Of a stretch of DNA of 64,000 nucleotides, positions 1 through 64,000 are shown one piece after another. Below the pieces are notes generated by a model. That model was not told the origin of the DNA. It saw only the letters and a program-made list of their open reading frames with translations, and did no database searches. Numbering within the stretch: the first letter of the stretch is position 1; every line of letters begins with the position of its first letter. The position numbers and the translations under genes are program-made. The stretch is from Deltaproteobacteria bacterium (GTDB lineage Bacteria; Myxococcota; Myxococcia; SLRQ01): the NCBI GenBank assembly GCA_029210625.1, contig JARGFU010000014.1, positions 50,956-114,955 of the forward strand, written 5' to 3'.

Positions 1-3000
1 GGCATCGAGATCAACCTCTGGCAGACCAACGCCAAGGGGGCCTGGATCGACGTCGGCACCGTGACCTCTGGCGCCGCCGGCGCCTACACCTTCAACGGCC
101 TCTCCAACGGCGTCTACAAGGTGTCCGCCCGGGTGCCCAGCACCATCGGTGACACCGACACCCGCGCCCGGCGGATGGACAAGTGGTACGACGTGGCCGC
201 GCCGACCAACAACGGCTTCACGCTGTCGACGGCGGACGAGATCACCCTCACGCCGGCCTCTCCGAGCCGCTCCAGCGTCGTCATCCCGATGGCCAAGGGC
301 TGGGGCTTCGAGAGCGACATCGCCTTCGGCACCACCACCCTGGCCAACAAGTGGCTGCGGGCGGAGCTGCGCGGCGACTTCGAGCAGCACAACGAGACGG
401 TCTCGCGGAACAACGTGGGGGCGTTCGACACCGGCTGGCGCGGTGACTTCCACTTCCGCGGCCTCCAGCCGACCACGGCGAGCTTCGCCGCCGAGCACCG
501 GGTCATCACCTACGATCCGGCAGGCATCTACGAGCCGACCCTGGTCGTGACCCCGACCCTCGGCGGCTCCGCGAACTCCATCCTCGCCATCCCCCAGGTG
601 TCGGTGGCGCAGTTCTCCGCCGTCCCCGACCCGAACGAGCCCAACCAGGACCTCACCCTCGGCCAGTACACCGCGGTGAACGAGGCGACCATCCGGGCCG
701 GCAACGCCTGGACCAGCACCGGCGCCCTGATCATCCCGGGCGACGTCGACTGGTACTGCTGGTCGGCCCTGCCGGGCGAGCGCTACGTGATCACGACCTC
801 GACGGCGCAGTGGCTCGACCCGACCTCCGGCGCGTGCTGCACCGATCAGCTGGATGGCGAGCTGCGCTACAGCCCCTGGCTCGACCCGATGATCCGGCTC
901 TTCCGCAACGGCACCACGGTCGTGACCGAGGACGACGACTCCGCGGCGGCCGGCCCCCTCGACGCCATGATCGATACCGGTGAGATCGGCAGCAGCGCCG
1001 ACTACTGCATCATCGTCTCCACCTACGGCGACAGCACCTTCTCGGGCACGGGCCAGGGCACCTACGGGCGCTACGAGCTCGAGGTCGTGATGGGCAACCG
1101 CCGCCCCACGAGCAGCATCACCGACTCGATCGGCAACACCGTGAACGACGGCGACGGCCGCGCGGTCAACGAGGGTGGCACCTTCACCCTCAACATCCAG
1201 ACCACCGATCCCGACGGTGACACCCCGACCGTCGACGTGACCATCGTCGATGGCTCCGGCACCGACATGGGTGGCAGCTACAACCCCGCCAACGGCGCCT
1301 GGGTCTGGGTCGCCGGCCAGGGCGACGCCGGCTCCTACACGATCACCATCTCGGTGTGTGACGCCGAGGTCTGCACGACCACCGTCGTGAACCTCACCGT
1401 CAACGCGGTGAACATCATCCCCAGCACCCCGGTGCAGGTCGATCCGGCCGACGGCGCGATGGTCGCCACCGCGACCCCGACCCTGACCGTGGACAACGCG
1501 ATCGATCCCGACCCGGACACGATCACCTACGACTTCCAGCTCTACTACTACACCAATCCGGGCCCGACCCCGACGGTGACCCCCGATCAGGAGATCTCCG
1601 GCGTCACCGAGGGCGGCGGCGGGCAGACCAGCTGGGTCCCCGCGGGCATCCCCGAGAACACCCTCGTCTTCTGGCGGGTCCGGGCCTGGGACGGCTACGA
1701 CGCCAACAGCTACTCGCCCTGGTCGGGCTACTTCGACTTCTTCGTGAACGTCGTCAACGACCCGCCGGTCGCGCCGGTGCTCACCAAGCCCGCCGAGGGC
1801 GAGATCGTCGTCACCCGGTCCCCGACCATCGAGGTGAACAACACCACCGATCCCGAGGGTGATGCCATCGACATCTACTTCGAGGTCGCCACCGACGACA
1901 CCTTCGCGACCATCGTCCAGACCTCGCCGGCCGTGGCCCAGTCCGCCGTGGGCACCTTCACCGCCTGGGTGGACCCGGCCGTGCTCCTCGACTGGGGCAC
2001 CTCCTACGCCGCGCGGGCCTACGCGATGGACTCCAACGGTGCCCAGAGCGCCTACAGCAACACCAACCACTTCCGGTTGACCGACAACCAGCCTCCCTCG
2101 GCCGTCAGCCTCGAGTCGCCCTTCTCGGCGGCCGCCTGCGCCGACCTGGTGGTCGCGGTGACCCCGACCAGCATCACGGTGAGCAACTCGGTCGATCCCG
2201 AGGCCGAGGCCGTCACCCTCGATCTCGAGATCTACGACTTCGCCGCCACCCCGGGCGTCGATACCCCCGTGATCTCCGTGGTCGACTACCCGCAGGACGC
2301 CGCGGGCTCCGGCACGGTCATCCCGATCGACAGCACCCAGCTCGCCGAGGACTCCCACTATCGCGTCCGGGCGCGGGCCTCCGACGGCCTCGCGGACACC
2401 GCCTGGGCCGAGTGCGACATGTGGATCAACACCTCGAACAGCGCGCCGAGCGCCATCTCGATCCTGAGCCCGAGCTCCGGGACCTCCTTCCCGAGCGACA
2501 CCCAGTCGGTCACCGTCACCGTGCAGAACGCCAGCGACGCCGAGGGCGGGATGCCGGGCAGCAGCCTCTCCATCGTGCTCTGCGCCAGCGCCGACTCCGC
2601 CTTCGGTGACTGCGACAACTCCCCGACGAACTGGCAGGCCGAGCCCTCGATCGCCGATCCGGCCCAGACCACCGACATCTTGGTGACCCAGCTGGCCGAC
2701 GGCACCCTCCTCGGTCCGGACATGACCGTCTACGTCCAGGCCTGCGCCCTCGACGATCAGGACGAGTGCGGCCCCACCGACTCGACCGACTTCATCATCG
2801 AGGCGGGCATCGTCGACCTCTGCGCCAACGTGCAGTGCACCGCGCCGCAGACCTGTGACCCGGCGACCGGCAACTGCGTCAGCGGCGGCACCGACGGCGG
2901 CACCACCGACGGCGGCGGCACCGCCGACGGCGGCGGCACCGCCGACGGCGGCGGCGGCGGCGGTGAGGGCACCGGCTGCTGCGGTGGCGACACCGCTCAC

Positions 3001-3075
3001 GGCGGCCGCTCCGGCCTCGCCCTGGCGGCCATCTTCGGCCTGCTGGCCCTCTGGACCACGCGGCGCCGTAGCTAG
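1..3075 (+). CDS. Secreted multidomain surface protein with a C-terminal MYXO-CTERM tag; 5' end lies outside the window
   Basis: Frame 1 is open from nt 1 (GIEINLWQTNAKGAWIDVGT...) into the listed ORF 61..3075. It has a GDVDWYCW...YELEV module resembling a pre-peptidase C-terminal domain. It has four ~120-aa repeats, each with PT(L/I)xVxNxxDP(D/E). The tail is Gly/Thr/Asp-rich and ends in a sorting tag. Confidence 0.85.
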   Translation, partial: GIEINLWQTNAKGAWIDVGTVTSGAAGAYTFNGLSNGVYKVSARVPSTIGDTDTRARRMDKWYDVAAPTNNGFTLSTADEITLTPASPSRSSVVIPMAKGWGFESDIAFGTTTLANKWLRAELRGDFEQHNETVSRNNVGAFDTGWRGDFHFRGLQPTTASFAAEHRVITYDPAGIYEPTLVVTPTLGGSANSILAIPQVSVAQFSAVPDPNEPNQDLTLGQYTAVNEATIRAGNAWTSTGALIIPGDVDWYCWSALPGERYVITTSTAQWLDPTSGACCTDQLDGELRYSPWLDPMIRLFRNGTTVVTEDDDSAAAGPLDAMIDTGEIGSSADYCIIVSTYGDSTFSGTGQGTYGRYELEVVMGNRRPTSSITDSIGNTVNDGDGRAVNEGGTFTLNIQTTDPDGDTPTVDVTIVDGSGTDMGGSYNPANGAWVWVAGQGDAGSYTITISVCDAEVCTTTVVNLTVNAVNIIPSTPVQVDPADGAMVATATPTLTVDNAIDPDPDTITYDFQLYYYTNPGPTPTVTPDQEISGVTEGGGGQTSWVPAGIPENTLVFWRVRAWDGYDANSYSPWSGYFDFFVNVVNDPPVAPVLTKPAEGEIVVTRSPTIEVNNTTDPEGDAIDIYFEVATDDTFATIVQTSPAVAQSAVGTFTAWVDPAVLLDWGTSYAARAYAMDSNGAQSAYSNTNHFRLTDNQPPSAVSLESPFSAAACADLVVAVTPTSITVSNSVDPEAEAVTLDLEIYDFAATPGVDTPVISVVDYPQDAAGSGTVIPIDSTQLAEDSHYRVRARASDGLADTAWAECDMWINTSNSAPSAISILSPSSGTSFPSDTQSVTVTVQNASDAEGGMPGSSLSIVLCASADSAFGDCDNSPTNWQAEPSIADPAQTTDILVTQLADGTLLGPDMTVYVQACALDDQDECGPTDSTDFIIEAGIVDLCANVQCTAPQTCDPATGNCVSGGTDGGTTDGGGTADGGGTADGGGGGGEGTGCCGGDTAHGGRSGLALAAIFGLLALWTTRRRS
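2968..3072 (+). other. MYXO-CTERM-type C-terminal sorting signal
   Basis: GTGCCGGDTAHGGRSGLALAAIFGLLALWTTRRRS: a Gly/Cys motif, a hydrophobic helix and an Arg cluster at the extreme C-terminus. This matches my recollection of the MYXO-CTERM (TIGR03901) architecture. Confidence 0.7.
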
Positions 3076-3100
3076 TCGCTAGCTTCGAATAGCGCATCGA

Positions 3101-3142
3101 GCGCCGTGCTCACCGCGAGGTGGGCACGGCGTTCGTGTTTTT
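3101..3142 (+). terminator. Rho-independent terminator after the MYXO-CTERM gene
   Basis: A 13-bp stem (3102-3114 pairs with 3119-3131, one U.G pair) is closed by a GCGA (GNRA) tetraloop and followed by TTCGTGTTTTT. It starts 26 nt after the TAG at 3073-3075. Confidence 0.6.
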
Positions 3143-3180
3143 GGGGGAAAAAAAGCGCCGGAGGGCCTATAGATCACCGG

Positions 3181-4965
3181 GTGTCCCGGGCGCTCATCAA
3201 GGTCGGCTACGGCTGCAACGACCACTGCACCTTCTGCCACAGCCTCGAGGATCGCGGCCGGAACGACGACGGACGGCGGGTCGCAGCGAAGATCGACCGG
3301 GCCGCGGACCTGGGCCACTCCATGGCGGTCCTCTCCGGGGGTGAGCCCACCATCCGCCCGGAGCTGATGGCCTGGGCCCGCCACACCCGGAGGCGCGGCC
3401 TGGGCTTCGGGCTGGTCACCAACGGCCGGATGCTCGCCTACGGCGAGAAGGTCGAGGCCCTCCTGGCCGAGGGCCTGGGCTACGTCTACCTCTCCCTCCA
3501 CGGGGGGAGCGCCGCGATCCACGACGCCTGCGTCCGGGCCGAGGCCTTCGAGCAGAGCTACGGGGCCGCCCGGAACCTCGCCGGCCGGGGCCTGGACTTC
3601 ACCGTCAACTGCGTCGTCTGCAAGACCAACCTCGAGCACCTCGACGCCCTGGTCGACCTGCTCGCCCCCCTCGAGGGCGTCCGCCTCACCTTCTCCATGA
3701 CCGAGGCCAAGGGCGGCGCCGATCAGCTCTTCGACTCGGTGGTCCCCCGGGTGAGCGAGGTGGCCGCTGCGGTGGCCGCGGTCATCGCCAGGGGCCGGCA
3801 GGTCGCGCCAGGCCTGCCCCTCCTCCACGGGGGGATCCCCTTCTGTCTCCTCCCGGGGCTCGAGGATCGGCACAGCGACCTGCGCAGCCACGGCTTCGCC
3901 TCGATGTCCGAGGTCTGGGAGGACGACTTCTTCCCGGTGGACAACCGCAACACCGTCCAGCCGGCGCCCTGCCAGGGCTGCCGGCACCGGGGCGCCTGCC
4001 CGGGCCTCTACACCGCCTACCACCAGCGCCACGGAGACGGGGAGCTGCGGCCCGAGGAGGGGCCTCGCTCCAACGCCTTCCACTACGTGCCCCAGCGCGC
4101 CCTCGCCTGGCCTGAGGGGGCCCCCTGCCCGGTGCTGGAGGACGGCCCCTCCCCCTACGACCGGGGCCGGCACCTCCTGCTGCTGCGGGGGGAGTCGCTC
4201 ATCGCCCACCACACCCGCACCCGGGACTTCGCGGACCTCGAGCTCGAGGCGATCAAGGACGCCCTGGGGCAGGTCTACCTCGATCGCTCGACGAAGGACG
4301 CCCCCGACGACTTCGCGGCGGACCTCCAGGCCCTGGAGGAGCTGCCCGTCTGCGCCACCTGCCCGGTCACCGCGCGCTGCACCCACGCCTTCCGCGCCAT
4401 CGACGAGCCGGTCTTCGAGCGGGACGACGCGCGCCTGCGGGAGCGCCTGGGGTCACTGGAGGGCGAGATCCTCGACATCGGCTGCGGCGACGCCCGCTAC
4501 GGCGAGGTCTTCGCGAGCGGGGCCGCGGCCGGGCGCCTGCGCTACTGGGGGATCGATCCGGACGCCGCCCGGCTGGAGGAGCTCGCCCGCCGCTGGCCCT
4601 GGGCCACCCTCGAGGCGACCTCGGCCGAGGCCCTGGAGCTCGCCGAGGCCTCCCTCGATCACGTCCTGGTCCTGCGCGCCTTCAACCACCTGCGGGAACC
4701 CCGGGAGGTGCTCGCCCGCGCCGCCCGGGCCCTCAAGCCCGAGGGCTCCCTGCTGCTGGTCGACAACGTCGCCTTCGGGTTGGTACGCACCCACGAGCAG
4801 GCCGAGCGCGGCGAGCGCGGCGAGGCCGTCTTCGAGCACTATCGCAACGCGGACGATCGAGAGGCCCTCGCCCTCGCCGAGGGGCTCCCCCTCCAGCTCG
4901 TCCACCAGGAGTCCATCTCGCCCGGAACCAGCAACCAGTGGGTGCTGCACTTCCGGCGCACCTGA
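3181..4965 (+). CDS. Radical SAM enzyme fused to a C-terminal class I SAM-dependent methyltransferase domain (rSAM paralog A)
   Basis: GYGCNDHCTFCHS (CX3CX2C); SGGEPT; VTNGRML; C-terminal PCQGCRHRGACPGLYTAYHQRHG; then ILDIGCGDARYG (methyltransferase motif I) and LKPEGSLLLVDN. The track start at 3106 (GTG) lies inside the terminator stem. The next in-frame start is GTG 3181, with GGAGGG 15 nt upstream, so the start is uncertain. Confidence 0.8.
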   Translation: MSRALIKVGYGCNDHCTFCHSLEDRGRNDDGRRVAAKIDRAADLGHSMAVLSGGEPTIRPELMAWARHTRRRGLGFGLVTNGRMLAYGEKVEALLAEGLGYVYLSLHGGSAAIHDACVRAEAFEQSYGAARNLAGRGLDFTVNCVVCKTNLEHLDALVDLLAPLEGVRLTFSMTEAKGGADQLFDSVVPRVSEVAAAVAAVIARGRQVAPGLPLLHGGIPFCLLPGLEDRHSDLRSHGFASMSEVWEDDFFPVDNRNTVQPAPCQGCRHRGACPGLYTAYHQRHGDGELRPEEGPRSNAFHYVPQRALAWPEGAPCPVLEDGPSPYDRGRHLLLLRGESLIAHHTRTRDFADLELEAIKDALGQVYLDRSTKDAPDDFAADLQALEELPVCATCPVTARCTHAFRAIDEPVFERDDARLRERLGSLEGEILDIGCGDARYGEVFASGAAAGRLRYWGIDPDAARLEELARRWPWATLEATSAEALELAEASLDHVLVLRAFNHLREPREVLARAARALKPEGSLLLVDNVAFGLVRTHEQAERGERGEAVFEHYRNADDREALALAEGLPLQLVHQESISPGTSNQWVLHFRRT

Positions 4966-5006
4966 GAGGCGCCGGAGCGCGAGACGAGGAGAGGAAGAGG
5001 GACACG

Positions 5007-6668
5007 ATGCAGGAAAGTGACGCCATCCTCCCGGGAGGGGGGAGCGAGGCCGACAAGATCGCCGAGAAGGAGTCCGCCGCCCACGAGAAGCGCCAGTGGG
5101 TCCGGCTGACCAGCTACTGCAACAACCGCTGCACCTTCTGCCTCGACTCGGCTGCGCACAACGGGACCTTCGTCTCCCGCCGGGAGGTGAGAAGGCAGAT
5201 CATGGACGGCCGCTCTCAGGGGGCCACCCGCCTGATCCTCTCCGGCGGCGAGCCGACCATCCACCCGAACTTCGTCGAGTTCGTGAAGCTCGGGCGGCAG
5301 CTCGGCTACACCAAGGTCCAGACCGTCACCAACGGGCGGCTCTTCTCCTATCCCAAGTTCCTCGCGGCCTGCCTGGACGCCGGCCTCTCCGAGATCACCT
5401 TCTCGGTCCACGGGCACACCGCCAAGGTCCACGACGCCCTCGTCGGGGTGCAGGGCGCCTACGAGGAGGAGCTCGAGGGTCTGGTGGCCGCCCTATCCGA
5501 CGGCCGCCCGATCGTGAACGTGGACGTCTGCCTCAACCGGGGCAACATCAAGGGGCTCCCCACCCTCCTCGACGAGATGATGGAGAAGGGCGTGCGGGAG
5601 TTCGACCTCCTGCACATCATCCCCTTCGGCCGGGCCTTCGATGAGGGCAAGACCGGCCTCTTCTACGACATCGACGAGGCCATGCCCTCCATCCAGTACG
5701 CCCTGGAGCTCTCCAAGCGCCCGGACGTCCACATCTGGTTCAACCGCTTCCCGCCGCCCTATCTCGAGGGCCACGAGGAGCTGATCCAGGATCCCTACAA
5801 GCTCGGCGACGAGGTGCGGGGTCGCCGGGAGGAGTACGACCGCTGGATCGACCAGGGTATCCCGATCTCCTGCCGGGCGCCGGAGCGCTGCTCCCGCTGC
5901 TACCTCGTGCAGCTCTGCGGCAGCCTGGAGGCCCACCTCGCCTCGCGGCAGGCCGACGACTTCGAGGTGCTGCAGGTGCAGGTGGCCGCCGACGGCGCCT
6001 TCTCTCCCCCGGGGGAGAGTAAGGCCGCCGAGCTCTGGATCCGCGCCGCGGATCTCGGCAGCGCCCGGAAGGCCGCCCGGGGCCTGCCGGGGGAGCGCCT
6101 GACCCTGGAGCTCGAGAGCTTCGCGGGACTGGCCGAGGCCCTGGCACCCGACGGAACGCTGGATGGGAGGCCCCTGCGGGCGGCCTACGTGGCCTCCGCC
6201 GGGGAGCTGGACGCGCTCCTGGCCCTGCCGGGCGAGTTCGAGGTGGGCGCGATCCTGGGCGCCGAGCTGGCTGCCCACCTGATGGAGCGCTGGCCGGAGC
6301 CCCCCGCCCGCCTGGTGCTGGCCGCCCGGGGCCGGGAGCGCCTGACGACCGAGAAGGAGCAGGGCGCCGACCTGAAGGCCTTCTTCGAGGCCTACGCGCC
6401 CGACACGAAGGTGCCGGTTGAGGGGGTGCCCGCCTGCCTGGTCGGCGACCCCGAGCGGATCCGGCCCCGGCGCCGGACCCTGACCACCGCCAGCCTCGAC
6501 GGCGCGGGCCGGACCGACATCTTCGCCTTCACCGGCCAGTACATCCTCGACGACTACCTCACCAAGAGCCACCGCTGCTCGGAGTGTCGTCTGAACGACG
6601 AATGCCCCGGTGCGCACATCAACTACGTGCGCGCCCGGGGCTATTCGCAGCTACAGCCCTTGAAGTGA
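5007..6668 (+). CDS. Radical SAM enzyme (rSAM paralog B) with a long C-terminal extension
   Basis: TSYCNNRCTFCLDS; SGGEPTIHP; VTNGRLFSY; an internal CRAPERCSRCYLVQLC; terminal HRCSECRLNDECPGAHINYVRARG. ATG 5007 is preceded by GAGGAGAGGAAGAGGG. The track start at 4938 would overlap the upstream gene. Confidence 0.8.
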   Translation: MQESDAILPGGGSEADKIAEKESAAHEKRQWVRLTSYCNNRCTFCLDSAAHNGTFVSRREVRRQIMDGRSQGATRLILSGGEPTIHPNFVEFVKLGRQLGYTKVQTVTNGRLFSYPKFLAACLDAGLSEITFSVHGHTAKVHDALVGVQGAYEEELEGLVAALSDGRPIVNVDVCLNRGNIKGLPTLLDEMMEKGVREFDLLHIIPFGRAFDEGKTGLFYDIDEAMPSIQYALELSKRPDVHIWFNRFPPPYLEGHEELIQDPYKLGDEVRGRREEYDRWIDQGIPISCRAPERCSRCYLVQLCGSLEAHLASRQADDFEVLQVQVAADGAFSPPGESKAAELWIRAADLGSARKAARGLPGERLTLELESFAGLAEALAPDGTLDGRPLRAAYVASAGELDALLALPGEFEVGAILGAELAAHLMERWPEPPARLVLAARGRERLTTEKEQGADLKAFFEAYAPDTKVPVEGVPACLVGDPERIRPRRRTLTTASLDGAGRTDIFAFTGQYILDDYLTKSHRCSECRLNDECPGAHINYVRARGYSQLQPLK

Positions 6669-6711
6669 GGCGCGAGGGGGCACCCGCGAGGGCCCCCCTC
6701 GGCAACAGGCC

Positions 6712-7572
6712 TCAATCCACGCGGATGTAGTAGTTGACGACGACCGTCTTCGGCCGGGTCTCCGCCTGACCGAAGTCGCCGGTGGCGGCGTTCTGCACCT
6801 TCTGCGGCGAGGAGGTGTTCTGCACGGCCGGATCGACCGTGCCACCCACCGGGCCGGCGTAGGACGCGACCGAGTGCGAGTGGGTGCGGAGCTGATCCGA
6901 CTGGTAGCCGCCGAGCGCGGTGTTCTCCTGGTAGATGTCCACGGCCGAGTTGATCACGTCGGGCCGCGCCGGCGCGCCCTTGTGACCCCGGAGGAAGACA
7001 CCCCGGAGGTCCGGGACGTTGGTGCTGCCGGTGAGGGCCGCGTAGCGGGTGCCCGCCGCGCTCTGGCCGTCGGCCAGCATCCAGCCGCCGCCGTGGACCG
7101 TGTTGAAGTCGGTCTCGTCCAGCACGCTGGCCACGATGTCGCCGATGCCGAGGCCGCCGCTGTTGGTCCGCAGGGAGTAGACGCCCGCGGAGACCTTCTG
7201 GAAGCCCAGGTCCGAGATCGACGTGCCGAGGTCGCCGCCGCGGCCGGCCACCCGGATCCACACCGGCTGAACGGCCGTCGCCAGGCGGGTACGGCAGGTC
7301 GGATCCGTCACCTCGAAGGTGAACTTGCCGGCCACCACGTCCACCGACTGCGAGGTGTTCGACCCGCAGATGTTGGAGGGGTTGGTGTCGGAGGTGACGA
7401 ACTCGACCACGAGGTCGTAGGTGCCGTCGTCGAGCGGAGCTCCGTTGACCCAGATCTCACCCTGGTAGATCAGGGGGATACCGTCGGGCATCTGGGCGGA
7501 GACGGGGCCGGCGGTCAGCGCCGCCAGCAGGGTGGCCGTGAGAAGAAGGCCATGGCGCATGTCGAACTTCAT
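6712..7572 (-). CDS. Secreted phage-tail-collar-domain protein (MdpB-like)
   Basis: Signal peptide MKFDMRHGLLLTATLLAALTAGPVSAQ. C-terminal ...GWMLADGQ...VPDLRGVFLRG...HSHS...ETRPKTVVVNYYIRVD is typical of the tail collar fold. ATG 7572 is preceded by GGAGGG and overlaps the upstream stop (ATGA). Confidence 0.7.
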   Translation of the reverse strand: MKFDMRHGLLLTATLLAALTAGPVSAQMPDGIPLIYQGEIWVNGAPLDDGTYDLVVEFVTSDTNPSNICGSNTSQSVDVVAGKFTFEVTDPTCRTRLATAVQPVWIRVAGRGGDLGTSISDLGFQKVSAGVYSLRTNSGGLGIGDIVASVLDETDFNTVHGGGWMLADGQSAAGTRYAALTGSTNVPDLRGVFLRGHKGAPARPDVINSAVDIYQENTALGGYQSDQLRTHSHSVASYAGPVGGTVDPAVQNTSSPQKVQNAATGDFGQAETRPKTVVVNYYIRVD

Positions 7573-8099
7573 TGGGTGATCCCTCCACAAACCTGAATTC
7601 CACTGCCGGCCACGGGAGCGCAGCCCGCTCCGATCCGGCTTTCCATGATTCGCTTTTCCCTGATGCCCAGGGGCGCAGTCCGCTTCATGCCACCGAGGTG
7701 GCCCATGAGGCGGATGCAGAGACACTCGCCGCCCAGGGGATCGTCACCCCCCGCACGGCAGCGCACCGACTCCGAGTCCGCACAGCCGCAGGTGCCGTGC
7801 AGGGCGGTCATGTCGGTCTGGCCCGGGTCACAGGGAGTCAAGGTCACGCCGCCGTCGGTGCCGTCGGGCACGCAGTTCCCCGTGGCGGGCTCGCATGTCT
7901 CGCCCGGGTTGCAGGTGACGTTCTCGCAGGGGTCGGTGCCGCCGTCGATCACCCCCGCGACGCAGATCCCGGCCTCACAGTGCTGATCGGCCGGGCAGGC
8001 GTCGTTGGCCCCGCAGGGGCGGCCGGAGGGCTTCTCCGAGATCATCAGAGAGCACGCTCCGAGGAAGAGCGGAAGCAAGAGCAGACTCGCACGGCGCAT
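7569..8099 (-). CDS. Cys-rich lipoprotein
   Basis: MRRASLLLLPLFLGAC lipobox; 18 Cys; module CENVTCNPGETCEPATGNCVPDGTDGG. The start shares 1 nt with the upstream stop. Confidence 0.65.
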   Translation of the reverse strand: MRRASLLLLPLFLGACSLMISEKPSGRPCGANDACPADQHCEAGICVAGVIDGGTDPCENVTCNPGETCEPATGNCVPDGTDGGVTLTPCDPGQTDMTALHGTCGCADSESVRCRAGGDDPLGGECLCIRLMGHLGGMKRTAPLGIREKRIMESRIGAGCAPVAGSGIQVCGGITQ

Positions 8100-9544
8100 C
8101 AGAAGGTCCCTCGCAAGACGACCACGCCCCCGCCCGGGATCGGCGCGGCGGACATGGAGAAGGCGTCTCTCTCGGCTGGCTCGCCCCCTCCCGAGGAGCC
8201 GCCACCCATGTCTCTAAGGAAGAGCCAGGTCGCGACCCCGACCCCCGCGGCGCCAACCACGTAGAAGATGTCGGCGGCCAGGGCCTGGCTCCGGGCCTGC
8301 TTCATGGCAGCCTCGTAGCCCGCGGTGTCGATCTGGGGGGTGTCGTGGGCCAGCTTCTCCTTGGACTTGGCCGAGAGCCCGAAGGCGATCCCGCCGACGA
8401 TGCCGGCGGCGCCCGCCACGCCCGGATAGACCCCGACCGGGATCTTGGAGATGAAGCCCTTGTCGTCCTTCATCGTCTTGATCGGCTCACCCTTCGGCCC
8501 GCGCGGCCGGTTGGTGGCGTGCAGCTTGTCGAGGAGGGCCTCGATGCTGCGCCCGGCGCCCGGGGCGGTCGGCTTGAGGGCCGAGTCCTCGTGGGCGAAG
8601 TAGTGGCCGTCGGCGCCGAAGCGCGCGAGGGAGACCTTGGGCGGACCGGAGTCGGAGGGCTGCAGCACGATGATGGTCGCCTGCTCGGCGCCCGCCCACT
8701 GGGCCAGGGCCCCACCGGCGTCGGGGAACCCGCCGGCCCGGAAGGCGCCCCGGATGCGCTCGAGCTTACCGAGGAGCTCCTTGCCCTTCGGGGCCTCCTT
8801 GAGCTTGTAGCGGGCGATCTGCCCCGCCGCCGCCAGCTGCTTCTCCTGGGCGAAGGCGTAGCCGGTGGCGAACACCGAGACGATGTGGTTGCCCGGAGAG
8901 AGCTTCGGCACCTCGAGGGGCGTGACGCCCGCGTAGCGGCCATCGACGAAGACCCGCGCCGGCACCGGCGCCACCTGGACCTCGAGGGCCGTGGGCGGGG
9001 CCATCTCGGCGCTGCGGCGGGCGTCCTCGACGTGGCTCTCGATGTCCGGGGTCAGGCGGCTGGAGTCGAAGGCGTAGTCCGGCCGGAGCGTGTGCAGATC
9101 GATCAGCTGGTTGCGCGCCTCCGGCACCCTCCCCGCGTAGAAGAGCGCGAGCGCCCGCGCGGCGTAGGCGTCGAGGAGACCGTCGAGGTAGACGGTCAGA
9201 TCCGCCTGCTCGAAGAGCTCGATCGCGGCTGCGAGGCGTCCGAGGGAGGCCTCGTAGTCCATCGCATCGTAGGCGTCGAGGCCGGCCTTGTACTCGGCCA
9301 GGGCCTTCTCGCCCTTCTCCTTCCGCAGGGCCACCTGATCACCGCGGGCGAACGCAGCGGCGTCGATGTAGACCAGGCGCTGGCTCCCCTCGGCCCAGGC
9401 GGCCACGTAGGCCTCGAGTGCGGCGGCTTCCCCTTGCAGGGAGCGATCGAGCGCAACGATGCCGAAGGTCTCTTTCGGCTGAGCCTCCGCTCTCGCCGAC
9501 AGTCCAACCACCCCCAGCACCAAGATCGTCGTAAGTGCCCTCAT
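8099..9544 (-). CDS. PEGA-domain protein with signal peptide and C-terminal TM segments
   Basis: MRALTTILVLGVVGLSARAEA signal; PEGA-like VFVDGRYAGVTPLEVPKLSPGNHIVSVFATGY; TPR-like N-terminal half. Start moved to ATG 9544 (the track start is 9580). Confidence 0.65.
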   Translation of the reverse strand: MRALTTILVLGVVGLSARAEAQPKETFGIVALDRSLQGEAAALEAYVAAWAEGSQRLVYIDAAAFARGDQVALRKEKGEKALAEYKAGLDAYDAMDYEASLGRLAAAIELFEQADLTVYLDGLLDAYAARALALFYAGRVPEARNQLIDLHTLRPDYAFDSSRLTPDIESHVEDARRSAEMAPPTALEVQVAPVPARVFVDGRYAGVTPLEVPKLSPGNHIVSVFATGYAFAQEKQLAAAGQIARYKLKEAPKGKELLGKLERIRGAFRAGGFPDAGGALAQWAGAEQATIIVLQPSDSGPPKVSLARFGADGHYFAHEDSALKPTAPGAGRSIEALLDKLHATNRPRGPKGEPIKTMKDDKGFISKIPVGVYPGVAGAAGIVGGIAFGLSAKSKEKLAHDTPQIDTAGYEAAMKQARSQALAADIFYVVGAAGVGVATWLFLRDMGGGSSGGGEPAERDAFSMSAAPIPGGGVVVLRGTF

Positions 9545-9642
9545 GACCGGGCCACAATAGCAGAAAGCCGGGCGGCGCAAACCTTCGAACTCCGGGCGCT
9601 TTCACGCGCCGGGTGGATACCGGCCGCCCTGACCCCCCGAGA

Positions 9643-11685
9643 TCAGAACTTGATGATCTTCGGAGGGTTGGCGCCCTCCTTGATCGTCACCGCCTCGAAG
9701 CGCTCCAGCCCGCTCGGGGGGTTCACGACCTTGATGTTGTGCTTTCCGACCGAGAGCTCGATGTTGCGGGCGGGGCTGCGGCCATGGTCCGTGCCGTCCA
9801 CGTAGACCCGGCACCAGGGGATGCAGTTCACGCTGAGCAGGCCGGTGGCGCCGGAGGCGGCTGGCTTGGTGACGGTCTCCTTGGGCGGCCTCGGCCGCTT
9901 GGGGCGCTTCGGCCGCTTCGGGGGATCGTTCTCGGCCACCACCACCGGATCGGGCTCGGGCGGCGGCGGGGGGTCCTCGACCACCGGATCGGGCTCGGGG
10001 GGCGGCGGCGGGGGATCCTCGACCACCGGATCGGGCTCGGGCGGCGGGGGCGGCGGCTCGGCGACCACCGGATCGGGGTCGGGGGTGGGATCGGGGGCCG
10101 CGATCGGATCGGTGGGGGTGGGATCCGGTGCCTTCACGGGCTCGGGATCGGCCGGCTTCACCGGGTCCGAGGGTCGCACCAGGGGCTGGGGATCACGGGA
10201 ATCGTCCGGCGTCGGGTCCCCGGAGAGCGCGAAGTAGCCGCCGACCCCGGCGAGGATCGCCACCGCTGCCCCGATGCCGATGATCTTCCCCATGGGGGAG
10301 GAGCTCGCCACCGGCTCGTCGTCGTCGTCGCCGAAGAACGCATCCTCGACGATCGGCTCCACGTCCTCGTCGAGGGCCGAGGGACGGATCTCGGAGATGT
10401 CCTTGATCCGGGTCGCCCCCTCGTCGGCGACCGGCGCCGGAGGGACGATCTCCGAGATGTCCTTGATGCGGGTCGCCCCCTCGTCGGCGGCCGCGGGCAC
10501 CGCGGGGATCTCGGAGACCGAGGAGGGCGCGATCCGGGTGGACATGTCCTCCATCCCGGGATCGGCCGCGGGCGGAGGCGCCGCCTGCGGGGCGGGCGGC
10601 GGCGGGGCGGGCGCGGGGACCTCGGCCGCCGGGCCGGCCGCGGCGACCGCCGCAGGGGCGGGCGCGGGCGCGGGCGCAGGCGCCGAGGGCACGGGCGCCC
10701 CGGGGTTGCTGGCGAACTCGGCGGCCGCCTTCTTCGGGAAGGCGAGCTTCTCCTTGATGTGTTCCTCACCGAAGAGGTGGTTGAGGAACTGCTTGAGCTG
10801 GACGTGCGAGGGCGCGTAGGTCCGCTGCGCCAGGAAGTCGTCGATCGCCTCCCGCATCGCCTGGGCCGAGGGGAAGCGGGCGTCGACGTCGCGCTCGAGC
10901 GCGCGCAGGATGATCGCCTCGAGCTCCTCGGGGAGGCTCGGCTGCAGCTGCCGCGGAGGCTTGATCTCCTCCTCGGTGACGGCGAGGAGCATCGCGAGCT
11001 GGTTGTCGCGCTGGAAGACCCGCACGCCGGTGACCATCTCGTAGAGCAGCGCCCCGAGGGCGAAGACGTCGGAGCGGGCGTCCACCAGCTTTCCCCGGGC
11101 CTGCTCCGGGGACATGTACATGAACTTGCCCTTCACCATGCCCGCCTCGGTCTTCACGATCTTGCCGGCGGCCTTGGCGATGCCGAAATCGAGCACCTTC
11201 ACCGAGCCCTGGTAGGTGACCAGGATGTTCGAGGGAGAGATGTCCCGGTGGACGATCCCCAGGGGCTCTCCGGTCTCACCGGTGAGGGTGTGGGCGTAGT
11301 GCAGGCCCTCGCAGGAGAGCGACGCGATCACCGCAGCGATCTGGGGCGGCATGACGCGGCGCTTCTTCCGCAGCAGGCGGAGGATGGAGGAGAGGTCCTC
11401 TCCCCCCAGGTACTCCATCGCCAGGAAGTAGGTCCCCTGCTCCTCACCGAAGTCGAAGACCTGCACGACGTTCGGATGAGAGAGCTGCGCCGCGAGGCGC
11501 GCCTCGTCCAGGAACATGTGGATGAACTCGTCGTCCTGGGCCAGGTGACCTAGCACCCGCTTCACCACGACGGTCTTCCCGAAGCCAGCGGGTCCTTCCT
11601 GCCTGGCAAGGAAGATCTCCGCCATTCCCCCCTGGGCGAGGGGGGTCAGCAGCTTGTATCGCCCTACGGTGTCCGGACCTTCCAT
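9643..11685 (-). CDS. Eukaryotic-like Ser/Thr protein kinase with Pro-rich linker, TM helix and C-terminal PEGA-like domain
   Basis: GGMAEIFLA...VVVKRV (Gly loop and Lys), HRDISPSNILV, DFGIAKA, SPEQ. TM segment IIGIGAAVAILAGVGGYFAL. C-terminal VYVDGTDHGRSPARNIELSVGKHNIKV. Confidence 0.9.
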   Translation of the reverse strand: MEGPDTVGRYKLLTPLAQGGMAEIFLARQEGPAGFGKTVVVKRVLGHLAQDDEFIHMFLDEARLAAQLSHPNVVQVFDFGEEQGTYFLAMEYLGGEDLSSILRLLRKKRRVMPPQIAAVIASLSCEGLHYAHTLTGETGEPLGIVHRDISPSNILVTYQGSVKVLDFGIAKAAGKIVKTEAGMVKGKFMYMSPEQARGKLVDARSDVFALGALLYEMVTGVRVFQRDNQLAMLLAVTEEEIKPPRQLQPSLPEELEAIILRALERDVDARFPSAQAMREAIDDFLAQRTYAPSHVQLKQFLNHLFGEEHIKEKLAFPKKAAAEFASNPGAPVPSAPAPAPAPAPAAVAAAGPAAEVPAPAPPPPAPQAAPPPAADPGMEDMSTRIAPSSVSEIPAVPAAADEGATRIKDISEIVPPAPVADEGATRIKDISEIRPSALDEDVEPIVEDAFFGDDDDEPVASSSPMGKIIGIGAAVAILAGVGGYFALSGDPTPDDSRDPQPLVRPSDPVKPADPEPVKAPDPTPTDPIAAPDPTPDPDPVVAEPPPPPPEPDPVVEDPPPPPPEPDPVVEDPPPPPEPDPVVVAENDPPKRPKRPKRPRPPKETVTKPAASGATGLLSVNCIPWCRVYVDGTDHGRSPARNIELSVGKHNIKVVNPPSGLERFEAVTIKEGANPPKIIKF
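9943..10085. repeat. In-frame tandem repeat (39-42 bp, about 3.3 copies) inside the kinase gene
   Basis: CACCGGATCGGGCTCGGG...TCCTCGAC units on the + strand encode EPDPVVEDPPPPPP repeats in the kinase linker. Confidence 0.85.
10385..10500. repeat. Direct duplication (about 52 bp, 60-bp period) inside the kinase gene
   Basis: Two copies encode DEGATRIKDISEI. Confidence 0.8.
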
Positions 11686-11741
11686 TGCACCCGCCAGTCT
11701 ACAGATCGCACGGAAGGCGGGTCAAAGATCCCGGGTCAACT

Positions 11742-12761
11742 TCAGTGCAGGTCGCTCGCCGGAGGCACCGGGACGAACTCGCCCCAGCCATGGCGGGCAG
11801 CGTAGGATTCGTACACGCCCTGGCAGGTGGGCTCGTAGCGGCAGCCCCCGCAGGGCTCACCCTTGACCCGCCCCTGGGCGTCGATCCGGCCGGCCTCCAG
11901 GATCCGGAAGCGGCCGTCGGCCGAGGTCTTCCCGACGCTCCGGGCCAGGGGCGAGGGGGAGCCGTCCTCGACCTCGAAGGAGGTGTACTCGGCCAGCTTC
12001 CGGACGTGGTGCGGCTCGAACTCGACGGTGATGCAGGGGGGCAGATTGGCCAGCTCGAGCTCCGTGCCCGGCGCGAGCCCCTCGGCCAGGATCGCCCGGA
12101 TCTGCCCCTGGAGCTGCTCGTAGGAGGGAAAGAGCTCGTCCATCGCCAGCAGCACCCGCCCCCGCGCGGCCAGGCCGTCGAGGCGGACGGCGGAGACCCC
12201 CATCCCGGCCAGGAGGCCATAGAGCTCGCCCAGGCGATCGACGTTGGGGCGGACCACCACGGTGCTGGTGCAGATCCGGGTCTCGTCGTCGGCGCCGGCC
12301 AGCAGCGCCCGGAGCCCCGCCACGGTCTGGTCGAAGGCCCCCTCCCGGCCGACCAGGCGATCGTGCAGCTCGGCGTCGGGGCCATGGAGCCCCACCAGGA
12401 AGGCGTTGAAGCCGGCGTCCAGGAGGTCCCGGGCGTAGCCCGGCGACCCCAGCCGCCGGCCGTTGGTCATCAGCCCGATCCGCCCGTAGCCGAGCTCGCG
12501 GGCCTGCTGCCCCAGGGCGGGCAGCTCCTCGAGGAGCGTGGGCTCGCCGGAGGTGAAGTAGACCTCGGGCGTCCCCTGATGGGCCTCGAGGAGCTCCCGG
12601 GTGCGGGACTCGGTCATGGCGGCGTTGACCACGAAGCGGAGCTCCCGATCGTCCTCCACGCAGAAGACGCAGTCGTTGTTGCACAGGGGGCCCACGTGGA
12701 GGTGGATCCGCTCCGGGCGGGAGTTCTGGGGGGGGAGATCCTTCATGGCCTCGGAGCCCAT
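11742..12761 (-). CDS. Radical SAM enzyme (rSAM paralog C)
   Basis: GPLCNNDCVFCVED; TSGEPTLL; MTNGRRLG; LHGPDAELHDRLVGREGAFDQT; C-terminal EPCGGCRYEPTCQGVYESYAARHG. Only 56 nt upstream of the kinase gene on the same strand. Confidence 0.8.
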   Translation of the reverse strand: MGSEAMKDLPPQNSRPERIHLHVGPLCNNDCVFCVEDDRELRFVVNAAMTESRTRELLEAHQGTPEVYFTSGEPTLLEELPALGQQARELGYGRIGLMTNGRRLGSPGYARDLLDAGFNAFLVGLHGPDAELHDRLVGREGAFDQTVAGLRALLAGADDETRICTSTVVVRPNVDRLGELYGLLAGMGVSAVRLDGLAARGRVLLAMDELFPSYEQLQGQIRAILAEGLAPGTELELANLPPCITVEFEPHHVRKLAEYTSFEVEDGSPSPLARSVGKTSADGRFRILEAGRIDAQGRVKGEPCGGCRYEPTCQGVYESYAARHGWGEFVPVPPASDLH

Positions 12762-12913
12762 TGTAGACCGCCCGATCCGGGGAGCCAGCCGGAGGGGGCC
12801 GCCGGCCTCCTGTCCGAGAAGAGGAGGATCTGCCTTGAAAGTCGCGGGACCGGCGGGTTAGGATTGGGGCCCAGGGTGAGCTCCCTTCACCCGACCAAGT
12901 GGGAGGCAGCAAC

Positions 12914-13501
12914 ATGTCCAGGTACGACCGTCGATCCGTCCTGAAGCTGATTGGCCTTGGTGCCGTCGCCGCCGGTACCGGCGTCGCCGCGAAGTCCGCA
13001 GTGGCCAGCACCGTGACCCAATCTTCGAACCTGGATCTCGGGCTCGCGTCGGTTCCGACCGCGGCGCCGACCGCGGTCGCCGCCCAGGCGCCCGAGGCCG
13101 TGGCCGTGGACGAGAGCTCGCCCTGGTGGCTGATCGCCCCCTACGGCGTGAACAGCAAGGTGGCCCTCTCCGAGATCCGTCACCTCCAGCACTCCCAGAG
13201 CGGCGCGGTCTTCGCGTTCCTCGTGGCCAGTAACGGCAAGCCCTACCGGATCGACATCTGCCGTCACGACGCCTCGATCGACGCCCCGGCGCCGATCGCT
13301 CGGACCGCCGGCTACGACCTCTTCATCGCCAACGAGGGCGAGGGTCAGGCCCCGACCGATCGGGAGCAGGGCCTCGCCGTCCTCGCGCTCGCCGACGCCA
13401 TCCGCTCGGCCGAGCTCGGCGGGAAGCGCCTCTCGCTCCTGACGATGCGCGAGCGCTGGACCCGCTTCAGCAAGGTCGAGCTGGGGCCCTCCCTGGCCTA
13501 G
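12914..13501 (+). CDS. Tat-signal small secreted protein of unknown function
   Basis: MSRYDRRSVLKLIGLGAVAAGTGVAAKSAVA has a twin-arginine motif (RRSVLK). GGGAGG lies 8 nt upstream of ATG 12914. I recognise no family for the mature part. Confidence 0.6.
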   Translation: MSRYDRRSVLKLIGLGAVAAGTGVAAKSAVASTVTQSSNLDLGLASVPTAAPTAVAAQAPEAVAVDESSPWWLIAPYGVNSKVALSEIRHLQHSQSGAVFAFLVASNGKPYRIDICRHDASIDAPAPIARTAGYDLFIANEGEGQAPTDREQGLAVLALADAIRSAELGGKRLSLLTMRERWTRFSKVELGPSLA

Positions 13502-13543
13502 GCCCGAAGCGCGGCCATCGGATCCTTGACCGGAGGTGGGGCG

Positions 13544-14443
13544 ATGCCGAGGTGGTTCGCCCTCCTCCTCGGGTATCGGTGCAACAACCGCTGCCTGTTC
13601 TGTGGGCAGGCGGAGGTGCGAGAAGCCGACGCCCAGCCGGTAGCGGAGCCTGCGCTCCGCGCCGCCCTCGAGGCTGCCCGTGCTTCGGGATCGCCCGGCG
13701 TCTGGCTGGTCGGCGGTGAGCCGACCCTGAGGGAGGATCTCCCCCAGCTGATCGGTCTCGCCCGGGAGGTGGGCTTCTCGCGGGTCGGCCTGCAGACCAA
13801 CGGAAGACGCCTGGCCTACGGCGGCTACCGGCAGGATCTCCTGGCGGCCGGCCTGACCGATCTCGAGGTCTCCCTCCAGGGCAGCTCCGCCGACTGCCAT
13901 GATCACCTCACCCGGGTGCCCGGCGCCTTCGAGCAGACCCTCCGGGGCCTGCGGGGCCTGAGCGGGAGCGGGCTGCGGCTCGGCCTGGCCACGCTCCTCG
14001 ACCGCTCCAACTTCCGCCACCTGGGAGAGCTGCTCCGGCTCGCCCTCCGGCTCGAGGCTCAGCACCTGCGCTGGTCCTTCCCGCAGGACCGGGGTGAGGT
14101 CCGCCAGGATCCCCGCCGCGTCGGGCCCCGCCTCACCCTCCTGGCTCCCCGGCTGCGAGCAGTTGCCGACCAGCTCGCCGCCGCGGGCGGCGGCGCGCCC
14201 CGCCCGAGCCTCGCCGGGGTGCCGGACTGTCACCACCCCGAGGGCTTCCGGAGAGGTCCGGCCGACCTCTCGGAGGGCCTGCGCACCTTCGGGGAGGCCT
14301 GCGCGGCCTGCCCCTCCCGGGAGAGCTGTCCGGGCCTCGCCGCAGGCTACGCCCGGCACCACGGCACCGCGGAGCTGACTCCCCCGGCGACGGCCCGGGA
14401 GATCCTGCCGGACGACGAGGCCCCGGGCCTCTACCTCGCCTGA
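13544..14443 (+). CDS. Radical SAM enzyme (rSAM paralog D)
   Basis: GYRCNNRCLFCGQ; VGGEPTLRED; QTNGRRLAY; LQGSSADCHDHLTRVPGAFEQT; C-terminal EACAACPSRESCPGLAAGYARHHG. GGAGGT lies 8 nt upstream of ATG 13544 (the track TTG start is 13526). Confidence 0.8.
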   Translation: MPRWFALLLGYRCNNRCLFCGQAEVREADAQPVAEPALRAALEAARASGSPGVWLVGGEPTLREDLPQLIGLAREVGFSRVGLQTNGRRLAYGGYRQDLLAAGLTDLEVSLQGSSADCHDHLTRVPGAFEQTLRGLRGLSGSGLRLGLATLLDRSNFRHLGELLRLALRLEAQHLRWSFPQDRGEVRQDPRRVGPRLTLLAPRLRAVADQLAAAGGGAPRPSLAGVPDCHHPEGFRRGPADLSEGLRTFGEACAACPSRESCPGLAAGYARHHGTAELTPPATAREILPDDEAPGLYLA

Positions 14444-14493
14444 TCCCGGCGACGGAACGAGGACGGCCGCTCCCTACGGGACGGCCGTGTTCG

Positions 14494-14511
14494 CCGGCGC
14501 GATGGCGCCGG
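14494..14511. terminator. GC hairpin between convergent genes (weak terminator candidate)
   Basis: CCGGCGC-gatg-GCGCCGG: 7-bp stem, 4-nt loop, no clear U tract. A second hairpin, ACGGCCG...CGGCCGT, lies just upstream. Confidence 0.2.
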
Positions 14512-14556
14512 ACGCTTCACGCCCCTCCAGCCGGATGGCCGGGGGCGAGAAGGGGG

Positions 14557-14919
14557 CTACCAGGAGCCGTGCGAGCCGTGGCTGCCGTGCGAGCCGTGGC
14601 TGCCGTGCGAGCCATGGCTGCCGTGCGAGCCGTGGCTGCCGTGCGAACCGTGGCTGCCGTGCGAGCCGTGGCTGCCGTGCGAGCCGTGGCTGCCGTGCGA
14701 GCCGTGCGAGCCGTGGCTGCCGTGCGAGCCGTGGCTGCCGTGCGAACCGTGGCTGCCGTGCGAACCGTGTGAGCCGTGGGAGACGTGCTGGGCGAGCAGG
14801 CGGCCGTCGCCCTCGTCGCTCTCGATGCCAGCCGAGCGCCCGGCCTGATCGACAGCCTCACTCTCGACCTTGGAGAGCATTCCCCGTGCACGCTTCTTGA
14901 AAGTCGGAATCTTGGCCAT
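14557..14919 (-). CDS. Leader + HVS-(HGS)24-W repeat peptide; candidate His-Xaa-Ser-type ribosomal precursor (HxsA-like)
   Basis: MAKIPTFKKRARGMLSKVESEAVDQAGRSAGIESDEGDGRLLAQ, then HVS, 24 x HGS, and a terminal W. GAGGGGA lies 5-6 nt upstream of ATG 14919. All variation between repeat units is synonymous only in this frame. Same strand as, and directly downstream of, the two HxsD-like genes. Confidence 0.7.
   Translation of the reverse strand: MAKIPTFKKRARGMLSKVESEAVDQAGRSAGIESDEGDGRLLAQHVSHGSHGSHGSHGSHGSHGSHGSHGSHGSHGSHGSHGSHGSHGSHGSHGSHGSHGSHGSHGSHGSHGSHGSHGSW
14563..14787 (-). repeat. 25 tandem 9-bp units with an 18-bp higher-order period
   Basis: The + strand alternates CGAGCCGTG / GCTGCCGTG, with variants CGAGCCATG (x1), CGAACCGTG (x3), TGAGCCGTG, GGAGCCGTG and GGAGACGTG. 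On the minus strand these read CAC/CAT-GGC/GGT-TCG/AGC/TCA/TCC. Confidence 0.95.
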
Positions 14920-14949
14920 GGCTTCCCCTCGGTGAAAAAAGCTGTTCGG

Positions 14950-14979
14950 ATTCTAGCAGATGCCCCCGAGCCCTGTCCT
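14950..14979 (-). promoter_or_regulatory. Candidate sigma70-like promoter for the HGS-repeat gene
   Basis: On the minus strand: AGGACA (14979-14974), 18-nt spacer, TAGAAT (14955-14950). It lies about 30 nt upstream of the ATG, in the most AT-rich stretch of this locus. Confidence 0.25.
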
Positions 14980-14983
14980 GCGG

Positions 14984-15022
14984 AAAAACGACTGGGCTGG
15001 ATCCGGGAGCGAAACTCCAGCC
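14984..15022 (-). terminator. Weak terminator-like hairpin plus T run after the second HxsD-like gene
   Basis: On the minus strand: GGCTGGA-14 nt-TCCAGCC followed by CAGTCGTTTTT. The stem is short and the loop long. Confidence 0.2.
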
Positions 15023-15048
15023 AAAGGATTTCAGGCACTTAGGCCCAA

Positions 15049-15279
15049 TCAGTCAGGGTGCCCTGCCCTCTTCTCCTCGACGGTGAGGGCCAGGACGTAG
15101 TTGGCGAACTCGGCAGTGATCGCCTCGACGTCGTCTTCCTCGTCGATGGCGTCGATCTCGAGCCGGTAATAGGGCTCGACCTCGGAGAGGACGATCCGGG
15201 CCGCCTCGCCGAAGAGCTTGATCGCCTCGTCGGTCGCCGCGCGGGAGTAGAGGCCCTGGTGCAGCTGGAGGACGCTCAC
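15049..15279 (-). CDS. Small HxsD-like protein (paralog 2, 76 aa)
   Basis: LYSRAATDEAIKLFGEAARIVL...ITAEFANYVLALTVEEK is collinear with the upstream paralog (LY-x46/47-FAN-x-(L/V)L). The GTG start overlaps the upstream TGA (GTGA). Confidence 0.5.
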   Translation of the reverse strand: MSVLQLHQGLYSRAATDEAIKLFGEAARIVLSEVEPYYRLEIDAIDEEDDVEAITAEFANYVLALTVEEKRAGHPD

Positions 15280-15779
15280 TTCTCGCCCTCGGCCGGGGCC
15301 TCCGGCGGACTCGCCGGCTCGCCTTCCTTCGGAGCGTCGCCGGACTTGCCGTACTTCTCCTCCCAGGAGAGGGCGATCCCCAGCGGATCGTCGAAGGCGT
15401 CGTCCGAGAAGTCCATCTCGTCGAAGTCGTCGAGGAAGTCACCGCCGACCGCGCCGGAGAGCGCCGAGGCCGCGACGGCCTCGATGATCGGCCGGTTGTG
15501 CTCGGCGATCCGCCGTCGCCAGGCCTGCGCCAGCAGCTCGTTGGCGAAGTCGCCGGCGATCTGCTCCGGCACGCCCGACCCGTTCCGGGGGCGGAAGGTC
15601 ACCTGCACCCGGTTCTCGGCGGGCAGGTCGAGGTAGACGAAGCTACGATCGATGAAGGTGTAGGCGGCTCCGTAGATGTCGTCGAGGTCGTAGAGCTCGA
15701 GGGGGAAGGTCGCCTTGACCACACCCTCGCTCTCGCTCACCTCGATCTGCTCCCCGGCCGCGTTCTTCGAGTCACTCAT
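15276..15779 (-). CDS. HxsD-like protein (paralog 1, 167 aa) with an acidic C-terminal tail
   Basis: Only the last 504 nt of the 827-aa track ORF are used. MSDSKNAAGEQIEVSESEGVVKATFPLELYDLDDIYGAAYTFIDRSFVYLDL...GDFANELLAQAWRRRIAEHNRPII resembles the LLNDYxLRE-type C-terminal motif I recall for HxsD (TIGR03976). ATG 15779 is verified, with AAGGACAGG upstream. Confidence 0.55.
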   Translation of the reverse strand: MSDSKNAAGEQIEVSESEGVVKATFPLELYDLDDIYGAAYTFIDRSFVYLDLPAENRVQVTFRPRNGSGVPEQIAGDFANELLAQAWRRRIAEHNRPIIEAVAASALSGAVGGDFLDDFDEMDFSDDAFDDPLGIALSWEEKYGKSGDAPKEGEPASPPEAPAEGEK

Positions 15780-15827
15780 CCCTGTCCTTTCGATGGCGAG
15801 GCCGCTCCTTCGCCTCGCGGGCACCGT

Positions 15828-15856
15828 ATATTGGTGCACTCGCTGCGATCGATCAA
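15828..15856 (-). promoter_or_regulatory. Candidate promoter for the HxsD-like gene pair
   Basis: On the minus strand: TTGATC (15856-15851), 17-nt spacer, CAATAT (15833-15828). Confidence 0.2.
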
Positions 15857-15877
15857 CCGGCGAATGCTCCCGGGCGA

Positions 15878-15900
15878 GAGGGGGCCCTCCGGGGCCCCTC
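15878..15900 (-). terminator. GC-rich hairpin immediately after the MCP stop codon
   Basis: GAGGGGGCCC-tcc-GGGGCCCCTC: 9 of 10 positions pair, 3-nt loop, no U tract. Confidence 0.3.
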
Positions 15901-15901
15901 A

Positions 15902-18082
15902 TCAGGTCCGGAAGCGCTGGACCTCGGTGCGGAGCACCTCGGACTGCTCGGAGAGGGTGTCGATGGTCAGCTCCAGGTCCTTCACCGCCGTCCCCTGCCG
16001 ATCGGTGGCCTCCTTGATGTTGTCCACCGCCAGCATGACCTGCTCGGCCCCCTTGGTCTGCTCCTTCTGGGCCGCGTTGAGGCGCTGCACCATGTCGGAG
16101 ATCGACTCGATGGCCTGGGTGATCTGCTTGCTGCCCCGCGCCTGCTCCTGAGAGCTGCGCTCGACGTGCTTGGTGATGATCTTCATCCGCTCGGCCGAGC
16201 GCATGATCTGCTCGGAGCCCCGCGCCTGCTCGGCGGTCGCCCGGGCGATCTCCTGGACGGTCTCGGCGATGCGGCTGATGGCGCCGGTGACCTGCTTGCT
16301 GCCCCGGCTCTGCTCGACGGTGGCCCGGGCGATGGCCTTCACCATCTGGGTGGACTTGCTCGCCGAGTCGAGGATCTGGCGCAGGGCGAGATCGGCCTCG
16401 CCGGCGAGGCGGACGCCCTCGTCGACCCGCTTCACGCCGCGCTCCATGGCGGAGATGGCGTTGTGGGACTCGTCCTGGACCGAGGAGATCAGGTCGGCGA
16501 TCTCCTTGGTGGAGGAGCCGGTCCGCTCGGCGAGGTCCTTGATCTCCTCGGCGACGACCGCGAAGCCCTTGCCGTGCTCGCCCGCCTGGGCCGCGATGAT
16601 CGCGGCGTTGAGGGCGAGGAGGTTGGTCTGGTCGGCGACCTCGTCGATCACCTCGAGGATGCTGCCGATCTTGGCGATCTTGTCGCCGAGGGCCTCGATG
16701 ACGTCGGCCGCCACCCGGGAGGACTCCCGGATGTTGTCGATGCCCTCGATGGTGGCCCCGAGGGCCTCGCCCGCGCCCCGGGCGTCGGAGCTGACCTGCT
16801 CCGAGAGCCGGGCGGTCTCGTTGGCGTTCATCTCGACCTGGGAGATGGAGACGTCCATCTCGTTCATGGCCGAGGAGGTCTCCTCGGCGGTGGCCGAGAG
16901 GTCCTCGACGTTCCGGGCGACCTCCTTGATGGAGTAGGTCATCTGCTCGATGGCGGTGGTCGTCTCCTCCACGCTGGCCGCCAGGCTGCCGATGTTGGAG
17001 GTCACCTCGTCGTTGGTCGCCGCCATCTCCAGGATGCTCGAGGAGGACTCCTCGGCGCTCTGGGCGAGGGTCTCGACGTTCTCGCCGATGCCCTTGAGGC
17101 TCACCAGCATCTGGGACATCGAGGAGGAGGTCTGGTCCACGCTGGCCGCGGTGGAGGCCGAGCCCTGGGCGACCACCTGGCTGGTGCGGGAGACCCGCTC
17201 GGCCACGGTGCCCAGCGAGTCGGTCACGCCCTGCACCCGGCCGAGGACCCCGTGGAGGTTCTCGGCGATGCCGTTGAGGGCATCCGAGAGCTCCCCCAGC
17301 TCGTCGTCGGCCATCCGCTCCGTGCGGCCGGTGAGGTCGAACTCCGACATCCGGGTCGCCGCCCGCTTCATCACACCGATCGGCGCCATGATGAAGACGC
17401 GGGAGATCGCGAAGGCCGCCAGCAGATAGACGACGATGCCCGCGACCAGCAGTCCGAACATCAGCTTGCCGACCTTGGTGAGGCTGTCCTCCAGGCCGGA
17501 GCGAGACATCCCGAGCACCACGAAGCCGAGGCTCTCCTCGACCACGTCGCCGCCCGCCTTGGGCTCGGCGAGCTCGTCGATGAAGGAGTCGCCGAGGAGG
17601 AAGTCCTCCCCGGTGTTGTCGACGCCGTCGGCGGGGGCCGCGGCCAGCGAGTGGCTCTTCACCTCGACCCCGTAGTGCATGAAGTGATCGTCTTCGAAGT
17701 GCAGGCGCTGGAGGTTGCTGCGGCGGGCCACCAGGACGCTGGTGGCGTGGTCGCGCCACTCGTCCCGGAAGCGGGAGGCGAGCACCTTCTCGCCCTTCGG
17801 CCCGAGGAGGGCCACGTAGGCCACGTCGGGGTCCTCGAGGGTCTCGGTGACGATCGCGGCGGCCTCGTCCCGGTCCGCCTGCAGCAGCGCCAGCTCGGAG
17901 CGGTTCGCCAGCATCGCGAGGGTCGAGCGGGCGCGGCGGTCGAGCGAGTCGGTCAACGCGCTGGAGATCACCGTCCCGAGGGCCAGCCCCGTGGTGACGA
18001 AGAGGAGCACGAGGAGGCCGGAGAACCAGAGGATCAGGTTCGCCCGGAGCCCTCGACGACGGAATGAACTGGTGAGACTCAT
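15902..18082 (-). CDS. Methyl-accepting chemotaxis protein (two TM segments, HAMP, MCP signalling domain)
   Basis: [34 protein letters not shown] is the highly conserved hairpin-tip motif. A HAMP-like segment follows the second TM. Long heptad-rich repeats. Confidence 0.9.
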
Positions 18083-18107
18083 CGACTTCCTCCCGGCGAG
18101 AAGCGCG

Positions 18108-19055
18108 CTACTCGACGACGTTCATGCCCGGGACCGATGCGGGATCGATCTTCAGCCCGAGGCGCTCGGCGCTCCGCCGATTGACGAGGATGGTGCTGGG
18201 AGGATCCTGGACGGGGATGTCCGAGGGGTTCTCTCCCTTGAGGATGGACCGGACGAGGCGGCCGGTCGATTCACCCACGGCCCGATAGTCGGGCGCGACA
18301 CCCGCGAGGGCGCCGGCCTTGACGAAGGCCGCGGAGAAGACGAGGAGGGGCTTCCGCTCGCGAAGGCTCACGAGCAGCATGTGCTTGAAGGTCTGGGCGG
18401 TGACCACGGTGGCGTCCGGCACGAGCCAGACCGCGTCGACCTGGGAGATCAGCTCCTCGAAGGCGGCGGGGACCTCGGCCGTCCCGCCGACCTTCACCGC
18501 GTTGAGCTCGAGCTTCAGCTCCCGGGCGGCGCCTTCGGCGTCGGTGATGAGCTTCCGTGAGCGCTTCTCGTCGTAGATGACCCCGACCTTCTGGAGCTTG
18601 GGGATCACCTGCTGGTAGCGGCGGAACTGCTCGGAGGGGGGGATCTCGAGGCGCACCCCGGTCGTGTTCGAGTCGTTGAGGCCCCGCTTGGCGGGCGTGA
18701 GGACCATGGAGAAGACCAGGGGCTTCCCCGGGAACTGCTTGCGCAGCGCCGCGGCGGCCTTCGAGCCGATCCCGACGAGGCAGCCCGGATCCTGCTTCTC
18801 GATCTTCGCGATGACGTCGGCCGAGAGGTCACCGTTCTCGAGCAGATCGTAGACCGGCGGCTTGGGGCTGAGGCTCCCGAGGAGGCCCTCCAGGGCGACC
18901 TCGTACGCAGCGATGTCGGGGCTGCGCACCACCACCGCGCCATCTGCCCTCGCCCCGAGCGGGAGCGCCGCGGAGGCCAGCCCGAGGATCACCGCAGCGA
19001 GCGCCGTCCGCCGGGGAAGCGACACAGGAGGGTGGTGGGTGCGGTTTCTTCGCAT
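18108..19055 (-). CDS. Periplasmic ABC_sub_bind-family substrate-binding-like protein
   Basis: Signal peptide [55 protein letters not shown]...[13 protein letters not shown] is typical of the PF04392-type family that often partners with sensor proteins. Confidence 0.65.
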
Positions 19056-19271
19056 GCGCCTGTTGGGCTCGGCTCATCCGCACCGGTCGGGTGATTTCAG
19101 GGCCATGCTCCCGGAAACCGACCGCTCCCTGCACTCGTGAGCCGAGAGGATGATAGAGGAGCCCCCGTAGGGGGTCAATAAACTGCCGTGATAACAGCAT
19201 CTTGCGGGATGCCATCTTGGACGGCGGGCTCTCCTACATCTTCAACCGGGATCGCTCGTCCCCGGAGGGGA

Positions 19272-22109
19272 TCAGAGATCGGAGCCGCCGGCCATGGCTT
19301 CCTGGAAGCCGCCGTCCTCGGTCGTCAGCTCACCCTGCACCTCGGTGGGCTCGGAGCCCCGCAGGTAGGCCATCTCGATCTTCGGGCGCACGCCGGAGGG
19401 ATCGGCGAGCTTGCCGGTCTCGAGGTCGACGTCGCGCAGCACGATGTCCCCGACCAGGCTGGCCGGCACCGGGACGAAGTCCGGCTCCTCGCGCCCGGCG
19501 AGGGCGCGCTTCATGTACGAGAGCCAGATCGGCAGCGCGGCGCGGCCGCCGTTCTCGTAGCGCCCCATCGGGTGATCGTAGCGGTCGTAGCCGATCCAGA
19601 CCCCGGTCACGAGGTTGTGGGTGAAGCCCATGAACCAGGCGTCGAAGGAGTCGTTGGTGGTGCCGGTCTTGCCCGCTGCGGGCTGCCCGAGCGCGCGGGC
19701 GGCCACCGCCGTGCCGTGCTTGACCACCTGGTTCATCAGGTAGGTGGTCAGGTAGGCGATCGGGGGCGGGATCACCTGCTCCGGCTGCTCGTAGAGGCGC
19801 GCGTGGCCGGCCGCGATCCGATCGGTGAGGCTGGCGTAGGGATCGAAGTAGACGGTGCGATCCTCGAGGAGGTTGCCGTCGCGGTCCACCACCCGCCGCA
19901 CGAAGGTCGGCGTCATCCGCTTACCGTAGCGGTTGAAGAGCGCGTAGACGTTGGTGAGCTCCCAGAGGGTGACACAGGAGCTCCCCAGGGCGATGGAGAG
20001 GTCCTCGTTGATCTTGGTGGAGATCCCCAGCTGATGGGCCCAGGCGATGGCGTTCTTCACGCCCACCGCGTCGAGGGTCTTGATGGCCGGCACGTTCATC
20101 GAGTGGACCAGCGCGTTGCGCAGGGTGACCTCACCCTTGAAGTCCATGCCGTAGTTCTGGGGCTTCCAGCGCAGCTGGTTGTCGGGATCGTCCTCGACGA
20201 TGGGGGCGTCGATGATGATCGTCGAGGGGGTCCACTCCAGCTGGTGGAGGGCGGCGCTGTAGACGATGGGCTTGAAGGCGCTGCCCGGCTGGCGGCAGGC
20301 CTGGAAGGCCCGGTTGTACTCCGAGAGCTCGAAGTCGAGGCCGCCGATCATGGCCACGACGTAGGAGGAGTCCGGATCCATCGAGATCAGCGCGCCCTGG
20401 AGCTCGGGCTCCTGCTCGAGGGTGAAGAGGAGATCGGCGTCCTTGGGGATCCGGGTGCGGTAGGAGGCGTCCTCGTCCCAGGGGTAGCCGGTGCGCTTGA
20501 CCCGCTTGACCAGGATGGCGTCCCCGGGGTCGAGGGCCTTGCGGGCGTCGGAGATCAGAGCGCTGGGGTAGTAGAGCTCGGCGCTCGCCTTGTGGGCCCA
20601 GCGCATCCCCGCCAGGGGCAGGAGGCCCTCGTGGCGCCCGACCTTCACGGTCACCTCGTCGCTGGTGACCTTGGTGACCAGCCCCACGTAGTTCTCGCCG
20701 TACTCGAGGCTCTTACCCTGGAGGACCTTCTCGTCGTAGGTCTCGGCGAAGCGGCCCCAGTCCTTGCGCGGGATCTCGGCCAGGGGGCCGGTGTAGCCCT
20801 GCCGCTTGTCCACCTCGGAGAGCCCCTGGATCATCGAATCCTGGGCGTAGCGCTGCTTCTCGAGGTCGACCGAGGTGTAGACCTTCAGGCCGTCGCGCAG
20901 GAGGCGCTCGTTCGAGTAGCGGTCGACGATGTAGCGGCGGACGTGCTCGGTATAGAAGGGCGTGGTCTCCCGGAAGACGTCCTCGATGGGATAGGCGACG
21001 ACCTCCTCGGCGACGGCCTCGTCGCGCTCCGCCTCGGTGATCATGCCCTCGGCGGCCATCCGGGCCAGCACGTGGGCCCGCCGCTCCTTCGCCCGCTTGG
21101 GGTTCACGTAGGGCGAGTAGCGGGAGGGCGCCTGGGGCAGCCCGGCCAGGAGGGCCATCTCCCCGAGGGTGAGGTCCTCGACGTTCTTGCGGAAGTAGTT
21201 CTCGGAGGCCGACTGCACGCCGTAGCTGTGGTGCCCGAGGTAGACGTGGTTCAGGTAGATGCCGAGGATCTCTTCCTTCGTGAAGATCGACTCGAGACGC
21301 ATCGCCAGGATCATCTCGATGACCTTCCGGCGGATCGTCCGGGCGGAGGCGGCCTCGAAGCCCCACTCCGAGACCAGGATGGCCTTGGCGGTCTGCTGGG
21401 TGAGGGTCGAGCCGCCGCGCAGCTTGCCTCCGTGGAGGAGCTTCTCGATCACGGCCTTGGCCATGCCCATCGGATCGATGCCGATGTGCGCGAAGAAGCG
21501 GGAGTCCTCGACCGCCAGGAAGGCCTGCACCTGCCGCTTGGGGATCCGGCGGTAGGGCACCACGCGGCGCCGCTCCTGGTAGAACTCGCCGACCAGCTGA
21601 TCGTCCCCGGAGAAGACGTCGGTGACCATGGGCGGCCGGTAGTCCGCCAGGCCCGAGAAGGTCGGGATGGCCGGATCCTGGCCGTAGTACCAGAAGATCC
21701 CCAGCACGCCGCCGAGGCCGGCCAGCCCGAGGAGCACCACCGGCAGCAGCACGTAGAAGGCCAGCTTCTGCTTCCAGGTCTTCTTCTTGCGGGGCGTCTC
21801 GAGGATCAGCCCGTCACCGACCTGCTCCTCGTCCACCTCGGCGTCCGCCTCGGCCTCGGCCAGGGCCTCGTCCTCCTCGACCAGCTCTGGCACCGGCAAG
21901 GGGGCGGCCGCCGGCTCCGGCGCGGCCGCCGCCGGCTTGGGCTCCGGCTTCGAGGCCTCCGCCGGCGCCGCCATCCAATCCGGCGGGGGCGGCGGCGCCT
22001 TGCTCACCGGGGGTGTTCCTGGCGCCACGGAGGGCTCCGGCCCGGTCGAGCCGGATCCGGCCTCGTCCGGCGACCCCGCCTTGCTCGGTCTGTCTTCGCC
22101 GTTTGCCAT
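19272..22109 (-). CDS. mrcA: Class A penicillin-binding protein (PBP1A-type transglycosylase/transpeptidase)
   Basis: GT51 motifs EDSRFFAHIGID and RGGSTLTQQTAK. Transpeptidase motifs SAFKP, SMN and KTGTTND. Pro/Ala-rich N-terminal extension. Confidence 0.9.
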   Translation of the reverse strand: MANGEDRPSKAGSPDEAGSGSTGPEPSVAPGTPPVSKAPPPPPDWMAAPAEASKPEPKPAAAAPEPAAAPLPVPELVEEDEALAEAEADAEVDEEQVGDGLILETPRKKKTWKQKLAFYVLLPVVLLGLAGLGGVLGIFWYYGQDPAIPTFSGLADYRPPMVTDVFSGDDQLVGEFYQERRRVVPYRRIPKRQVQAFLAVEDSRFFAHIGIDPMGMAKAVIEKLLHGGKLRGGSTLTQQTAKAILVSEWGFEAASARTIRRKVIEMILAMRLESIFTKEEILGIYLNHVYLGHHSYGVQSASENYFRKNVEDLTLGEMALLAGLPQAPSRYSPYVNPKRAKERRAHVLARMAAEGMITEAERDEAVAEEVVAYPIEDVFRETTPFYTEHVRRYIVDRYSNERLLRDGLKVYTSVDLEKQRYAQDSMIQGLSEVDKRQGYTGPLAEIPRKDWGRFAETYDEKVLQGKSLEYGENYVGLVTKVTSDEVTVKVGRHEGLLPLAGMRWAHKASAELYYPSALISDARKALDPGDAILVKRVKRTGYPWDEDASYRTRIPKDADLLFTLEQEPELQGALISMDPDSSYVVAMIGGLDFELSEYNRAFQACRQPGSAFKPIVYSAALHQLEWTPSTIIIDAPIVEDDPDNQLRWKPQNYGMDFKGEVTLRNALVHSMNVPAIKTLDAVGVKNAIAWAHQLGISTKINEDLSIALGSSCVTLWELTNVYALFNRYGKRMTPTFVRRVVDRDGNLLEDRTVYFDPYASLTDRIAAGHARLYEQPEQVIPPPIAYLTTYLMNQVVKHGTAVAARALGQPAAGKTGTTNDSFDAWFMGFTHNLVTGVWIGYDRYDHPMGRYENGGRAALPIWLSYMKRALAGREEPDFVPVPASLVGDIVLRDVDLETGKLADPSGVRPKIEMAYLRGSEPTEVQGELTTEDGGFQEAMAGGSDL

Positions 22110-22269
22110 GCTTCGAGTGGTTGAAACCGCTTCCCGGGCCGTCTCTTCCCGTACGCCGACCGTGCGGGAGAGGCCCCCAAGAGAGAGTCATCTTGTAGGT
22201 CATCGACACCGGGGCGACAAGCCGCCCTTGACACCCCGGGTCGTGGAACCCAGGATCCTCGACGGTTCC

Positions 22270-22671
22270 ATGCTATCGCGCCAGGAAATGACCTCCACCG
22301 GGGGAAGGTTCGTCGGGCTCGCGGCTGCGCTGCTGGTCTCCCTGGCACCGCTGCAGACGGCCGAGCACCACTTGGAGGTCACCCACACCTGGTGTGACAC
22401 CCACGGTCACCTCATCGAGCTGGAGACCCGGCCCACCGGGGCCTCCCCGGCGCGCCCCCTCCCCTATTCGAGTCTCCGCGACCTCGCGGGCGAGCAGGAC
22501 GAGGTCGGCTGCACCTCCCTCTCCCACGAACGACGGTCCACCCTGGGGTTCGTCCGGGCCGCCGCCGAGCGGCCCCCCGTGGTCCGCTCCACCGGAGCGC
22601 CTCCCGCGCCGCTGCCGGCGCTGCTCCTCCTGGACCACGCCCCGAAGCGGGGCCCCCCCTCCCGGGTCTGA
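22270..22671 (+). CDS. Hypothetical small protein with a His/Cys motif
   Basis: MLSRQEMTSTGGRFVGLAAALLVSLAPLQTAEHHLEVTHTWCDTHGH... High GC3. Directly upstream of the metal-uptake genes. No family recognised. Confidence 0.35.
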   Translation: MLSRQEMTSTGGRFVGLAAALLVSLAPLQTAEHHLEVTHTWCDTHGHLIELETRPTGASPARPLPYSSLRDLAGEQDEVGCTSLSHERRSTLGFVRAAAERPPVVRSTGAPPAPLPALLLLDHAPKRGPPSRV

Positions 22672-22802
22672 AGCGAAGGCGGGCGCCAGCCCTCTGGCGC
22701 CCTCCCACCTTCTCTCGGCCTGATCGGCCCCTGCGCCTCTCCCGGGGCAGGGCCGGCAGGCCGCCCCGGGCCGAAGGCCCGGGATACGCCGGGAGTTCCA
22801 GG

Positions 22803-24143
22803 TTGCATCCCTCCACTTATCGTCGTTCCCTCCCCCTGCTGGCCGCCGCCAGCCTCCTCCTCACCCCTCCCCGGGCCAGCCTCGGCCAGGAGGCTCCGGA
22901 CGAGACCGGGGCCGAGGCCTCGGCGGCGGTCGAGCCCTCCGCCGAGGCAGCGCCCCCGGACGAGAGCGAGACCGCCGCCCTGCGAGAGCGGATCACCGCC
23001 CTCGAGGATCGCCTCGAGCTGATGGAGGCCCTCGCCGAGGACGCCCAGGCGCCCCCGCCGACGGCCCTGCCCACCTTCCTCAACGCCCTCAACCCGCGGA
23101 TCACGATCTTCGGCAACGCGGTGGCCCGGGCGGACACCCGGGAGGTCCACGCCGAGGGGCACGGCCACGGGGAGGAGCCCGCCGCCGGGGAGGAGCCCCT
23201 CCGCATCGACAACACCTTCTACCTGCGTGAGACCGAGATCGACTTCCGGGCCGCGGTCGATCCCTTCGTGGACGGGCTGATCACCCTCGCCATCGAGGGC
23301 CTGCCCGACGGCAGCTTCGAGCTGCACGTGGAGGAGGCCATCGTCACCCTGCGGCGCCTCCCCCTGCCGATCTTGAGTGATCCCCCCGGCGGGCTGGTGC
23401 TGCGCGCGGGCAAGATGCGGGCGGAGTTCGGCAAGCTCAACCTGATGCACACCCACGACCTGCCGCAGACCACCCGCCCCCTGGTGCACCGTACGCTGGT
23501 CGGGGAGGAGGGCGCCCTGGGCAGCGGCGTCTCGGGCAGCTTCTTCCTCCCCCTCGATCGCCTGGACGAGGCCTCGACCCTCCAGGCCACGATCCAGCTC
23601 CTGGGGCCGCAGCTCGCCGGCAGCGAGAACGGCACCCACCTCCTCGGCTCGCTGACCTGGTCCCGCGACCTGGGGGCCTCCCATCGCCTCGAGCTCGGCG
23701 GGATCGTGCACCACGGCTTCTCGCCTCGCTTCCCGGAGCTCGCCGACGACCTCACCTTCGGCGGCGAGCTGATCTACCTGTGGCGCCCGGCCGGCAAGTC
23801 CCTCCACCGCGGCCTGATCGTCGGCGGCCAGTACCTCCAGAGCGAGCGCCCCGACGAGGAGGTCGCCACCGCCCGCGGCTTCTACGGCTTCGTCCAGGGG
23901 CAGCTCTCCCGCGAGCTCTTCGCCGGGCTGCGCTACGACCAGAGCGAGGCCCACCACGAGGAGGGCTGGACCCGGGGCCTGATGCCCTACGTCTCCTGGT
24001 ACCCCTCCGAGTTCTTCCGGCTGCGCCTGGGCTACGAGCAGACCTTCTTCGGCCACGGTGAGCCCGAGCTCGGCACCCTCTGGTTCGAGCTCAACGTCGT
24101 CTTCGGCTCTCACCCTCCCCACCCCTACTGGGTGAACCGCTAG
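22803..24143 (+). CDS. Putative outer-membrane beta-barrel protein linked to metal uptake
   Basis: Signal-like N-terminus, coiled-coil TAALRERITALEDRLELMEALAE, His-rich HAEGHGHGEE, and an aromatic-rich C-terminal region ...LWFELNVVFG. TTG start. 9 nt upstream of the ZnuA-like gene. Confidence 0.45.
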   Translation: MHPSTYRRSLPLLAAASLLLTPPRASLGQEAPDETGAEASAAVEPSAEAAPPDESETAALRERITALEDRLELMEALAEDAQAPPPTALPTFLNALNPRITIFGNAVARADTREVHAEGHGHGEEPAAGEEPLRIDNTFYLRETEIDFRAAVDPFVDGLITLAIEGLPDGSFELHVEEAIVTLRRLPLPILSDPPGGLVLRAGKMRAEFGKLNLMHTHDLPQTTRPLVHRTLVGEEGALGSGVSGSFFLPLDRLDEASTLQATIQLLGPQLAGSENGTHLLGSLTWSRDLGASHRLELGGIVHHGFSPRFPELADDLTFGGELIYLWRPAGKSLHRGLIVGGQYLQSERPDEEVATARGFYGFVQGQLSRELFAGLRYDQSEAHHEEGWTRGLMPYVSWYPSEFFRLRLGYEQTFFGHGEPELGTLWFELNVVFGSHPPHPYWVNR

Positions 24144-24152
24144 GAGCCCGCC

Positions 24153-25214
24153 ATGCGAAGCACCCTCCCCTTCCTCCTCTCCCTCACCTTCGCCCTCCTC
24201 CCCGCCGTCGGCCACGCGGCGGACGAGGACGGGAAGCCCCAGATCCTCGCGACCCTCCCCACGGTGGGCGCCCTCCTTCGGGAGGTCGGCGGGGACGCCA
24301 TCGAGGTGAGCGTCCTCGCCCGCGGCGACGAGGATCCCCACTTCGTCCAGGCCACCCCGCGGCTGATGCGGCAGGCGCGCGACGCCGACGCCCTCTTCGA
24401 GGTGGGGATGCGCCTCGAGCTCTGGGTCGACAACGTCACCGGCGGCGCGGGCAACCCCAGGCTGCAGCGCGGCATGCCAGGCCGGGTGGTCCTCTCCGAT
24501 GGGGTGCCGCCCCTCGAGGTGCCGACCCGGATCGACGCCGCCCAGGGCGACATCCACCCCCAGGGCAACCCGCACATCTGGCTCGATCCGGTGCGGGCCA
24601 AGCTGATGGCGCGCAACGCGGCCGCCGGCCTGCAGAAGCTCTTCCCGGAGCAGGCCGCGCTCTTCGCGGCGAACCTCGCCGACTTCGAGGGGAGGCTCGA
24701 TCGCGCCTTCTACGGCGAGGCGCTGCTGAAGACCGTCGGCGCCCGCAAGCTCGACCGGGCGGTGCTCTCCGGGCGGCTGCACGACCTCCTCGATCGCGAG
24801 TTCAAGGGGAAGCCCCTGCGGGCCCTCGCGGGCGGCTGGCTGAAGCAGGCCGAGCCCCTGGCGGGCCGCGACCTCGTCGAGTTCCACAAGGTCTGGGCCT
24901 ACTTCGCCTCGGCCTTCGGCTTCACGCTGGTGGGCACCGTCGAGGCCTACCCGGGCATCCGGCCGGGGCCGGGCCACCTCGAGAAGGTGGTGGCCCTGAT
25001 GAAGGCGAAGTCGGTGCCGCTGATCCTGGTGGACAACTTCTACCTCGAGGATCTGCCCCGCCACGTGGCGGGCAAGGCGGGCGCGGGCTTCGTGATGCTC
25101 CCGGATCAGGTCGGCGGCGAGAAGGACCTGGAGACCTACTTCCAGCTCATCGACCGGATCCTCTCCCACATCCTCGGCGCCCTCGAGGCCGGGAAGGCGG
25201 CGAACACACCATGA
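24153..25214 (+). CDS. Metal ABC transporter substrate-binding protein (ZnuA/TroA family)
   Basis: DEDPHFVQATP, GDIHPQGNPHIWLDP, LFPEQAALFAANLADF. Confidence 0.8.
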   Translation: MRSTLPFLLSLTFALLPAVGHAADEDGKPQILATLPTVGALLREVGGDAIEVSVLARGDEDPHFVQATPRLMRQARDADALFEVGMRLELWVDNVTGGAGNPRLQRGMPGRVVLSDGVPPLEVPTRIDAAQGDIHPQGNPHIWLDPVRAKLMARNAAAGLQKLFPEQAALFAANLADFEGRLDRAFYGEALLKTVGARKLDRAVLSGRLHDLLDREFKGKPLRALAGGWLKQAEPLAGRDLVEFHKVWAYFASAFGFTLVGTVEAYPGIRPGPGHLEKVVALMKAKSVPLILVDNFYLEDLPRHVAGKAGAGFVMLPDQVGGEKDLETYFQLIDRILSHILGALEAGKAANTP

Positions 25215-26761
25215 GCGGGCTCTGGGGCCTGCTGGCGGTGATGCCCGCCGCGCTGGCGATGTGCTTCGTCCTGACCGGCGTGCACGGCTACCTCGGTCTG
25301 CACGTCCTGCGGCGGAAGGTGATCTTCGTCGATCTCGCCCTGGCTCAGATCGCCGCCCTGGGCGGCCTCACGGCGATGGCCCTGGGCTTCGATCCCGAGC
25401 ACGGCGACGGCGGCGAGGCCCACCTCCACCTCTTCGTGCTGCTGGGCTGGGACGTGCCGGCCCCCCCGGACGAGGTGATGGTCTACGCCCTCTCCCTCGC
25501 CTTCGCGCTGGGCGGGGCGGCGATCTTCGCCTTCACCCGGATGCGCGACGAGCGGGTCCCCCAGGAGGCCTTCATCGGCGTGACCTTCGCCACCGCCATC
25601 GCCGTGGCGCTGCTGATGCTCACCCGGGTGGGCGGCGGCGCCGAGCAGATCCGCAACATGCTGGCCCGGGACGCCCTCCTCTTCGCGACCTGGGGAGACG
25701 TGGCCAAGACCGGCCTGCTCTACGGCGCCATCGCGGCCTTCCACGGCGTCTACTGGCGCCGCTTCTTCGCCATCTCCGACGATCCGGAGAAGGCCCGCGC
25801 CGACGGCCTGAACCTGCGGCTCTGGGACTTCCTCTTCTACGCCTCCTTCGCCCTGGTCATCACCGAGTCCGTCCAGATCGCCGGGGTGCTCCTGGTCTTC
25901 TCCTACCTGGTCGTCCCCGGCGCGGTCGGCGTCCTCTTCGCCGAGCGGATCGGCTGGCAGGTGGTCCTGGCCTGGGCCTCGGGCCTGGGCATCAGCGCCC
26001 TGGGGCTCCTGCTCTGCGCCTGGGACAACCTCGAGCCCCCGGGCAGCTCGCCCGGCCCCTGGATCGTCGCCGGCCTCGCCGGCCTGCTCCTCCTGGTCGG
26101 CGTCGTCCGGGCCTACCGTGGCACCGCGAAGCGCGGCCGCTTCCTCGCCCGCGGCGCGGTGGTGCTGGTCCTGGTCCTCCTCGGCGCGGGCTTCCTGAAC
26201 CTGCTCTCGAAGGCCGAGGTGCATGACCACGCCCACGGGCAGGCCCACGCGCCGGGTGAGCAGGGCGAGCTGGAGGATCCGATCCTCGAGGCCCTCGCGG
26301 GTGGCCCGGCCGAGCAGCTGCGCGCCCTCGAGGCCATCGAGGCCGATCCGAAGGAAGGTCATGCCGCCGCCATCGCCCGGCTCCTGCAGACCGATCCTCC
26401 CCCGCAGGTCACCGAGCCGGCCCTGGAGCTCCTGGCCGCCATGGCCGATCCCGCCACCGCCGACGCCCTCGTCCACACCAGCGAACGCGAGCTGGATCCC
26501 GGCCTGAAGGTGACGACCGCCCGCGCCCTGGGGAAGCTGAAGGACCGGCGCGCGATCCCGATCCTGCTCTCGGCCCTCGAGGCCGGGCTGGCCCCCTTCG
26601 ACGCGATGGACGCCGGGGATCTCCTCGGAGAGCTGACCGGCAGGACCATCGACGCCGAGTGCTCCGAGTGTCTCGGAAAGCTGAGGGAGTGGTGGGAGAG
26701 TGAGGGGGAGACGGTCGAGTGGGATGAGGAGGCGGGTGCGTTCCGCGCTCCTTCACCCTGA
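25211..26761 (+). CDS. Metal ABC transporter permease (ABC-3/ZnuB family) fused to a His-rich loop and C-terminal HEAT-like repeats
   Basis: Multi-TM N-terminal part of about 330 aa, then AEVHDHAHGQAHAPGEQ, then ALGKLKDRRAIPILLSALEAG-type HEAT/PBS-lyase repeats. The start overlaps the upstream stop (ATGA). Confidence 0.7.
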   Translation: MSGLWGLLAVMPAALAMCFVLTGVHGYLGLHVLRRKVIFVDLALAQIAALGGLTAMALGFDPEHGDGGEAHLHLFVLLGWDVPAPPDEVMVYALSLAFALGGAAIFAFTRMRDERVPQEAFIGVTFATAIAVALLMLTRVGGGAEQIRNMLARDALLFATWGDVAKTGLLYGAIAAFHGVYWRRFFAISDDPEKARADGLNLRLWDFLFYASFALVITESVQIAGVLLVFSYLVVPGAVGVLFAERIGWQVVLAWASGLGISALGLLLCAWDNLEPPGSSPGPWIVAGLAGLLLLVGVVRAYRGTAKRGRFLARGAVVLVLVLLGAGFLNLLSKAEVHDHAHGQAHAPGEQGELEDPILEALAGGPAEQLRALEAIEADPKEGHAAAIARLLQTDPPPQVTEPALELLAAMADPATADALVHTSERELDPGLKVTTARALGKLKDRRAIPILLSALEAGLAPFDAMDAGDLLGELTGRTIDAECSECLGKLREWWESEGETVEWDEEAGAFRAPSP

Positions 26762-26783
26762 GGCCCCACCCCTGCAGGTAGCC

Positions 26784-26880
26784 GTACACGTACACGTACA
26801 CGGCCTTTCCCGAGGTCCCCGGTCTCCACCCCAGGCACAGAGGGGAACCCGTGGACGTGGACGTGGACGTGTACGTGGAC
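26784..26880. repeat. Inverted hexamer arrays in a convergent intergenic region
   Basis: (GTACAC)3 at 26784-26801, and (GTGGAC)3-GTGTAC-GTGGAC at 26851-26880. GTGTAC is the reverse complement of GTACAC. Confidence 0.9.
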
Positions 26881-26890
26881 GACGCGGGCT

Positions 26891-27892
26891 TCAGTCGATC
26901 ACGGCCGGATCGAAGGCGATCCCCAACGCCTCCAACACCCCCACAAAATCCTCCGGCAAGGGCGCCCGCAGATCCAGCTCCTCCCCGCTGATCGGATGCG
27001 CCAGCACCAGCCGGTGGGCGTGGAGCAGCTGCCGCTTCACGCCCAGCTTCACCTTCGCCTCCCGGTTGAAGGGGAAGTCGCCGTGCCGGCGGTCGCCGAC
27101 GATGGGGTGAGCGATGGCGGCCAGGTGGCGCCGCAGCTGGTGGGTCCTCCCCGTGCGAGGCTCGAGCAGGAGCAGGGTGTAGTCGCCCGCGGCGCCGAGG
27201 CGCCGCCACTCGGTGAGGGCGCGCTGGTAGTTCGTCCCCCGCGCGTCCTTCGAGCGCTTGGTCTGCTCGTGCTCCGCCAGGGGCAGATCGATCTTCCCGC
27301 GGTCCTGCGGCATCCGCCCCTTCACCAGCGCGAGGTAGGCCTTCTTCACCGTGCGCTCGGTGAAGGCCTCGGTGAGGGCGACCATGGCCTTGCGGGTGCG
27401 GGCCACGAGGACCAGCCCGCTGGTCTCTCGATCGAGGCGGTGGGCGGGCGAGGGCCGGAAGCCCACGCCCCCCTCCTCCTCCGGCGCCATGGGCCCGGCC
27501 TCGTCGGCGCCCTCGGCCTCGAAGTAGGCGCGCACCTGATCGACGAGGGTCGAGCCGGTGATGCCGGTGCCCGGGTGGATGGCCAGGCCCGCGGGCTTGG
27601 TGACCACCAGCAGATCGGGATCGGTGTGGAGGACCTCGAAGTCGCGGCGGGAGGTGGCCGCGCTGCCCCCCTCGGGCTCCGTCTGGAGGCGCTCGGGATC
27701 GCCCCGCACCACCAGCCGGTCACCCTCCTTCAGGCGGTCGGGCCCCTGGGCCCGCCGATCGTTGAGCCGGACCTTCCGCTTGCGCAGGAGCTTGTGGAGG
27801 TGCGAGAGGGGCACGGTCGGGAGCTCGCGGCGCAGGAACTTGTCGACGCGCAGGCCCTCGTCGTCGGAGCGGATGGTCCAGGAGATGGGCAT
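26891..27892 (-). CDS. RluA-family 23S rRNA pseudouridine synthase (RluC/D-like) with an S4 domain
   Basis: S4-like RVDKFLRRELP...KVRLNDRRA. Catalytic HRLDRETSGLVLVARTRKA. HQLRRHLAAIAHPIVGD. Confidence 0.85.
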   Translation of the reverse strand: MPISWTIRSDDEGLRVDKFLRRELPTVPLSHLHKLLRKRKVRLNDRRAQGPDRLKEGDRLVVRGDPERLQTEPEGGSAATSRRDFEVLHTDPDLLVVTKPAGLAIHPGTGITGSTLVDQVRAYFEAEGADEAGPMAPEEEGGVGFRPSPAHRLDRETSGLVLVARTRKAMVALTEAFTERTVKKAYLALVKGRMPQDRGKIDLPLAEHEQTKRSKDARGTNYQRALTEWRRLGAAGDYTLLLLEPRTGRTHQLRRHLAAIAHPIVGDRRHGDFPFNREAKVKLGVKRQLLHAHRLVLAHPISGEELDLRAPLPEDFVGVLEALGIAFDPAVID

Positions 27893-27909
27893 TCAGGACC
27901 GGACCCCTA

Positions 27910-29970
27910 TCACGCGGCCCGCCTCTGGGGATCCGTGGGGAGGCGCTCGAGGGTCTGCTCACCCCGGGCCTTCAGGCTGCGGGCGTCGGCCACGCTGAGC
28001 GGCGCGCCCCCGAAGCGGGTGGCCTCGTAGCGCGCGAGGAGCCCGCCGAGGGAGCGCAGGACCTCGGGCTCCCCGGGCCAGCGCTCCGCCGCCCGCGCGA
28101 GGAGATCCTCGGTGGTGTCGGAGGGCGCGACCTCGAGGCCCCGGCGGCGAAGGCCCCGCACCCAGCGGCGCAGGAGGGCCGCCGCCCGGCGCTCGGCGGC
28201 CGGGGGCGCCCCCTCCCGGGACGCCTGCGAGCGCAGGGCGTGGCGGAAGAAGAGCGCGAGGAGCACGGCCCCCAGGAGGACCAGCGCCCCGCCGAGGAGG
28301 CGGCCGAGGCCGGGCAGCGAGCCGTCGATCCGCTCGCTGAAGCGCCGGGCCGCCTGCATCATGTCGCGCACCATGCCGATCTGAGCCCGGATGTCGTAGT
28401 CGAGGACGAGGGTCGACCAGCGCTCCTGGGTGGCGTCCCAGAGATCGGCCAGGCGCTCCTGCCACCCCTGCCCGCGCTGGGTGCCGCGCCCCTCGGCCGG
28501 CGTCGGATCGTAGCGCACCCAGCCGGCGCCCTCGCGCCAGACCTCGACCCAGGCGTGGGCGTCGGCCTGCCGCAGGATCTGGTAGCCCCCGCTCTCGTTC
28601 CACGCGCCGCTGTAGAAGCCGGTGGCCAGCCGGGCCGGCACCCCGGAGAGGCGCAGCAGGACGGCCATGGCGGTGGCGAAGTACTCGCAGTGTCCCTCCT
28701 TCCGCTCGAGGAGGAAGTTGGCGAGGGAGGGATCGGCGCCGGGCAGCTCGAGGGTGTAGCCGAACTCGGAGGAGAGGTGCCCCTCGAGGTAGGCCGGGAG
28801 GCGCTCGGGGCTGCCCGCCTCGCGCAGGAGCCGGCGGGCCAGCTCCACCACCCGGGGATCCTGCTCGGGCAGCGCCAGCTCGGCCTCGGTGGGCGGGCGC
28901 CGGTCGATGGGCGCGGCGCTCTTCGGCAGGAGGACCGTGTAGCGCCAGGGCTCGGTGGGATCGCCGACCGTGCGCAGCTCGGCGGCCCGCACGCCGCGCA
29001 TCATCCCGAAGCGGCCCCGGCCGTCGCGGCCGTCGAGGCGCACCCAGGTCGCGGCGTCCGGCACCGGCAGGACGGTGGTCGGCAGATCCGAGACGACCTC
29101 CACGGCCAGCTCGCGCTCCGCCGAGAGCTGGGGCTCGGGGATGCGCAGCACGGCCCGGGTGGGATCGCCCAGCTCCTCCACCGGGCTCGCGCTCCAGCTC
29201 TCGCCGTCGTAGCGCTCCAGGGCGTGGGCGCGCCAGTAGAGGCCCTCCAACCGCTTGCGGGCGGCGTCCCCCACCGGCCGCACCCGCAGGACGACCCGAT
29301 CGTCGAGCTTGATCCGGCCGAAGCCGGCCAGCCGCACCCGATCCGAGAGCCCGGACCCCTGCGCGGCCGCCGGGCGGCGGAAGCCCAGGGAGATCGGCGT
29401 GCGGGGGAAGATCACGAAGAGGACCGTGGTGCCCAGCAGCGCCACCAGGGTCATGCCCACCACGCCGAGGACGAAGCGGCGCCCGACGATCTCCCGCACC
29501 GGCAGGGCGAGGGCCGCGTCCCCCGCCTCACGGCGAAGCTGGGCCAGCAGGAGGGCCCAGACCAGGGCGAAGACGAAGGGGATGAAGGTGAGGAGATAGG
29601 TCACGTCCGGCGAGAGGGCCGCGGCGCCGGCGAGCACGACCACCGAGAGGAGGTGCGCCTGGGCGTGATCCTCGACCGACTCCCGGGCCAGCACCCGCGC
29701 CGCCAGCAGCAGGCTGGAGAAGGTCCCGGCGACCACGACCAGGTCCATGCCGCGCAGGAAGCCCAGCAGGAGGAGCGGCAGGGCGGTGAGCGCGGTGGCC
29801 AGGACGAGTCGAGAGGGCAGGCGCCCCTCCGGCACGAAGTAGGCGGCCACCAGCACCGCGCCGATGAGGGCGACGAAGAGGGGGTGGAGGAAGCCGCCCA
29901 CCGCGACCGAGGCGAAGGCGAGGCCGCCGGTGAGCACGGTGGCCAGCCGCAGGGCCTTGCCCAGGCTCAC
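27910..29970 (-). CDS. Membrane transglutaminase-like protein (DUF3488 + TGase core)
   Basis: Multi-TM N-terminus. EGHCEYFATAMAVLLRLSGVPARLATGF...ADAHAWVEVW...YDPTP gives a Cys-His-Asp core. Confidence 0.85.
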   Translation of the reverse strand: MSLGKALRLATVLTGGLAFASVAVGGFLHPLFVALIGAVLVAAYFVPEGRLPSRLVLATALTALPLLLLGFLRGMDLVVVAGTFSSLLLAARVLARESVEDHAQAHLLSVVVLAGAAALSPDVTYLLTFIPFVFALVWALLLAQLRREAGDAALALPVREIVGRRFVLGVVGMTLVALLGTTVLFVIFPRTPISLGFRRPAAAQGSGLSDRVRLAGFGRIKLDDRVVLRVRPVGDAARKRLEGLYWRAHALERYDGESWSASPVEELGDPTRAVLRIPEPQLSAERELAVEVVSDLPTTVLPVPDAATWVRLDGRDGRGRFGMMRGVRAAELRTVGDPTEPWRYTVLLPKSAAPIDRRPPTEAELALPEQDPRVVELARRLLREAGSPERLPAYLEGHLSSEFGYTLELPGADPSLANFLLERKEGHCEYFATAMAVLLRLSGVPARLATGFYSGAWNESGGYQILRQADAHAWVEVWREGAGWVRYDPTPAEGRGTQRGQGWQERLADLWDATQERWSTLVLDYDIRAQIGMVRDMMQAARRFSERIDGSLPGLGRLLGGALVLLGAVLLALFFRHALRSQASREGAPPAAERRAAALLRRWVRGLRRRGLEVAPSDTTEDLLARAAERWPGEPEVLRSLGGLLARYEATRFGGAPLSVADARSLKARGEQTLERLPTDPQRRAA

Positions 29971-30968
29971 GCCGCCACCTCCCGGTCGCCCCCACCCCGC
30001 GGCGCCCCGGCCCGGGGCAGCAGGGCCAGCGTCGAGAGGAGCCGCCGCCGGTGGGCCCGCCCCTCTCCCGGCCCGAGGCTCGAGGAGGGGGTGTCCAGGG
30101 CGACCGCGTCCCCCTGCTGGAGGTGGGCCTCGAGGGTGGAGGCCGCGTCCCGGATGGCGGCCTCGTAGGCCGCGTCGTCTCCCTCGGGGCCCCGCAGGAC
30201 GAGGCGCACCTGCCCGCCGGTGGAGAGCTCCCGCTCCACGATGAGCAGGGTCCCCATCCGCAGGGAGCGGCGCCAGTGGATCTGGCGGGCCTCGTCGCCG
30301 AGGCGGTAGGGCCGCAGGGCGTGCAGCTCGTCACCGCTCCCGGCCCGCGGGCGGCTGGCGGCCAGCGCCCGGCTGCGGGCGACCGGCTCGAGGCGGGTGG
30401 CGCGGCCCCGCCCGGGCCAGACCAGGAGGGTGGTGCCCTCGCGCAGGTGGCGGGTCTTGGCGAAGATCCCGAAGGGGTAGCGGGTGGTGACCCGCAGCAC
30501 GCCCAGCTTCAGCTCCCCCCGCCGCTCGGCCTTGACCCGCAGGCGCAGGTTCCGGGAGGAGGAGGCGGGCAGGTGGAAGAGCGTGGCCTCCTCGACGGAG
30601 TAGCCCTCGCCGGGCTCGGCGGTGAAGCGCAGCCCGATGGAGGGGAAGAGGCGGTTGCCGTTGTGCACCTCCAGCCCGACCAGGGTGGGCTCGCCGGCGC
30701 GGATCTCGGGAGGCAGGCGCAGACGCAGGGAGATGCGCTTGAGCGCCGACTCGGAGAGCAGCCCCGAGAGGACGATCAGGGCCAGCAGCACGCCGAGGGC
30801 CAGGAAGAGGAGGTTGTTGCCGGTGTTCACCGCGGCGAAGCCGACCCCGAAGGTGAGGCCGATGTAGTAACGGCCCTCCCGGGTCACCTTCAGGGAGCGG
30901 GGCGGCCGCAGGAAGCGGCGCAAGGCCCTCCACCCGGTCCGCCAGCGGCTCTCGAGCACCCTGGACAC
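29967..30968 (-). CDS. DUF58 domain protein
   Basis: Two N-terminal TM segments. LRPYRLGDEARQIHWRRSLRMGTLLIVERE signature. Overlaps the TGase start by 4 nt. Confidence 0.8.
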   Translation of the reverse strand: MSRVLESRWRTGWRALRRFLRPPRSLKVTREGRYYIGLTFGVGFAAVNTGNNLLFLALGVLLALIVLSGLLSESALKRISLRLRLPPEIRAGEPTLVGLEVHNGNRLFPSIGLRFTAEPGEGYSVEEATLFHLPASSSRNLRLRVKAERRGELKLGVLRVTTRYPFGIFAKTRHLREGTTLLVWPGRGRATRLEPVARSRALAASRPRAGSGDELHALRPYRLGDEARQIHWRRSLRMGTLLIVERELSTGGQVRLVLRGPEGDDAAYEAAIRDAASTLEAHLQQGDAVALDTPSSSLGPGEGRAHRRRLLSTLALLPRAGAPRGGGDREVAA

Positions 30969-30975
30969 CTCGTCT

Positions 30976-31950
30976 CTAGGTGGGGACCGGCACCTCGGTC
31001 ACCAGGCTCTCCAGGAGGGCCTCGGACTGGGCGCGGGTGGGATCCTCGCCGGAGGCCAGCACCAGGCGGTGGGCCCAGCAGGGCCTCGCGAGGGCCTTCA
31101 CGTCGGCGGGGGTGACGTAGTTGCGGCCGCGCAGGAGCGCCCGTCCCCGGGCGAGGCGGGTGAGGGCCAGGGTCGCGCGGGTCGAGGCGCCCGCGGCGAT
31201 CTCGCCGCTCTGCCGGGTGGCCTCGGCGAGGTGCAGGACGTACTCGGCCACCGAGCGCTCGACCCGCACGTGATCGACCTCCTTGCGCAGGGCGAGGACC
31301 TCCTCGGCGGAGCTCACCGGCTCGAGCGCCGCGACCGGATCGCCGCCCTCCCGGGAGATGAGCAGCCGGCGCTCGTCCTCGGGCGAGGGGTAGCCCACCG
31401 AGAGGCGCAGCATGAAGCGATCGAGCTGGGACTCGGGCAGGGGGTAGGTGCCGTAGTGCTCCAGGGGGTTCTGGGTGGCGATGACCAGGAAGGGATCCGG
31501 CAGGGCGTGGGTCTTGCCGTCGACGGTGACCCGCCCGTCGCTCATCGCCTCGAGCAGGCTGGACTGGGTGCGGGGGCTGGTGCGGTTGAGCTCGTCGGCC
31601 AGCACCACGCTGGCGAAGACCGGCCCCGGCGCGAAGCGCAGCGTGCCGTCCATCTTCCCGGCCTCGGGCACCGCCGAGCCGACGATGTCGGCCGGGAGCA
31701 GATCCGAGGTGAACTGGATGCGGGAGAATGGGAGGCCCAGGCTGCGGGCGAGGGCGTGGGCCAGGGTGGTCTTGCCGACGCCGGGCACGTCCTCGAGCAG
31801 GACGTGGCCCCCGGCGAGGAGGGCCAGCAGACACAGCTCGACGGCCTCGGCCTTGCCGACCACCGCGCGGGCGACGCTCTCGCTGACCCGCTGGGCGAAC
31901 TGCTGCACCTCGAGGAGCTCTTTCTTCGCAGCGACTTGCACGGTCACCAC
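30976..31950 (-). CDS. MoxR-like AAA+ ATPase
   Basis: GHVLLEDVPGVGKTTLAHALARSLG (Walker A); VVLADELNRTSPRTQSSLLEAM (Walker B). GTG 31950 shares 1 nt with the upstream TAG. The track start at 32145 is rejected. Confidence 0.85.
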   Translation of the reverse strand: MVTVQVAAKKELLEVQQFAQRVSESVARAVVGKAEAVELCLLALLAGGHVLLEDVPGVGKTTLAHALARSLGLPFSRIQFTSDLLPADIVGSAVPEAGKMDGTLRFAPGPVFASVVLADELNRTSPRTQSSLLEAMSDGRVTVDGKTHALPDPFLVIATQNPLEHYGTYPLPESQLDRFMLRLSVGYPSPEDERRLLISREGGDPVAALEPVSSAEEVLALRKEVDHVRVERSVAEYVLHLAEATRQSGEIAAGASTRATLALTRLARGRALLRGRNYVTPADVKALARPCWAHRLVLASGEDPTRAQSEALLESLVTEVPVPT

Positions 31951-32891
31951 TATAGACCGTCGGGAGGGCCGCGCTCTTCCCGGAGGTCGAGGACGAAGGC
32001 GTCGATGGGCTCTCCCCGGGCGGGGCTCACCGCCACCCGGCGCGCGGCCGGCTGGAAGCCCGCCCCCAGGAAGAGGCCGCGGGAGGCCAGGTTGTCCCGG
32101 GCGATCTCGGCGTGGAGGCTCTCGAGCCCCTCCTCCCGGGCCCACTGGATCGCGGCCGCGAGGAGCGCCCGACCGAAGCCCCGCCCCCTTATCAGCGGTC
32201 GCAGCTGGATCTGGAGGAGCCCCCTCCCCTCTCGCCGCAGCAGGCGCAGCCCGCCCAGCGCGCGCCGGCCGCCGCCGCCCGCCTCGACCACCCAGAAGTG
32301 GCTCGCCTCGGCGGCGGGGGGCGCCTCCTCGCTGACCACCGCCTCACGCCAGAGGCCGAGGGCGGAGAGCCCCTGCAGGTCGGCGGGCTCGAGGCGCTCG
32401 AGGCGCCGCAGGTGCAGCCCGGCCGGCCGCGACGCCCGGGCCTCCAGGCCCTCCCGCAGCCGGCGCAGCGCGGGCAGCACCCGTGGGTGGGAGAGGGCCC
32501 CCGAGATCCGCTGCAGGGTTCGCCCCACCCCGGGGGAGAGGGCGAGCCGGGTGCGCAGGCGCCCACCCCCGCCGGCCGGGTCGGGCACCCAGACCCCCAC
32601 CACCCGCTCCAGGGGGATCCGCTCGATCCCGGCCCCGGGCCGGTCGGCGCGAAGCAAGAGGGCGCCCTCGGCGAGGCCGACCACCCGGTGGGCCAGCCAG
32701 CCCTCCTCGGTCTCGTAGACCGCGACCTCCCCGCGCCGCGGCGTCCGCGCCTCGACGCTCAGGGGCTGCCCCGGCACCAGCAGGGGCGCCATCGAGACCC
32801 CCGCGAGGTAGAGCCGGGCCCGCCCCTGCTCCCGCAGGCCGAGGCGCAGCGCCCGGTGGAGGCGACGGATCCGGGGGCGGCTCGAGCTCAT
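31950..32891 (-). CDS. Fusion of a SipW/Sec11-type (S26B-like) peptidase domain and a GNAT acetyltransferase domain
   Basis: N-terminal GVSMAPLLVPGQ...GEVAVYETEEGWLAHRVVG (Ser motif plus HRV His motif), with no TM segment. C-terminal IRGRGFGRALLAAAIQWAREEG...ARDNLASRGLFLGAGF (GNAT motif A). Confidence 0.6.
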   Translation of the reverse strand: MSSSRPRIRRLHRALRLGLREQGRARLYLAGVSMAPLLVPGQPLSVEARTPRRGEVAVYETEEGWLAHRVVGLAEGALLLRADRPGAGIERIPLERVVGVWVPDPAGGGGRLRTRLALSPGVGRTLQRISGALSHPRVLPALRRLREGLEARASRPAGLHLRRLERLEPADLQGLSALGLWREAVVSEEAPPAAEASHFWVVEAGGGGRRALGGLRLLRREGRGLLQIQLRPLIRGRGFGRALLAAAIQWAREEGLESLHAEIARDNLASRGLFLGAGFQPAARRVAVSPARGEPIDAFVLDLREERGPPDGL

Positions 32892-34856
32892 TCAGGGTCC
32901 GCAGGGGAGGCCATCGGGCGCGACGACCTCCCGCGCCTCCCGCAGGCAGCCCTGCACGTCCCGGGCGAGGGCCGGGGTCCCGGGATCGCCCCGGTCGTCC
33001 TGCACGCTCCAGGTCAGGGGGAGCTGCCAGGGGCGGTTCGGATCCGAGCTGACGCCGGCCCGCTGGGTGATGCCCAGGGAGACCTGGAGCCCGGTGGCCT
33101 CGTCCCGGAAGTAGGGCTCCCAGGCCAGCTCGGGGAAGCCGGTGCTCGAGAGCCACTGCTGCCAGAACCAGCCCAGGTCCGCCCCGGCCTCGGCCTCCGC
33201 CGCGGCGGTGAAGGCGTCGGTGCTGGTGTCGGCGAAGCGGGTGGCCGCGGCGTACGCCCCCAGCGCCCGATCGAAGGCCTCCCGTCCGAGGGCGGACTCG
33301 AGGTGGCGCAGCACCCAGGCCCCCTTCAGGTAGAAGACGTAGTCCTGCAGCTGGCCGGGATCCTGGGGCCGCACCGGCACGTCCCGCCCGGGCTGGCCGC
33401 CGTAGCCGTTGTCGACCAGCTCCAGCAGGAGGGTCAGATCCTCTCCGGCGTGCGCGCGGGCGGCGTCGGGGCCGGCGAGCAGCTCCAGGGCGCGGTGCGC
33501 GCAGTAGTCGGCCAGCCCCTCGATGAGCCAGGCGTCGCGCAGGTCGGCGACGAAGCTCGCGTGGGCCCACCATGCGTGGGAGAGCTCGTGGGCGAGGAGG
33601 AAGCGGGACCAGGTGCTCGGGGCCTGATCCCAGCGCACCGTCGGCAGGAGCACGAGCCCGGGACCCGAGTAGCCCACCCCGAAGGCGTCCGGCACCTGCA
33701 CCATCGCGATCTCACCCCCGGGGAGGGGGCCGAAGCGCTCGACGTAGAAGGCGAGCACCGTGGCGAGCTCGGCGGTGTGCTGGACCAGATCGGGGCCGCC
33801 GCTGGCGAGCGCCGCCAGGGTCAGGCCTCCCGGCCCGCCGGCCTCCTGGTAGGCGCCGGCGGCGAGGAGGGGCCAGGCTCGCAGGGGCTGGGAGAGCTCG
33901 CGGGTGGTGACGCTGCGCCCGGCGCCGGCGGCCACCCGATCGACCTCGCTGCCCCCGGTGTGCACCCGGAAGGCGTCCGGCGCCTCGACGGCGATGCTGA
34001 AGGTGATGGCGCCCGAGGGGAGGTCGGCGGGCCGGGGGAACCAATCCACGCCGTCGCCGGCGTAGACCAGCTCGGCGGTGGCGTCGGCCACGGTGCGCCC
34101 GCTGCGGCTCTGGGAGAAGCTGGCCACCCGCCAGTCGATCTCGAGGGTGACGGTCGAGCCGGCGGGGCGGCTGAAGGCGAGGTCCACCGTGACGCCGTCG
34201 GGGCCCGGCGCGAAGGTGAGCGGCGCGCCGCTGCCGTCGCGCACGGCCGAGACGGTGCCGAGCACCCCCAGCTCCAGCGCCGTGAGCGCGACCAGCGGCT
34301 CGAAGGTCAGCCTCGCGGTGCCCACCAGATCGTCCCCCGAGGGGTCGAGGAGGGAGAGGTCGAGCTGCACCGCGCGCATCTCCAGTTGCTGGGGCGGCCA
34401 GGCCGGATCGATGGTCCAGGTGAAGCCCGCCGGGGAGTCCAGGCCCTGGCTCTCGCTGCCGGTGCCGGCGGGCCAGTGGACCGGGCCGCGCAGCTCGCCG
34501 TTCACCGCGCGCACGCCGACCCGCTCGGTCTTCTTCGGCAGCTCGAGGCGCGTCTCGCCCTCGGCCAGGGGCGTCGTGAAGGTCTCGCCCTCCTTCACCA
34601 GGATCGCCTCCCAGCGCTCGGCGACGCTCTCGAGGGGCGGATCGAAGGTGAGCACCTCGCCGTCGCTCTCCACGGTCGGCGCCAGCAAGCCCGGCGCGGC
34701 GCCGAAGGGCACCCGGGCGTCCGGGTCGAGGCGCACCACCACGCCCTCGTAGAGCTCGCCGGCGGGCTCCAGCTCCAGCTTCGGGCCGCAGGCCGCGATC
34801 CCCAGGAGCACCGTCACGAGAAGAACGGTCTTCAGCTCATCCACGTCCCACCCCAT
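32892..34856 (-). CDS. M1-family zinc metallopeptidase lipoprotein
   Basis: LLGIAACG lipobox. HELSHAWW plus E exactly 18 residues later (WLIEGLADY), which is HEXXH-X18-E. No canonical GAMEN motif. Stop is adjacent to the next start (TGAATG). Confidence 0.8.
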   Translation of the reverse strand: MGWDVDELKTVLLVTVLLGIAACGPKLELEPAGELYEGVVVRLDPDARVPFGAAPGLLAPTVESDGEVLTFDPPLESVAERWEAILVKEGETFTTPLAEGETRLELPKKTERVGVRAVNGELRGPVHWPAGTGSESQGLDSPAGFTWTIDPAWPPQQLEMRAVQLDLSLLDPSGDDLVGTARLTFEPLVALTALELGVLGTVSAVRDGSGAPLTFAPGPDGVTVDLAFSRPAGSTVTLEIDWRVASFSQSRSGRTVADATAELVYAGDGVDWFPRPADLPSGAITFSIAVEAPDAFRVHTGGSEVDRVAAGAGRSVTTRELSQPLRAWPLLAAGAYQEAGGPGGLTLAALASGGPDLVQHTAELATVLAFYVERFGPLPGGEIAMVQVPDAFGVGYSGPGLVLLPTVRWDQAPSTWSRFLLAHELSHAWWAHASFVADLRDAWLIEGLADYCAHRALELLAGPDAARAHAGEDLTLLLELVDNGYGGQPGRDVPVRPQDPGQLQDYVFYLKGAWVLRHLESALGREAFDRALGAYAAATRFADTSTDAFTAAAEAEAGADLGWFWQQWLSSTGFPELAWEPYFRDEATGLQVSLGITQRAGVSSDPNRPWQLPLTWSVQDDRGDPGTPALARDVQGCLREAREVVAPDGLPCGP

Positions 34857-35871
34857 CCTCTCCCACCGAGGCGAAGGCCTCGTCGAAGTCTCGCTCGAAG
34901 GTCTCCCGGAAGATCATCTGGCTCGCGACCAGCCGCCGCTCCTGCTCCCGGCTCGAGAGCAGCGCGTCGAGGCGGCGGGTCGCCTCGGGATCCGATAGCA
35001 GCTCCACACAGGTCTTGCACACCGGCACCTCGCTCGAGGTCTCCCGCCCCAGGCAGGCGGCCAGCGCCCGCGGCCCCAGCGCGGCGACCCCGGCCAGGAC
35101 CCGATCGTGGCGGGCGGCCTGAAGCGCGGCGCCCGGATCGTCGCCGGCGGCGAGGTCCGCCAGCACGTAGGCGCTCTCGGGGCCGCAGTCGAGGGTCGGC
35201 CCGCAGCAGGCCCGGAGCACGCCCCGGTAGTCGAGGGAGAGGAAGCGCAGGTTGGAGCAGCCCCCCTCGGTCGCCGCCTCGCTCCCCCCGAAGAGCTCCG
35301 GGGGGAGCCGCTCCGCGCGCCCGAAGGGAGAGAGCTCGGCCCGGAAGAGATCGACCCCGGCGGCGCGCAGGCGGCGGGTGGCCTCGGCGACGGCGGGCTC
35401 CCCGGGGCGGCCGGTGAGCTGGACGATGACCGGCAGCCCCGCGGCCTGGCAGAGGCGCGCCGCCGAGATGACCAGCTCCAGCCCCCCGAAGGGGGCGTGG
35501 TGGGCGTCGTGGGAGAGGTTCACGAGCACCACCCCGGCCTCGCGGAACGCCGCCAGGGTGCGGGCCGCCTCCCCGGGCTCCCGGGCGAAGTCCCCGGCCG
35601 AGACGACGCTCACCGGCACCCGGCCGCCCACCTGCCGGGCCAGGGCGACCACCAGCTCGGGCTCGAGGAAGGGCTCACCCCCGGTGAGGCTCACCGCTCG
35701 CACGTGGGGGAGGATGGCCTCCAGGCCGGGCAGGGCCCAGGCGAGGTCCAGCCGCTCCTCCCGCTTCGGACCGGAGCGGGTGTAGCAGTGGGCGCAGGCG
35801 AAGGGGCAGCGGGCGGTCACCAGCACCGCGAGGCCGGTGAACTCCAGGAAGGGCGGCCGCTCAGCCGGCAT
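34837..35871 (-). CDS. Radical SAM enzyme with a Twitch/SPASM-like C-terminal Cys motif (rSAM E)
   Basis: TARCPFACAHCYT (CX3CX2C); TGGEPFLEPE; C-terminal CSNLRFLSLDYRGVLRAC (CX11GX4C) followed by C, then CKTC. ATG 35871 verified; it overlaps the upstream gene by 11 nt. Confidence 0.8.
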   Translation of the reverse strand: MPAERPPFLEFTGLAVLVTARCPFACAHCYTRSGPKREERLDLAWALPGLEAILPHVRAVSLTGGEPFLEPELVVALARQVGGRVPVSVVSAGDFAREPGEAARTLAAFREAGVVLVNLSHDAHHAPFGGLELVISAARLCQAAGLPVIVQLTGRPGEPAVAEATRRLRAAGVDLFRAELSPFGRAERLPPELFGGSEAATEGGCSNLRFLSLDYRGVLRACCGPTLDCGPESAYVLADLAAGDDPGAALQAARHDRVLAGVAALGPRALAACLGRETSSEVPVCKTCVELLSDPEATRRLDALLSSREQERRLVASQMIFRETFERDFDEAFASVGEDGVGRG

Positions 35872-36619
35872 AGACCGCGTCCCGGGTGAAGCGCAGGCGC
35901 CCGTGCTCGACCTCCGAGAGGAGGCGCAGGAGGGAGGGGACCTGCGCCGCGCGCAGCCGCGCTTCCTCCCCCTCTCCTCCCGCCTCACCCGGAGCGTAGA
36001 TCTGCCCGGCCAGGTGGGAGAGGACCTCCGAGGCCGGGCGGCGCTCGAAGCGGGTCTCGGCGGCCTGCTCGAGCCAGGCGATCCGCGTCAGGGGGTAGAC
36101 CTCGCTGCGGCCGGGGCGGCCGCCGTCGGACCACCAGGGGGTGCCGCAGAGGCGCCAGCCCTCGGGGGTGGGGAAGACGAGGGCGCTCTCCTCGGTGATC
36201 GCCCGCGCGCCGGCGTTGCCCGCCAGGGTGGTCTTGCCCACCTCGGGGGGGCCGAAGCAGAGGTGCGCCCCCTCCCCCACCTCGAGGGCGGCGGCGTGGA
36301 CCAGGAAGCCCCCGAGGGGAGCGATCGCCCGCACGAGGACGAAGCGCAGCGCGGCCCGCAGCTGCTCCATGCCCACCGGGCCGGCCGCCCGCACCACCCG
36401 CGGTCCGAGGGCCTCGATCCGCATCGCGCGCGCACCCTCGAGCTCGAGGCGGCGCGCGCGGTGGCTCACCGGCCCGTGCTCGAGGTGGTAGGCCTCCGCG
36501 CCGGGCGGGCCGGCCGGCGCCCCCGCCCCGAAGACCTCCTGCCAGACCCGATCGAGCCTGATCTCCACCGGCCCCAGCGAGAGCGGCGCGTGGGCCTCAG
36601 CCCTGGCCGGACGACTCAT
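35861..36619 (-). CDS. HprK-like P-loop kinase family protein
   Basis: GGFLVHAAALEVGEGAHLCFGPPEVGKTTLAGN resembles the HPr kinase C-terminal-like fold seen in peptide-modification cassettes. The start overlaps the precursor ORF by 23 nt. Confidence 0.6.
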   Translation of the reverse strand: MSRPARAEAHAPLSLGPVEIRLDRVWQEVFGAGAPAGPPGAEAYHLEHGPVSHRARRLELEGARAMRIEALGPRVVRAAGPVGMEQLRAALRFVLVRAIAPLGGFLVHAAALEVGEGAHLCFGPPEVGKTTLAGNAGARAITEESALVFPTPEGWRLCGTPWWSDGGRPGRSEVYPLTRIAWLEQAAETRFERRPASEVLSHLAGQIYAPGEAGGEGEEARLRAAQVPSLLRLLSEVEHGRLRFTRDAVYAG

Positions 36620-36767
36620 TCTCGTCCGGCGGCGCGTCCCGGAAGGGGCCCGAGAAGATCACGCCCCCGGTGCCACTGCCGCCCAGGGGCGTCACGAAGC
36701 GCAGGGTCTCGGTGATGATGGCGGGCGACTCGTAGGGCAGCCGCTCCTTCTTCTCGACTTCACTCAT
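36597..36767 (-). CDS. 56-aa candidate RiPP precursor peptide (Cys-free)
   Basis: MSEVEKKERLPYESPAIITETLRFVTPLGGSGTGGVIFSGPFRDAPPDENESSGQG. AGGAG lies 8 nt upstream of ATG 36767, one of the best RBS in the window. It has a YxxPxI leader-type motif and is translationally coupled to the kinase-like gene. Confidence 0.65.
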   Translation of the reverse strand: MSEVEKKERLPYESPAIITETLRFVTPLGGSGTGGVIFSGPFRDAPPDENESSGQG

Positions 36768-36804
36768 CTCATACTCCTGGTGGGTCCGCCCGGGGGCGGG
36801 ACCG

Positions 36805-39800
36805 TCAGTCATGATACACGATGATGGTCCCGTTGGTCGGGGTGGACACAAGATCGGCCACGAGCAGGTCGGGCCGTCCATCTCCATTGTAGTCCCCGAT
36901 GTCCACGGACAAACCCACGGCCGCCAGACTGGCCGAGAGCAGCTCGGTGTCGGGATAGAGGGGGTAGTGGGTCCCGGAGCCGGTGTTGAAGTAGATCCCG
37001 GCCCCGGAGGGGGTAGTGGCGTTGTTCGAGCCCACGGCCAGGTCCGGGCGGCCGTCGAGGTTCAGGTCCCCGACGGCGAGGTCGAAGCCCCAGTTCGCCA
37101 CGGCCTGCCCCACGGGCACCCGGAGGGTCGTCAGCAGGGCGCCGACGCCCGCGGCGGAGGTGGGGTAGATCCGCACCCGCCGGTGGTCCGCGTCCGCGAG
37201 GATGAGCTCGGGGGTGGCGGCGCCGGTGACGAAGGCGGAGACCGCCCGGTTGCCCAGGGCGTTGGCCTTCTGGCTCGCGGTGGTGCTGCCCGAGGTGGCG
37301 CCGGTGAGGGTGGTGAGGGTGCCGGTGGTCGCCGAGACCGTGCCCGAGGCCGCGCCGAGGCTCGCCCCGTCGTAGACGTAGGTGGTGGCGATGGTGGAGG
37401 CCGGCAGGGTGAGCTCCTCGGCGCCGTCGCCGTCGAGGTCTCCGAGGCCGGTGACGCCCCAGCGGTAGCCGAAGATGTCGTCCACCGCCCCACCCTCGAG
37501 GGTGAGCTCGGCCAAGGTCACGGGGACGTAGAAGGTGACCCCGCCGTCGTCGGTCGCGGTCTGGGCCACCTGCCAGGCGGCCTTGGTCCGGCCGGCGAAG
37601 ACGTAGGCCCGGCCCCGGGCGGAGGCGGCGCCCGGCGCGCCCACGATCAGCTCGGCGCGCCCGTCGGGCGTCGCGTCGGCCACCTGCCGGAAGTCGGCCG
37701 GCGCCCCGACCATCTTGCCGAACTCGCCGACGCCGGTGGCGCCGCGCAGCTCGACGAAGTCGGCGGCGTTCAGCCAGCAGAGGCTGAAGTCGGCGCTGCA
37801 GTCGGTGCCGCTGCGGTCCTGGCCGAAGTAGATCCGCACCCGGCCGCGGTTGGCGCCATAGCCGCTGGCGCCCACGATCAGATCGGGGATGCCGTCGCCG
37901 GACACGTCGCCGGAGGCGAGGTGCATGCCGAAGAGATCCCCCGCGAGGCCCGGCGAGAGGCGCTGGCGGCGGGCGTCCTGCGCGCTGTAGGCGGCGCCCC
38001 CGTAGTAGACGTAGGTGGCGCCGGCGGCGTTCGCGCCGGAGACCCGGAGGGTGACCGCCGAGGCGGCGAAGTCGGGGTGGCCGTCGTTGTTCACGTCACC
38101 GATGCCGGCCATCTGCCAGGGGAAGTTCCCGCCCTCCCCCATCAGGTTGGTCACCGTCCAGGGGTTGGCCTCGGTCACCACGTTGACCAGGGGCGAGCGG
38201 TTGCCCACCTCGTCCTCCGCCCGCAGGGCGATCCAGTAGGAGTTGATCGGCGGCAGGGGGGTGAGCGCGAGGCTCTGGCCGGTCCCCGGCGCGCCGGGCG
38301 CGAAGCCGACGGTGAAGGGGTGCGCCCCGTCGAAGTCGGTCTCGTTGGCGATCGCCGCGTGCTCCCAGCTCAGGCTGTAGGCCGCCGCCGTGCCGCTGTT
38401 GCCGTCGTCGCCGGTGTCGGTCCAGGTGAGCTCGACGGTGGCCGCCCGGTTGTCCGTGAGGCTCGAGCTGACGGCCGGCGCGGCCGGCGCCTGCACGTCG
38501 ACGGTGATCGGCACGATGTCCTCGATCGTGTTGCCCGCCGCGTCGGTCACGCGGGCGGTCAGATCCCCGACGCTGTCCTGGGCGATGACGACGTCCACCA
38601 GGCTCACGGTCTGCGGGGAGCTGGTGATGCTCACCGCGCTCACGAGGTCCGCGCCACCGAAGAGCAGGCGCAGGGTGCCGCCGATGGCGCCGGTGACCTC
38701 GAAGGTGAAGTCCGCCTCGAGGTTGCCGCCGGCGATCCCGTCCTGCACGACGGTGGTGCCCATCCAGGTGCCCGCGGCGAGGTAGCGGTTGGTCGCCGAC
38801 ACGAAGGTGAAGGCCGCGCCCACCGGGGCGGTGCGCGTGAGCCCGGGCGCCGTCACGTCCACCGAGGCGTCGAAGGTGGAGGTGGTGACGTTGCTGGCCG
38901 CGTCGACGATCCGCGCCATCACCGGCACCCCGGTGGCGCCGTCGGCCAGCCCCAGGAGGAAGGAGGCGTTGCCCGTGCCCGCGTCGCTGGCGACGGTGGT
39001 GACGAGGCTGCCCGAGACCCAGAGCTCGATGTCCCGACCGGCGCAGTCCGAGGTGGAGGCGGTGACGGTCGTCTGCAGGCCGGCGGTGCCCGGCTGCTCG
39101 TCGTCGCTCACCACGAAGGTGACGTTGGCGCTGGCGGGATCCAGCCAGCGGATGCTGCAGCCGAGGGTGTCGACGGTGATCTGCACCGGGCTGGAGACGC
39201 CGACGTTCCCGGCGGTGTCGGTGACCTCGGCCCGGACGTCGTAGGTGGCGTCCGAGAGGCTCACGGCCTCGGTCTGGGGCTGGCTGGCGGCGACGGTGCG
39301 GTTGGCCAGGGTGCCGCCGGTCCCCTGATCGACGAGGATCAGGGGGTTGCCGGTGGCGGCGCCCGCGACCTGGATCTGGAAGTCGACGCTGCCCACGTTG
39401 AGGGTCGTCCCGCCGGCCGGCGAGAGGATCGACACGGTGGGCGGCAGGGTGTCGACGGTGACGGCGCGCTCGGTGTTGGCCGGGTTGCCCACGGCGTCCT
39501 GGACCTGCACCCGCAGCTGGTGGCTGCCCTGGGTCAGGCTCTGCCCGGCGAGGCTCGCGGCGCCGCCGGAGAGGGTGGCGGTGCCGACCGTGCTCCCGTC
39601 CACCAGGAAGGTGACGGTCTGGCCGTCCTCTGCGTTGGAGACCACGGCGTAGGTGAAGTCGTAGTCGGCGGTGGCGGGGATGGCGTCGCCCGCCGCGTTC
39701 AGGTTGCTGCCCGCCGGGCCCGAGATGGCGATCGTCGGCGCGACCGTGTCCACGATCAGCGGCAGCTGCGCTTGGGGATCGGAGAGCGGCGGGTTCACCG

Positions 39801-42800
39801 AACGGTTGGGGTTGCCGGCCGCGTCGTAGACGGTGGCGACGAGGGCGTGTCCGCCCTGGGCCAGGGTCCCGCAGATCGTCGCGGTGCCGCCGGAGACGGT
39901 CGCGGTGCCGACCAGGGTGCCGGCCGCCGGGTTGTTGGTCTCGATCCGGGCCACCTGGCCATCGGCGTCCACCGCCGTGAGGGTGAGGCAGACCTGCCCC
40001 CCGCTCCCGGCGAGCTCGAGGGCGTTGATCGAGCCGGAGGGCGCCATGGTGTCGGTGTCCGCCACGAAGGTCAGCACGTCCGGAGGCGTGGTGTCGGCGC
40101 AGAGGGCCAGGGGCGCGGAGGAGCTGTAGTTCCCGGCCCGGTCGCGCACCTCGGCCTGCAGGGTCTGCACGCCATCGGCCAGGGTCGCCGGCAGGAAGAC
40201 CGCGACGTTGCCCGAGACCGTCGACTCGTCGATCACGAAGGCCGAGGGGTTGCCCTGGCAGCTGCCGAGGCCGCTGCCCGGATCCACGCTCGTGCAGAGG
40301 GAGAGGGGCAGGCCGTCCTCGACCCCCACGGTGCTCACGTCCACCTGCAGCTGCAGCCCGGCGAGGGTGCCGTTCAGGTCGTCGAAGACGTTGAAGCAGG
40401 GAGGGAGGCTCGTGGGATCCGGGCGGGTGATGGAGACCACCGGGGCGCCCCGATCCACGGTCACCGTGACGCTGGACTCGGTGATGTTGCCGGCCGGGTC
40501 GGTGGCCACGGCCACCAGGCTGACCGTGTCGGTGTCACCGAGGGTCAGGGTCGTCCCGTTGAAGATGTGATCGACGGCGGCGGCGGCGGGAGAGATCGGT
40601 GATCCCTCGGCCGGCTTGCGGCTCCAGCCGGTGGCCCCGGTGTCGCCGAAGGTGTTGGTGACCAGCAGGGCCACGCTCCCGGCCGTCCCGACCCCGGAGA
40701 AGCTCACCCGCACGTTGCGCTGGAAGCCAGCGGTGCCGGAGGTGTCGTCGCCGTCGTTGAAGATCCGCCCGGTCAGGATGCCGGGGAAGGCGACGGTCGG
40801 GGCCAGGCGATCGACGCTCACGCTCACCGTGGCCGGGGTGCTGACGTTCCCGGCCTGATCGGTCGCGGTGAAGGTGAGGGTGCAGGTGGTCTGATCGTCG
40901 AGGGTCGGCCGCACGCGAGCCTCGATCTGCGTCCCGAAGACCCCGAAGGTCACCGGCAGGACGGTGGGCGCGGCGCCGCCGCAGCTCACCTCGAGCGAAC
41001 CCGCGGAGCCGGCCTTCACCGAGCTGCCGGTGGAGGGATCACTGGCCGTCCCGACGAAGGCGATCTGGAAGCCCGCGGCGGCGCTGGCATCGGCGTCGGT
41101 GAGGTTGAAGGTCTTGCCGTCGGCGGGGGAGGAGATCACGGCCACCGGCGCCTCGAGGTCCACCTCGACGGTGGTGCTCAGGGCCGGCGCCTCGTCCACG
41201 CCGCCCACGTCGCAGGTCGCCTCGAGGAGGTTCGTGCCGTGGTTGCCGGCGGCGTCGGTGGAGAAGGTGACGCCGGAGAAGACCAACTCGCCGCCCGAGG
41301 CGGTGCCGGTGGACGTGGTGGTGGCGCCGGAGGGATCGGTCAGGGAGAGCTCGACGGTCGCGCCGTCGGCCGCGGAGGTGCGCACCCGCACGTCCGCCTG
41401 CACCCCGTCCGAGAGATCGGCGTTCTGGTCCGCCGGGGCGCCCAGAGAGGCTCCGTCGATGGGCTGGACCAGGTTGCAGGTCACCACGCCGGTGCTCACC
41501 GTCACGTTGATGGAGCGCTCGCCGGTGAGGCCGGAGACCGAGGTGGCGACTGCCCGCAGCCGGTGCGGACCCTGGGGCAGGTCCACGGCCGGGAAGATCG
41601 CCCGGAGGGAGGCGTTGGTGGCCACGGGCCCGATGGGCGCCCGGTAGACGAAGGTGCCGCCGTCGTCGTAGCCGATCTGGAGCACCACGGAGGCGCCCGC
41701 CGGCTTGTTGGGCACCTGGACGGTCACGTCGTACTGGAATCCCGGGGCGGCGGCCACGTCGTCGGCGAGGGTCAGGAAGAGGCCATCGCTGGGCTGGACG
41801 AAGACCACCTGGGGCGGGTTCGCGTCGATGGTCACGCTGACCGGGCTGCTGCTGACCGCGTTGCCCGCGACGTCGGCGGCGCTGGCGGTCAGGACGTGGG
41901 CGCCCGAGGGGAGGTTCAGGGCCAAGAGCGTGCCATCGGAGGCGACGCTGCCGCTGCCGGAGAGCCCGGTGTCGGTGCTCACGCTGACGATCTGCCCGTC
42001 CTCGAGGCAGGTGGTGACCACCTCGACGGCGACCGAGGTGTCGTAGAGGGTCGCGCCGTCCTGCGGGAGGGCGATGGTGATCGCGGGCGGAGAGATGTCG
42101 ACGGTGAAGCTCACCGGCGCGCTGTCGAGGCCGGTGCCGCCCACGTCGATGGTGGCGGTGCAGGTGGCGAGGGCGCCCTCGCAGGGGAGGGAGGCGAAGG
42201 TGACCTCCACCCGGGCCGTCCCGGCGGCGCCGAGGCTGCCGGCGCCGGTCCCCGACGCGCCGGTGCAGACCACGCTCACCGCCGAGCCGGCCGGGAGGCC
42301 GGGCGCCGAGACGTCCACCGGCACGGTGGTGTCGGTGACGCCGGAGGATGCGCGGTTCACCAGCGCGCCCGCGGCGGGCGCGGCGATGGTGACCTGCTCG
42401 CTGCCGGTGGAGAGGACGAACTCCACCGGGCCGTCGGTGCCGACGTTGCCGGCGGGATCACCGATCGCGACCTCGGTGGACCAGGCGCCGTCGGCGTCGA
42501 GGGTGACCTCGAGGAGGTAGCGGTTGGCGTTGGTGGGATCGACGCAGCCGTCCACCCCCACGACGCAGGAGGCGGTGGCGGTGGCCCCGGTGTCCAGGTT
42601 GGTGAGGAGCAGGTCGATCTCGGCCGAGCGCTCGGGCTGCTGGGGGTCGGGGGTGACCTCCAGGCCGGGCGCCTCGACGGTGACGTCGATCTGGATGCCG
42701 TTGGTGGCGTCGCCGTCCTTGTCCGACGCGAGCCCGAGGAGGATGCCCGAGGTCGGGAAGAGCATCACCGGCGCGGGGCGCAGGGAGTCGACGTGGTAGT

Positions 42801-43839
42801 CCACCGGGGCGGAGAGGCCCGAGGGGCTGCCGGCCCCGGCCGGGCGCACCTCGACCTGCACCCGCACGGCCTCACCGTCGGGCAGGGTCACGGCGCCGAA
42901 GTCCACCGAGGTCGTGGTCACGTCCACCGTCGCGAGGTCCGCACCCTCGACCATCAGCACGGCCTGGCCGCCCTGGCAGTCGGGGGTGGTGGCCCCGAGG
43001 AGGGCCTGGATGCCGTTCGCTGCGTTCCCGTCCTCGTCGGGCACCGCGGTGCGGCCCGGCAGCCGGGGGGTGTCACCGTCGAGGTTGAAGACCACCGCGC
43101 CCTCGGGGCTGAGCCGCACCTCGCAGGAGGGGGTGTCGACGATCACCCGCACCTGATCGCTCCAGGAGCCCGCCGCCGCGGTCACGGTGGCGACCAGGAG
43201 GTTCGCGCCCTCGCTGAAGGTGACGGAGGGGAAGGTGGTGGTCGGGCCGGCGAAGACCACCGAGGGCAGCCCCCGGCCGTCGATGGTGAGGTTGGCGGGG
43301 GTGCCCGTGAGATCCTCGCTGCACTGCACGACCACGTCGTGCTGGAAGCCGCGGGTGCCGGGATCGGCGTCGTCCGCCTCGCCGAGGGTGGAGTCGGCGA
43401 CCGGCTGGACGAAGGCGCAGTCGAGGGTGACCGGGCGCTCCACCGCCACGGTGACGGTGTCGTTGGCCGCCAGCTCGCTCTCGCGGTCCCGCACCGAGAC
43501 CGTGATCCGGGCCAGCCCGTCCGCGGGATCGCCGACCACGGTGACCGCCGGGAAGGAGATGGTCGTCCCCACCACGAAGCCCGGCACGGCGAGGTTGGCG
43601 TCCTCGTTGACGATCACCGAGGCGCCGGAGCCGTCCTCGACGTTCTCGACGGTGGCTTCGACCGGGATCTGGATCCCCACCCGGCTGGGGTCGACGTCGT
43701 CGTCCAGGGTGATCACCTGCGCCTCGGTGGGGCTGGTGATGTTGATGACCGGCTCCTTGCCGCCCTTGCCGCACTTGCAGCCGGTCAGCGGCAGCAGGAC
43801 GACCAGCAGGAACATGAACGCCGAACTCAGGTGACGCAT
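36805..43839 (-). CDS. Giant surface lipoprotein: about 17 Ig-like repeats plus C-terminal FG-GAP/VCBS (integrin-alpha-like) repeats
   Basis: MRHLSSAFMFLLVVLLPLTGC lipobox; GAGGGAG upstream of ATG 43839. Recurrent ...P(P/T)V.I..P..G... Ig-type modules. FG-GAP motifs GDVNNDGHPDF, GDVSGDGIPDLIVGA, GDLDGDGAEEL, GDLNLDGRPDLAVGS and GDYNGDGRPDLLVAD. Confidence 0.85.
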   Translation of the reverse strand: MRHLSSAFMFLLVVLLPLTGCKCGKGGKEPVINITSPTEAQVITLDDDVDPSRVGIQIPVEATVENVEDGSGASVIVNEDANLAVPGFVVGTTISFPAVTVVGDPADGLARITVSVRDRESELAANDTVTVAVERPVTLDCAFVQPVADSTLGEADDADPGTRGFQHDVVVQCSEDLTGTPANLTIDGRGLPSVVFAGPTTTFPSVTFSEGANLLVATVTAAAGSWSDQVRVIVDTPSCEVRLSPEGAVVFNLDGDTPRLPGRTAVPDEDGNAANGIQALLGATTPDCQGGQAVLMVEGADLATVDVTTTSVDFGAVTLPDGEAVRVQVEVRPAGAGSPSGLSAPVDYHVDSLRPAPVMLFPTSGILLGLASDKDGDATNGIQIDVTVEAPGLEVTPDPQQPERSAEIDLLLTNLDTGATATASCVVGVDGCVDPTNANRYLLEVTLDADGAWSTEVAIGDPAGNVGTDGPVEFVLSTGSEQVTIAAPAAGALVNRASSGVTDTTVPVDVSAPGLPAGSAVSVVCTGASGTGAGSLGAAGTARVEVTFASLPCEGALATCTATIDVGGTGLDSAPVSFTVDISPPAITIALPQDGATLYDTSVAVEVVTTCLEDGQIVSVSTDTGLSGSGSVASDGTLLALNLPSGAHVLTASAADVAGNAVSSSPVSVTIDANPPQVVFVQPSDGLFLTLADDVAAAPGFQYDVTVQVPNKPAGASVVLQIGYDDGGTFVYRAPIGPVATNASLRAIFPAVDLPQGPHRLRAVATSVSGLTGERSINVTVSTGVVTCNLVQPIDGASLGAPADQNADLSDGVQADVRVRTSAADGATVELSLTDPSGATTTSTGTASGGELVFSGVTFSTDAAGNHGTNLLEATCDVGGVDEAPALSTTVEVDLEAPVAVISSPADGKTFNLTDADASAAAGFQIAFVGTASDPSTGSSVKAGSAGSLEVSCGGAAPTVLPVTFGVFGTQIEARVRPTLDDQTTCTLTFTATDQAGNVSTPATVSVSVDRLAPTVAFPGILTGRIFNDGDDTSGTAGFQRNVRVSFSGVGTAGSVALLVTNTFGDTGATGWSRKPAEGSPISPAAAAVDHIFNGTTLTLGDTDTVSLVAVATDPAGNITESSVTVTVDRGAPVVSITRPDPTSLPPCFNVFDDLNGTLAGLQLQVDVSTVGVEDGLPLSLCTSVDPGSGLGSCQGNPSAFVIDESTVSGNVAVFLPATLADGVQTLQAEVRDRAGNYSSSAPLALCADTTPPDVLTFVADTDTMAPSGSINALELAGSGGQVCLTLTAVDADGQVARIETNNPAAGTLVGTATVSGGTATICGTLAQGGHALVATVYDAAGNPNRSVNPPLSDPQAQLPLIVDTVAPTIAISGPAGSNLNAAGDAIPATADYDFTYAVVSNAEDGQTVTFLVDGSTVGTATLSGGAASLAGQSLTQGSHQLRVQVQDAVGNPANTERAVTVDTLPPTVSILSPAGGTTLNVGSVDFQIQVAGAATGNPLILVDQGTGGTLANRTVAASQPQTEAVSLSDATYDVRAEVTDTAGNVGVSSPVQITVDTLGCSIRWLDPASANVTFVVSDDEQPGTAGLQTTVTASTSDCAGRDIELWVSGSLVTTVASDAGTGNASFLLGLADGATGVPVMARIVDAASNVTTSTFDASVDVTAPGLTRTAPVGAAFTFVSATNRYLAAGTWMGTTVVQDGIAGGNLEADFTFEVTGAIGGTLRLLFGGADLVSAVSITSSPQTVSLVDVVIAQDSVGDLTARVTDAAGNTIEDIVPITVDVQAPAAPAVSSSLTDNRAATVELTWTDTGDDGNSGTAAAYSLSWEHAAIANETDFDGAHPFTVGFAPGAPGTGQSLALTPLPPINSYWIALRAEDEVGNRSPLVNVVTEANPWTVTNLMGEGGNFPWQMAGIGDVNNDGHPDFAASAVTLRVSGANAAGATYVYYGGAAYSAQDARRQRLSPGLAGDLFGMHLASGDVSGDGIPDLIVGASGYGANRGRVRIYFGQDRSGTDCSADFSLCWLNAADFVELRGATGVGEFGKMVGAPADFRQVADATPDGRAELIVGAPGAASARGRAYVFAGRTKAAWQVAQTATDDGGVTFYVPVTLAELTLEGGAVDDIFGYRWGVTGLGDLDGDGAEELTLPASTIATTYVYDGASLGAASGTVSATTGTLTTLTGATSGSTTASQKANALGNRAVSAFVTGAATPELILADADHRRVRIYPTSAAGVGALLTTLRVPVGQAVANWGFDLAVGDLNLDGRPDLAVGSNNATTPSGAGIYFNTGSGTHYPLYPDTELLSASLAAVGLSVDIGDYNGDGRPDLLVADLVSTPTNGTIIVYHD

Positions 43840-44022
43840 GAGCACAACTCCCTCGAGATTGGAGACAGCGGCGCTCGATCAGGATGTAGCGCGCGTACCT
43901 CTTTCCCTCCCGCGCGCCCGATCCTCTGGACCAGCGCCAATCAGAGGGATCCTAGCGGATATCGGTCGCTCTTGTCCCGATTCGGGGGGAGGGGCGCGCC
44001 GAGGGGCGCCCGCCCCCTGGCT

Positions 44023-44331
44023 TCAGCCCCGAGCGGCCAGGACCAGGAGCCCGCTCTCGATCAGCTTGCGGGCGAAGACCAGGACGTCGTCCCGGGCCTC
44101 GGGGAGCTCGACCTCGTAGCGCTCGCAGAGGGCCTGCGCGAGCTGCTCGAGGGAGGTGGAGCCGTCCATGCGCTCCCAGAGGAAGGGGCCGACGCCGGTC
44201 AGGGCGTGCATGACCCCCTCCGCGGGCTCGACCACGATGGTCTCGCCCTCGTACTGCTCGAACGCCAGCCCCTCCCGGGGCCTCGGGCAGGCCCCGAGAG
44301 ACAGGCTGGCTTTCGTCCCCCGTCCGGCCAA
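44023..44331 (-). CDS. PqqD-family protein (RiPP recognition element-like)
   Basis: [68 protein letters not shown] matches the PqqD pattern (LN..g..iW.l.dG..t..el...l...y.v......D...fl..L...gl). The only upstream in-frame start is TTG 44331, 3 nt after the etfA stop. Confidence 0.65.
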
Positions 44332-44334
44332 GGC

Positions 44335-45291
<957 letters not shown>

Positions 45292-45327
45292 GATGTTTCT
45301 TCCTTTGTTCCGATTCTGTGGGGAGCG

Positions 45328-46119
45328 CTAGAGGACCTTCGCCTCGCTCTTGAGCTTGGCGACGAGGGTCGGCACGTCGGGGACGATCTCGCCACCGGCC
45401 CGCTCCGGGGGCGGCTTGAGGCCGAGGACCTTCACCGGCTCGTCCAACGCGACGCCCAGACCACCGGCGTCGATCTCCTTCAGCTCCTTCTTCTTCGCCT
45501 TCATGATCCCGGGGAGGGAGGCGTACCGCGGCTGGTTGAGCCGCAAGTCGCAGGTGACCACCGCCGGGAGGGAGAGGGAGAGATCCTCGAGGCCGCCGTC
45601 GACCTCGCGGGTGACCTTCAGGGCGCTCCCGTCGAACTCGAGGCCGGGCTTCTTCGCCTTCTCCTCATCGGACTCGAGCGAGGCCCGCTTGCTGGCCTGG
45701 GTCGCCAGGGCCCAGCCGAGGCGCTCGGCCAGCCGCTGCCCGGCCTGACCCTGATCGTCGTCCACCGCCTGCTTGCCCATCAGGACGAGGTCGGGAGACT
45801 CCTCCTCGACCACCTTCTGGATGAGGCGGGAGGCCACGTCGGCGCCGACGATGCCCGCGGTCTTCACGAGCACACCGCGATCGCCGCCCATCGCGAGGGC
45901 GGAGCGGATCTCGGCCGTGGTCTCGGAGCCACCCACCGAGAGGACGACCACCTCGCCGCCGTGGGCATCCTTTAGTCGCAGCGCCTCTTCCACCGCGATC
46001 TCGTCGAAGGGATTGACCTTGTAGTTGATGCCGTCGGTCACGATGCCGGAGCCATCCGGCTTGACCTTGATCTTGGACTCGGGGTCCTCGACACGCTTGA
46101 CGGTGACCAGGATCTTCAC
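45328..46119 (-). CDS. etfB: Electron transfer flavoprotein beta subunit
   Basis: MKILVTVKRVEDPESKIKVKPDGSGI...NPFDEIAVEEALRLK. GTG start with GAGG upstream. Confidence 0.9.
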   Translation of the reverse strand: MKILVTVKRVEDPESKIKVKPDGSGIVTDGINYKVNPFDEIAVEEALRLKDAHGGEVVVLSVGGSETTAEIRSALAMGGDRGVLVKTAGIVGADVASRLIQKVVEEESPDLVLMGKQAVDDDQGQAGQRLAERLGWALATQASKRASLESDEEKAKKPGLEFDGSALKVTREVDGGLEDLSLSLPAVVTCDLRLNQPRYASLPGIMKAKKKELKEIDAGGLGVALDEPVKVLGLKPPPERAGGEIVPDVPTLVAKLKSEAKVL

Positions 46120-46374
46120 GATGAACCTCGCTGGTTGATTTCTCTAGTAATATTGAGAGCTTGTATGCCCGGATCGATCGATCCGCGCTGGCACCCTAGA
46201 CCGCCCGTTCGGAGGGGTCAAGACACCCTGCCGCGGCGCGTCAGGTCCCCCCCACCCCGCGGTCTGCCCGGCCGTGGCGGTCGCTTGACAGGGATCGAGC
46301 GTGCACCGGACACTGAGCCCTCAAGATCGGCCGTACCCACGTCGAGGAGGGAAGGGAGGCCGGAGCGAGCGCGC

Positions 46375-46441
46375 GGGCTCCGTTTCGTGACGGAGCCGGC
46401 CCGGTGATGCTCCGTTCGGCCCGGAGCCTCCGATCACCGGG
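46375..46441 (+). promoter_or_regulatory. Structured 5' leader: two related hairpins, one nested in a longer stem
   Basis: GGCTCCGT-ttcgtg-ACGGAGCC (46376-46397). CCCGGTGAT (46400-46408) pairs with ATCACCGGG (46433-46441), enclosing GCTCCG-ttcggcc-CGGAGC. Ends 7 nt before ATG 46449. Confidence 0.3.
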
Positions 46442-46448
46442 AGTGCAA

Positions 46449-49400
46449 ATGAACAGGCTCGCAGCCCCCCTTCTCGCCACCACCTTCCTCACCGCCCTCG
46501 TGGCCCTCACCGGCTGCCCGGGGGGCGGAGGGGGCGACACCCCGACCATCACGGTGACGGCGGCCCCCCTGACGGTGCTCGCGGACGGCGTCAACACGGT
46601 CACGATCAACGTCTCGGCGGCGATGGAGAACGGTGACCCGGCCACGGGCCTCCTGGTCCTCACCACCGACCGGGGCAGCCTCGATGGGGGCGGCAAGAGC
46701 CTGACGGCCACCCTCGCGAACGGCACCATCCCGCCGGTGGTCCTCACCACCTGCAACAGCTTCACCGACGCGAGCTGCGCCGGGACGGCGCGGGTGCGCG
46801 CGGCCATCGGCCCAGTCTCGAGCACCGCCTCGATCGTCTTCGAGGAGTGGCGCCGGGAGGTGAACTGCGAGGACACGATCGACGACGACGAGGACGGCCT
46901 CACCGACTGCGCCGACACCGACGACTGCGCCGACGGCCTGGCGCTCACCAACGGCATGGTCTGCAGCGGCGGCGCGAACGTCTGCCAGCCCACCGACGCC
47001 GGCGGCAACGTCGTGGCGGCCGAGACCACCGAGGCCACCTGCGGCGACGGCGTGGACAACGACTGCGACGGGGTCGCGGACTGCGACGACTCCGACTGCG
47101 AGGCCCGGGCCTGCTCGGCCAACGACGAGATCTGCACCGCCGGCTCCTGCGCCTGCTCCAACAGCGGGGTCGAGGCCTCCACGGTGGGTGACTGCTACGA
47201 CGGCATCGACAACGACTGCGACGGCCTCGTCGACGGCCAGGATCCGGACTGCCTCGGCCGCGCCTGCAGCGTCAGCGGTCAGCGCTGGGGCGATCCCGCG
47301 GGCACCGGCACCGTCACCTGCGACTGCTATCAGGATCAGGACCCCGAGGCCGCCTGCCAGGACGGCTTCGACAACGACTGCGACGGCGTCGCCGACTGCG
47401 CCGACTCGGACTGCGACATGGCGGCCTGCGACGATGCCGCCCAGGCCCCGAACGACGTGGGCCTGACCTGCGGCTTCGCGGTGGCGGACTGCGTCTGCGC
47501 CACCGACCCGCTGGGCACCGGCATCGAGGCCGCCTGCAACGACGGCGTGGACAACGACTGCGACGGCCTCACCGACTGCGAGGACGCGGTGAACTGCACC
47601 GGCCAGGCCTGCGCCGCCAACGGCATGGTCTGCGACACCTCCTCCCCTTCCGTCTGCGCCTGCCCGGGCGGGACCGTCGAGGCCAACTGCGGGGACAGCG
47701 CCGACAACGACTGCGACGGCCTCTACGACTGCGAGGACCCCGACTGCCAGCCCAAGACGAGCCCGGTCACCCCCGGTCAGGTCTGCGGCGCGAACGGCCT
47801 CACCTGCAACGCGCTGGGCGCGTGCGCCTGCCCCGGCGGTGAGATCTCCGAGACCACCTGCAACGACAACAACGACAACGACTGCGACGGCCTGCGCGAC
47901 TGCGCCGACCCGAACTGCGACATCCTCACCTGCGCCGGCTGCGGAGCCCCCGGCGGCTGCATCTGCGACGCCGCCACCACGGCCTGCGTGGCCGACCCCG
48001 GCCTGAACCGCCTGACCTTCACGGCCAACAAGAACCGGGTCATCGCGGCCTACGCCGGTGCCACCCCTGCCGTCGAGGTGACCCTCACCGCCATCGTCGA
48101 GGACAACGGCGGCCCCGTCTCCGGCTACAGCGTCGACTTCAGCGTGCCCCAGGGCACCCTCTTCGAGTCGGGCACCTCCCTCTACACCGGCACCACCGAC
48201 GCCAACGGGCAGGTGATCGTCCACTGGCGCCCCGAGAACCAGGTCGGCAAGCTGGTCGCCGCCGAGGCCACCATCGTCACCGATCCCGGCACCGGCTCGA
48301 CCACCACCAAGCAGGTGCTGGTCGACGTCATCGGCCTCGACAACGTCCTGGTGGAGGACGTGCAGTTCACCACCATGGGCGCCCGGGACTCCGGCTGGCA
48401 GGAGACCAACGACATCTCCTTCCGGGTGCTGGGCACCAACGGCACGGACACCGGGCTGACCATCCCCGACGGGGTGCCCGTGAACTTCACCCTCTCCAAC
48501 ACCGGCGCGGGCGGCCTCACCCTGACCCAGTTCACCGGCTCGACCGTCTCCGGCCTGGTCAACACCACCGCCATCTCGGGGACCCAGGCCGTGCCCTTCA
48601 CGGTGACCGCCACCGTGAGCATCGTCGGGAACACCGACACCGCCACCACCGGGACGATCAACATCGTCGGCGCCAAGCCGAACTATCAGGGCTTCACCTT
48701 CTCCTGCGCCAAGAAGAACGTGAACGGCCTGGGCGACTTCCCCAACGACTCGAACTTCTCCTCCACCAACGTCACGGTCTCGGTGGCCTGCTCGGTGAAC
48801 GTCTCCGACCGCTGGAACAACCCGGTGGCCGCGGCGGCGGGCGTCTCGGTCCTCTTCACCACCGAGGCGGGCACCATCGAGACCAACAAGGCGGTGACCA
48901 ACGGCACGGCCTCCACGTCCTTCCGGACCACGGGCGGCCTCCCCTTCGACACCAGCCCCATCGCCAACGAGCCGAACTGGAGCCACACCTTCAACTCGGT
49001 CACCAAGGTCCGCAACCCGCGGGACGGCTTCTACACCCTCATCGCCTACGTGACCGGTGAGGAGGCCTTCACCGACGCCAACGGCAACGCCGTCTACGAC
49101 GCCGGCGAGCAGTGGATCGACCTCGGCGAGCCCTTCGTCGACCGGGACGACAGCGGCGCCTGGGAGACGGGCGAGTTCTTCTTCGACAGCAACACCAACG
49201 GCAGCTACGACGGCCCGAACGGAACCTGGGACGCCCAGACCACCATCTGGGACGAGACCCGGATCGTGGTCAGCGGCTGCTGCGGCGACGAGGGCGTGCC
49301 CGGCCTCGGCTTCCAGAGCAACTTCGGGGACATCGCCGACGGCGGGAACTCCACCTCCCTGCTGCGGGTCTCCGACATCAACATGAACCCGATGGCGGGC

Positions 49401-49811
49401 GGCACCGCCCTCACCGTGGGTCCGGTCACCCCGAGCCCCCTCTCCCGCGCCGAGTTCCCCGACGGCGCCGTGAACCGCTCCATCCCCGACGTCTGGGGCA
49501 TGGCCTGGGTCGAGAGCACCGACTGCAGCGCCGCACCCCAGTGCGTCCACGCCACCTCGATCTCCTTCCCGCCCTCGTCGGGCTACGGCTACGAGGTGAA
49601 CGTCACTGCCCGGGACGGCACGGCCAACAACGGCAACTGCAAGCCGATCACCGCCCCCACCTGCACCCAGGCGGGCGCGGTCTGCGTCGACACCGGCACC
49701 GTCGGGGACGACATCGGCGAGTGCCAGGTGCAGCAGGCCTTCACCGTCCGGGCCCAGGCCGGCCCCTGCAGCCCCCTCTCGATCTACACGGCGACCGGCA
49801 CCGTCGACTGA
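46449..49811 (+). CDS. Large lipoprotein with seven Cys-rich DNDCDG modules and Ig-like (Big) domains
   Basis: [23 protein letters not shown] lipobox. Repeats of the CxDGxDNDCDGxxDCxDxDC type. Downstream, invasin/Big-like segments. Confidence 0.8.
46865..47935 (+). repeat. Seven tandem coding modules (about 150 bp each) of the Cys-rich DNDCDG type
   Basis: [21 protein letters not shown]; [20 protein letters not shown]; [20 protein letters not shown]; [20 protein letters not shown]; [21 protein letters not shown]; [20 protein letters not shown]; [20 protein letters not shown]. Confidence 0.85.
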
Positions 49812-49857
49812 CGACGGGCCGGCCGCGGCCGCCCTCCCCCGCGTCGCCTCGCGAGCC

Positions 49858-50502
49858 CTACCGCTGCGAGGCGGCGTGGTCAGCCAGGAACTTCTCCAGG
49901 CCGCTCACGGTGAGGGGGTGGTGCGCCAGCTGCTGGATCACCTTGTAGGGGATCGTCGAGACGTCGGCGCCCATCCGGGCCGCCTCGAGGACGTGGACCG
50001 GGTGGCGCACGCTGGCCACCAGCACCTCGGTCTCGAAGGCGTAGTTCTGGAAGATCGTCACGATGTCGGCGATGAGCGCCATGCCGTCGGTGGAGATGTC
50101 GTCGAGGCGGCCGACGAAGGGCGAGACGTAGGTCGCGCCGGCCTTGGCGGCGAGCAGGGCCTGCACCGGGTGGAAGCAGAGGGTGACGTTGGTCTTGATG
50201 CCCTCGTCGGTCAGGGTGCGGGTCGCGGTGAGGCCGTCGACGGTCAGGGGGAGCTTCACCACCACGTTGGGAGCCAGGGCCGCGACCTTGCGGGCCTCCT
50301 CGATCATCTCCGGCGCCGTGGTCGAGAGGCACTCGGCCGAGACCGGCCCGGGGACGGTCTCGCAGATCTCCTTGATGACCTCCTCGAAGGAGCGGCCGGT
50401 CTTGGCGATCAGGCTCGGGTTGGTGGTCACACCGTCGAGGAGCCCCATGGCGGCGGCGCTGCGGATCTCGTCGATGTCGGCGGTATCGATGAAGAGCTTC
50501 AT
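49858..50502 (-). CDS. fsa: Fructose-6-phosphate aldolase / transaldolase (TalC-FSA family)
   Basis: [14 protein letters not shown]...GVTTNPSL...VVVKLPLT...[12 protein letters not shown] 50502 verified; the track start at 50619 is rejected. Confidence 0.85.
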
Positions 50503-50627
50503 GGGGGTCCTCTCTCGCGGGGGTCGGGGGGTGGGTCTTCGGGCGCGCAATGTGATGGCAGCCGCGCCATCGGTCAACCTCGACGTCCGGGTGGCCCTTT
50601 CGGCCCCCATGAGCGACATTCTGACCC

Positions 50628-51632
50628 ATGAGTTCCGACCCCGAGCGCGTCTCTCCGGATCCCGGTGATCGGGTGCGCTACGCCGAGCAGGTGCTGCGCA
50701 CCGAGTCCGAGGTGATCGGCGCGGTCATCGGCGAGCTCGACGAGAGCTTCGACGCGGTGGTGGACGTCATCCTGGCCTGCGAGGGCCGGGTGGTGGTCGC
50801 CGGGATGGGCAAGCCGGGCTTCGTGGCCCAGAAGCTCTCGGCCACCCTGGCCTCCACCGGCACCCCCTCGCTCTACCTCCACCCCGCCGAGGCCCTCCAC
50901 GGGGACCTCGGGCGGGTGGTGCCCGCCGACGTCCTGCTGATCCTCTCCCACTCCGGCGAGACCGACGAGGCGCTGCAGCTCCTGCGGGCGGTGCGCCGGG
51001 TGGGCATCGTCGCGGTGGTCGCCCTCACCGGCGAGCGGAGCTCGACGCTGGCCCGCGGCGCCGATCACGTCCTCTCCATCGGCCGGGTCTCGGAGGCCTG
51101 CCCCCTGGGCCTGGCCCCCACCGCCTCGTCGATCGCCCTGCTCGCGCTGGCGGACGCCCTCGCGATGACGGTGCTCGAGGCGCGGGGCTTCGATCGCGAG
51201 GCCTACGCTCGCCTCCACCCGGGCGGCAGCCTCGGCCGCAAGCTGATGAAGGTCGAGGAGATCATGCGGCAGGGAGAGGCCCTGCCCCTGGTCGACGCGA
51301 GCGCCCCCCTCTCCGCCGCCCTCGGGGTGATGACCCGCACCCCGGGCCGCCCGGGCGCCGCCCTGATCGTCGGCGAGGACGGACGCCTCGCGGGGATCTT
51401 CACCGACGGCGATCTGCGCCGCCTGGTCGAGGCCGGCGAGGTCGACTTCGAGCGGCCGGTGGCCGCGGTGATGGGGGCCCACCCCCGCTGCACCAGCCCC
51501 GGGGCGCCGGTGGAGGAGGCCGCGGCCCTCCTCTCGGAGGCGAGGGTGGATCAGCTGCCGGTCACCGACGCCGAGGGGAGGCCGGTCGGCCTCCTCGACG
51601 TGCAGGATCTCCTCGCGGCCCGGATCCTCTGA
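50628..51632 (+). CDS. kdsD: KpsF/GutQ-family arabinose-5-phosphate isomerase (SIS + 2 CBS domains)
   Basis: [43 protein letters not shown]; C-terminal CBS pair. Confidence 0.8.
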
Positions 51633-51652
51633 GGCGCCGGGCCGGCGGGCCG

Positions 51653-52921
51653 CTACTTCCCGCCCGCGAGCCGCTCGAGGCGCGCGTCGACGCCCGCCGC
51701 CGTGGCGTAGGCCGGGTCCGCCTTCTGCGCCTCCCGGTAATGGTTCCCGGCGGCCTCCAGGTCACCGCGCCGCTCGTGGAGGGTGCCGAGGACCTGCTGA
51801 GCCCGGGCGTTCGGGCCGAGGTCGAGGGCCGCCGCGGCCAGCTCCATCGCCTCCTTCGCGCGCGCCTCGTCGCCGGCGAGGGCCTGGGCCTTCAGCGACA
51901 TCGCGGCGCCGTGCGCGGGCGCCATCGCGAGGAACTGGTCACAGATGGCGATCGCGTCGGCGGGCCGCCCCTTCATCAGCAGCTTCACCACCTCGACCAG
52001 GGCCGGCGGGAGACCGGCGACGAGGGCGGGGGCGGGCTCGGCGCTGCCCTGCGGCGCGCCCCCGGGGACCTTGCCTCCCTGGCGGGCCGCGGCGGCGGCG
52101 GCGGCGTCCATCGGCGGGTGCCCCGCCGGCAGGCCGCTCAGGTTCATCATCGAGTCGAGCGCGCCGCGGACCTGCGCCGCGCGGGGGTGATCCGGCGCGA
52201 GCTCCAGGAAGTGCTGCCAGGCCTTCACCGCCTTCTCGCCGACGCTCTTGCCCGGGCCGCCCTGGCGGTTGTTGAAGACCACCGCGCCGTAGAGGAAGTT
52301 GGCCTCGGCCATGTCGGGGGCGATCTGCAGGGCTCGGTCGATGTCGGCCAGGCCCCGCTCGACCTGCTCCAGCACGGCCCAGCTGCTGCCGCGGCGGGCG
52401 TAGGCCGCGGCCACCGGCTGGAGCGCCGCCCGGTAGCAGGCCAGCGCCCGCTCCGGGGGACCCTCACGCCTCAGACCCTCGGCGACGTTCACCGAGCGCT
52501 CGAAGCCCTTGGCCTCCGCGCGGGAGGCGCAGATGCCCGGGAGCTCCCCGGCGTAGGGCTCGCGATCACCGACCTCGCCGGCGAGGGCGTCGAAGGCCTC
52601 GAGGGCCGGCGCGGCCTTCTCGATGGCCTGCCGGTACCAGTCGATCGCCTCGGGGTAGCGGCCGTTCTCGTAGTAGAGGGAGCCGAGGGAGGCGAGGATG
52701 CCCACCGGGTTCTCCAGCCCCTCGAGCTCGGCCTTGCGCTCCTCGACCTGCTTGAGCTGCTCGGCCCGCGGACCACCGGCGGCGACGCCGCCCCCCTGCA
52801 CCAGGGCGGGCTCCCGGGGCACGACCTCCGGCGCCTCGCAGCCGGCCAGCAGGGCGAGGAAGAGGATCGACGAGACGACTCGAGCGGTGTTCGGTGCGAT
52901 CACGGTCTGGCTTCCTATCAT
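51653..52921 (-). CDS. TPR-repeat lipoprotein
   Basis: LFLALLAGC lipobox. Multiple TPR-like units (LGSLYYENGRYPEAIDWYRQAIE, etc.). Confidence 0.7.
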   Translation of the reverse strand: MIGSQTVIAPNTARVVSSILFLALLAGCEAPEVVPREPALVQGGGVAAGGPRAEQLKQVEERKAELEGLENPVGILASLGSLYYENGRYPEAIDWYRQAIEKAAPALEAFDALAGEVGDREPYAGELPGICASRAEAKGFERSVNVAEGLRREGPPERALACYRAALQPVAAAYARRGSSWAVLEQVERGLADIDRALQIAPDMAEANFLYGAVVFNNRQGGPGKSVGEKAVKAWQHFLELAPDHPRAAQVRGALDSMMNLSGLPAGHPPMDAAAAAAARQGGKVPGGAPQGSAEPAPALVAGLPPALVEVVKLLMKGRPADAIAICDQFLAMAPAHGAAMSLKAQALAGDEARAKEAMELAAAALDLGPNARAQQVLGTLHERRGDLEAAGNHYREAQKADPAYATAAGVDARLERLAGGK

Positions 52922-52938
52922 CGGCGGGGGCGGGCTCG

Positions 52939-53847
52939 CTACTCACCACCCGCCGGAGCCGGGCGGGCGGCGCCCTGGTGGGCCACGGCGACGCCGGAGA
53001 GGACGATGGCGGCGCCCGCGATCTGCGACCAGCCGATGGGCTCGGCCAGGAGCAGGGCGCCCCAGAGGATGGAGAGGACCGGCTGCAGCAGGAGGGTGAC
53101 CGAGGTCAGCGCCGCCGGGATGCGGTGGATGGAGGAGGCCAGGAGCAGCCAGCCCCCGACGTGGGAGCCCAGGGCCAGGCAGAGGAGCCAGAGGTTCGCC
53201 TCGAGGCCCTCCGGCACCGCGGCGACGCCGTCGACCACCGCCCCGATGCCGGTGACCAGCGCGGCCCCGAAGGTCAGCGAGGCGACCACGGCGAGGGTCG
53301 AGAGGGCCGGCCGGCGCAGACGGGCCCACCGCAGGGTCAGGAGGTAGGCGGTGTAGAAGAGCGCGGTGACCACGCCGAGGAGGACGCCGAGGGGGACCGA
53401 GGCGCCCTGCGCCACCGGGCGCCCCACCACCCCCAGCAGCCAGACCCCGGCGAAGACCACCGGCACGCCGAGCCAGAAGAGGAGGCGCGGCCGCTCGCGG
53501 AAGACGAAGATGCCCAGGATCCCCACGCCGACCAGCTGCAGGTTGGGCAGCACGGTGGCCAGGCCGGCGCCGATGCGGACGATGGAGCCGTGCCAGGCCA
53601 GGAAGTCCGCGCCCAGGAGCATCCCCGCGACGAGGGTGCCCGGGAAGAAGAGATCGGCGAGCCGCTCGCGGCGCGCGAGCGCCACGATCGCGAGGAAGAT
53701 CGCCGCGTAGCCGGTGCGCCAGAAGGCGGACTGCACCGCCGGGACCTCCGAGAGGCGCACGAAGATCGCCGAGAAGGAGATGCAGAGCACGCCGGTCCAG
53801 GCGCGCAGGAGGACGCCCCGCAGCTCACCCGCAGCCAGGGGGCTCAT
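52939..53847 (-). CDS. EamA/DMT-family transporter
   Basis: Ten predicted hydrophobic segments. Only the last 909 nt of the 575-aa track ORF are used. ATG 53847 overlaps the folK stop (ATGA). Confidence 0.7.
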   Translation of the reverse strand: MSPLAAGELRGVLLRAWTGVLCISFSAIFVRLSEVPAVQSAFWRTGYAAIFLAIVALARRERLADLFFPGTLVAGMLLGADFLAWHGSIVRIGAGLATVLPNLQLVGVGILGIFVFRERPRLLFWLGVPVVFAGVWLLGVVGRPVAQGASVPLGVLLGVVTALFYTAYLLTLRWARLRRPALSTLAVVASLTFGAALVTGIGAVVDGVAAVPEGLEANLWLLCLALGSHVGGWLLLASSIHRIPAALTSVTLLLQPVLSILWGALLLAEPIGWSQIAGAAIVLSGVAVAHQGAARPAPAGGE

Positions 53848-54257
53848 CCCTCCTCCAGGGCGTCGAGGAGGGGGCGCAGGTAGCCCCGCCCGAGGCCGGG
53901 GTGGGGCAGCCGCAGGTGCGCGTCCAGGTGCCGCCGCTCGTCGTAGGCGAGGAGATCGAGATCGAGGATCCGGGGCCCCCAGCGCCGGTGGTGTGCGCGG
54001 CGGCCGAGGCGCCGCTCGATGGCCTGGAGCAGGGCCAGCAGGGTCGGCGCCGGGAGCGAGGTGCGCAGGCGCAGGAGCTGGTTGGCGAAGACCGGCTGGG
54101 TGGGGCCGAGGGCCGCGCTGCGCTCGACCGGGGACGCGGCCAGGAGGGTGACGCCGGGCTCCCGCGCGAGGGCCTGCCGGGCGGCCTCGAAGATCCGCTC
54201 GGCCGGGCCGAGGTTCGAGCCCAGGGAGAGCAGGGCCGTCCGCTCGACCCCCGTCAT
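53844..54257 (-). CDS. folK: 2-amino-4-hydroxy-6-hydroxymethyldihydropteridine diphosphokinase
   Basis: LSLGSNLG...QPVFANQLLRL...IERRLGR...WGPRILDLDLL. Confidence 0.8.
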   Translation of the reverse strand: MTGVERTALLSLGSNLGPAERIFEAARQALAREPGVTLLAASPVERSAALGPTQPVFANQLLRLRTSLPAPTLLALLQAIERRLGRRAHHRRWGPRILDLDLLAYDERRHLDAHLRLPHPGLGRGYLRPLLDALEEG

Positions 54258-55043
54258 CTAGCGGGCCCGGTCGACGACCGGGTTCTCCAGCACCCCGACC
54301 CCCTCGACCTCGACCTCGACCCGGTCGCCGGCGACGATCGGCCCGACGCCGGGCGGCGTGCCGGTGAGGAGGAGGTCGCCGGGCTCGAGGGTCATCACCT
54401 GGGCCACGAAGTGGAGGAGGTGACGCACGTCGAAGATCAGCTGGCCGGTGTGCCCCTCCTGGCGCAGCTCGCCGTTCACCCGGCAACGCACGGCCCGCCG
54501 GGCCAGCGGATCCTCTCCGGTGACCAGCTCGGGTCCCAGGGCACAGAAGGTGTCGAAGCCCTTGGCCCGGGTGAACTTCCCCTCCCGCTTCTGCAGGGCG
54601 CGGGCGGTCACGTCGTTGGCGGCGCAGAGGGCGAAGGCCGCCTCGAGCGCCTCCGCGGGCGTGCACCCCGGCCCCAGCCGCCGCCCGACGACCACCGCCA
54701 GCTCGCTCTCGTGGTGCACCTCACCCACGCCGGGGGGCAGCTCGATGGCGCCGCCGGGGCCCACCACGCTGCTCGGGGGCTTGAGGAAGAGGAGGGGCTC
54801 CGCGGGGACCTCGTTGCCCAGCTCGGCGGCGTGGGCGGCGTAGTTGCGGCCCACGCAGACGATCTTGGTGGGGGTGGCGGGCGCCAGCAGCGCGAGCCCG
54901 GCGCGGTCGCGGGGCTCGCCCGCCGGGGCGCCTCCGGCCCAGGGGGCGGCGTCGAGGGGCTGCACCCTCCCCTCCTCCAGCCGCCCCCAGCGCGGCGCGT
55001 CCCCGTCCAGGAAGCGGAGGTAGCGGGCGCTCGAGGTGCTCAT
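54258..55043 (-). CDS. Fumarylacetoacetate hydrolase (FAH) family protein
   Basis: KIVCVGRNYAAHAAELGNEVPAEPLLFLKP...HHESELAVVVG...TGTPPGVG. ATG 55043 verified. Confidence 0.8.
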   Translation of the reverse strand: MSTSSARYLRFLDGDAPRWGRLEEGRVQPLDAAPWAGGAPAGEPRDRAGLALLAPATPTKIVCVGRNYAAHAAELGNEVPAEPLLFLKPPSSVVGPGGAIELPPGVGEVHHESELAVVVGRRLGPGCTPAEALEAAFALCAANDVTARALQKREGKFTRAKGFDTFCALGPELVTGEDPLARRAVRCRVNGELRQEGHTGQLIFDVRHLLHFVAQVMTLEPGDLLLTGTPPGVGPIVAGDRVEVEVEGVGVLENPVVDRAR

Positions 55044-55045
55044 GA

Positions 55046-55870
55046 TCAGCTCCCGAAGCCGAGGACCTCGGCCATCCCGTAGAGCCCGGCCGGCTGCTCG
55101 GCCACCCAACGGGCCGCGCGCACCGCGCCCCGGGCGAAGGTGTCCCGGGAGCCCGCCCGGTGGGTGATCTCCAGGCGGTCACCGTCCCCGAAGTAGTAGA
55201 CGGTGTGCTCGCCCACCACGTCGCTGCCGCGCAGGGCGTGGACCCCGATCTCGCGGCGCGGGCGCTCGCCCACGTTCCCCCGCCGGCCGAAGACGCCGAC
55301 CTGGCCGAACTCGCGGCCGAGGGCCTTCGCCACCACCTCGCCCAGGCGCAGGGCGGTGCCCGAGGGCGCGTCCTTCTTGCCCCGGTGGTGGGCCTCGAGG
55401 ATCTCGACGTCGTACTCGTCGCCGAGGACCTCGGCGGCGATCCGCGAGAGCGCGATCATCAGGTTCACGCTGGTGCTCATGTTGGGCGCCATCACCACCG
55501 GCACCTTCGTCGCGGCGGCCTCGACCGCCGCGCGGGTGGCGTCGTCGAAGCCGGTGGAGCCGACGACCAGGCCCAGGCCCCGCTCGGCGGCCACCGCGGC
55601 GTGCACCGCCGAGGCCTCGGCGGTGGTGAAGTCGATGATCACCCGCGCCCTCTCGCCGGCCGCGTCGAGGGCGTCGGTGAGGACGTCGTGGACCGGGATC
55701 TCGACCGCGCCGATGCCGGCGGCGAGGCCGGCGTCGAGGCCGACGTGGCTCGAGCCGGGGCGGTCGGTGGCCGCCACCAGGGCCACGCCCTCGATGTCGT
55801 GGAGGTGATGGATGATCCGGCCGCCCATCCGGCCGGTGGCGCCGGTGACGACCACGCCCAGCGTGCTCAT
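55046..55870 (-). CDS. dapB: 4-hydroxy-tetrahydrodipicolinate reductase
   Basis: VVVTGATGRMGG...EILEAHHRGKKDAPSGTAL. Confidence 0.9.
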   Translation of the reverse strand: MSTLGVVVTGATGRMGGRIIHHLHDIEGVALVAATDRPGSSHVGLDAGLAAGIGAVEIPVHDVLTDALDAAGERARVIIDFTTAEASAVHAAVAAERGLGLVVGSTGFDDATRAAVEAAATKVPVVMAPNMSTSVNLMIALSRIAAEVLGDEYDVEILEAHHRGKKDAPSGTALRLGEVVAKALGREFGQVGVFGRRGNVGERPRREIGVHALRGSDVVGEHTVYYFGDGDRLEITHRAGSRDTFARGAVRAARWVAEQPAGLYGMAEVLGFGS

Positions 55871-56748
55871 GCGGTCTCCTCCAGTGCGTCGTACGCCGCC
55901 CGCGCCGCGGCCAGGGTCTTCGCCGAGGCCGGCGCGAGGGGCGCCCGCAGGGTCGGGCCCATCCGGCCGAGCTCGGCCAGCAGCCCCTTCACCGGGATGG
56001 GGTTGGCCTCGAGGAAGAGGGTGCCGATCAGGGGCAGGAGCGCGGTCTGCAGCCGGCGGGCCTGCTCGAGCTCGCCGGCCTGGAAGGCCTTCACCAGGGC
56101 CACGGTCTGGCGCGGCGCCACGTTCGCGATCACCGAGATCACGCCGTCGCCGCCGCAGGCCAGGAAGGGCAGGATGGTGAAGTCGTCCCCCGAGAGGAGG
56201 GAGAAGTCGGGGCCGAGCTGATCCCGCAGCTCCATGGCCTTCTCCATGCTCCGGGAGGCGTCCTTGATGGCCACGACCCCCTCGAGGGCCGCCAGGCGGA
56301 CGATAACCTCCCGGCTCATGTCGGTGCCGGTGCGGCCGGGGACGTTGTAGAGCACCACCGGCAGGCCCACCTCGGCCACCGCCCGGTAGTGGAGCTCGAG
56401 GCCGTCGGCGTTGGGCTTGTTGTAGTAGGGGGTGACCACCAGGGCCGCCTCCACCCCCAGCGCCGCCACCTTCTCGGTGAGCTGCACGCTGCGGCGGGTG
56501 TCGTTCGAGCCGGTGCCGACGATCACCGGGACCCGGCCGTCGGCGGCGGCGGTCACCGTGCGCGTGATGGCGAGGGTCTCCTCCTCGTCCATCGTCGCGC
56601 CCTCGCCGGTGGTCCCGCAGGCCACCAGCCCGGTCACCCCCTCGTCGATCATCCAGCCACAGAACGTGGCGAGGGCGTCGTGATCGACGCTCCCGTCCCT
56701 TGCGAGGGGGGTGACGATGGCGGGCCAGACTCCTTCGAGCTTCTTCAT
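55867..56748 (-). CDS. dapA: 4-hydroxy-tetrahydrodipicolinate synthase
   Basis: VACGTTGEGATMDEEE...GSNDT...TPYYNKP...AIKDAS. Confidence 0.9.
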   Translation of the reverse strand: MKKLEGVWPAIVTPLARDGSVDHDALATFCGWMIDEGVTGLVACGTTGEGATMDEEETLAITRTVTAAADGRVPVIVGTGSNDTRRSVQLTEKVAALGVEAALVVTPYYNKPNADGLELHYRAVAEVGLPVVLYNVPGRTGTDMSREVIVRLAALEGVVAIKDASRSMEKAMELRDQLGPDFSLLSGDDFTILPFLACGGDGVISVIANVAPRQTVALVKAFQAGELEQARRLQTALLPLIGTLFLEANPIPVKGLLAELGRMGPTLRAPLAPASAKTLAAARAAYDALEETA

Positions 56749-56785
56749 CGCAGCGGACCTCTTCGTTCCTTCGGGGGCCCTGGTT

Positions 56786-58042
56786 TCAGCGCGGCAGGCG
56801 GCGCTCGCCCCGGATCAGATCACCGGTCGTCTCTCGAACCCGGGCCAGGTGGACGCTCTTCCCGTCGACCAGCAGCTCGGCCGCGCGGGGCCGCCCATTG
56901 TAGTTGCTGGACATCGTGAAGCCATAGGCGCCCGCCGACATCACGGCCAGCAGCTCGCCCGCCTTCACCGGCGGCAGCGTGCGGTTCTGGGCCAGGAAGT
57001 CGCCGGACTCGCAGATGGGGCCGACCACGTCCACGACCTCCGTGGCGTCGCTCGTGGGGGCCTTCACCGGGAGGATGCTGTGGTGAGCGCCGTAGAGGGC
57101 GGGCCGGGCCAGGTCGTTCATGCCCGCGTCCACGATGACGAAGCGCCGCTCGCCCTGCTGCTTCACGTGGAGGACCCGGGTCAGGAGGATGCCGGCGTTG
57201 CCCGCGATCACCCTCCCCGGCTCCACCAGCACCTCGAGCCCGGGCAGATCCGCGAGCACCTCGCCCACCGCCCGGCCCCACTCCCGGGGGTGCGGTGGCA
57301 CCTCCGCGTCGTAGGTGATGCCCAGGCCGCCGCCGAGATCGATGTGCTCGATGGCGTGCCCCTCGGCGCGCAGCTCGAGCACCAGGGTCTTCACCTCCTC
57401 GAGGGCGTCCACGAAGGGGGAGAGCTCGGTGAGCTGGGAGCCGATGTGGCAGTCGATGCCGCAGATGCGGATCCCCCGCATCCGGCGGGCGCGGGCGTAG
57501 AGGCGCCGCGCCTCCTCGAGGGGGATGCCGAACTTGTGGGTCCGCAGCCCGGTGGAGATGTAGGGGTGGGTCTTGGGATCGACGTCGGGGTTCACGCGCA
57601 GGGAGACGGGCGCGACCTTGCCCGCGCGGCGCGCCACCCGGGCGAGGAGCTCGAGCTCGCTCTCGCTCTCGACGTTGAAGACCTTGATCCCCACCTCGAG
57701 GCCCAGGGCCAGCTCGTCCTCCCGCTTGCCGACCCCGGAGAAGACGATCTTCGAGGCCTTCCCGCCGGCCTTGCGCACCCGCAGGATCTCTCCGCCCGAG
57801 ACGACGTCGAAGCCCGCGCCCTTGCGGGCGAGGACGTCGAGCACGGCGAGGTTCGAGTTCGCCTTCACCGAGTAGCAGACCAGGTGGCGCTGCCCGGCGA
57901 GGGCCTCGTCCATGGCCTCGTAGTGCCGCTCGAGGGTCGCCCGGCTGTAGACGTAGCTCGGGGTGCCGTGCTCGCGGGCGAGCTGGGTGAGGGAGACGCC
58001 CTCCGCGTGGAGGCGCCCACGGCGGTAGCTGAAGTGGTGCAT
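56786..58042 (-). CDS. lysA: Diaminopimelate decarboxylase
   Basis: GTPSYVYS...CYSVKANSNLAVL...HIGSQ...GGGLGI...CESGD. Confidence 0.9.
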   Translation of the reverse strand: MHHFSYRRGRLHAEGVSLTQLAREHGTPSYVYSRATLERHYEAMDEALAGQRHLVCYSVKANSNLAVLDVLARKGAGFDVVSGGEILRVRKAGGKASKIVFSGVGKREDELALGLEVGIKVFNVESESELELLARVARRAGKVAPVSLRVNPDVDPKTHPYISTGLRTHKFGIPLEEARRLYARARRMRGIRICGIDCHIGSQLTELSPFVDALEEVKTLVLELRAEGHAIEHIDLGGGLGITYDAEVPPHPREWGRAVGEVLADLPGLEVLVEPGRVIAGNAGILLTRVLHVKQQGERRFVIVDAGMNDLARPALYGAHHSILPVKAPTSDATEVVDVVGPICESGDFLAQNRTLPPVKAGELLAVMSAGAYGFTMSSNYNGRPRAAELLVDGKSVHLARVRETTGDLIRGERRLPR

Positions 58043-58044
58043 GG

Positions 58045-58229
58045 CTACTCGGCCTCGGCCTCGCCGCCGGCGTCCGCTCCGGGCTCCTCCTCGTCGGCCG
58101 CGTCGGCCTCGGGGGCCGGCGGCGCCTCGCGCTCCTCGGCCGACGGCTGCTCGACAGGCGGGCGGGGCGGAGCCTTGATGCCGCAGGCGCCCAGGGTGAG
58201 GAGGAGGACCGCGAGGAGGAGGCGGCGCA

Positions 58230-58230
<1 letters not shown>
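58045..58230 (-). CDS. Small acidic lipoprotein (LptM/YifL-like position between argH and lysA)
   Basis: VRRLLLAVLLLTLGACGIKAPPRPP lipobox followed by a G-x-K-x-P motif. The GTG start shares 1 nt with the argH TAG. Confidence 0.5.
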
Positions 58231-59642
<1,412 letters not shown>

Positions 59643-59655
59643 GTCGGCCGTGCCC

Positions 59656-61542
59656 CTAGAACTGGACGAAGAACGCGCCCTGGACGGTCTGCGCGATCTC
59701 CGGCGAATTCTCGGCCGAGAGGCCGTTCATCGGGATCAGGATGCCGTACTGCAGCTGGGCCCCGAAGCCGTCGCTGGCCATGTAGCGCACGGTGCCGTCG
59801 AGCTCGACGCCGAGGTCGTTCACGCCGCCCGGCGCGGAGGCCGCGTAGATGGTGCGGCTGTAGATGGCCGCGATGTCGAAGCCCAGGCTCTGGGTGATCT
59901 CGTAGGAGAGGCTCGGCCTGAAGTAGAGGGCGTCGGTGATCTGGCCCATGATCTCGCGCCAGAGGATCAGGTCGACGTGGTAGTCGCGGTCGAACTTGAA
60001 GTTGCCGATGACCTGATCGGCATCGTAGTTCGGATCGTCGATGTTGAACTGCTTGCCGTCCTTCGCACCCGGAGATGGAAGGTCCGCGATGTTGCCTCCC
60101 GGAGTGGCGACGATGCCCATGCCTGGCATCGAATCGCCGGAGGCGAGGCCGACATCGAAGCCGACCTTCAGCTTGTCCCGCAGGAACTTGTAATCGCTCT
60201 GCAGCACGGCACCCCACTGCCGAATATCGAGGTGACCGTCAGTGAACGCGGCAGGATCCGGCTCACTGAGGAGATTCCCGTTGTCGATCTTGCCGAGGAG
60301 GGCGACCGCCTCGAGCTCGATCCGCAGCTTGCCCACCTGGAAGCGGACCCAGATGTCGGGGATGTAGGCCTTGGCGCCCCGAGTGATGAAGGAGGAGGGG
60401 GAGAGCTCTCCGCCAATGTTCGCGTGGTTGCCGATGACCGCCGCGTCGATGTTCTGCACCCGCAGCACGTTGTACATGCCGTAGTTCAGCACCCAGCGGC
60501 CGTCCTGGAGGAGCTTCTCGGCGTCCTCGGCCGAGTCTCGGCGGGCGACGGCAATGATGTACTGCTGCACGTCGTCGCGCTGCTCGAGGTCGAAGGCCTG
60601 GCCCTGGTAGGTGTCCTCGGGCTGGAAGATGCGACCCGAGGACGGCATGTCGATGGCCGGGATGATGTAGTGATCGGCGATCTTCGTGACGAACATCAGG
60701 CGGTCGACGTTGTCGCCGGCGTCCTGATCGAGCTCGTTGCCCGAGTTCGCCAGGAGGCCGAGGCCCCACTGGCTGCCCATCCGGCCGAAGCGCAGCTGAC
60801 CGACCGGGGTCATCACCTCGGCCCAGACCCGCTTCACCGAGATCGAGTTGCGGATCGAGTTCTGGCCGGCGATCGGCTCCACCAACGTGCCGGTGAACGC
60901 GATCATCGGCGAGGATTGCGTGCCCAGGTTCAGCGGATAGGCGTCCGGGGTCGAGCCCCAGACCAGGTTGTCGAGCACGTCGATGGTCGCCCGCACCTTC
61001 ACGTCCTCGGAGACGTTGATCGTGGGGTCGAGGCGCAGGCGCTGGTTGGCGCCGCCCAGGGTGTCCGACTCGTCGGGGCGGTAGCCCGGCCGCGGAAAGA
61101 GCGGTCGACCATCGGCGTCGAGGCCCGCGTTGAGGTCGAAGTTGTTGAAGACGTCCCCGCGGACCCGGAAGTAGCCGTCGAGCTCGAAGAGCTCGAGCTT
61201 CTCCTCCTCGCTCTCCCAGGTCTCCGGCTGCCACTCCTGGGAGGCGATCGAGGCGGCCAGGGCGGCCCGCATCTCGGCGCGCATGTCCTCGCGCTCGCTC
61301 GCCAGGGCCTCGGCCAGGCGGCGCTCCACCTCGGTCTTGATCGCGGCGTCGAGGTCGACGACGGGGGCGCTGCCCTTCGGCGCGACGGCCTCTTCGGTCT
61401 CGGTCTCGGTGGCCTCGGTGGCCTCGGCCGACGCGGCGTCGGCGGCCTCGGTCTCGGTCGGCGGGGTCTGCGCCATCGCCGGCTGGGCGAGGCAGAGCAC
61501 CGGAATGGCGGCGAGGGTGAGGCTAGCGGTCAGGCGTCGCAT
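59656..61542 (-). CDS. Putative outer-membrane beta-barrel protein
   Basis: MRRLTASLTLAAIPVLCLAQPAMAQ signal, a charged coiled N-terminal region, and a C-terminal ...GAFFVQF terminal Phe. ATG 61542 verified. Confidence 0.55.
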   Translation of the reverse strand: MRRLTASLTLAAIPVLCLAQPAMAQTPPTETEAADAASAEATEATETETEEAVAPKGSAPVVDLDAAIKTEVERRLAEALASEREDMRAEMRAALAASIASQEWQPETWESEEEKLELFELDGYFRVRGDVFNNFDLNAGLDADGRPLFPRPGYRPDESDTLGGANQRLRLDPTINVSEDVKVRATIDVLDNLVWGSTPDAYPLNLGTQSSPMIAFTGTLVEPIAGQNSIRNSISVKRVWAEVMTPVGQLRFGRMGSQWGLGLLANSGNELDQDAGDNVDRLMFVTKIADHYIIPAIDMPSSGRIFQPEDTYQGQAFDLEQRDDVQQYIIAVARRDSAEDAEKLLQDGRWVLNYGMYNVLRVQNIDAAVIGNHANIGGELSPSSFITRGAKAYIPDIWVRFQVGKLRIELEAVALLGKIDNGNLLSEPDPAAFTDGHLDIRQWGAVLQSDYKFLRDKLKVGFDVGLASGDSMPGMGIVATPGGNIADLPSPGAKDGKQFNIDDPNYDADQVIGNFKFDRDYHVDLILWREIMGQITDALYFRPSLSYEITQSLGFDIAAIYSRTIYAASAPGGVNDLGVELDGTVRYMASDGFGAQLQYGILIPMNGLSAENSPEIAQTVQGAFFVQF

Positions 61543-61679
61543 GTTCGTCTCCCTGGATCTCTCGGCACTTAGGGCCTTTTTCGGGTCGCGCACTTGTACC
61601 CGTGCCCGCGGGGAGGGTCAATCGAGGGGCGCAGGCCCACCTCCCCTTCCCCGGGCGCCGATCGGGGTACAATCGCCGG

Positions 61680-64000
61680 ATGCAATGCCGCGCCCTGCCG
61701 ATCACCCTCGCCGTGGTCGCCGTGCTCGGAGGGGGATGCCGTACCGAGCCCGTCCGTACGGTGATCATCGCGGAGGTGGGCTCCCGGGTCGCCGTCGACT
61801 GCATGGTGCTCACCGCCACGGGGCCGGGCGGCGAGGCCCTCGACGAGACCCTCGTCCGCCCCACCCTGGTCGCCGACTTCCGGGACGCCACCCTGGAGGT
61901 GGCCATCTACCCCGGGGACGTCCTGCACGGGACGATCACCCTGCAGGCCGTGGGCCGCAGGAGCGGCAAGGCCGAGGCCTGCGACGGCCCGACCCTCGGC
62001 GAGTCGGAGGCGGTGGACGCCACCTTCTCCGAGGGGGAGACCGTGCGCGCCCCCCTGATCCTCGCCCCCCTCTTCCCCGATCTCGACGGCGACGGCTGGG
62101 AGGAGGGGGTCGACTGCGACGACGCCGACCCCCTCACCTACCCCGGCGCGCCGGAGATCTGCGGCGACGCCCTCGACCAGGCCTGCGGAGGCTCCCCCGA
62201 CCAGGGCTGCGACTGTGCCCCCGACGGCCTCTCCCGCTCCTGCTACCCCCGCGGGATGGACTCGCCCCAGCTCACCCTCCCCGGCAGCCGGTGCCGGAAC
62301 GGCGTCCAGCGCTGCGAGCAGGGGGCCTGGGGTCTCTGCGAGGGGGCCATCCTCCCCACCGAGGACGTCTGCGACGGCCAGGACACCGACTGCGACGGCG
62401 AGCCCGACCCCGCGGGCTGCCCCTGCCTCGACAACCAGACCCGCCCCTGCTTCACCTTCGAGCCGCCGGAGGCCGGGGGCGTCGGGGAGTGTGCGATGGG
62501 GGTCTCCACCTGCAGCGCCGGGGTCTGGGGCGACTGCTTCGGTGACGTCGGTCCGGCGCCGGAGATCTGCAACGGCCGCGACGACGACTGCGACGGGGTC
62601 TTCGACGATCCCGACGAGATCCCGCGGGAGCTCTGCGAGCGGACCGACGGTGTCTGCGGCCTGGCCCGGAAGGCCTGCGGCAGCAGCGGCACCCTCCCCT
62701 GCACCGACACCGAGTACGCCCAGGCCTCGGGCGGCACCTACGAGCTCGACGAGACCCTCTGCGACGGCCTCGACAACGACTGCGACGGCCTGGTGGACGA
62801 GGTCTGCGACTGCGACCCGATCACCGAGCCCTCCCGCCCCTGCTTCCCCTTCGGCCGGGGCATGAGCGACGCCGCGCTCGGGCAGGGGGCCTGCGTGGCC
62901 GGCACCCAGACCTGCCTCTCCTCCACCAGCCGCTGGGGCGCCTGCGAGAACGCGGTGACCCCGGTGGCCGAGCGCTGCAACGGCGTCGACCTCGACTGCA
63001 ACGGGGTGGTCGACGACGTGATCTGGATCGGCCAGCCCTGCACGGCCGCCGCCGTGGGCCTCTGCGAGCAGGGCAACCTGGCCTGCAACCCCGCGGTGGC
63101 CCCCGACGGCCGCGAGTGCGTGCCCGGCGCGCCGGTGAGCCCCGACCCCGCCTGCGACGGCTTCGACGCCGACTGCGACTCGACCAACCTGCCCCCCGAC
63201 GACGACCGGGACGCCACCTGCAGCACGGGCCGCCTCTGCTGCTCGGGCGCCTGCGTCGACATCCAGAACGACCTCGACAACTGCGGGGACTGCTACGCCC
63301 CCTGCCCCGACGACGGGCGGCCCTGCCACGACCCGGCCTGCGTCGCCGGCGGCTGCACCTACGAGAACTGGCAGGAGGGCACCCCCTGCCCCGACGACGG
63401 CACGGCCTGCACCACCGACGCCTGCAGCGCCGGCCTGTGCCTGCACCCGGCGGTCGCCGACGGCACCCTCTGCGCCGAGGGCACGGGGACCGTCTGCGTC
63501 GCCGGCGTCTGCGAGCGCGACTGCTACATCGGCGGCACGATCTACGCCGCCAACGCCCGCAACCCGGCCAACGAGTGCCAGTCCTGCCGGCCCGGCGGCG
63601 ATCCCTTCGCCTGGGGCAACGTCACCCCGGGCACCGCCTGCTCCGAGGACGGCAACGCCTGCACCGACGACTTCTGCAGCGGCGGCACCTGCCAGCACCC
63701 CCCGCGGGGGGACGGCACCACCTGCGGCAGCGGACAGGTCTGCGTGGGCACGTCCTGCCAGAGCGGCTGCTACATCGGTGGGACCTTCTACGCCCCGAGC
63801 ACCCTCAACCCGGCCAACGACTGCCAGAGCTGCCAGCCCTCGGCGAGCACCACGGGCTGGACCAACCTCGGCAGCAGCGCCTCCTGCGCCAGCGACGGCA
63901 ACTACTGCACGGTGAACGACCACTGCGACGGCGGCGGCACCTGCGTCGGCGGCGGCGCCCGGGACTGCTCGGCCTTCAGCGACGCCTGCAACCTCGGCGT
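61680..64000 (+). CDS. Cys-rich repeat lipoprotein (MopE-like putative metal-binding motifs plus myxobacterial Cys-rich repeats); 3' end lies outside the window
   Basis: Not in the ORF track because no stop falls in the window. I translated manually from ATG 61680: MQCRALPITLAVVAVLGGGC (lipobox) ... [64 protein letters not shown] ... The hand translation covers 61680 to about 63420 and the last ~100 nt. The stretch between was not read codon by codon. Confidence 0.75.
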   Translation, partial: MQCRALPITLAVVAVLGGGCRTEPVRTVIIAEVGSRVAVDCMVLTATGPGGEALDETLVRPTLVADFRDATLEVAIYPGDVLHGTITLQAVGRRSGKAEACDGPTLGESEAVDATFSEGETVRAPLILAPLFPDLDGDGWEEGVDCDDADPLTYPGAPEICGDALDQACGGSPDQGCDCAPDGLSRSCYPRGMDSPQLTLPGSRCRNGVQRCEQGAWGLCEGAILPTEDVCDGQDTDCDGEPDPAGCPCLDNQTRPCFTFEPPEAGGVGECAMGVSTCSAGVWGDCFGDVGPAPEICNGRDDDCDGVFDDPDEIPRELCERTDGVCGLARKACGSSGTLPCTDTEYAQASGGTYELDETLCDGLDNDCDGLVDEVCDCDPITEPSRPCFPFGRGMSDAALGQGACVAGTQTCLSSTSRWGACENAVTPVAERCNGVDLDCNGVVDDVIWIGQPCTAAAVGLCEQGNLACNPAVAPDGRECVPGAPVSPDPACDGFDADCDSTNLPPDDDRDATCSTGRLCCSGACVDIQNDLDNCGDCYAPCPDDGRPCHDPACVAGGCTYENWQEGTPCPDDGTACTTDACSAGLCLHPAVADGTLCAEGTGTVCVAGVCERDCYIGGTIYAANARNPANECQSCRPGGDPFAWGNVTPGTACSEDGNACTDDFCSGGTCQHPPRGDGTTCGSGQVCVGTSCQSGCYIGGTFYAPSTLNPANDCQSCQPSASTTGWTNLGSSASCASDGNYCTVNDHCDGGGTCVGGGARDCSAFSDACNLG

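Follow-up and report, generated by a model that had tools for sequence, protein, structure and literature searches.

Downstream of a very large surface-protein gene, the 64,000-nt stretch of DNA analysed here (the window) contains a small ORF of 56 codons, for which a sequence-only reading had proposed a role as precursor of an unknown RiPP class. Is this ORF a gene at all and, if so, what is made from its product? It is nested in a 96-aa ORF (36597..36887, minus strand), its translation is exactly the one quoted in that earlier reading, and the strong ribosome binding site claimed there is present as well (AGGAG, read from 36778 to 36774, with a 6-nt spacer to ATG 36767). However, the local DNA has a G+C content of 72%, and because long spurious ORFs abound in this region the ORF alone is weak evidence. 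Scans of the peptide against Pfam and NCBIfam gave no match either, so that a chance ORF in a G+C-rich spacer between two real genes had to be considered.

This explanation retains practically no weight once homologous loci are compared. A search with the single peptide sequence retrieved one homologue only, and an alignment search added three further called peptides; in total, homologous small ORFs were found in six other sequences, all of them from metagenomes or MAGs, which together with the window form a clade of seven members. Pairwise dN/dS among the peptide genes is 0.19–0.24 at a dS of about 1, where synonymous sites are near saturation, and the only indels are in frame, so the conservation check proposed by the earlier reading was passed. 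The N-termini are conserved (MSE, MNE, or MES), an SD-like motif precedes the start codon in all nine loci checked, and analogous peptides occur in distant loci. Judged by these comparisons, the 56-residue ORF is a real gene that is conserved and under selection, and its interpretation as a chance ORF is already refuted. We also rejected the idea that frameshifting or readthrough joins the peptide to the giant protein encoded upstream, because the peptide has its own SD sequence and start codon at every locus and shares the MSE N-terminus. A GC hairpin between the stop codon of the giant gene and the SD sequence is as stable as shuffled sequence (z = 0.23) and is not conserved in locus L001. 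No promoter or terminator was found in a scan of positions 31500–37300, and a scan of the whole window against Rfam yielded no match.

The conservation profile of the peptide is that of a conserved leader followed by a variable Gly-rich stretch, an invariant SGPFR, and a variable tail. The YxxPx(L/I) leader motif recognized by the sequence-only reading (Y12–I17) proved to be the one feature common to all 13 related peptides that could be read (of 14 loci, one was without DNA): Y(-17)xxP(-14)x[ILVF](-12) occurs in each of them, always equally far from the predicted core. The same Y(-17)/P(-14)/L(-12) spacing is recognized and required by lasso B1 proteins (PMC10368454). Because the spacing matches lasso B1/PqqD recognition, the core was placed at G29–G56, leaving M1–L28 as the predicted leader, with Y12, P15, and I17 at -17, -14, and -12. 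Leu is usual at -1 in the related peptides; in the window, Pro27 is found at -2 and Thr26 at -3. A double-glycine leader ending at GG30, with cleavage at that site, is possible, but neither a C39 peptidase nor an ABC transporter to match it is present. Within the core, S39-G-P-F-R43 is invariant in the close clade and becomes GP(F/H)R if L007 is included. Two Phe triads had been pointed out previously. One of them contains the conserved pair F42-R43 (six peptides have F-R, and L007 has H-R), followed by D, E, or Q, or by Gly in L007, whereas the other, F38-S39-G40, is not conserved. Likewise, the Ser-rich acidic tail described for the window peptide varies among the homologues.

Table 1. Positions of the putative RiPP operon in the window, with the basis of each assignment.
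Feature	Position	Strand	Basis
PqqD-family protein, 102 aa from TTG 44331, candidate RiPP recognition element	44023..44331	-	PF05402
Giant predicted lipoprotein, 2346 aa, Ig-like domains (Big_13, Big_3_3) and C-terminal FG-GAP repeats	36805..43845	-	Pfam; LTGC lipobox
Shine-Dalgarno sequence AGGAG	36774..36778	-	6-nt spacer to ATG 36767
Putative precursor peptide gene, 56 aa	36597..36767	-	Translation and conservation across homologues
ScmC-like protein, HprK/PEPCK fold, P-loop, 252 aa	35861..36619	-	Homologue families, AlphaFold, Foldseek
YydG-like radical SAM enzyme, 344 aa from ATG 35871	34837..35871	-	PF04055; 11-nt overlap with upstream gene
M1-family-like metallopeptidase, 654 aa	32892..34856	-	PF01433 (E = 2.6e-14)
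S24/S26-like Ser/His peptidase (N-terminal) fused to GNAT acetyltransferase (C-terminal)	31950..32891	-	Pfam GNAT; alignment

The genes of the operon (Table 1) are tightly packed, with overlaps of 23, 11, and 20 nt or directly abutting ends. The peptide is thus coupled translationally to the HprK-like P-loop protein and the radical SAM enzyme, whose adjoining genes the earlier reading had already linked to it. The 23-nt overlap that it reported between the end of the peptide ORF and the kinase-like gene holds if the latter starts at ATG 36619. In the public gene call, this protein starts 17 codons further down and has 235 aa, but we favour ATG 36619, because the AlphaFold model shows residues 12–22 as well structured and these residues are conserved among homologues. 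The operon is flanked by etfAB and moxR, and a nearby TgpA gene is part of a MoxR-DUF58-TgpA operon.

The protein encoded directly downstream of the peptide has homologues that carry the Pfam domain ScmC (PF27840). A profile search retrieved two close representatives only, followed by 4250 distant ones, and relatives match TIGR04249, TIGR04352, and TIGR04355, with TIGR04352 hit as often as ScmC. Its Walker A motif reads GPPEVGKTT. H108, G128, K129, and T131 do not vary among 38 relatives; position 143 is Glu, as opposed to Asp in 90% of the relatives. An AlphaFold model based on a 38-sequence alignment reached a pLDDT of 90.6 (merely 42 with three sequences), and Foldseek matched it to ATP-PEPCK and HprK/P with probabilities of 0.97–1.0, albeit at TM-scores of only 0.3–0.5. 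By its fold, Walker A motif, and conserved upstream His, the protein qualifies as an HprK/PEPCK-fold P-loop protein, while a kinase activity on the peptide is merely inferred. HprK homologues do phosphorylate lasso peptide precursors, in one case with the help of an RRE (PMC8498205; PMC10368454).

The radical SAM enzyme has its best NCBIfam match in YydG (TIGR04078), although the scores of 36 bits in the window, 49 in L003, and 68 in L007 remain far below the cut-off of 300. A profile of its clade matched the YydG structures 8AI1/8AI6 in the PDB with E = 1e-17 over 215 positions, and SkfB was next best (2e-9). The motifs CxxxCxHC, SxDxxHAPF, and CC are common to this clade and YydG, the CC motif is invariant in the clade, and the Cys ligands of the C-terminal auxiliary cluster are conserved. 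If an N-terminal tag of 25 residues is assumed for the PDB construct, the CC motif can be inferred to correspond to the region around Cys223, the hydrogen donor of YydG. The window enzyme lacks a canonical SPASM domain and is 43% identical to its L003 orthologue. YydG itself epimerizes Ile and Val (PMC5682303). Because the enzyme is clearly YydG-like, its action may give a RiPP of the epipeptide type without any new chemistry; the chemistry could nevertheless differ, since all matches to named enzyme families lie far under the curated cut-offs.

The PqqD-like partner gene assumed by the sequence-only reading was identified by phmmer with the PqqD protein of L004. It exceeds the Pfam cut-off (E = 9.6e-17) and encodes a PqqD-family protein, the candidate RRE; its best NCBIfam matches, the lasso PqqD chaperone and ScmD, are both under cut-off. 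The gene is located 7 kb from the peptide, beyond the giant gene, and has a counterpart at the same position in the distant locus L010. As the 7-kb gene and a 177-nt gap intervene, co-transcription with the peptide is not certain. At the other end of the operon, the M1-like protein (39% identical to its L003 orthologue) possesses the HELSH-x18-E motif and a lipobox-like N-terminus but no GAMEN motif. In the adjacent fusion protein, the catalytic Ser and His of the GxSMxP...H peptidase domain are invariant across an alignment with the S24/signal-peptidase-like proteins of L006, L010, and L011 and the fusions of L007 and L012. Scans of the operon genes revealed neither an exporter nor an immunity gene. 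The M1-like and giant proteins look extracytoplasmic, yet no exporter is encoded nearby.

Across the 14 loci, some of which are very distant, the shared core consists of a giant FG-GAP protein, a small peptide, and a ScmC-like protein. The giant FG-GAP gene, whose place in the conserved cassette the earlier reading had missed, is the immediate upstream neighbour of the peptide in 11 out of 12 loci with available upstream sequence (among them L001, L002, L003, L006, L007, L010, L011, L012, L013, and one JGI contig), and in the window as well as in L010 it is inserted between the PqqD and peptide genes. No such giant gene accompanies the peptide, PqqD, radical SAM, and ScmC-like genes of L004. 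The type of radical SAM enzyme varies with the peptide: Cys-free cores are paired with YydG-like enzymes (window, L003, L007), and Cys-containing cores with SPASM-type enzymes (L004, L006, L010, L011) or with none (L012, L013). This co-variation rests on 14 loci only. Because L012 and L013 lack a radical SAM enzyme, the family-defining step may be the reaction of the ScmC-like protein and not epimerization. When genomes and metagenomes were scanned with the kinase-like profile, just two distant loci, L004 and L005, were returned; the latter encodes a radical SAM/SPASM and ScmC-like pair, but no YxxP peptide was found there by the criteria used.

Several known systems resemble parts of this cassette. 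The SynChlorMet (SCM) cassette likewise combines a PqqD-family protein (ScmD, TIGR04248), an HprK-like protein (ScmC, TIGR04249/PF27840), and peptide-type radical SAM enzymes (ScmE/ScmF, TIGR04250/04251). However, the ScmC-like protein of the window scores only 14.6 bits with TIGR04249 (cut-off 125), and its homologues reach only the broader PF27840; the PqqD protein scores 35.3 bits with the ScmD model (cut-off 100), about as well as with the lasso PqqD model, and the radical SAM enzyme about 16 bits with ScmE/F (cut-off 400). Furthermore, SCM cassettes have two SPASM enzymes in place of the single YydG-like enzyme without SPASM, and the giant FG-GAP lipoprotein, the S24-GNAT fusion, and the M1-like peptidase are additional in the window. 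To our knowledge, no precursor is identified in the TIGRFAM description of the SCM cassette, whereas the window has an evident one. A literature search on SynChlorMet, ScmC, HprK with radical SAM, and PqqD with FG-GAP found nothing relevant. The HPr-rel-A system (kinase A, TIGR04352, and PqqD chaperone, TIGR04353) also pairs an HprK-related P-loop protein with a PqqD chaperone, but the window proteins score under its cut-offs and the gene content differs. With epipeptides, represented by YydF/YydG of Bacillus subtilis, the window shares the affinity of its radical SAM enzyme to YydG in NCBIfam and the PDB along with the common motifs, and a Cys-free core with hydrophobic residues available for epimerization (PMC5682303). 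Apart from the low equivalog scores, it differs in a precursor unrelated to YydF and in carriers that are G+C-rich, uncultured, and not Firmicutes. We also know of no PqqD, HprK-like, S24-GNAT, or giant surface protein in the yyd operon. Finally, lasso peptide clusters with HPr-kinase homologues (PadeK of paeninodin; BsfK with BsfB1 of Bradymonas) have in common with the window the YxxPx(L/I) motif, located at -17 to -12, and the combination of an RRE of the PqqD type with a kinase-like protein related to HprK. In the known clusters, this kinase phosphorylates a Ser of the linear precursor, either the C-terminal one or Ser3 in BsfA (PMC8498205; PMC10368454). These clusters possess a cyclase, a B2 protease, and a ring-forming Asp/Glu, all of which are missing in the window, where Pro at -2 and a radical SAM enzyme are found; moreover, the kinase-like protein reaches only 12 bits with HprK_rel_A.

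Taken together, we favour, with somewhat better than even confidence, the interpretation that the ORF encodes the precursor of an enzyme-modified RiPP, belonging to a rare clade of a wider uncharacterized family. Constant in this family are a peptide with a YxxP leader, a ScmC-like enzyme with HprK fold and P-loop, and a surface protein of giant size that carries FG-GAP repeats. Each step of the pathway outlined here is inferred from homology, and no experimental datum of any kind is available. The PqqD-family protein would bind the leader via Y12, P15, and I17, like lasso B1 proteins, and present the core to the modifying enzymes. The YydG-like enzyme would then abstract a C-alpha hydrogen from the core and donate one from a Cys of its own CC motif, converting one or more L-residues into D-residues; likely targets are the hydrophobic residues (V/I/F) just before SGPFR or residues inside this motif. 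The ScmC-like enzyme might act on the precursor as an ATP-dependent kinase, like the HprK-like kinases of lasso clusters, and phosphorylate a Ser or Thr, with S/T at core position 3 or S39 as candidates. Removal of the leader near the conserved L(-1) could be achieved by the S24/S26-like peptidase domain, after which the fused GNAT domain could acetylate the newly exposed N-terminus, and extracytoplasmic trimming of the product by the M1-like lipoprotein may follow. The product would thus be an RRE-dependent RiPP that probably contains D-amino acids and is possibly phosphorylated. The conserved gene order makes a link between its role and the giant surface protein likely.

The same precursor and cassette could also yield a different modification if the radical SAM enzyme formed a C–C or C–heteroatom cross-link, for example a triceptide-like cyclophane at the aromatic position of GP[F/H]R, which is invariant. 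An aromatic residue followed by Arg is indeed the most conserved feature of the core, the L007 enzyme weakly matches the cyclophane-forming AmcB (E = 6e-5), and the conserved ligands of the auxiliary cluster would fit such a reaction. Yet YydG is by far the best match of the clade, its hydrogen-donor motif CC is invariant there, a canonical SPASM motif is missing, and the third residue of the triad (D/E/Q) is replaced in L007 by Gly, which offers no C-beta for a triceptide-type link. We therefore regard a cross-link as improbable, though it deserves to be kept in mind. A lasso peptide, possibly a degenerate one, is suggested by YxxPxI at -17 to -12 before a Gly and by the PqqD-type protein and HprK-like kinase, as known from the paeninodin and Bsf clusters, but is very unlikely: neither an Asn-synthetase-like cyclase nor a transglutaminase-like B2 protease is encoded in the operon (genes 31950–44331 scanned), core positions 7–9 (G-V-I in the window) contain no Asp/Glu in any of six clade members, and Pro occupies -2, where a lasso precursor would have Thr or, rarely, Ile or Val. 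A radical SAM enzyme is present instead. In this respect the sequence-only reading, which had argued against a lasso peptide, was correct.

A further explanation starts from the giant FG-GAP lipoprotein, for which the small protein could be a dedicated partner, such as a ligand, assembly factor, or regulator, and not a leader-cleaved product; the enzymes would then decorate the peptide or act on the giant protein. The position of the giant gene, directly before the peptide in nearly all loci with upstream sequence and behind the PqqD gene in the window and L010, speaks for such a partnership, as does the lack of an exporter and an immunity gene. In contrast, a leader/core pattern, an RRE-type motif, and the co-variation of core and radical SAM enzyme mark the peptide as a substrate, no peptide-like segment was detected by the peptide HMM in any of the giant proteins, and L004 retains the other genes without the giant one. 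We thus consider a mere partner protein unlikely. A related proposal, which we put forward only as a tentative minority view, is a two-part system instead of an antibiotic-type RiPP. Here, a D-amino-acid-containing and/or phosphorylated peptide with GP(F/H)R-(D/E) would be made specifically for the giant Ig-like/FG-GAP lipoprotein, and could plug or bind its integrin-like beta-propeller or serve in assembly or signalling.

Under the preferred interpretation as a RiPP precursor, the peptide belongs to an uncharacterized family, and as far as can be deduced from homology, a YydG-like radical SAM epimerase is the probable enzyme of its modification. The precursor candidate proposed initially is supported, but its class is uncharacterized rather than unrecognized, because ScmC is included in Pfam (PF27840) and the related SCM and HPr-rel-A cassettes are included in NCBIfam. 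This precursor family of the ScmC type is rare, and we found no description of it although the enzymes are catalogued. ScmC/HprK-related proteins beside PqqD and radical SAM genes have long been listed without any product or function that we could find, and we know of no precursor for them either. The locus in the window and its relatives supply a precursor family together with a leader rule (Y at -17, P at -14, a hydrophobic residue at -12, and usually Leu at -1), and also a natural experiment in which the type of radical SAM enzyme tracks the Cys content of the core. If the proposed chemistry applies, YydG-type epimerization would extend beyond the Firmicutes and be joined to RRE-dependent recognition and an HprK-like kinase. 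The conserved giant surface-protein gene in the cassette is unexplained and the most intriguing aspect of the system, as the linkage to FG-GAP proteins hints that the RiPP has a cellular partner of its own, which would be unusual. Should the two-part system be real, a new class of RiPPs would be defined by the HprK-like enzymes of the ScmC type, with 4250 distant relatives in public data, and the peptides described here would be the first identifiable precursors of these enzymes.

The window has a G+C content of about 72% and is crowded with long meaningless ORFs, so the 56-codon peptide ORF alone proves nothing. As the sequence-only reading had described, it lies behind an AGGAG ribosome-binding site inside a 96-aa ORF (36597-36887), and its last 23 nt are shared with the next gene, whose ATG is at 36619. 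The translation is MSEVEKKERLPYESPAIITETLRFVTPLGGSGTGGVIFSGPFRDAPPDENESSGQG. A search of 5.8 billion proteins with this peptide returned the window's own gene call and one 53-aa homologue, P0002. The homologous small ORFs beside HprK-like genes for which the earlier reading had proposed to search were found in the contexts of the neighbouring gene's homologues, where L002 contains a called and L003 an uncalled copy (3033-3197; L001-L013 designate related loci from metagenomes or MAGs). Two more, P0155 and P0157, came from an alignment search; the gene call of P0155 probably starts too early, with 16 extra N-terminal residues. When the DNA of the window is aligned with L001, changes in the leader fall mostly on third positions, and the single 9-nt indel is in frame. 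Nei-Gojobori estimates gave a dN/dS of 0.19-0.24, with dS around 1 or saturated, and each of the nine loci checked has a Shine-Dalgarno-like motif ahead of the peptide's start codon. Judged by this comparative evidence, the peptide ORF is a real gene.

Features of the peptide cassette and its surroundings in the window
Feature	Position	Strand	Remarks
MoxR (AAA_3)-DUF58-TgpA operon	27910-32145	minus	directly downstream of cassette; TgpA transglutaminase-like
S24/S26-GNAT fusion	31950-32891	minus	N-terminal half S24/signal-peptidase-like; C-terminal half GNAT
M1-like metallopeptidase	32892-34856	minus	HELSH-x18-E; lipobox-like N-terminus (LLGIAAC)
Radical SAM gene	34837-35871	minus	PF04055
ScmC-like gene	35861-36619	minus	252 aa
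Peptide ORF	36597-36767	minus	ATG 36767, TGA 36597, 56 codons
Shine-Dalgarno AGGAG	36778-36774	minus	6 nt upstream of ATG 36767
Giant lipoprotein	36805-43845	minus	2346 aa; Big_13/Big_3_3 Ig-like domains, C-terminal FG-GAP repeats; upstream of peptide
PqqD-family gene	44023-44331	minus	PF05402, E=9.6e-17; just beyond giant gene
Secreted-looking protein	46404-49811	plus	1135 aa; beyond etfAB; many Cys-rich 'DNDCDG..DC.D..C' repeats

The YxxPx(L/I) leader motif proposed earlier recurs throughout. Anchored on Y..P.[ILVF], all 13 peptides read (that of the JGI locus, a further related contig without available DNA, was left out) begin with a basic N-terminal stretch, which the motif and 11 further residues follow, the last of them usually Leu. 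Exactly this Tyr(-17)/Pro(-14)/Leu(-12) spacing is what lasso B1 (PqqD-type) proteins require (PMC10368454), and from it the core is predicted to start at G29 in the window. The clade consensus begins with (R)LPY-x-x-P-x-[IV]-x-[ST]-E-x-[LI]-x-[FL]-[VA]-T-P-[LV]-G-G-[STA], continues with 3-8 variable Gly-rich or hydrophobic residues and ends in S-G-P-F-R-[DEQ]-x-P-P and an acidic/Gly tail. Of the two Phe triads noted before, invariance in this alignment is limited to F42-R43; FSG is not invariant. We consider it quite probable that the 56-aa peptide is a precursor.

The ScmC-like protein found no match in local Pfam or NCBIfam at normal thresholds and belongs to no curated equivalog, as the cut-offs were not reached. 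Both of its homologues in the big database carry the precomputed Pfam assignment PF27840 'ScmC'. Searched with a profile, 1.84 billion representatives yielded only two sequences below 1e-30, both from its own clade, 249 below 1e-10 and 4250 below 1e-3; most of the nearest 35 relatives match ScmC (TIGR04249) and the HprK-related kinases A and B, and a few match PEP carboxykinase. The AlphaFold model (pLDDT 90.6, 38-sequence alignment) matched ATP-dependent PEPCK and HprK/P in a Foldseek search of the PDB (probability 0.97-1.0, TM-scores only 0.3-0.5). The relatives all share the Gly-Lys-Thr of Walker A and a His upstream of it; at a position where Asp is nearly invariant, the window protein has Glu. 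On these grounds, it is a P-loop protein of the HprK/PEPCK fold and the ScmC superfamily. In the public gene call the start is placed 17 codons later, giving a protein of 235 aa and no overlap with the peptide; the homologue alignment and the predicted structure favour the longer form. One of the nearest 35 relatives also matches archaeal-type signal peptidase I, and this putative ScmC-S26 fusion supports a functional link of ScmC-like proteins with the S24/S26-like peptidases of these cassettes.

The four genes downstream of the peptide overlap or abut, and the cassette is flanked by etfAB on one side and the moxR-DUF58-tgpA operon on the other. In the S24/S26-GNAT fusion, alignment of the N-terminal half with its counterparts from related loci revealed a Ser/His dyad within an invariant GxSMxP...H motif. 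No GAMEN exopeptidase motif is present in the M1-like peptidase, whose conservation is confined to the window's own clade (L003); its sequence suggests an extracytoplasmic endopeptidase, an inferred activity, but no gene nearby encodes a peptide exporter.

Across the loci, the type of radical SAM enzyme changes with the type of core. Where cores are Cys-free (window, L003, L007), the best NCBIfam match of the radical SAM enzyme is the YydG epimerase family; L008 also has a YydG-like enzyme, its peptide lying off the contig. Cys-containing cores (L004, L006, L010, L011) accompany SPASM-type enzymes whose best matches are NirJ, AhbD, mycofactocin and sactipeptide maturases, and Cys-rich cores (L012, L013) have no radical SAM gene nearby. 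The profile built from all four YydG-like enzymes matched the YydG structures 8AI1/8AI6 with E=1e-17 (next best SkfB, 2e-9), aligning CxxxCxHC, SxDxxHAPF and an invariant CC pair. Provided that a 25-residue tag is present in the PDB construct, we infer this pair to correspond to native Cys222/Cys223; Cys223 is the hydrogen donor of YydG, which epimerises Ile and Val (PMC5682303). The window core has V-I-F immediately before SGPFR. Epimerisation specifically remains a tentative assignment, for which we would give somewhat less than even chances.

The cassette works like a blend of lasso, SynChlorMet (SCM) and YydF-type epipeptide systems, each of which was ruled out as its identity. Three defining features of lasso peptides fail. 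The locus has no Asn-synthetase-like cyclase, as the sequence-only reading had stated, and no B2 protease or exporter, and the TgpA transglutaminase domain should not be taken for the B2 protease. Membership of the SCM cassettes is excluded by the failure of all equivalog cut-offs, by radical SAM enzymes that differ in number and type and by the extra genes. Judged by precursor and operon, it is not a YydF-type epipeptide either. We rate the cassette as a kind of RRE-dependent radical SAM RiPP system; no paper describing it was found in open-access texts.

Gene content, homology, conservation and co-variation were observed, and every chemical step is inferred. In the best-supported model, the PqqD-family RRE would guide modification of the core by three activities. 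The YydG-like enzyme would epimerise the core, the HprK-like enzyme would act as a kinase, as such enzymes do in paeninodin and BsfA (PMC8498205, PMC10368454), and the S24/S26-like domain would remove the leader while its fused GNAT N-acetylates. The M1-like lipoprotein may trim the product.

Around nine more remote ScmC-like proteins (21-31% identity), the genes repeatedly come in the order giant FG-GAP protein, 44-61-aa peptide and ScmC-like protein, followed by radical SAM and/or S24 peptidase and/or GNAT genes; their giant proteins have a hydrophobic-aromatic C-terminal end. Upstream sequence is available for 12 loci, and in 11 of them the peptide comes after a giant FG-GAP gene. In L010 (251-8582) the PqqD gene again lies ahead of the giant gene (2587 aa), which thus separates PqqD and precursor genes as in the window, though the ScmC-like protein is only 27% identical. 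A Phycisphaerae MAG (L004, JAFGJQ010000372.1, 3144-5761) has an SCM-like cassette encoding PqqD (ScmD-like), radical SAM/SPASM, peptide and ScmC-like proteins without a giant gene. Its peptide gene, 60 aa long and annotated as hypothetical, sits between those for the radical SAM and the ScmC-like protein; with a KAYEKPRL leader and a 3-Cys core, it is likely a precursor for SCM-type cassettes. L012 (1043-3889) and L013 (4597-6430) form a subtype whose cores have 4-5 Cys, e.g., ..PNLF|CPTGTIDCGELGCVPPTSCA; they combine the ScmC-like gene with one or two S24-GNAT or GNAT genes and have no radical SAM gene nearby. This suggests that the modifying activity common to all loci is that of the ScmC-like enzyme rather than of the radical SAM enzyme. 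The constant parts across the loci are limited to the peptide, its ScmC-like neighbour and the giant surface protein. The product is therefore probably connected with this surface protein, a functional link that is unexplained and without test data, and the reaction that defines the family may be that of the ScmC-like protein.
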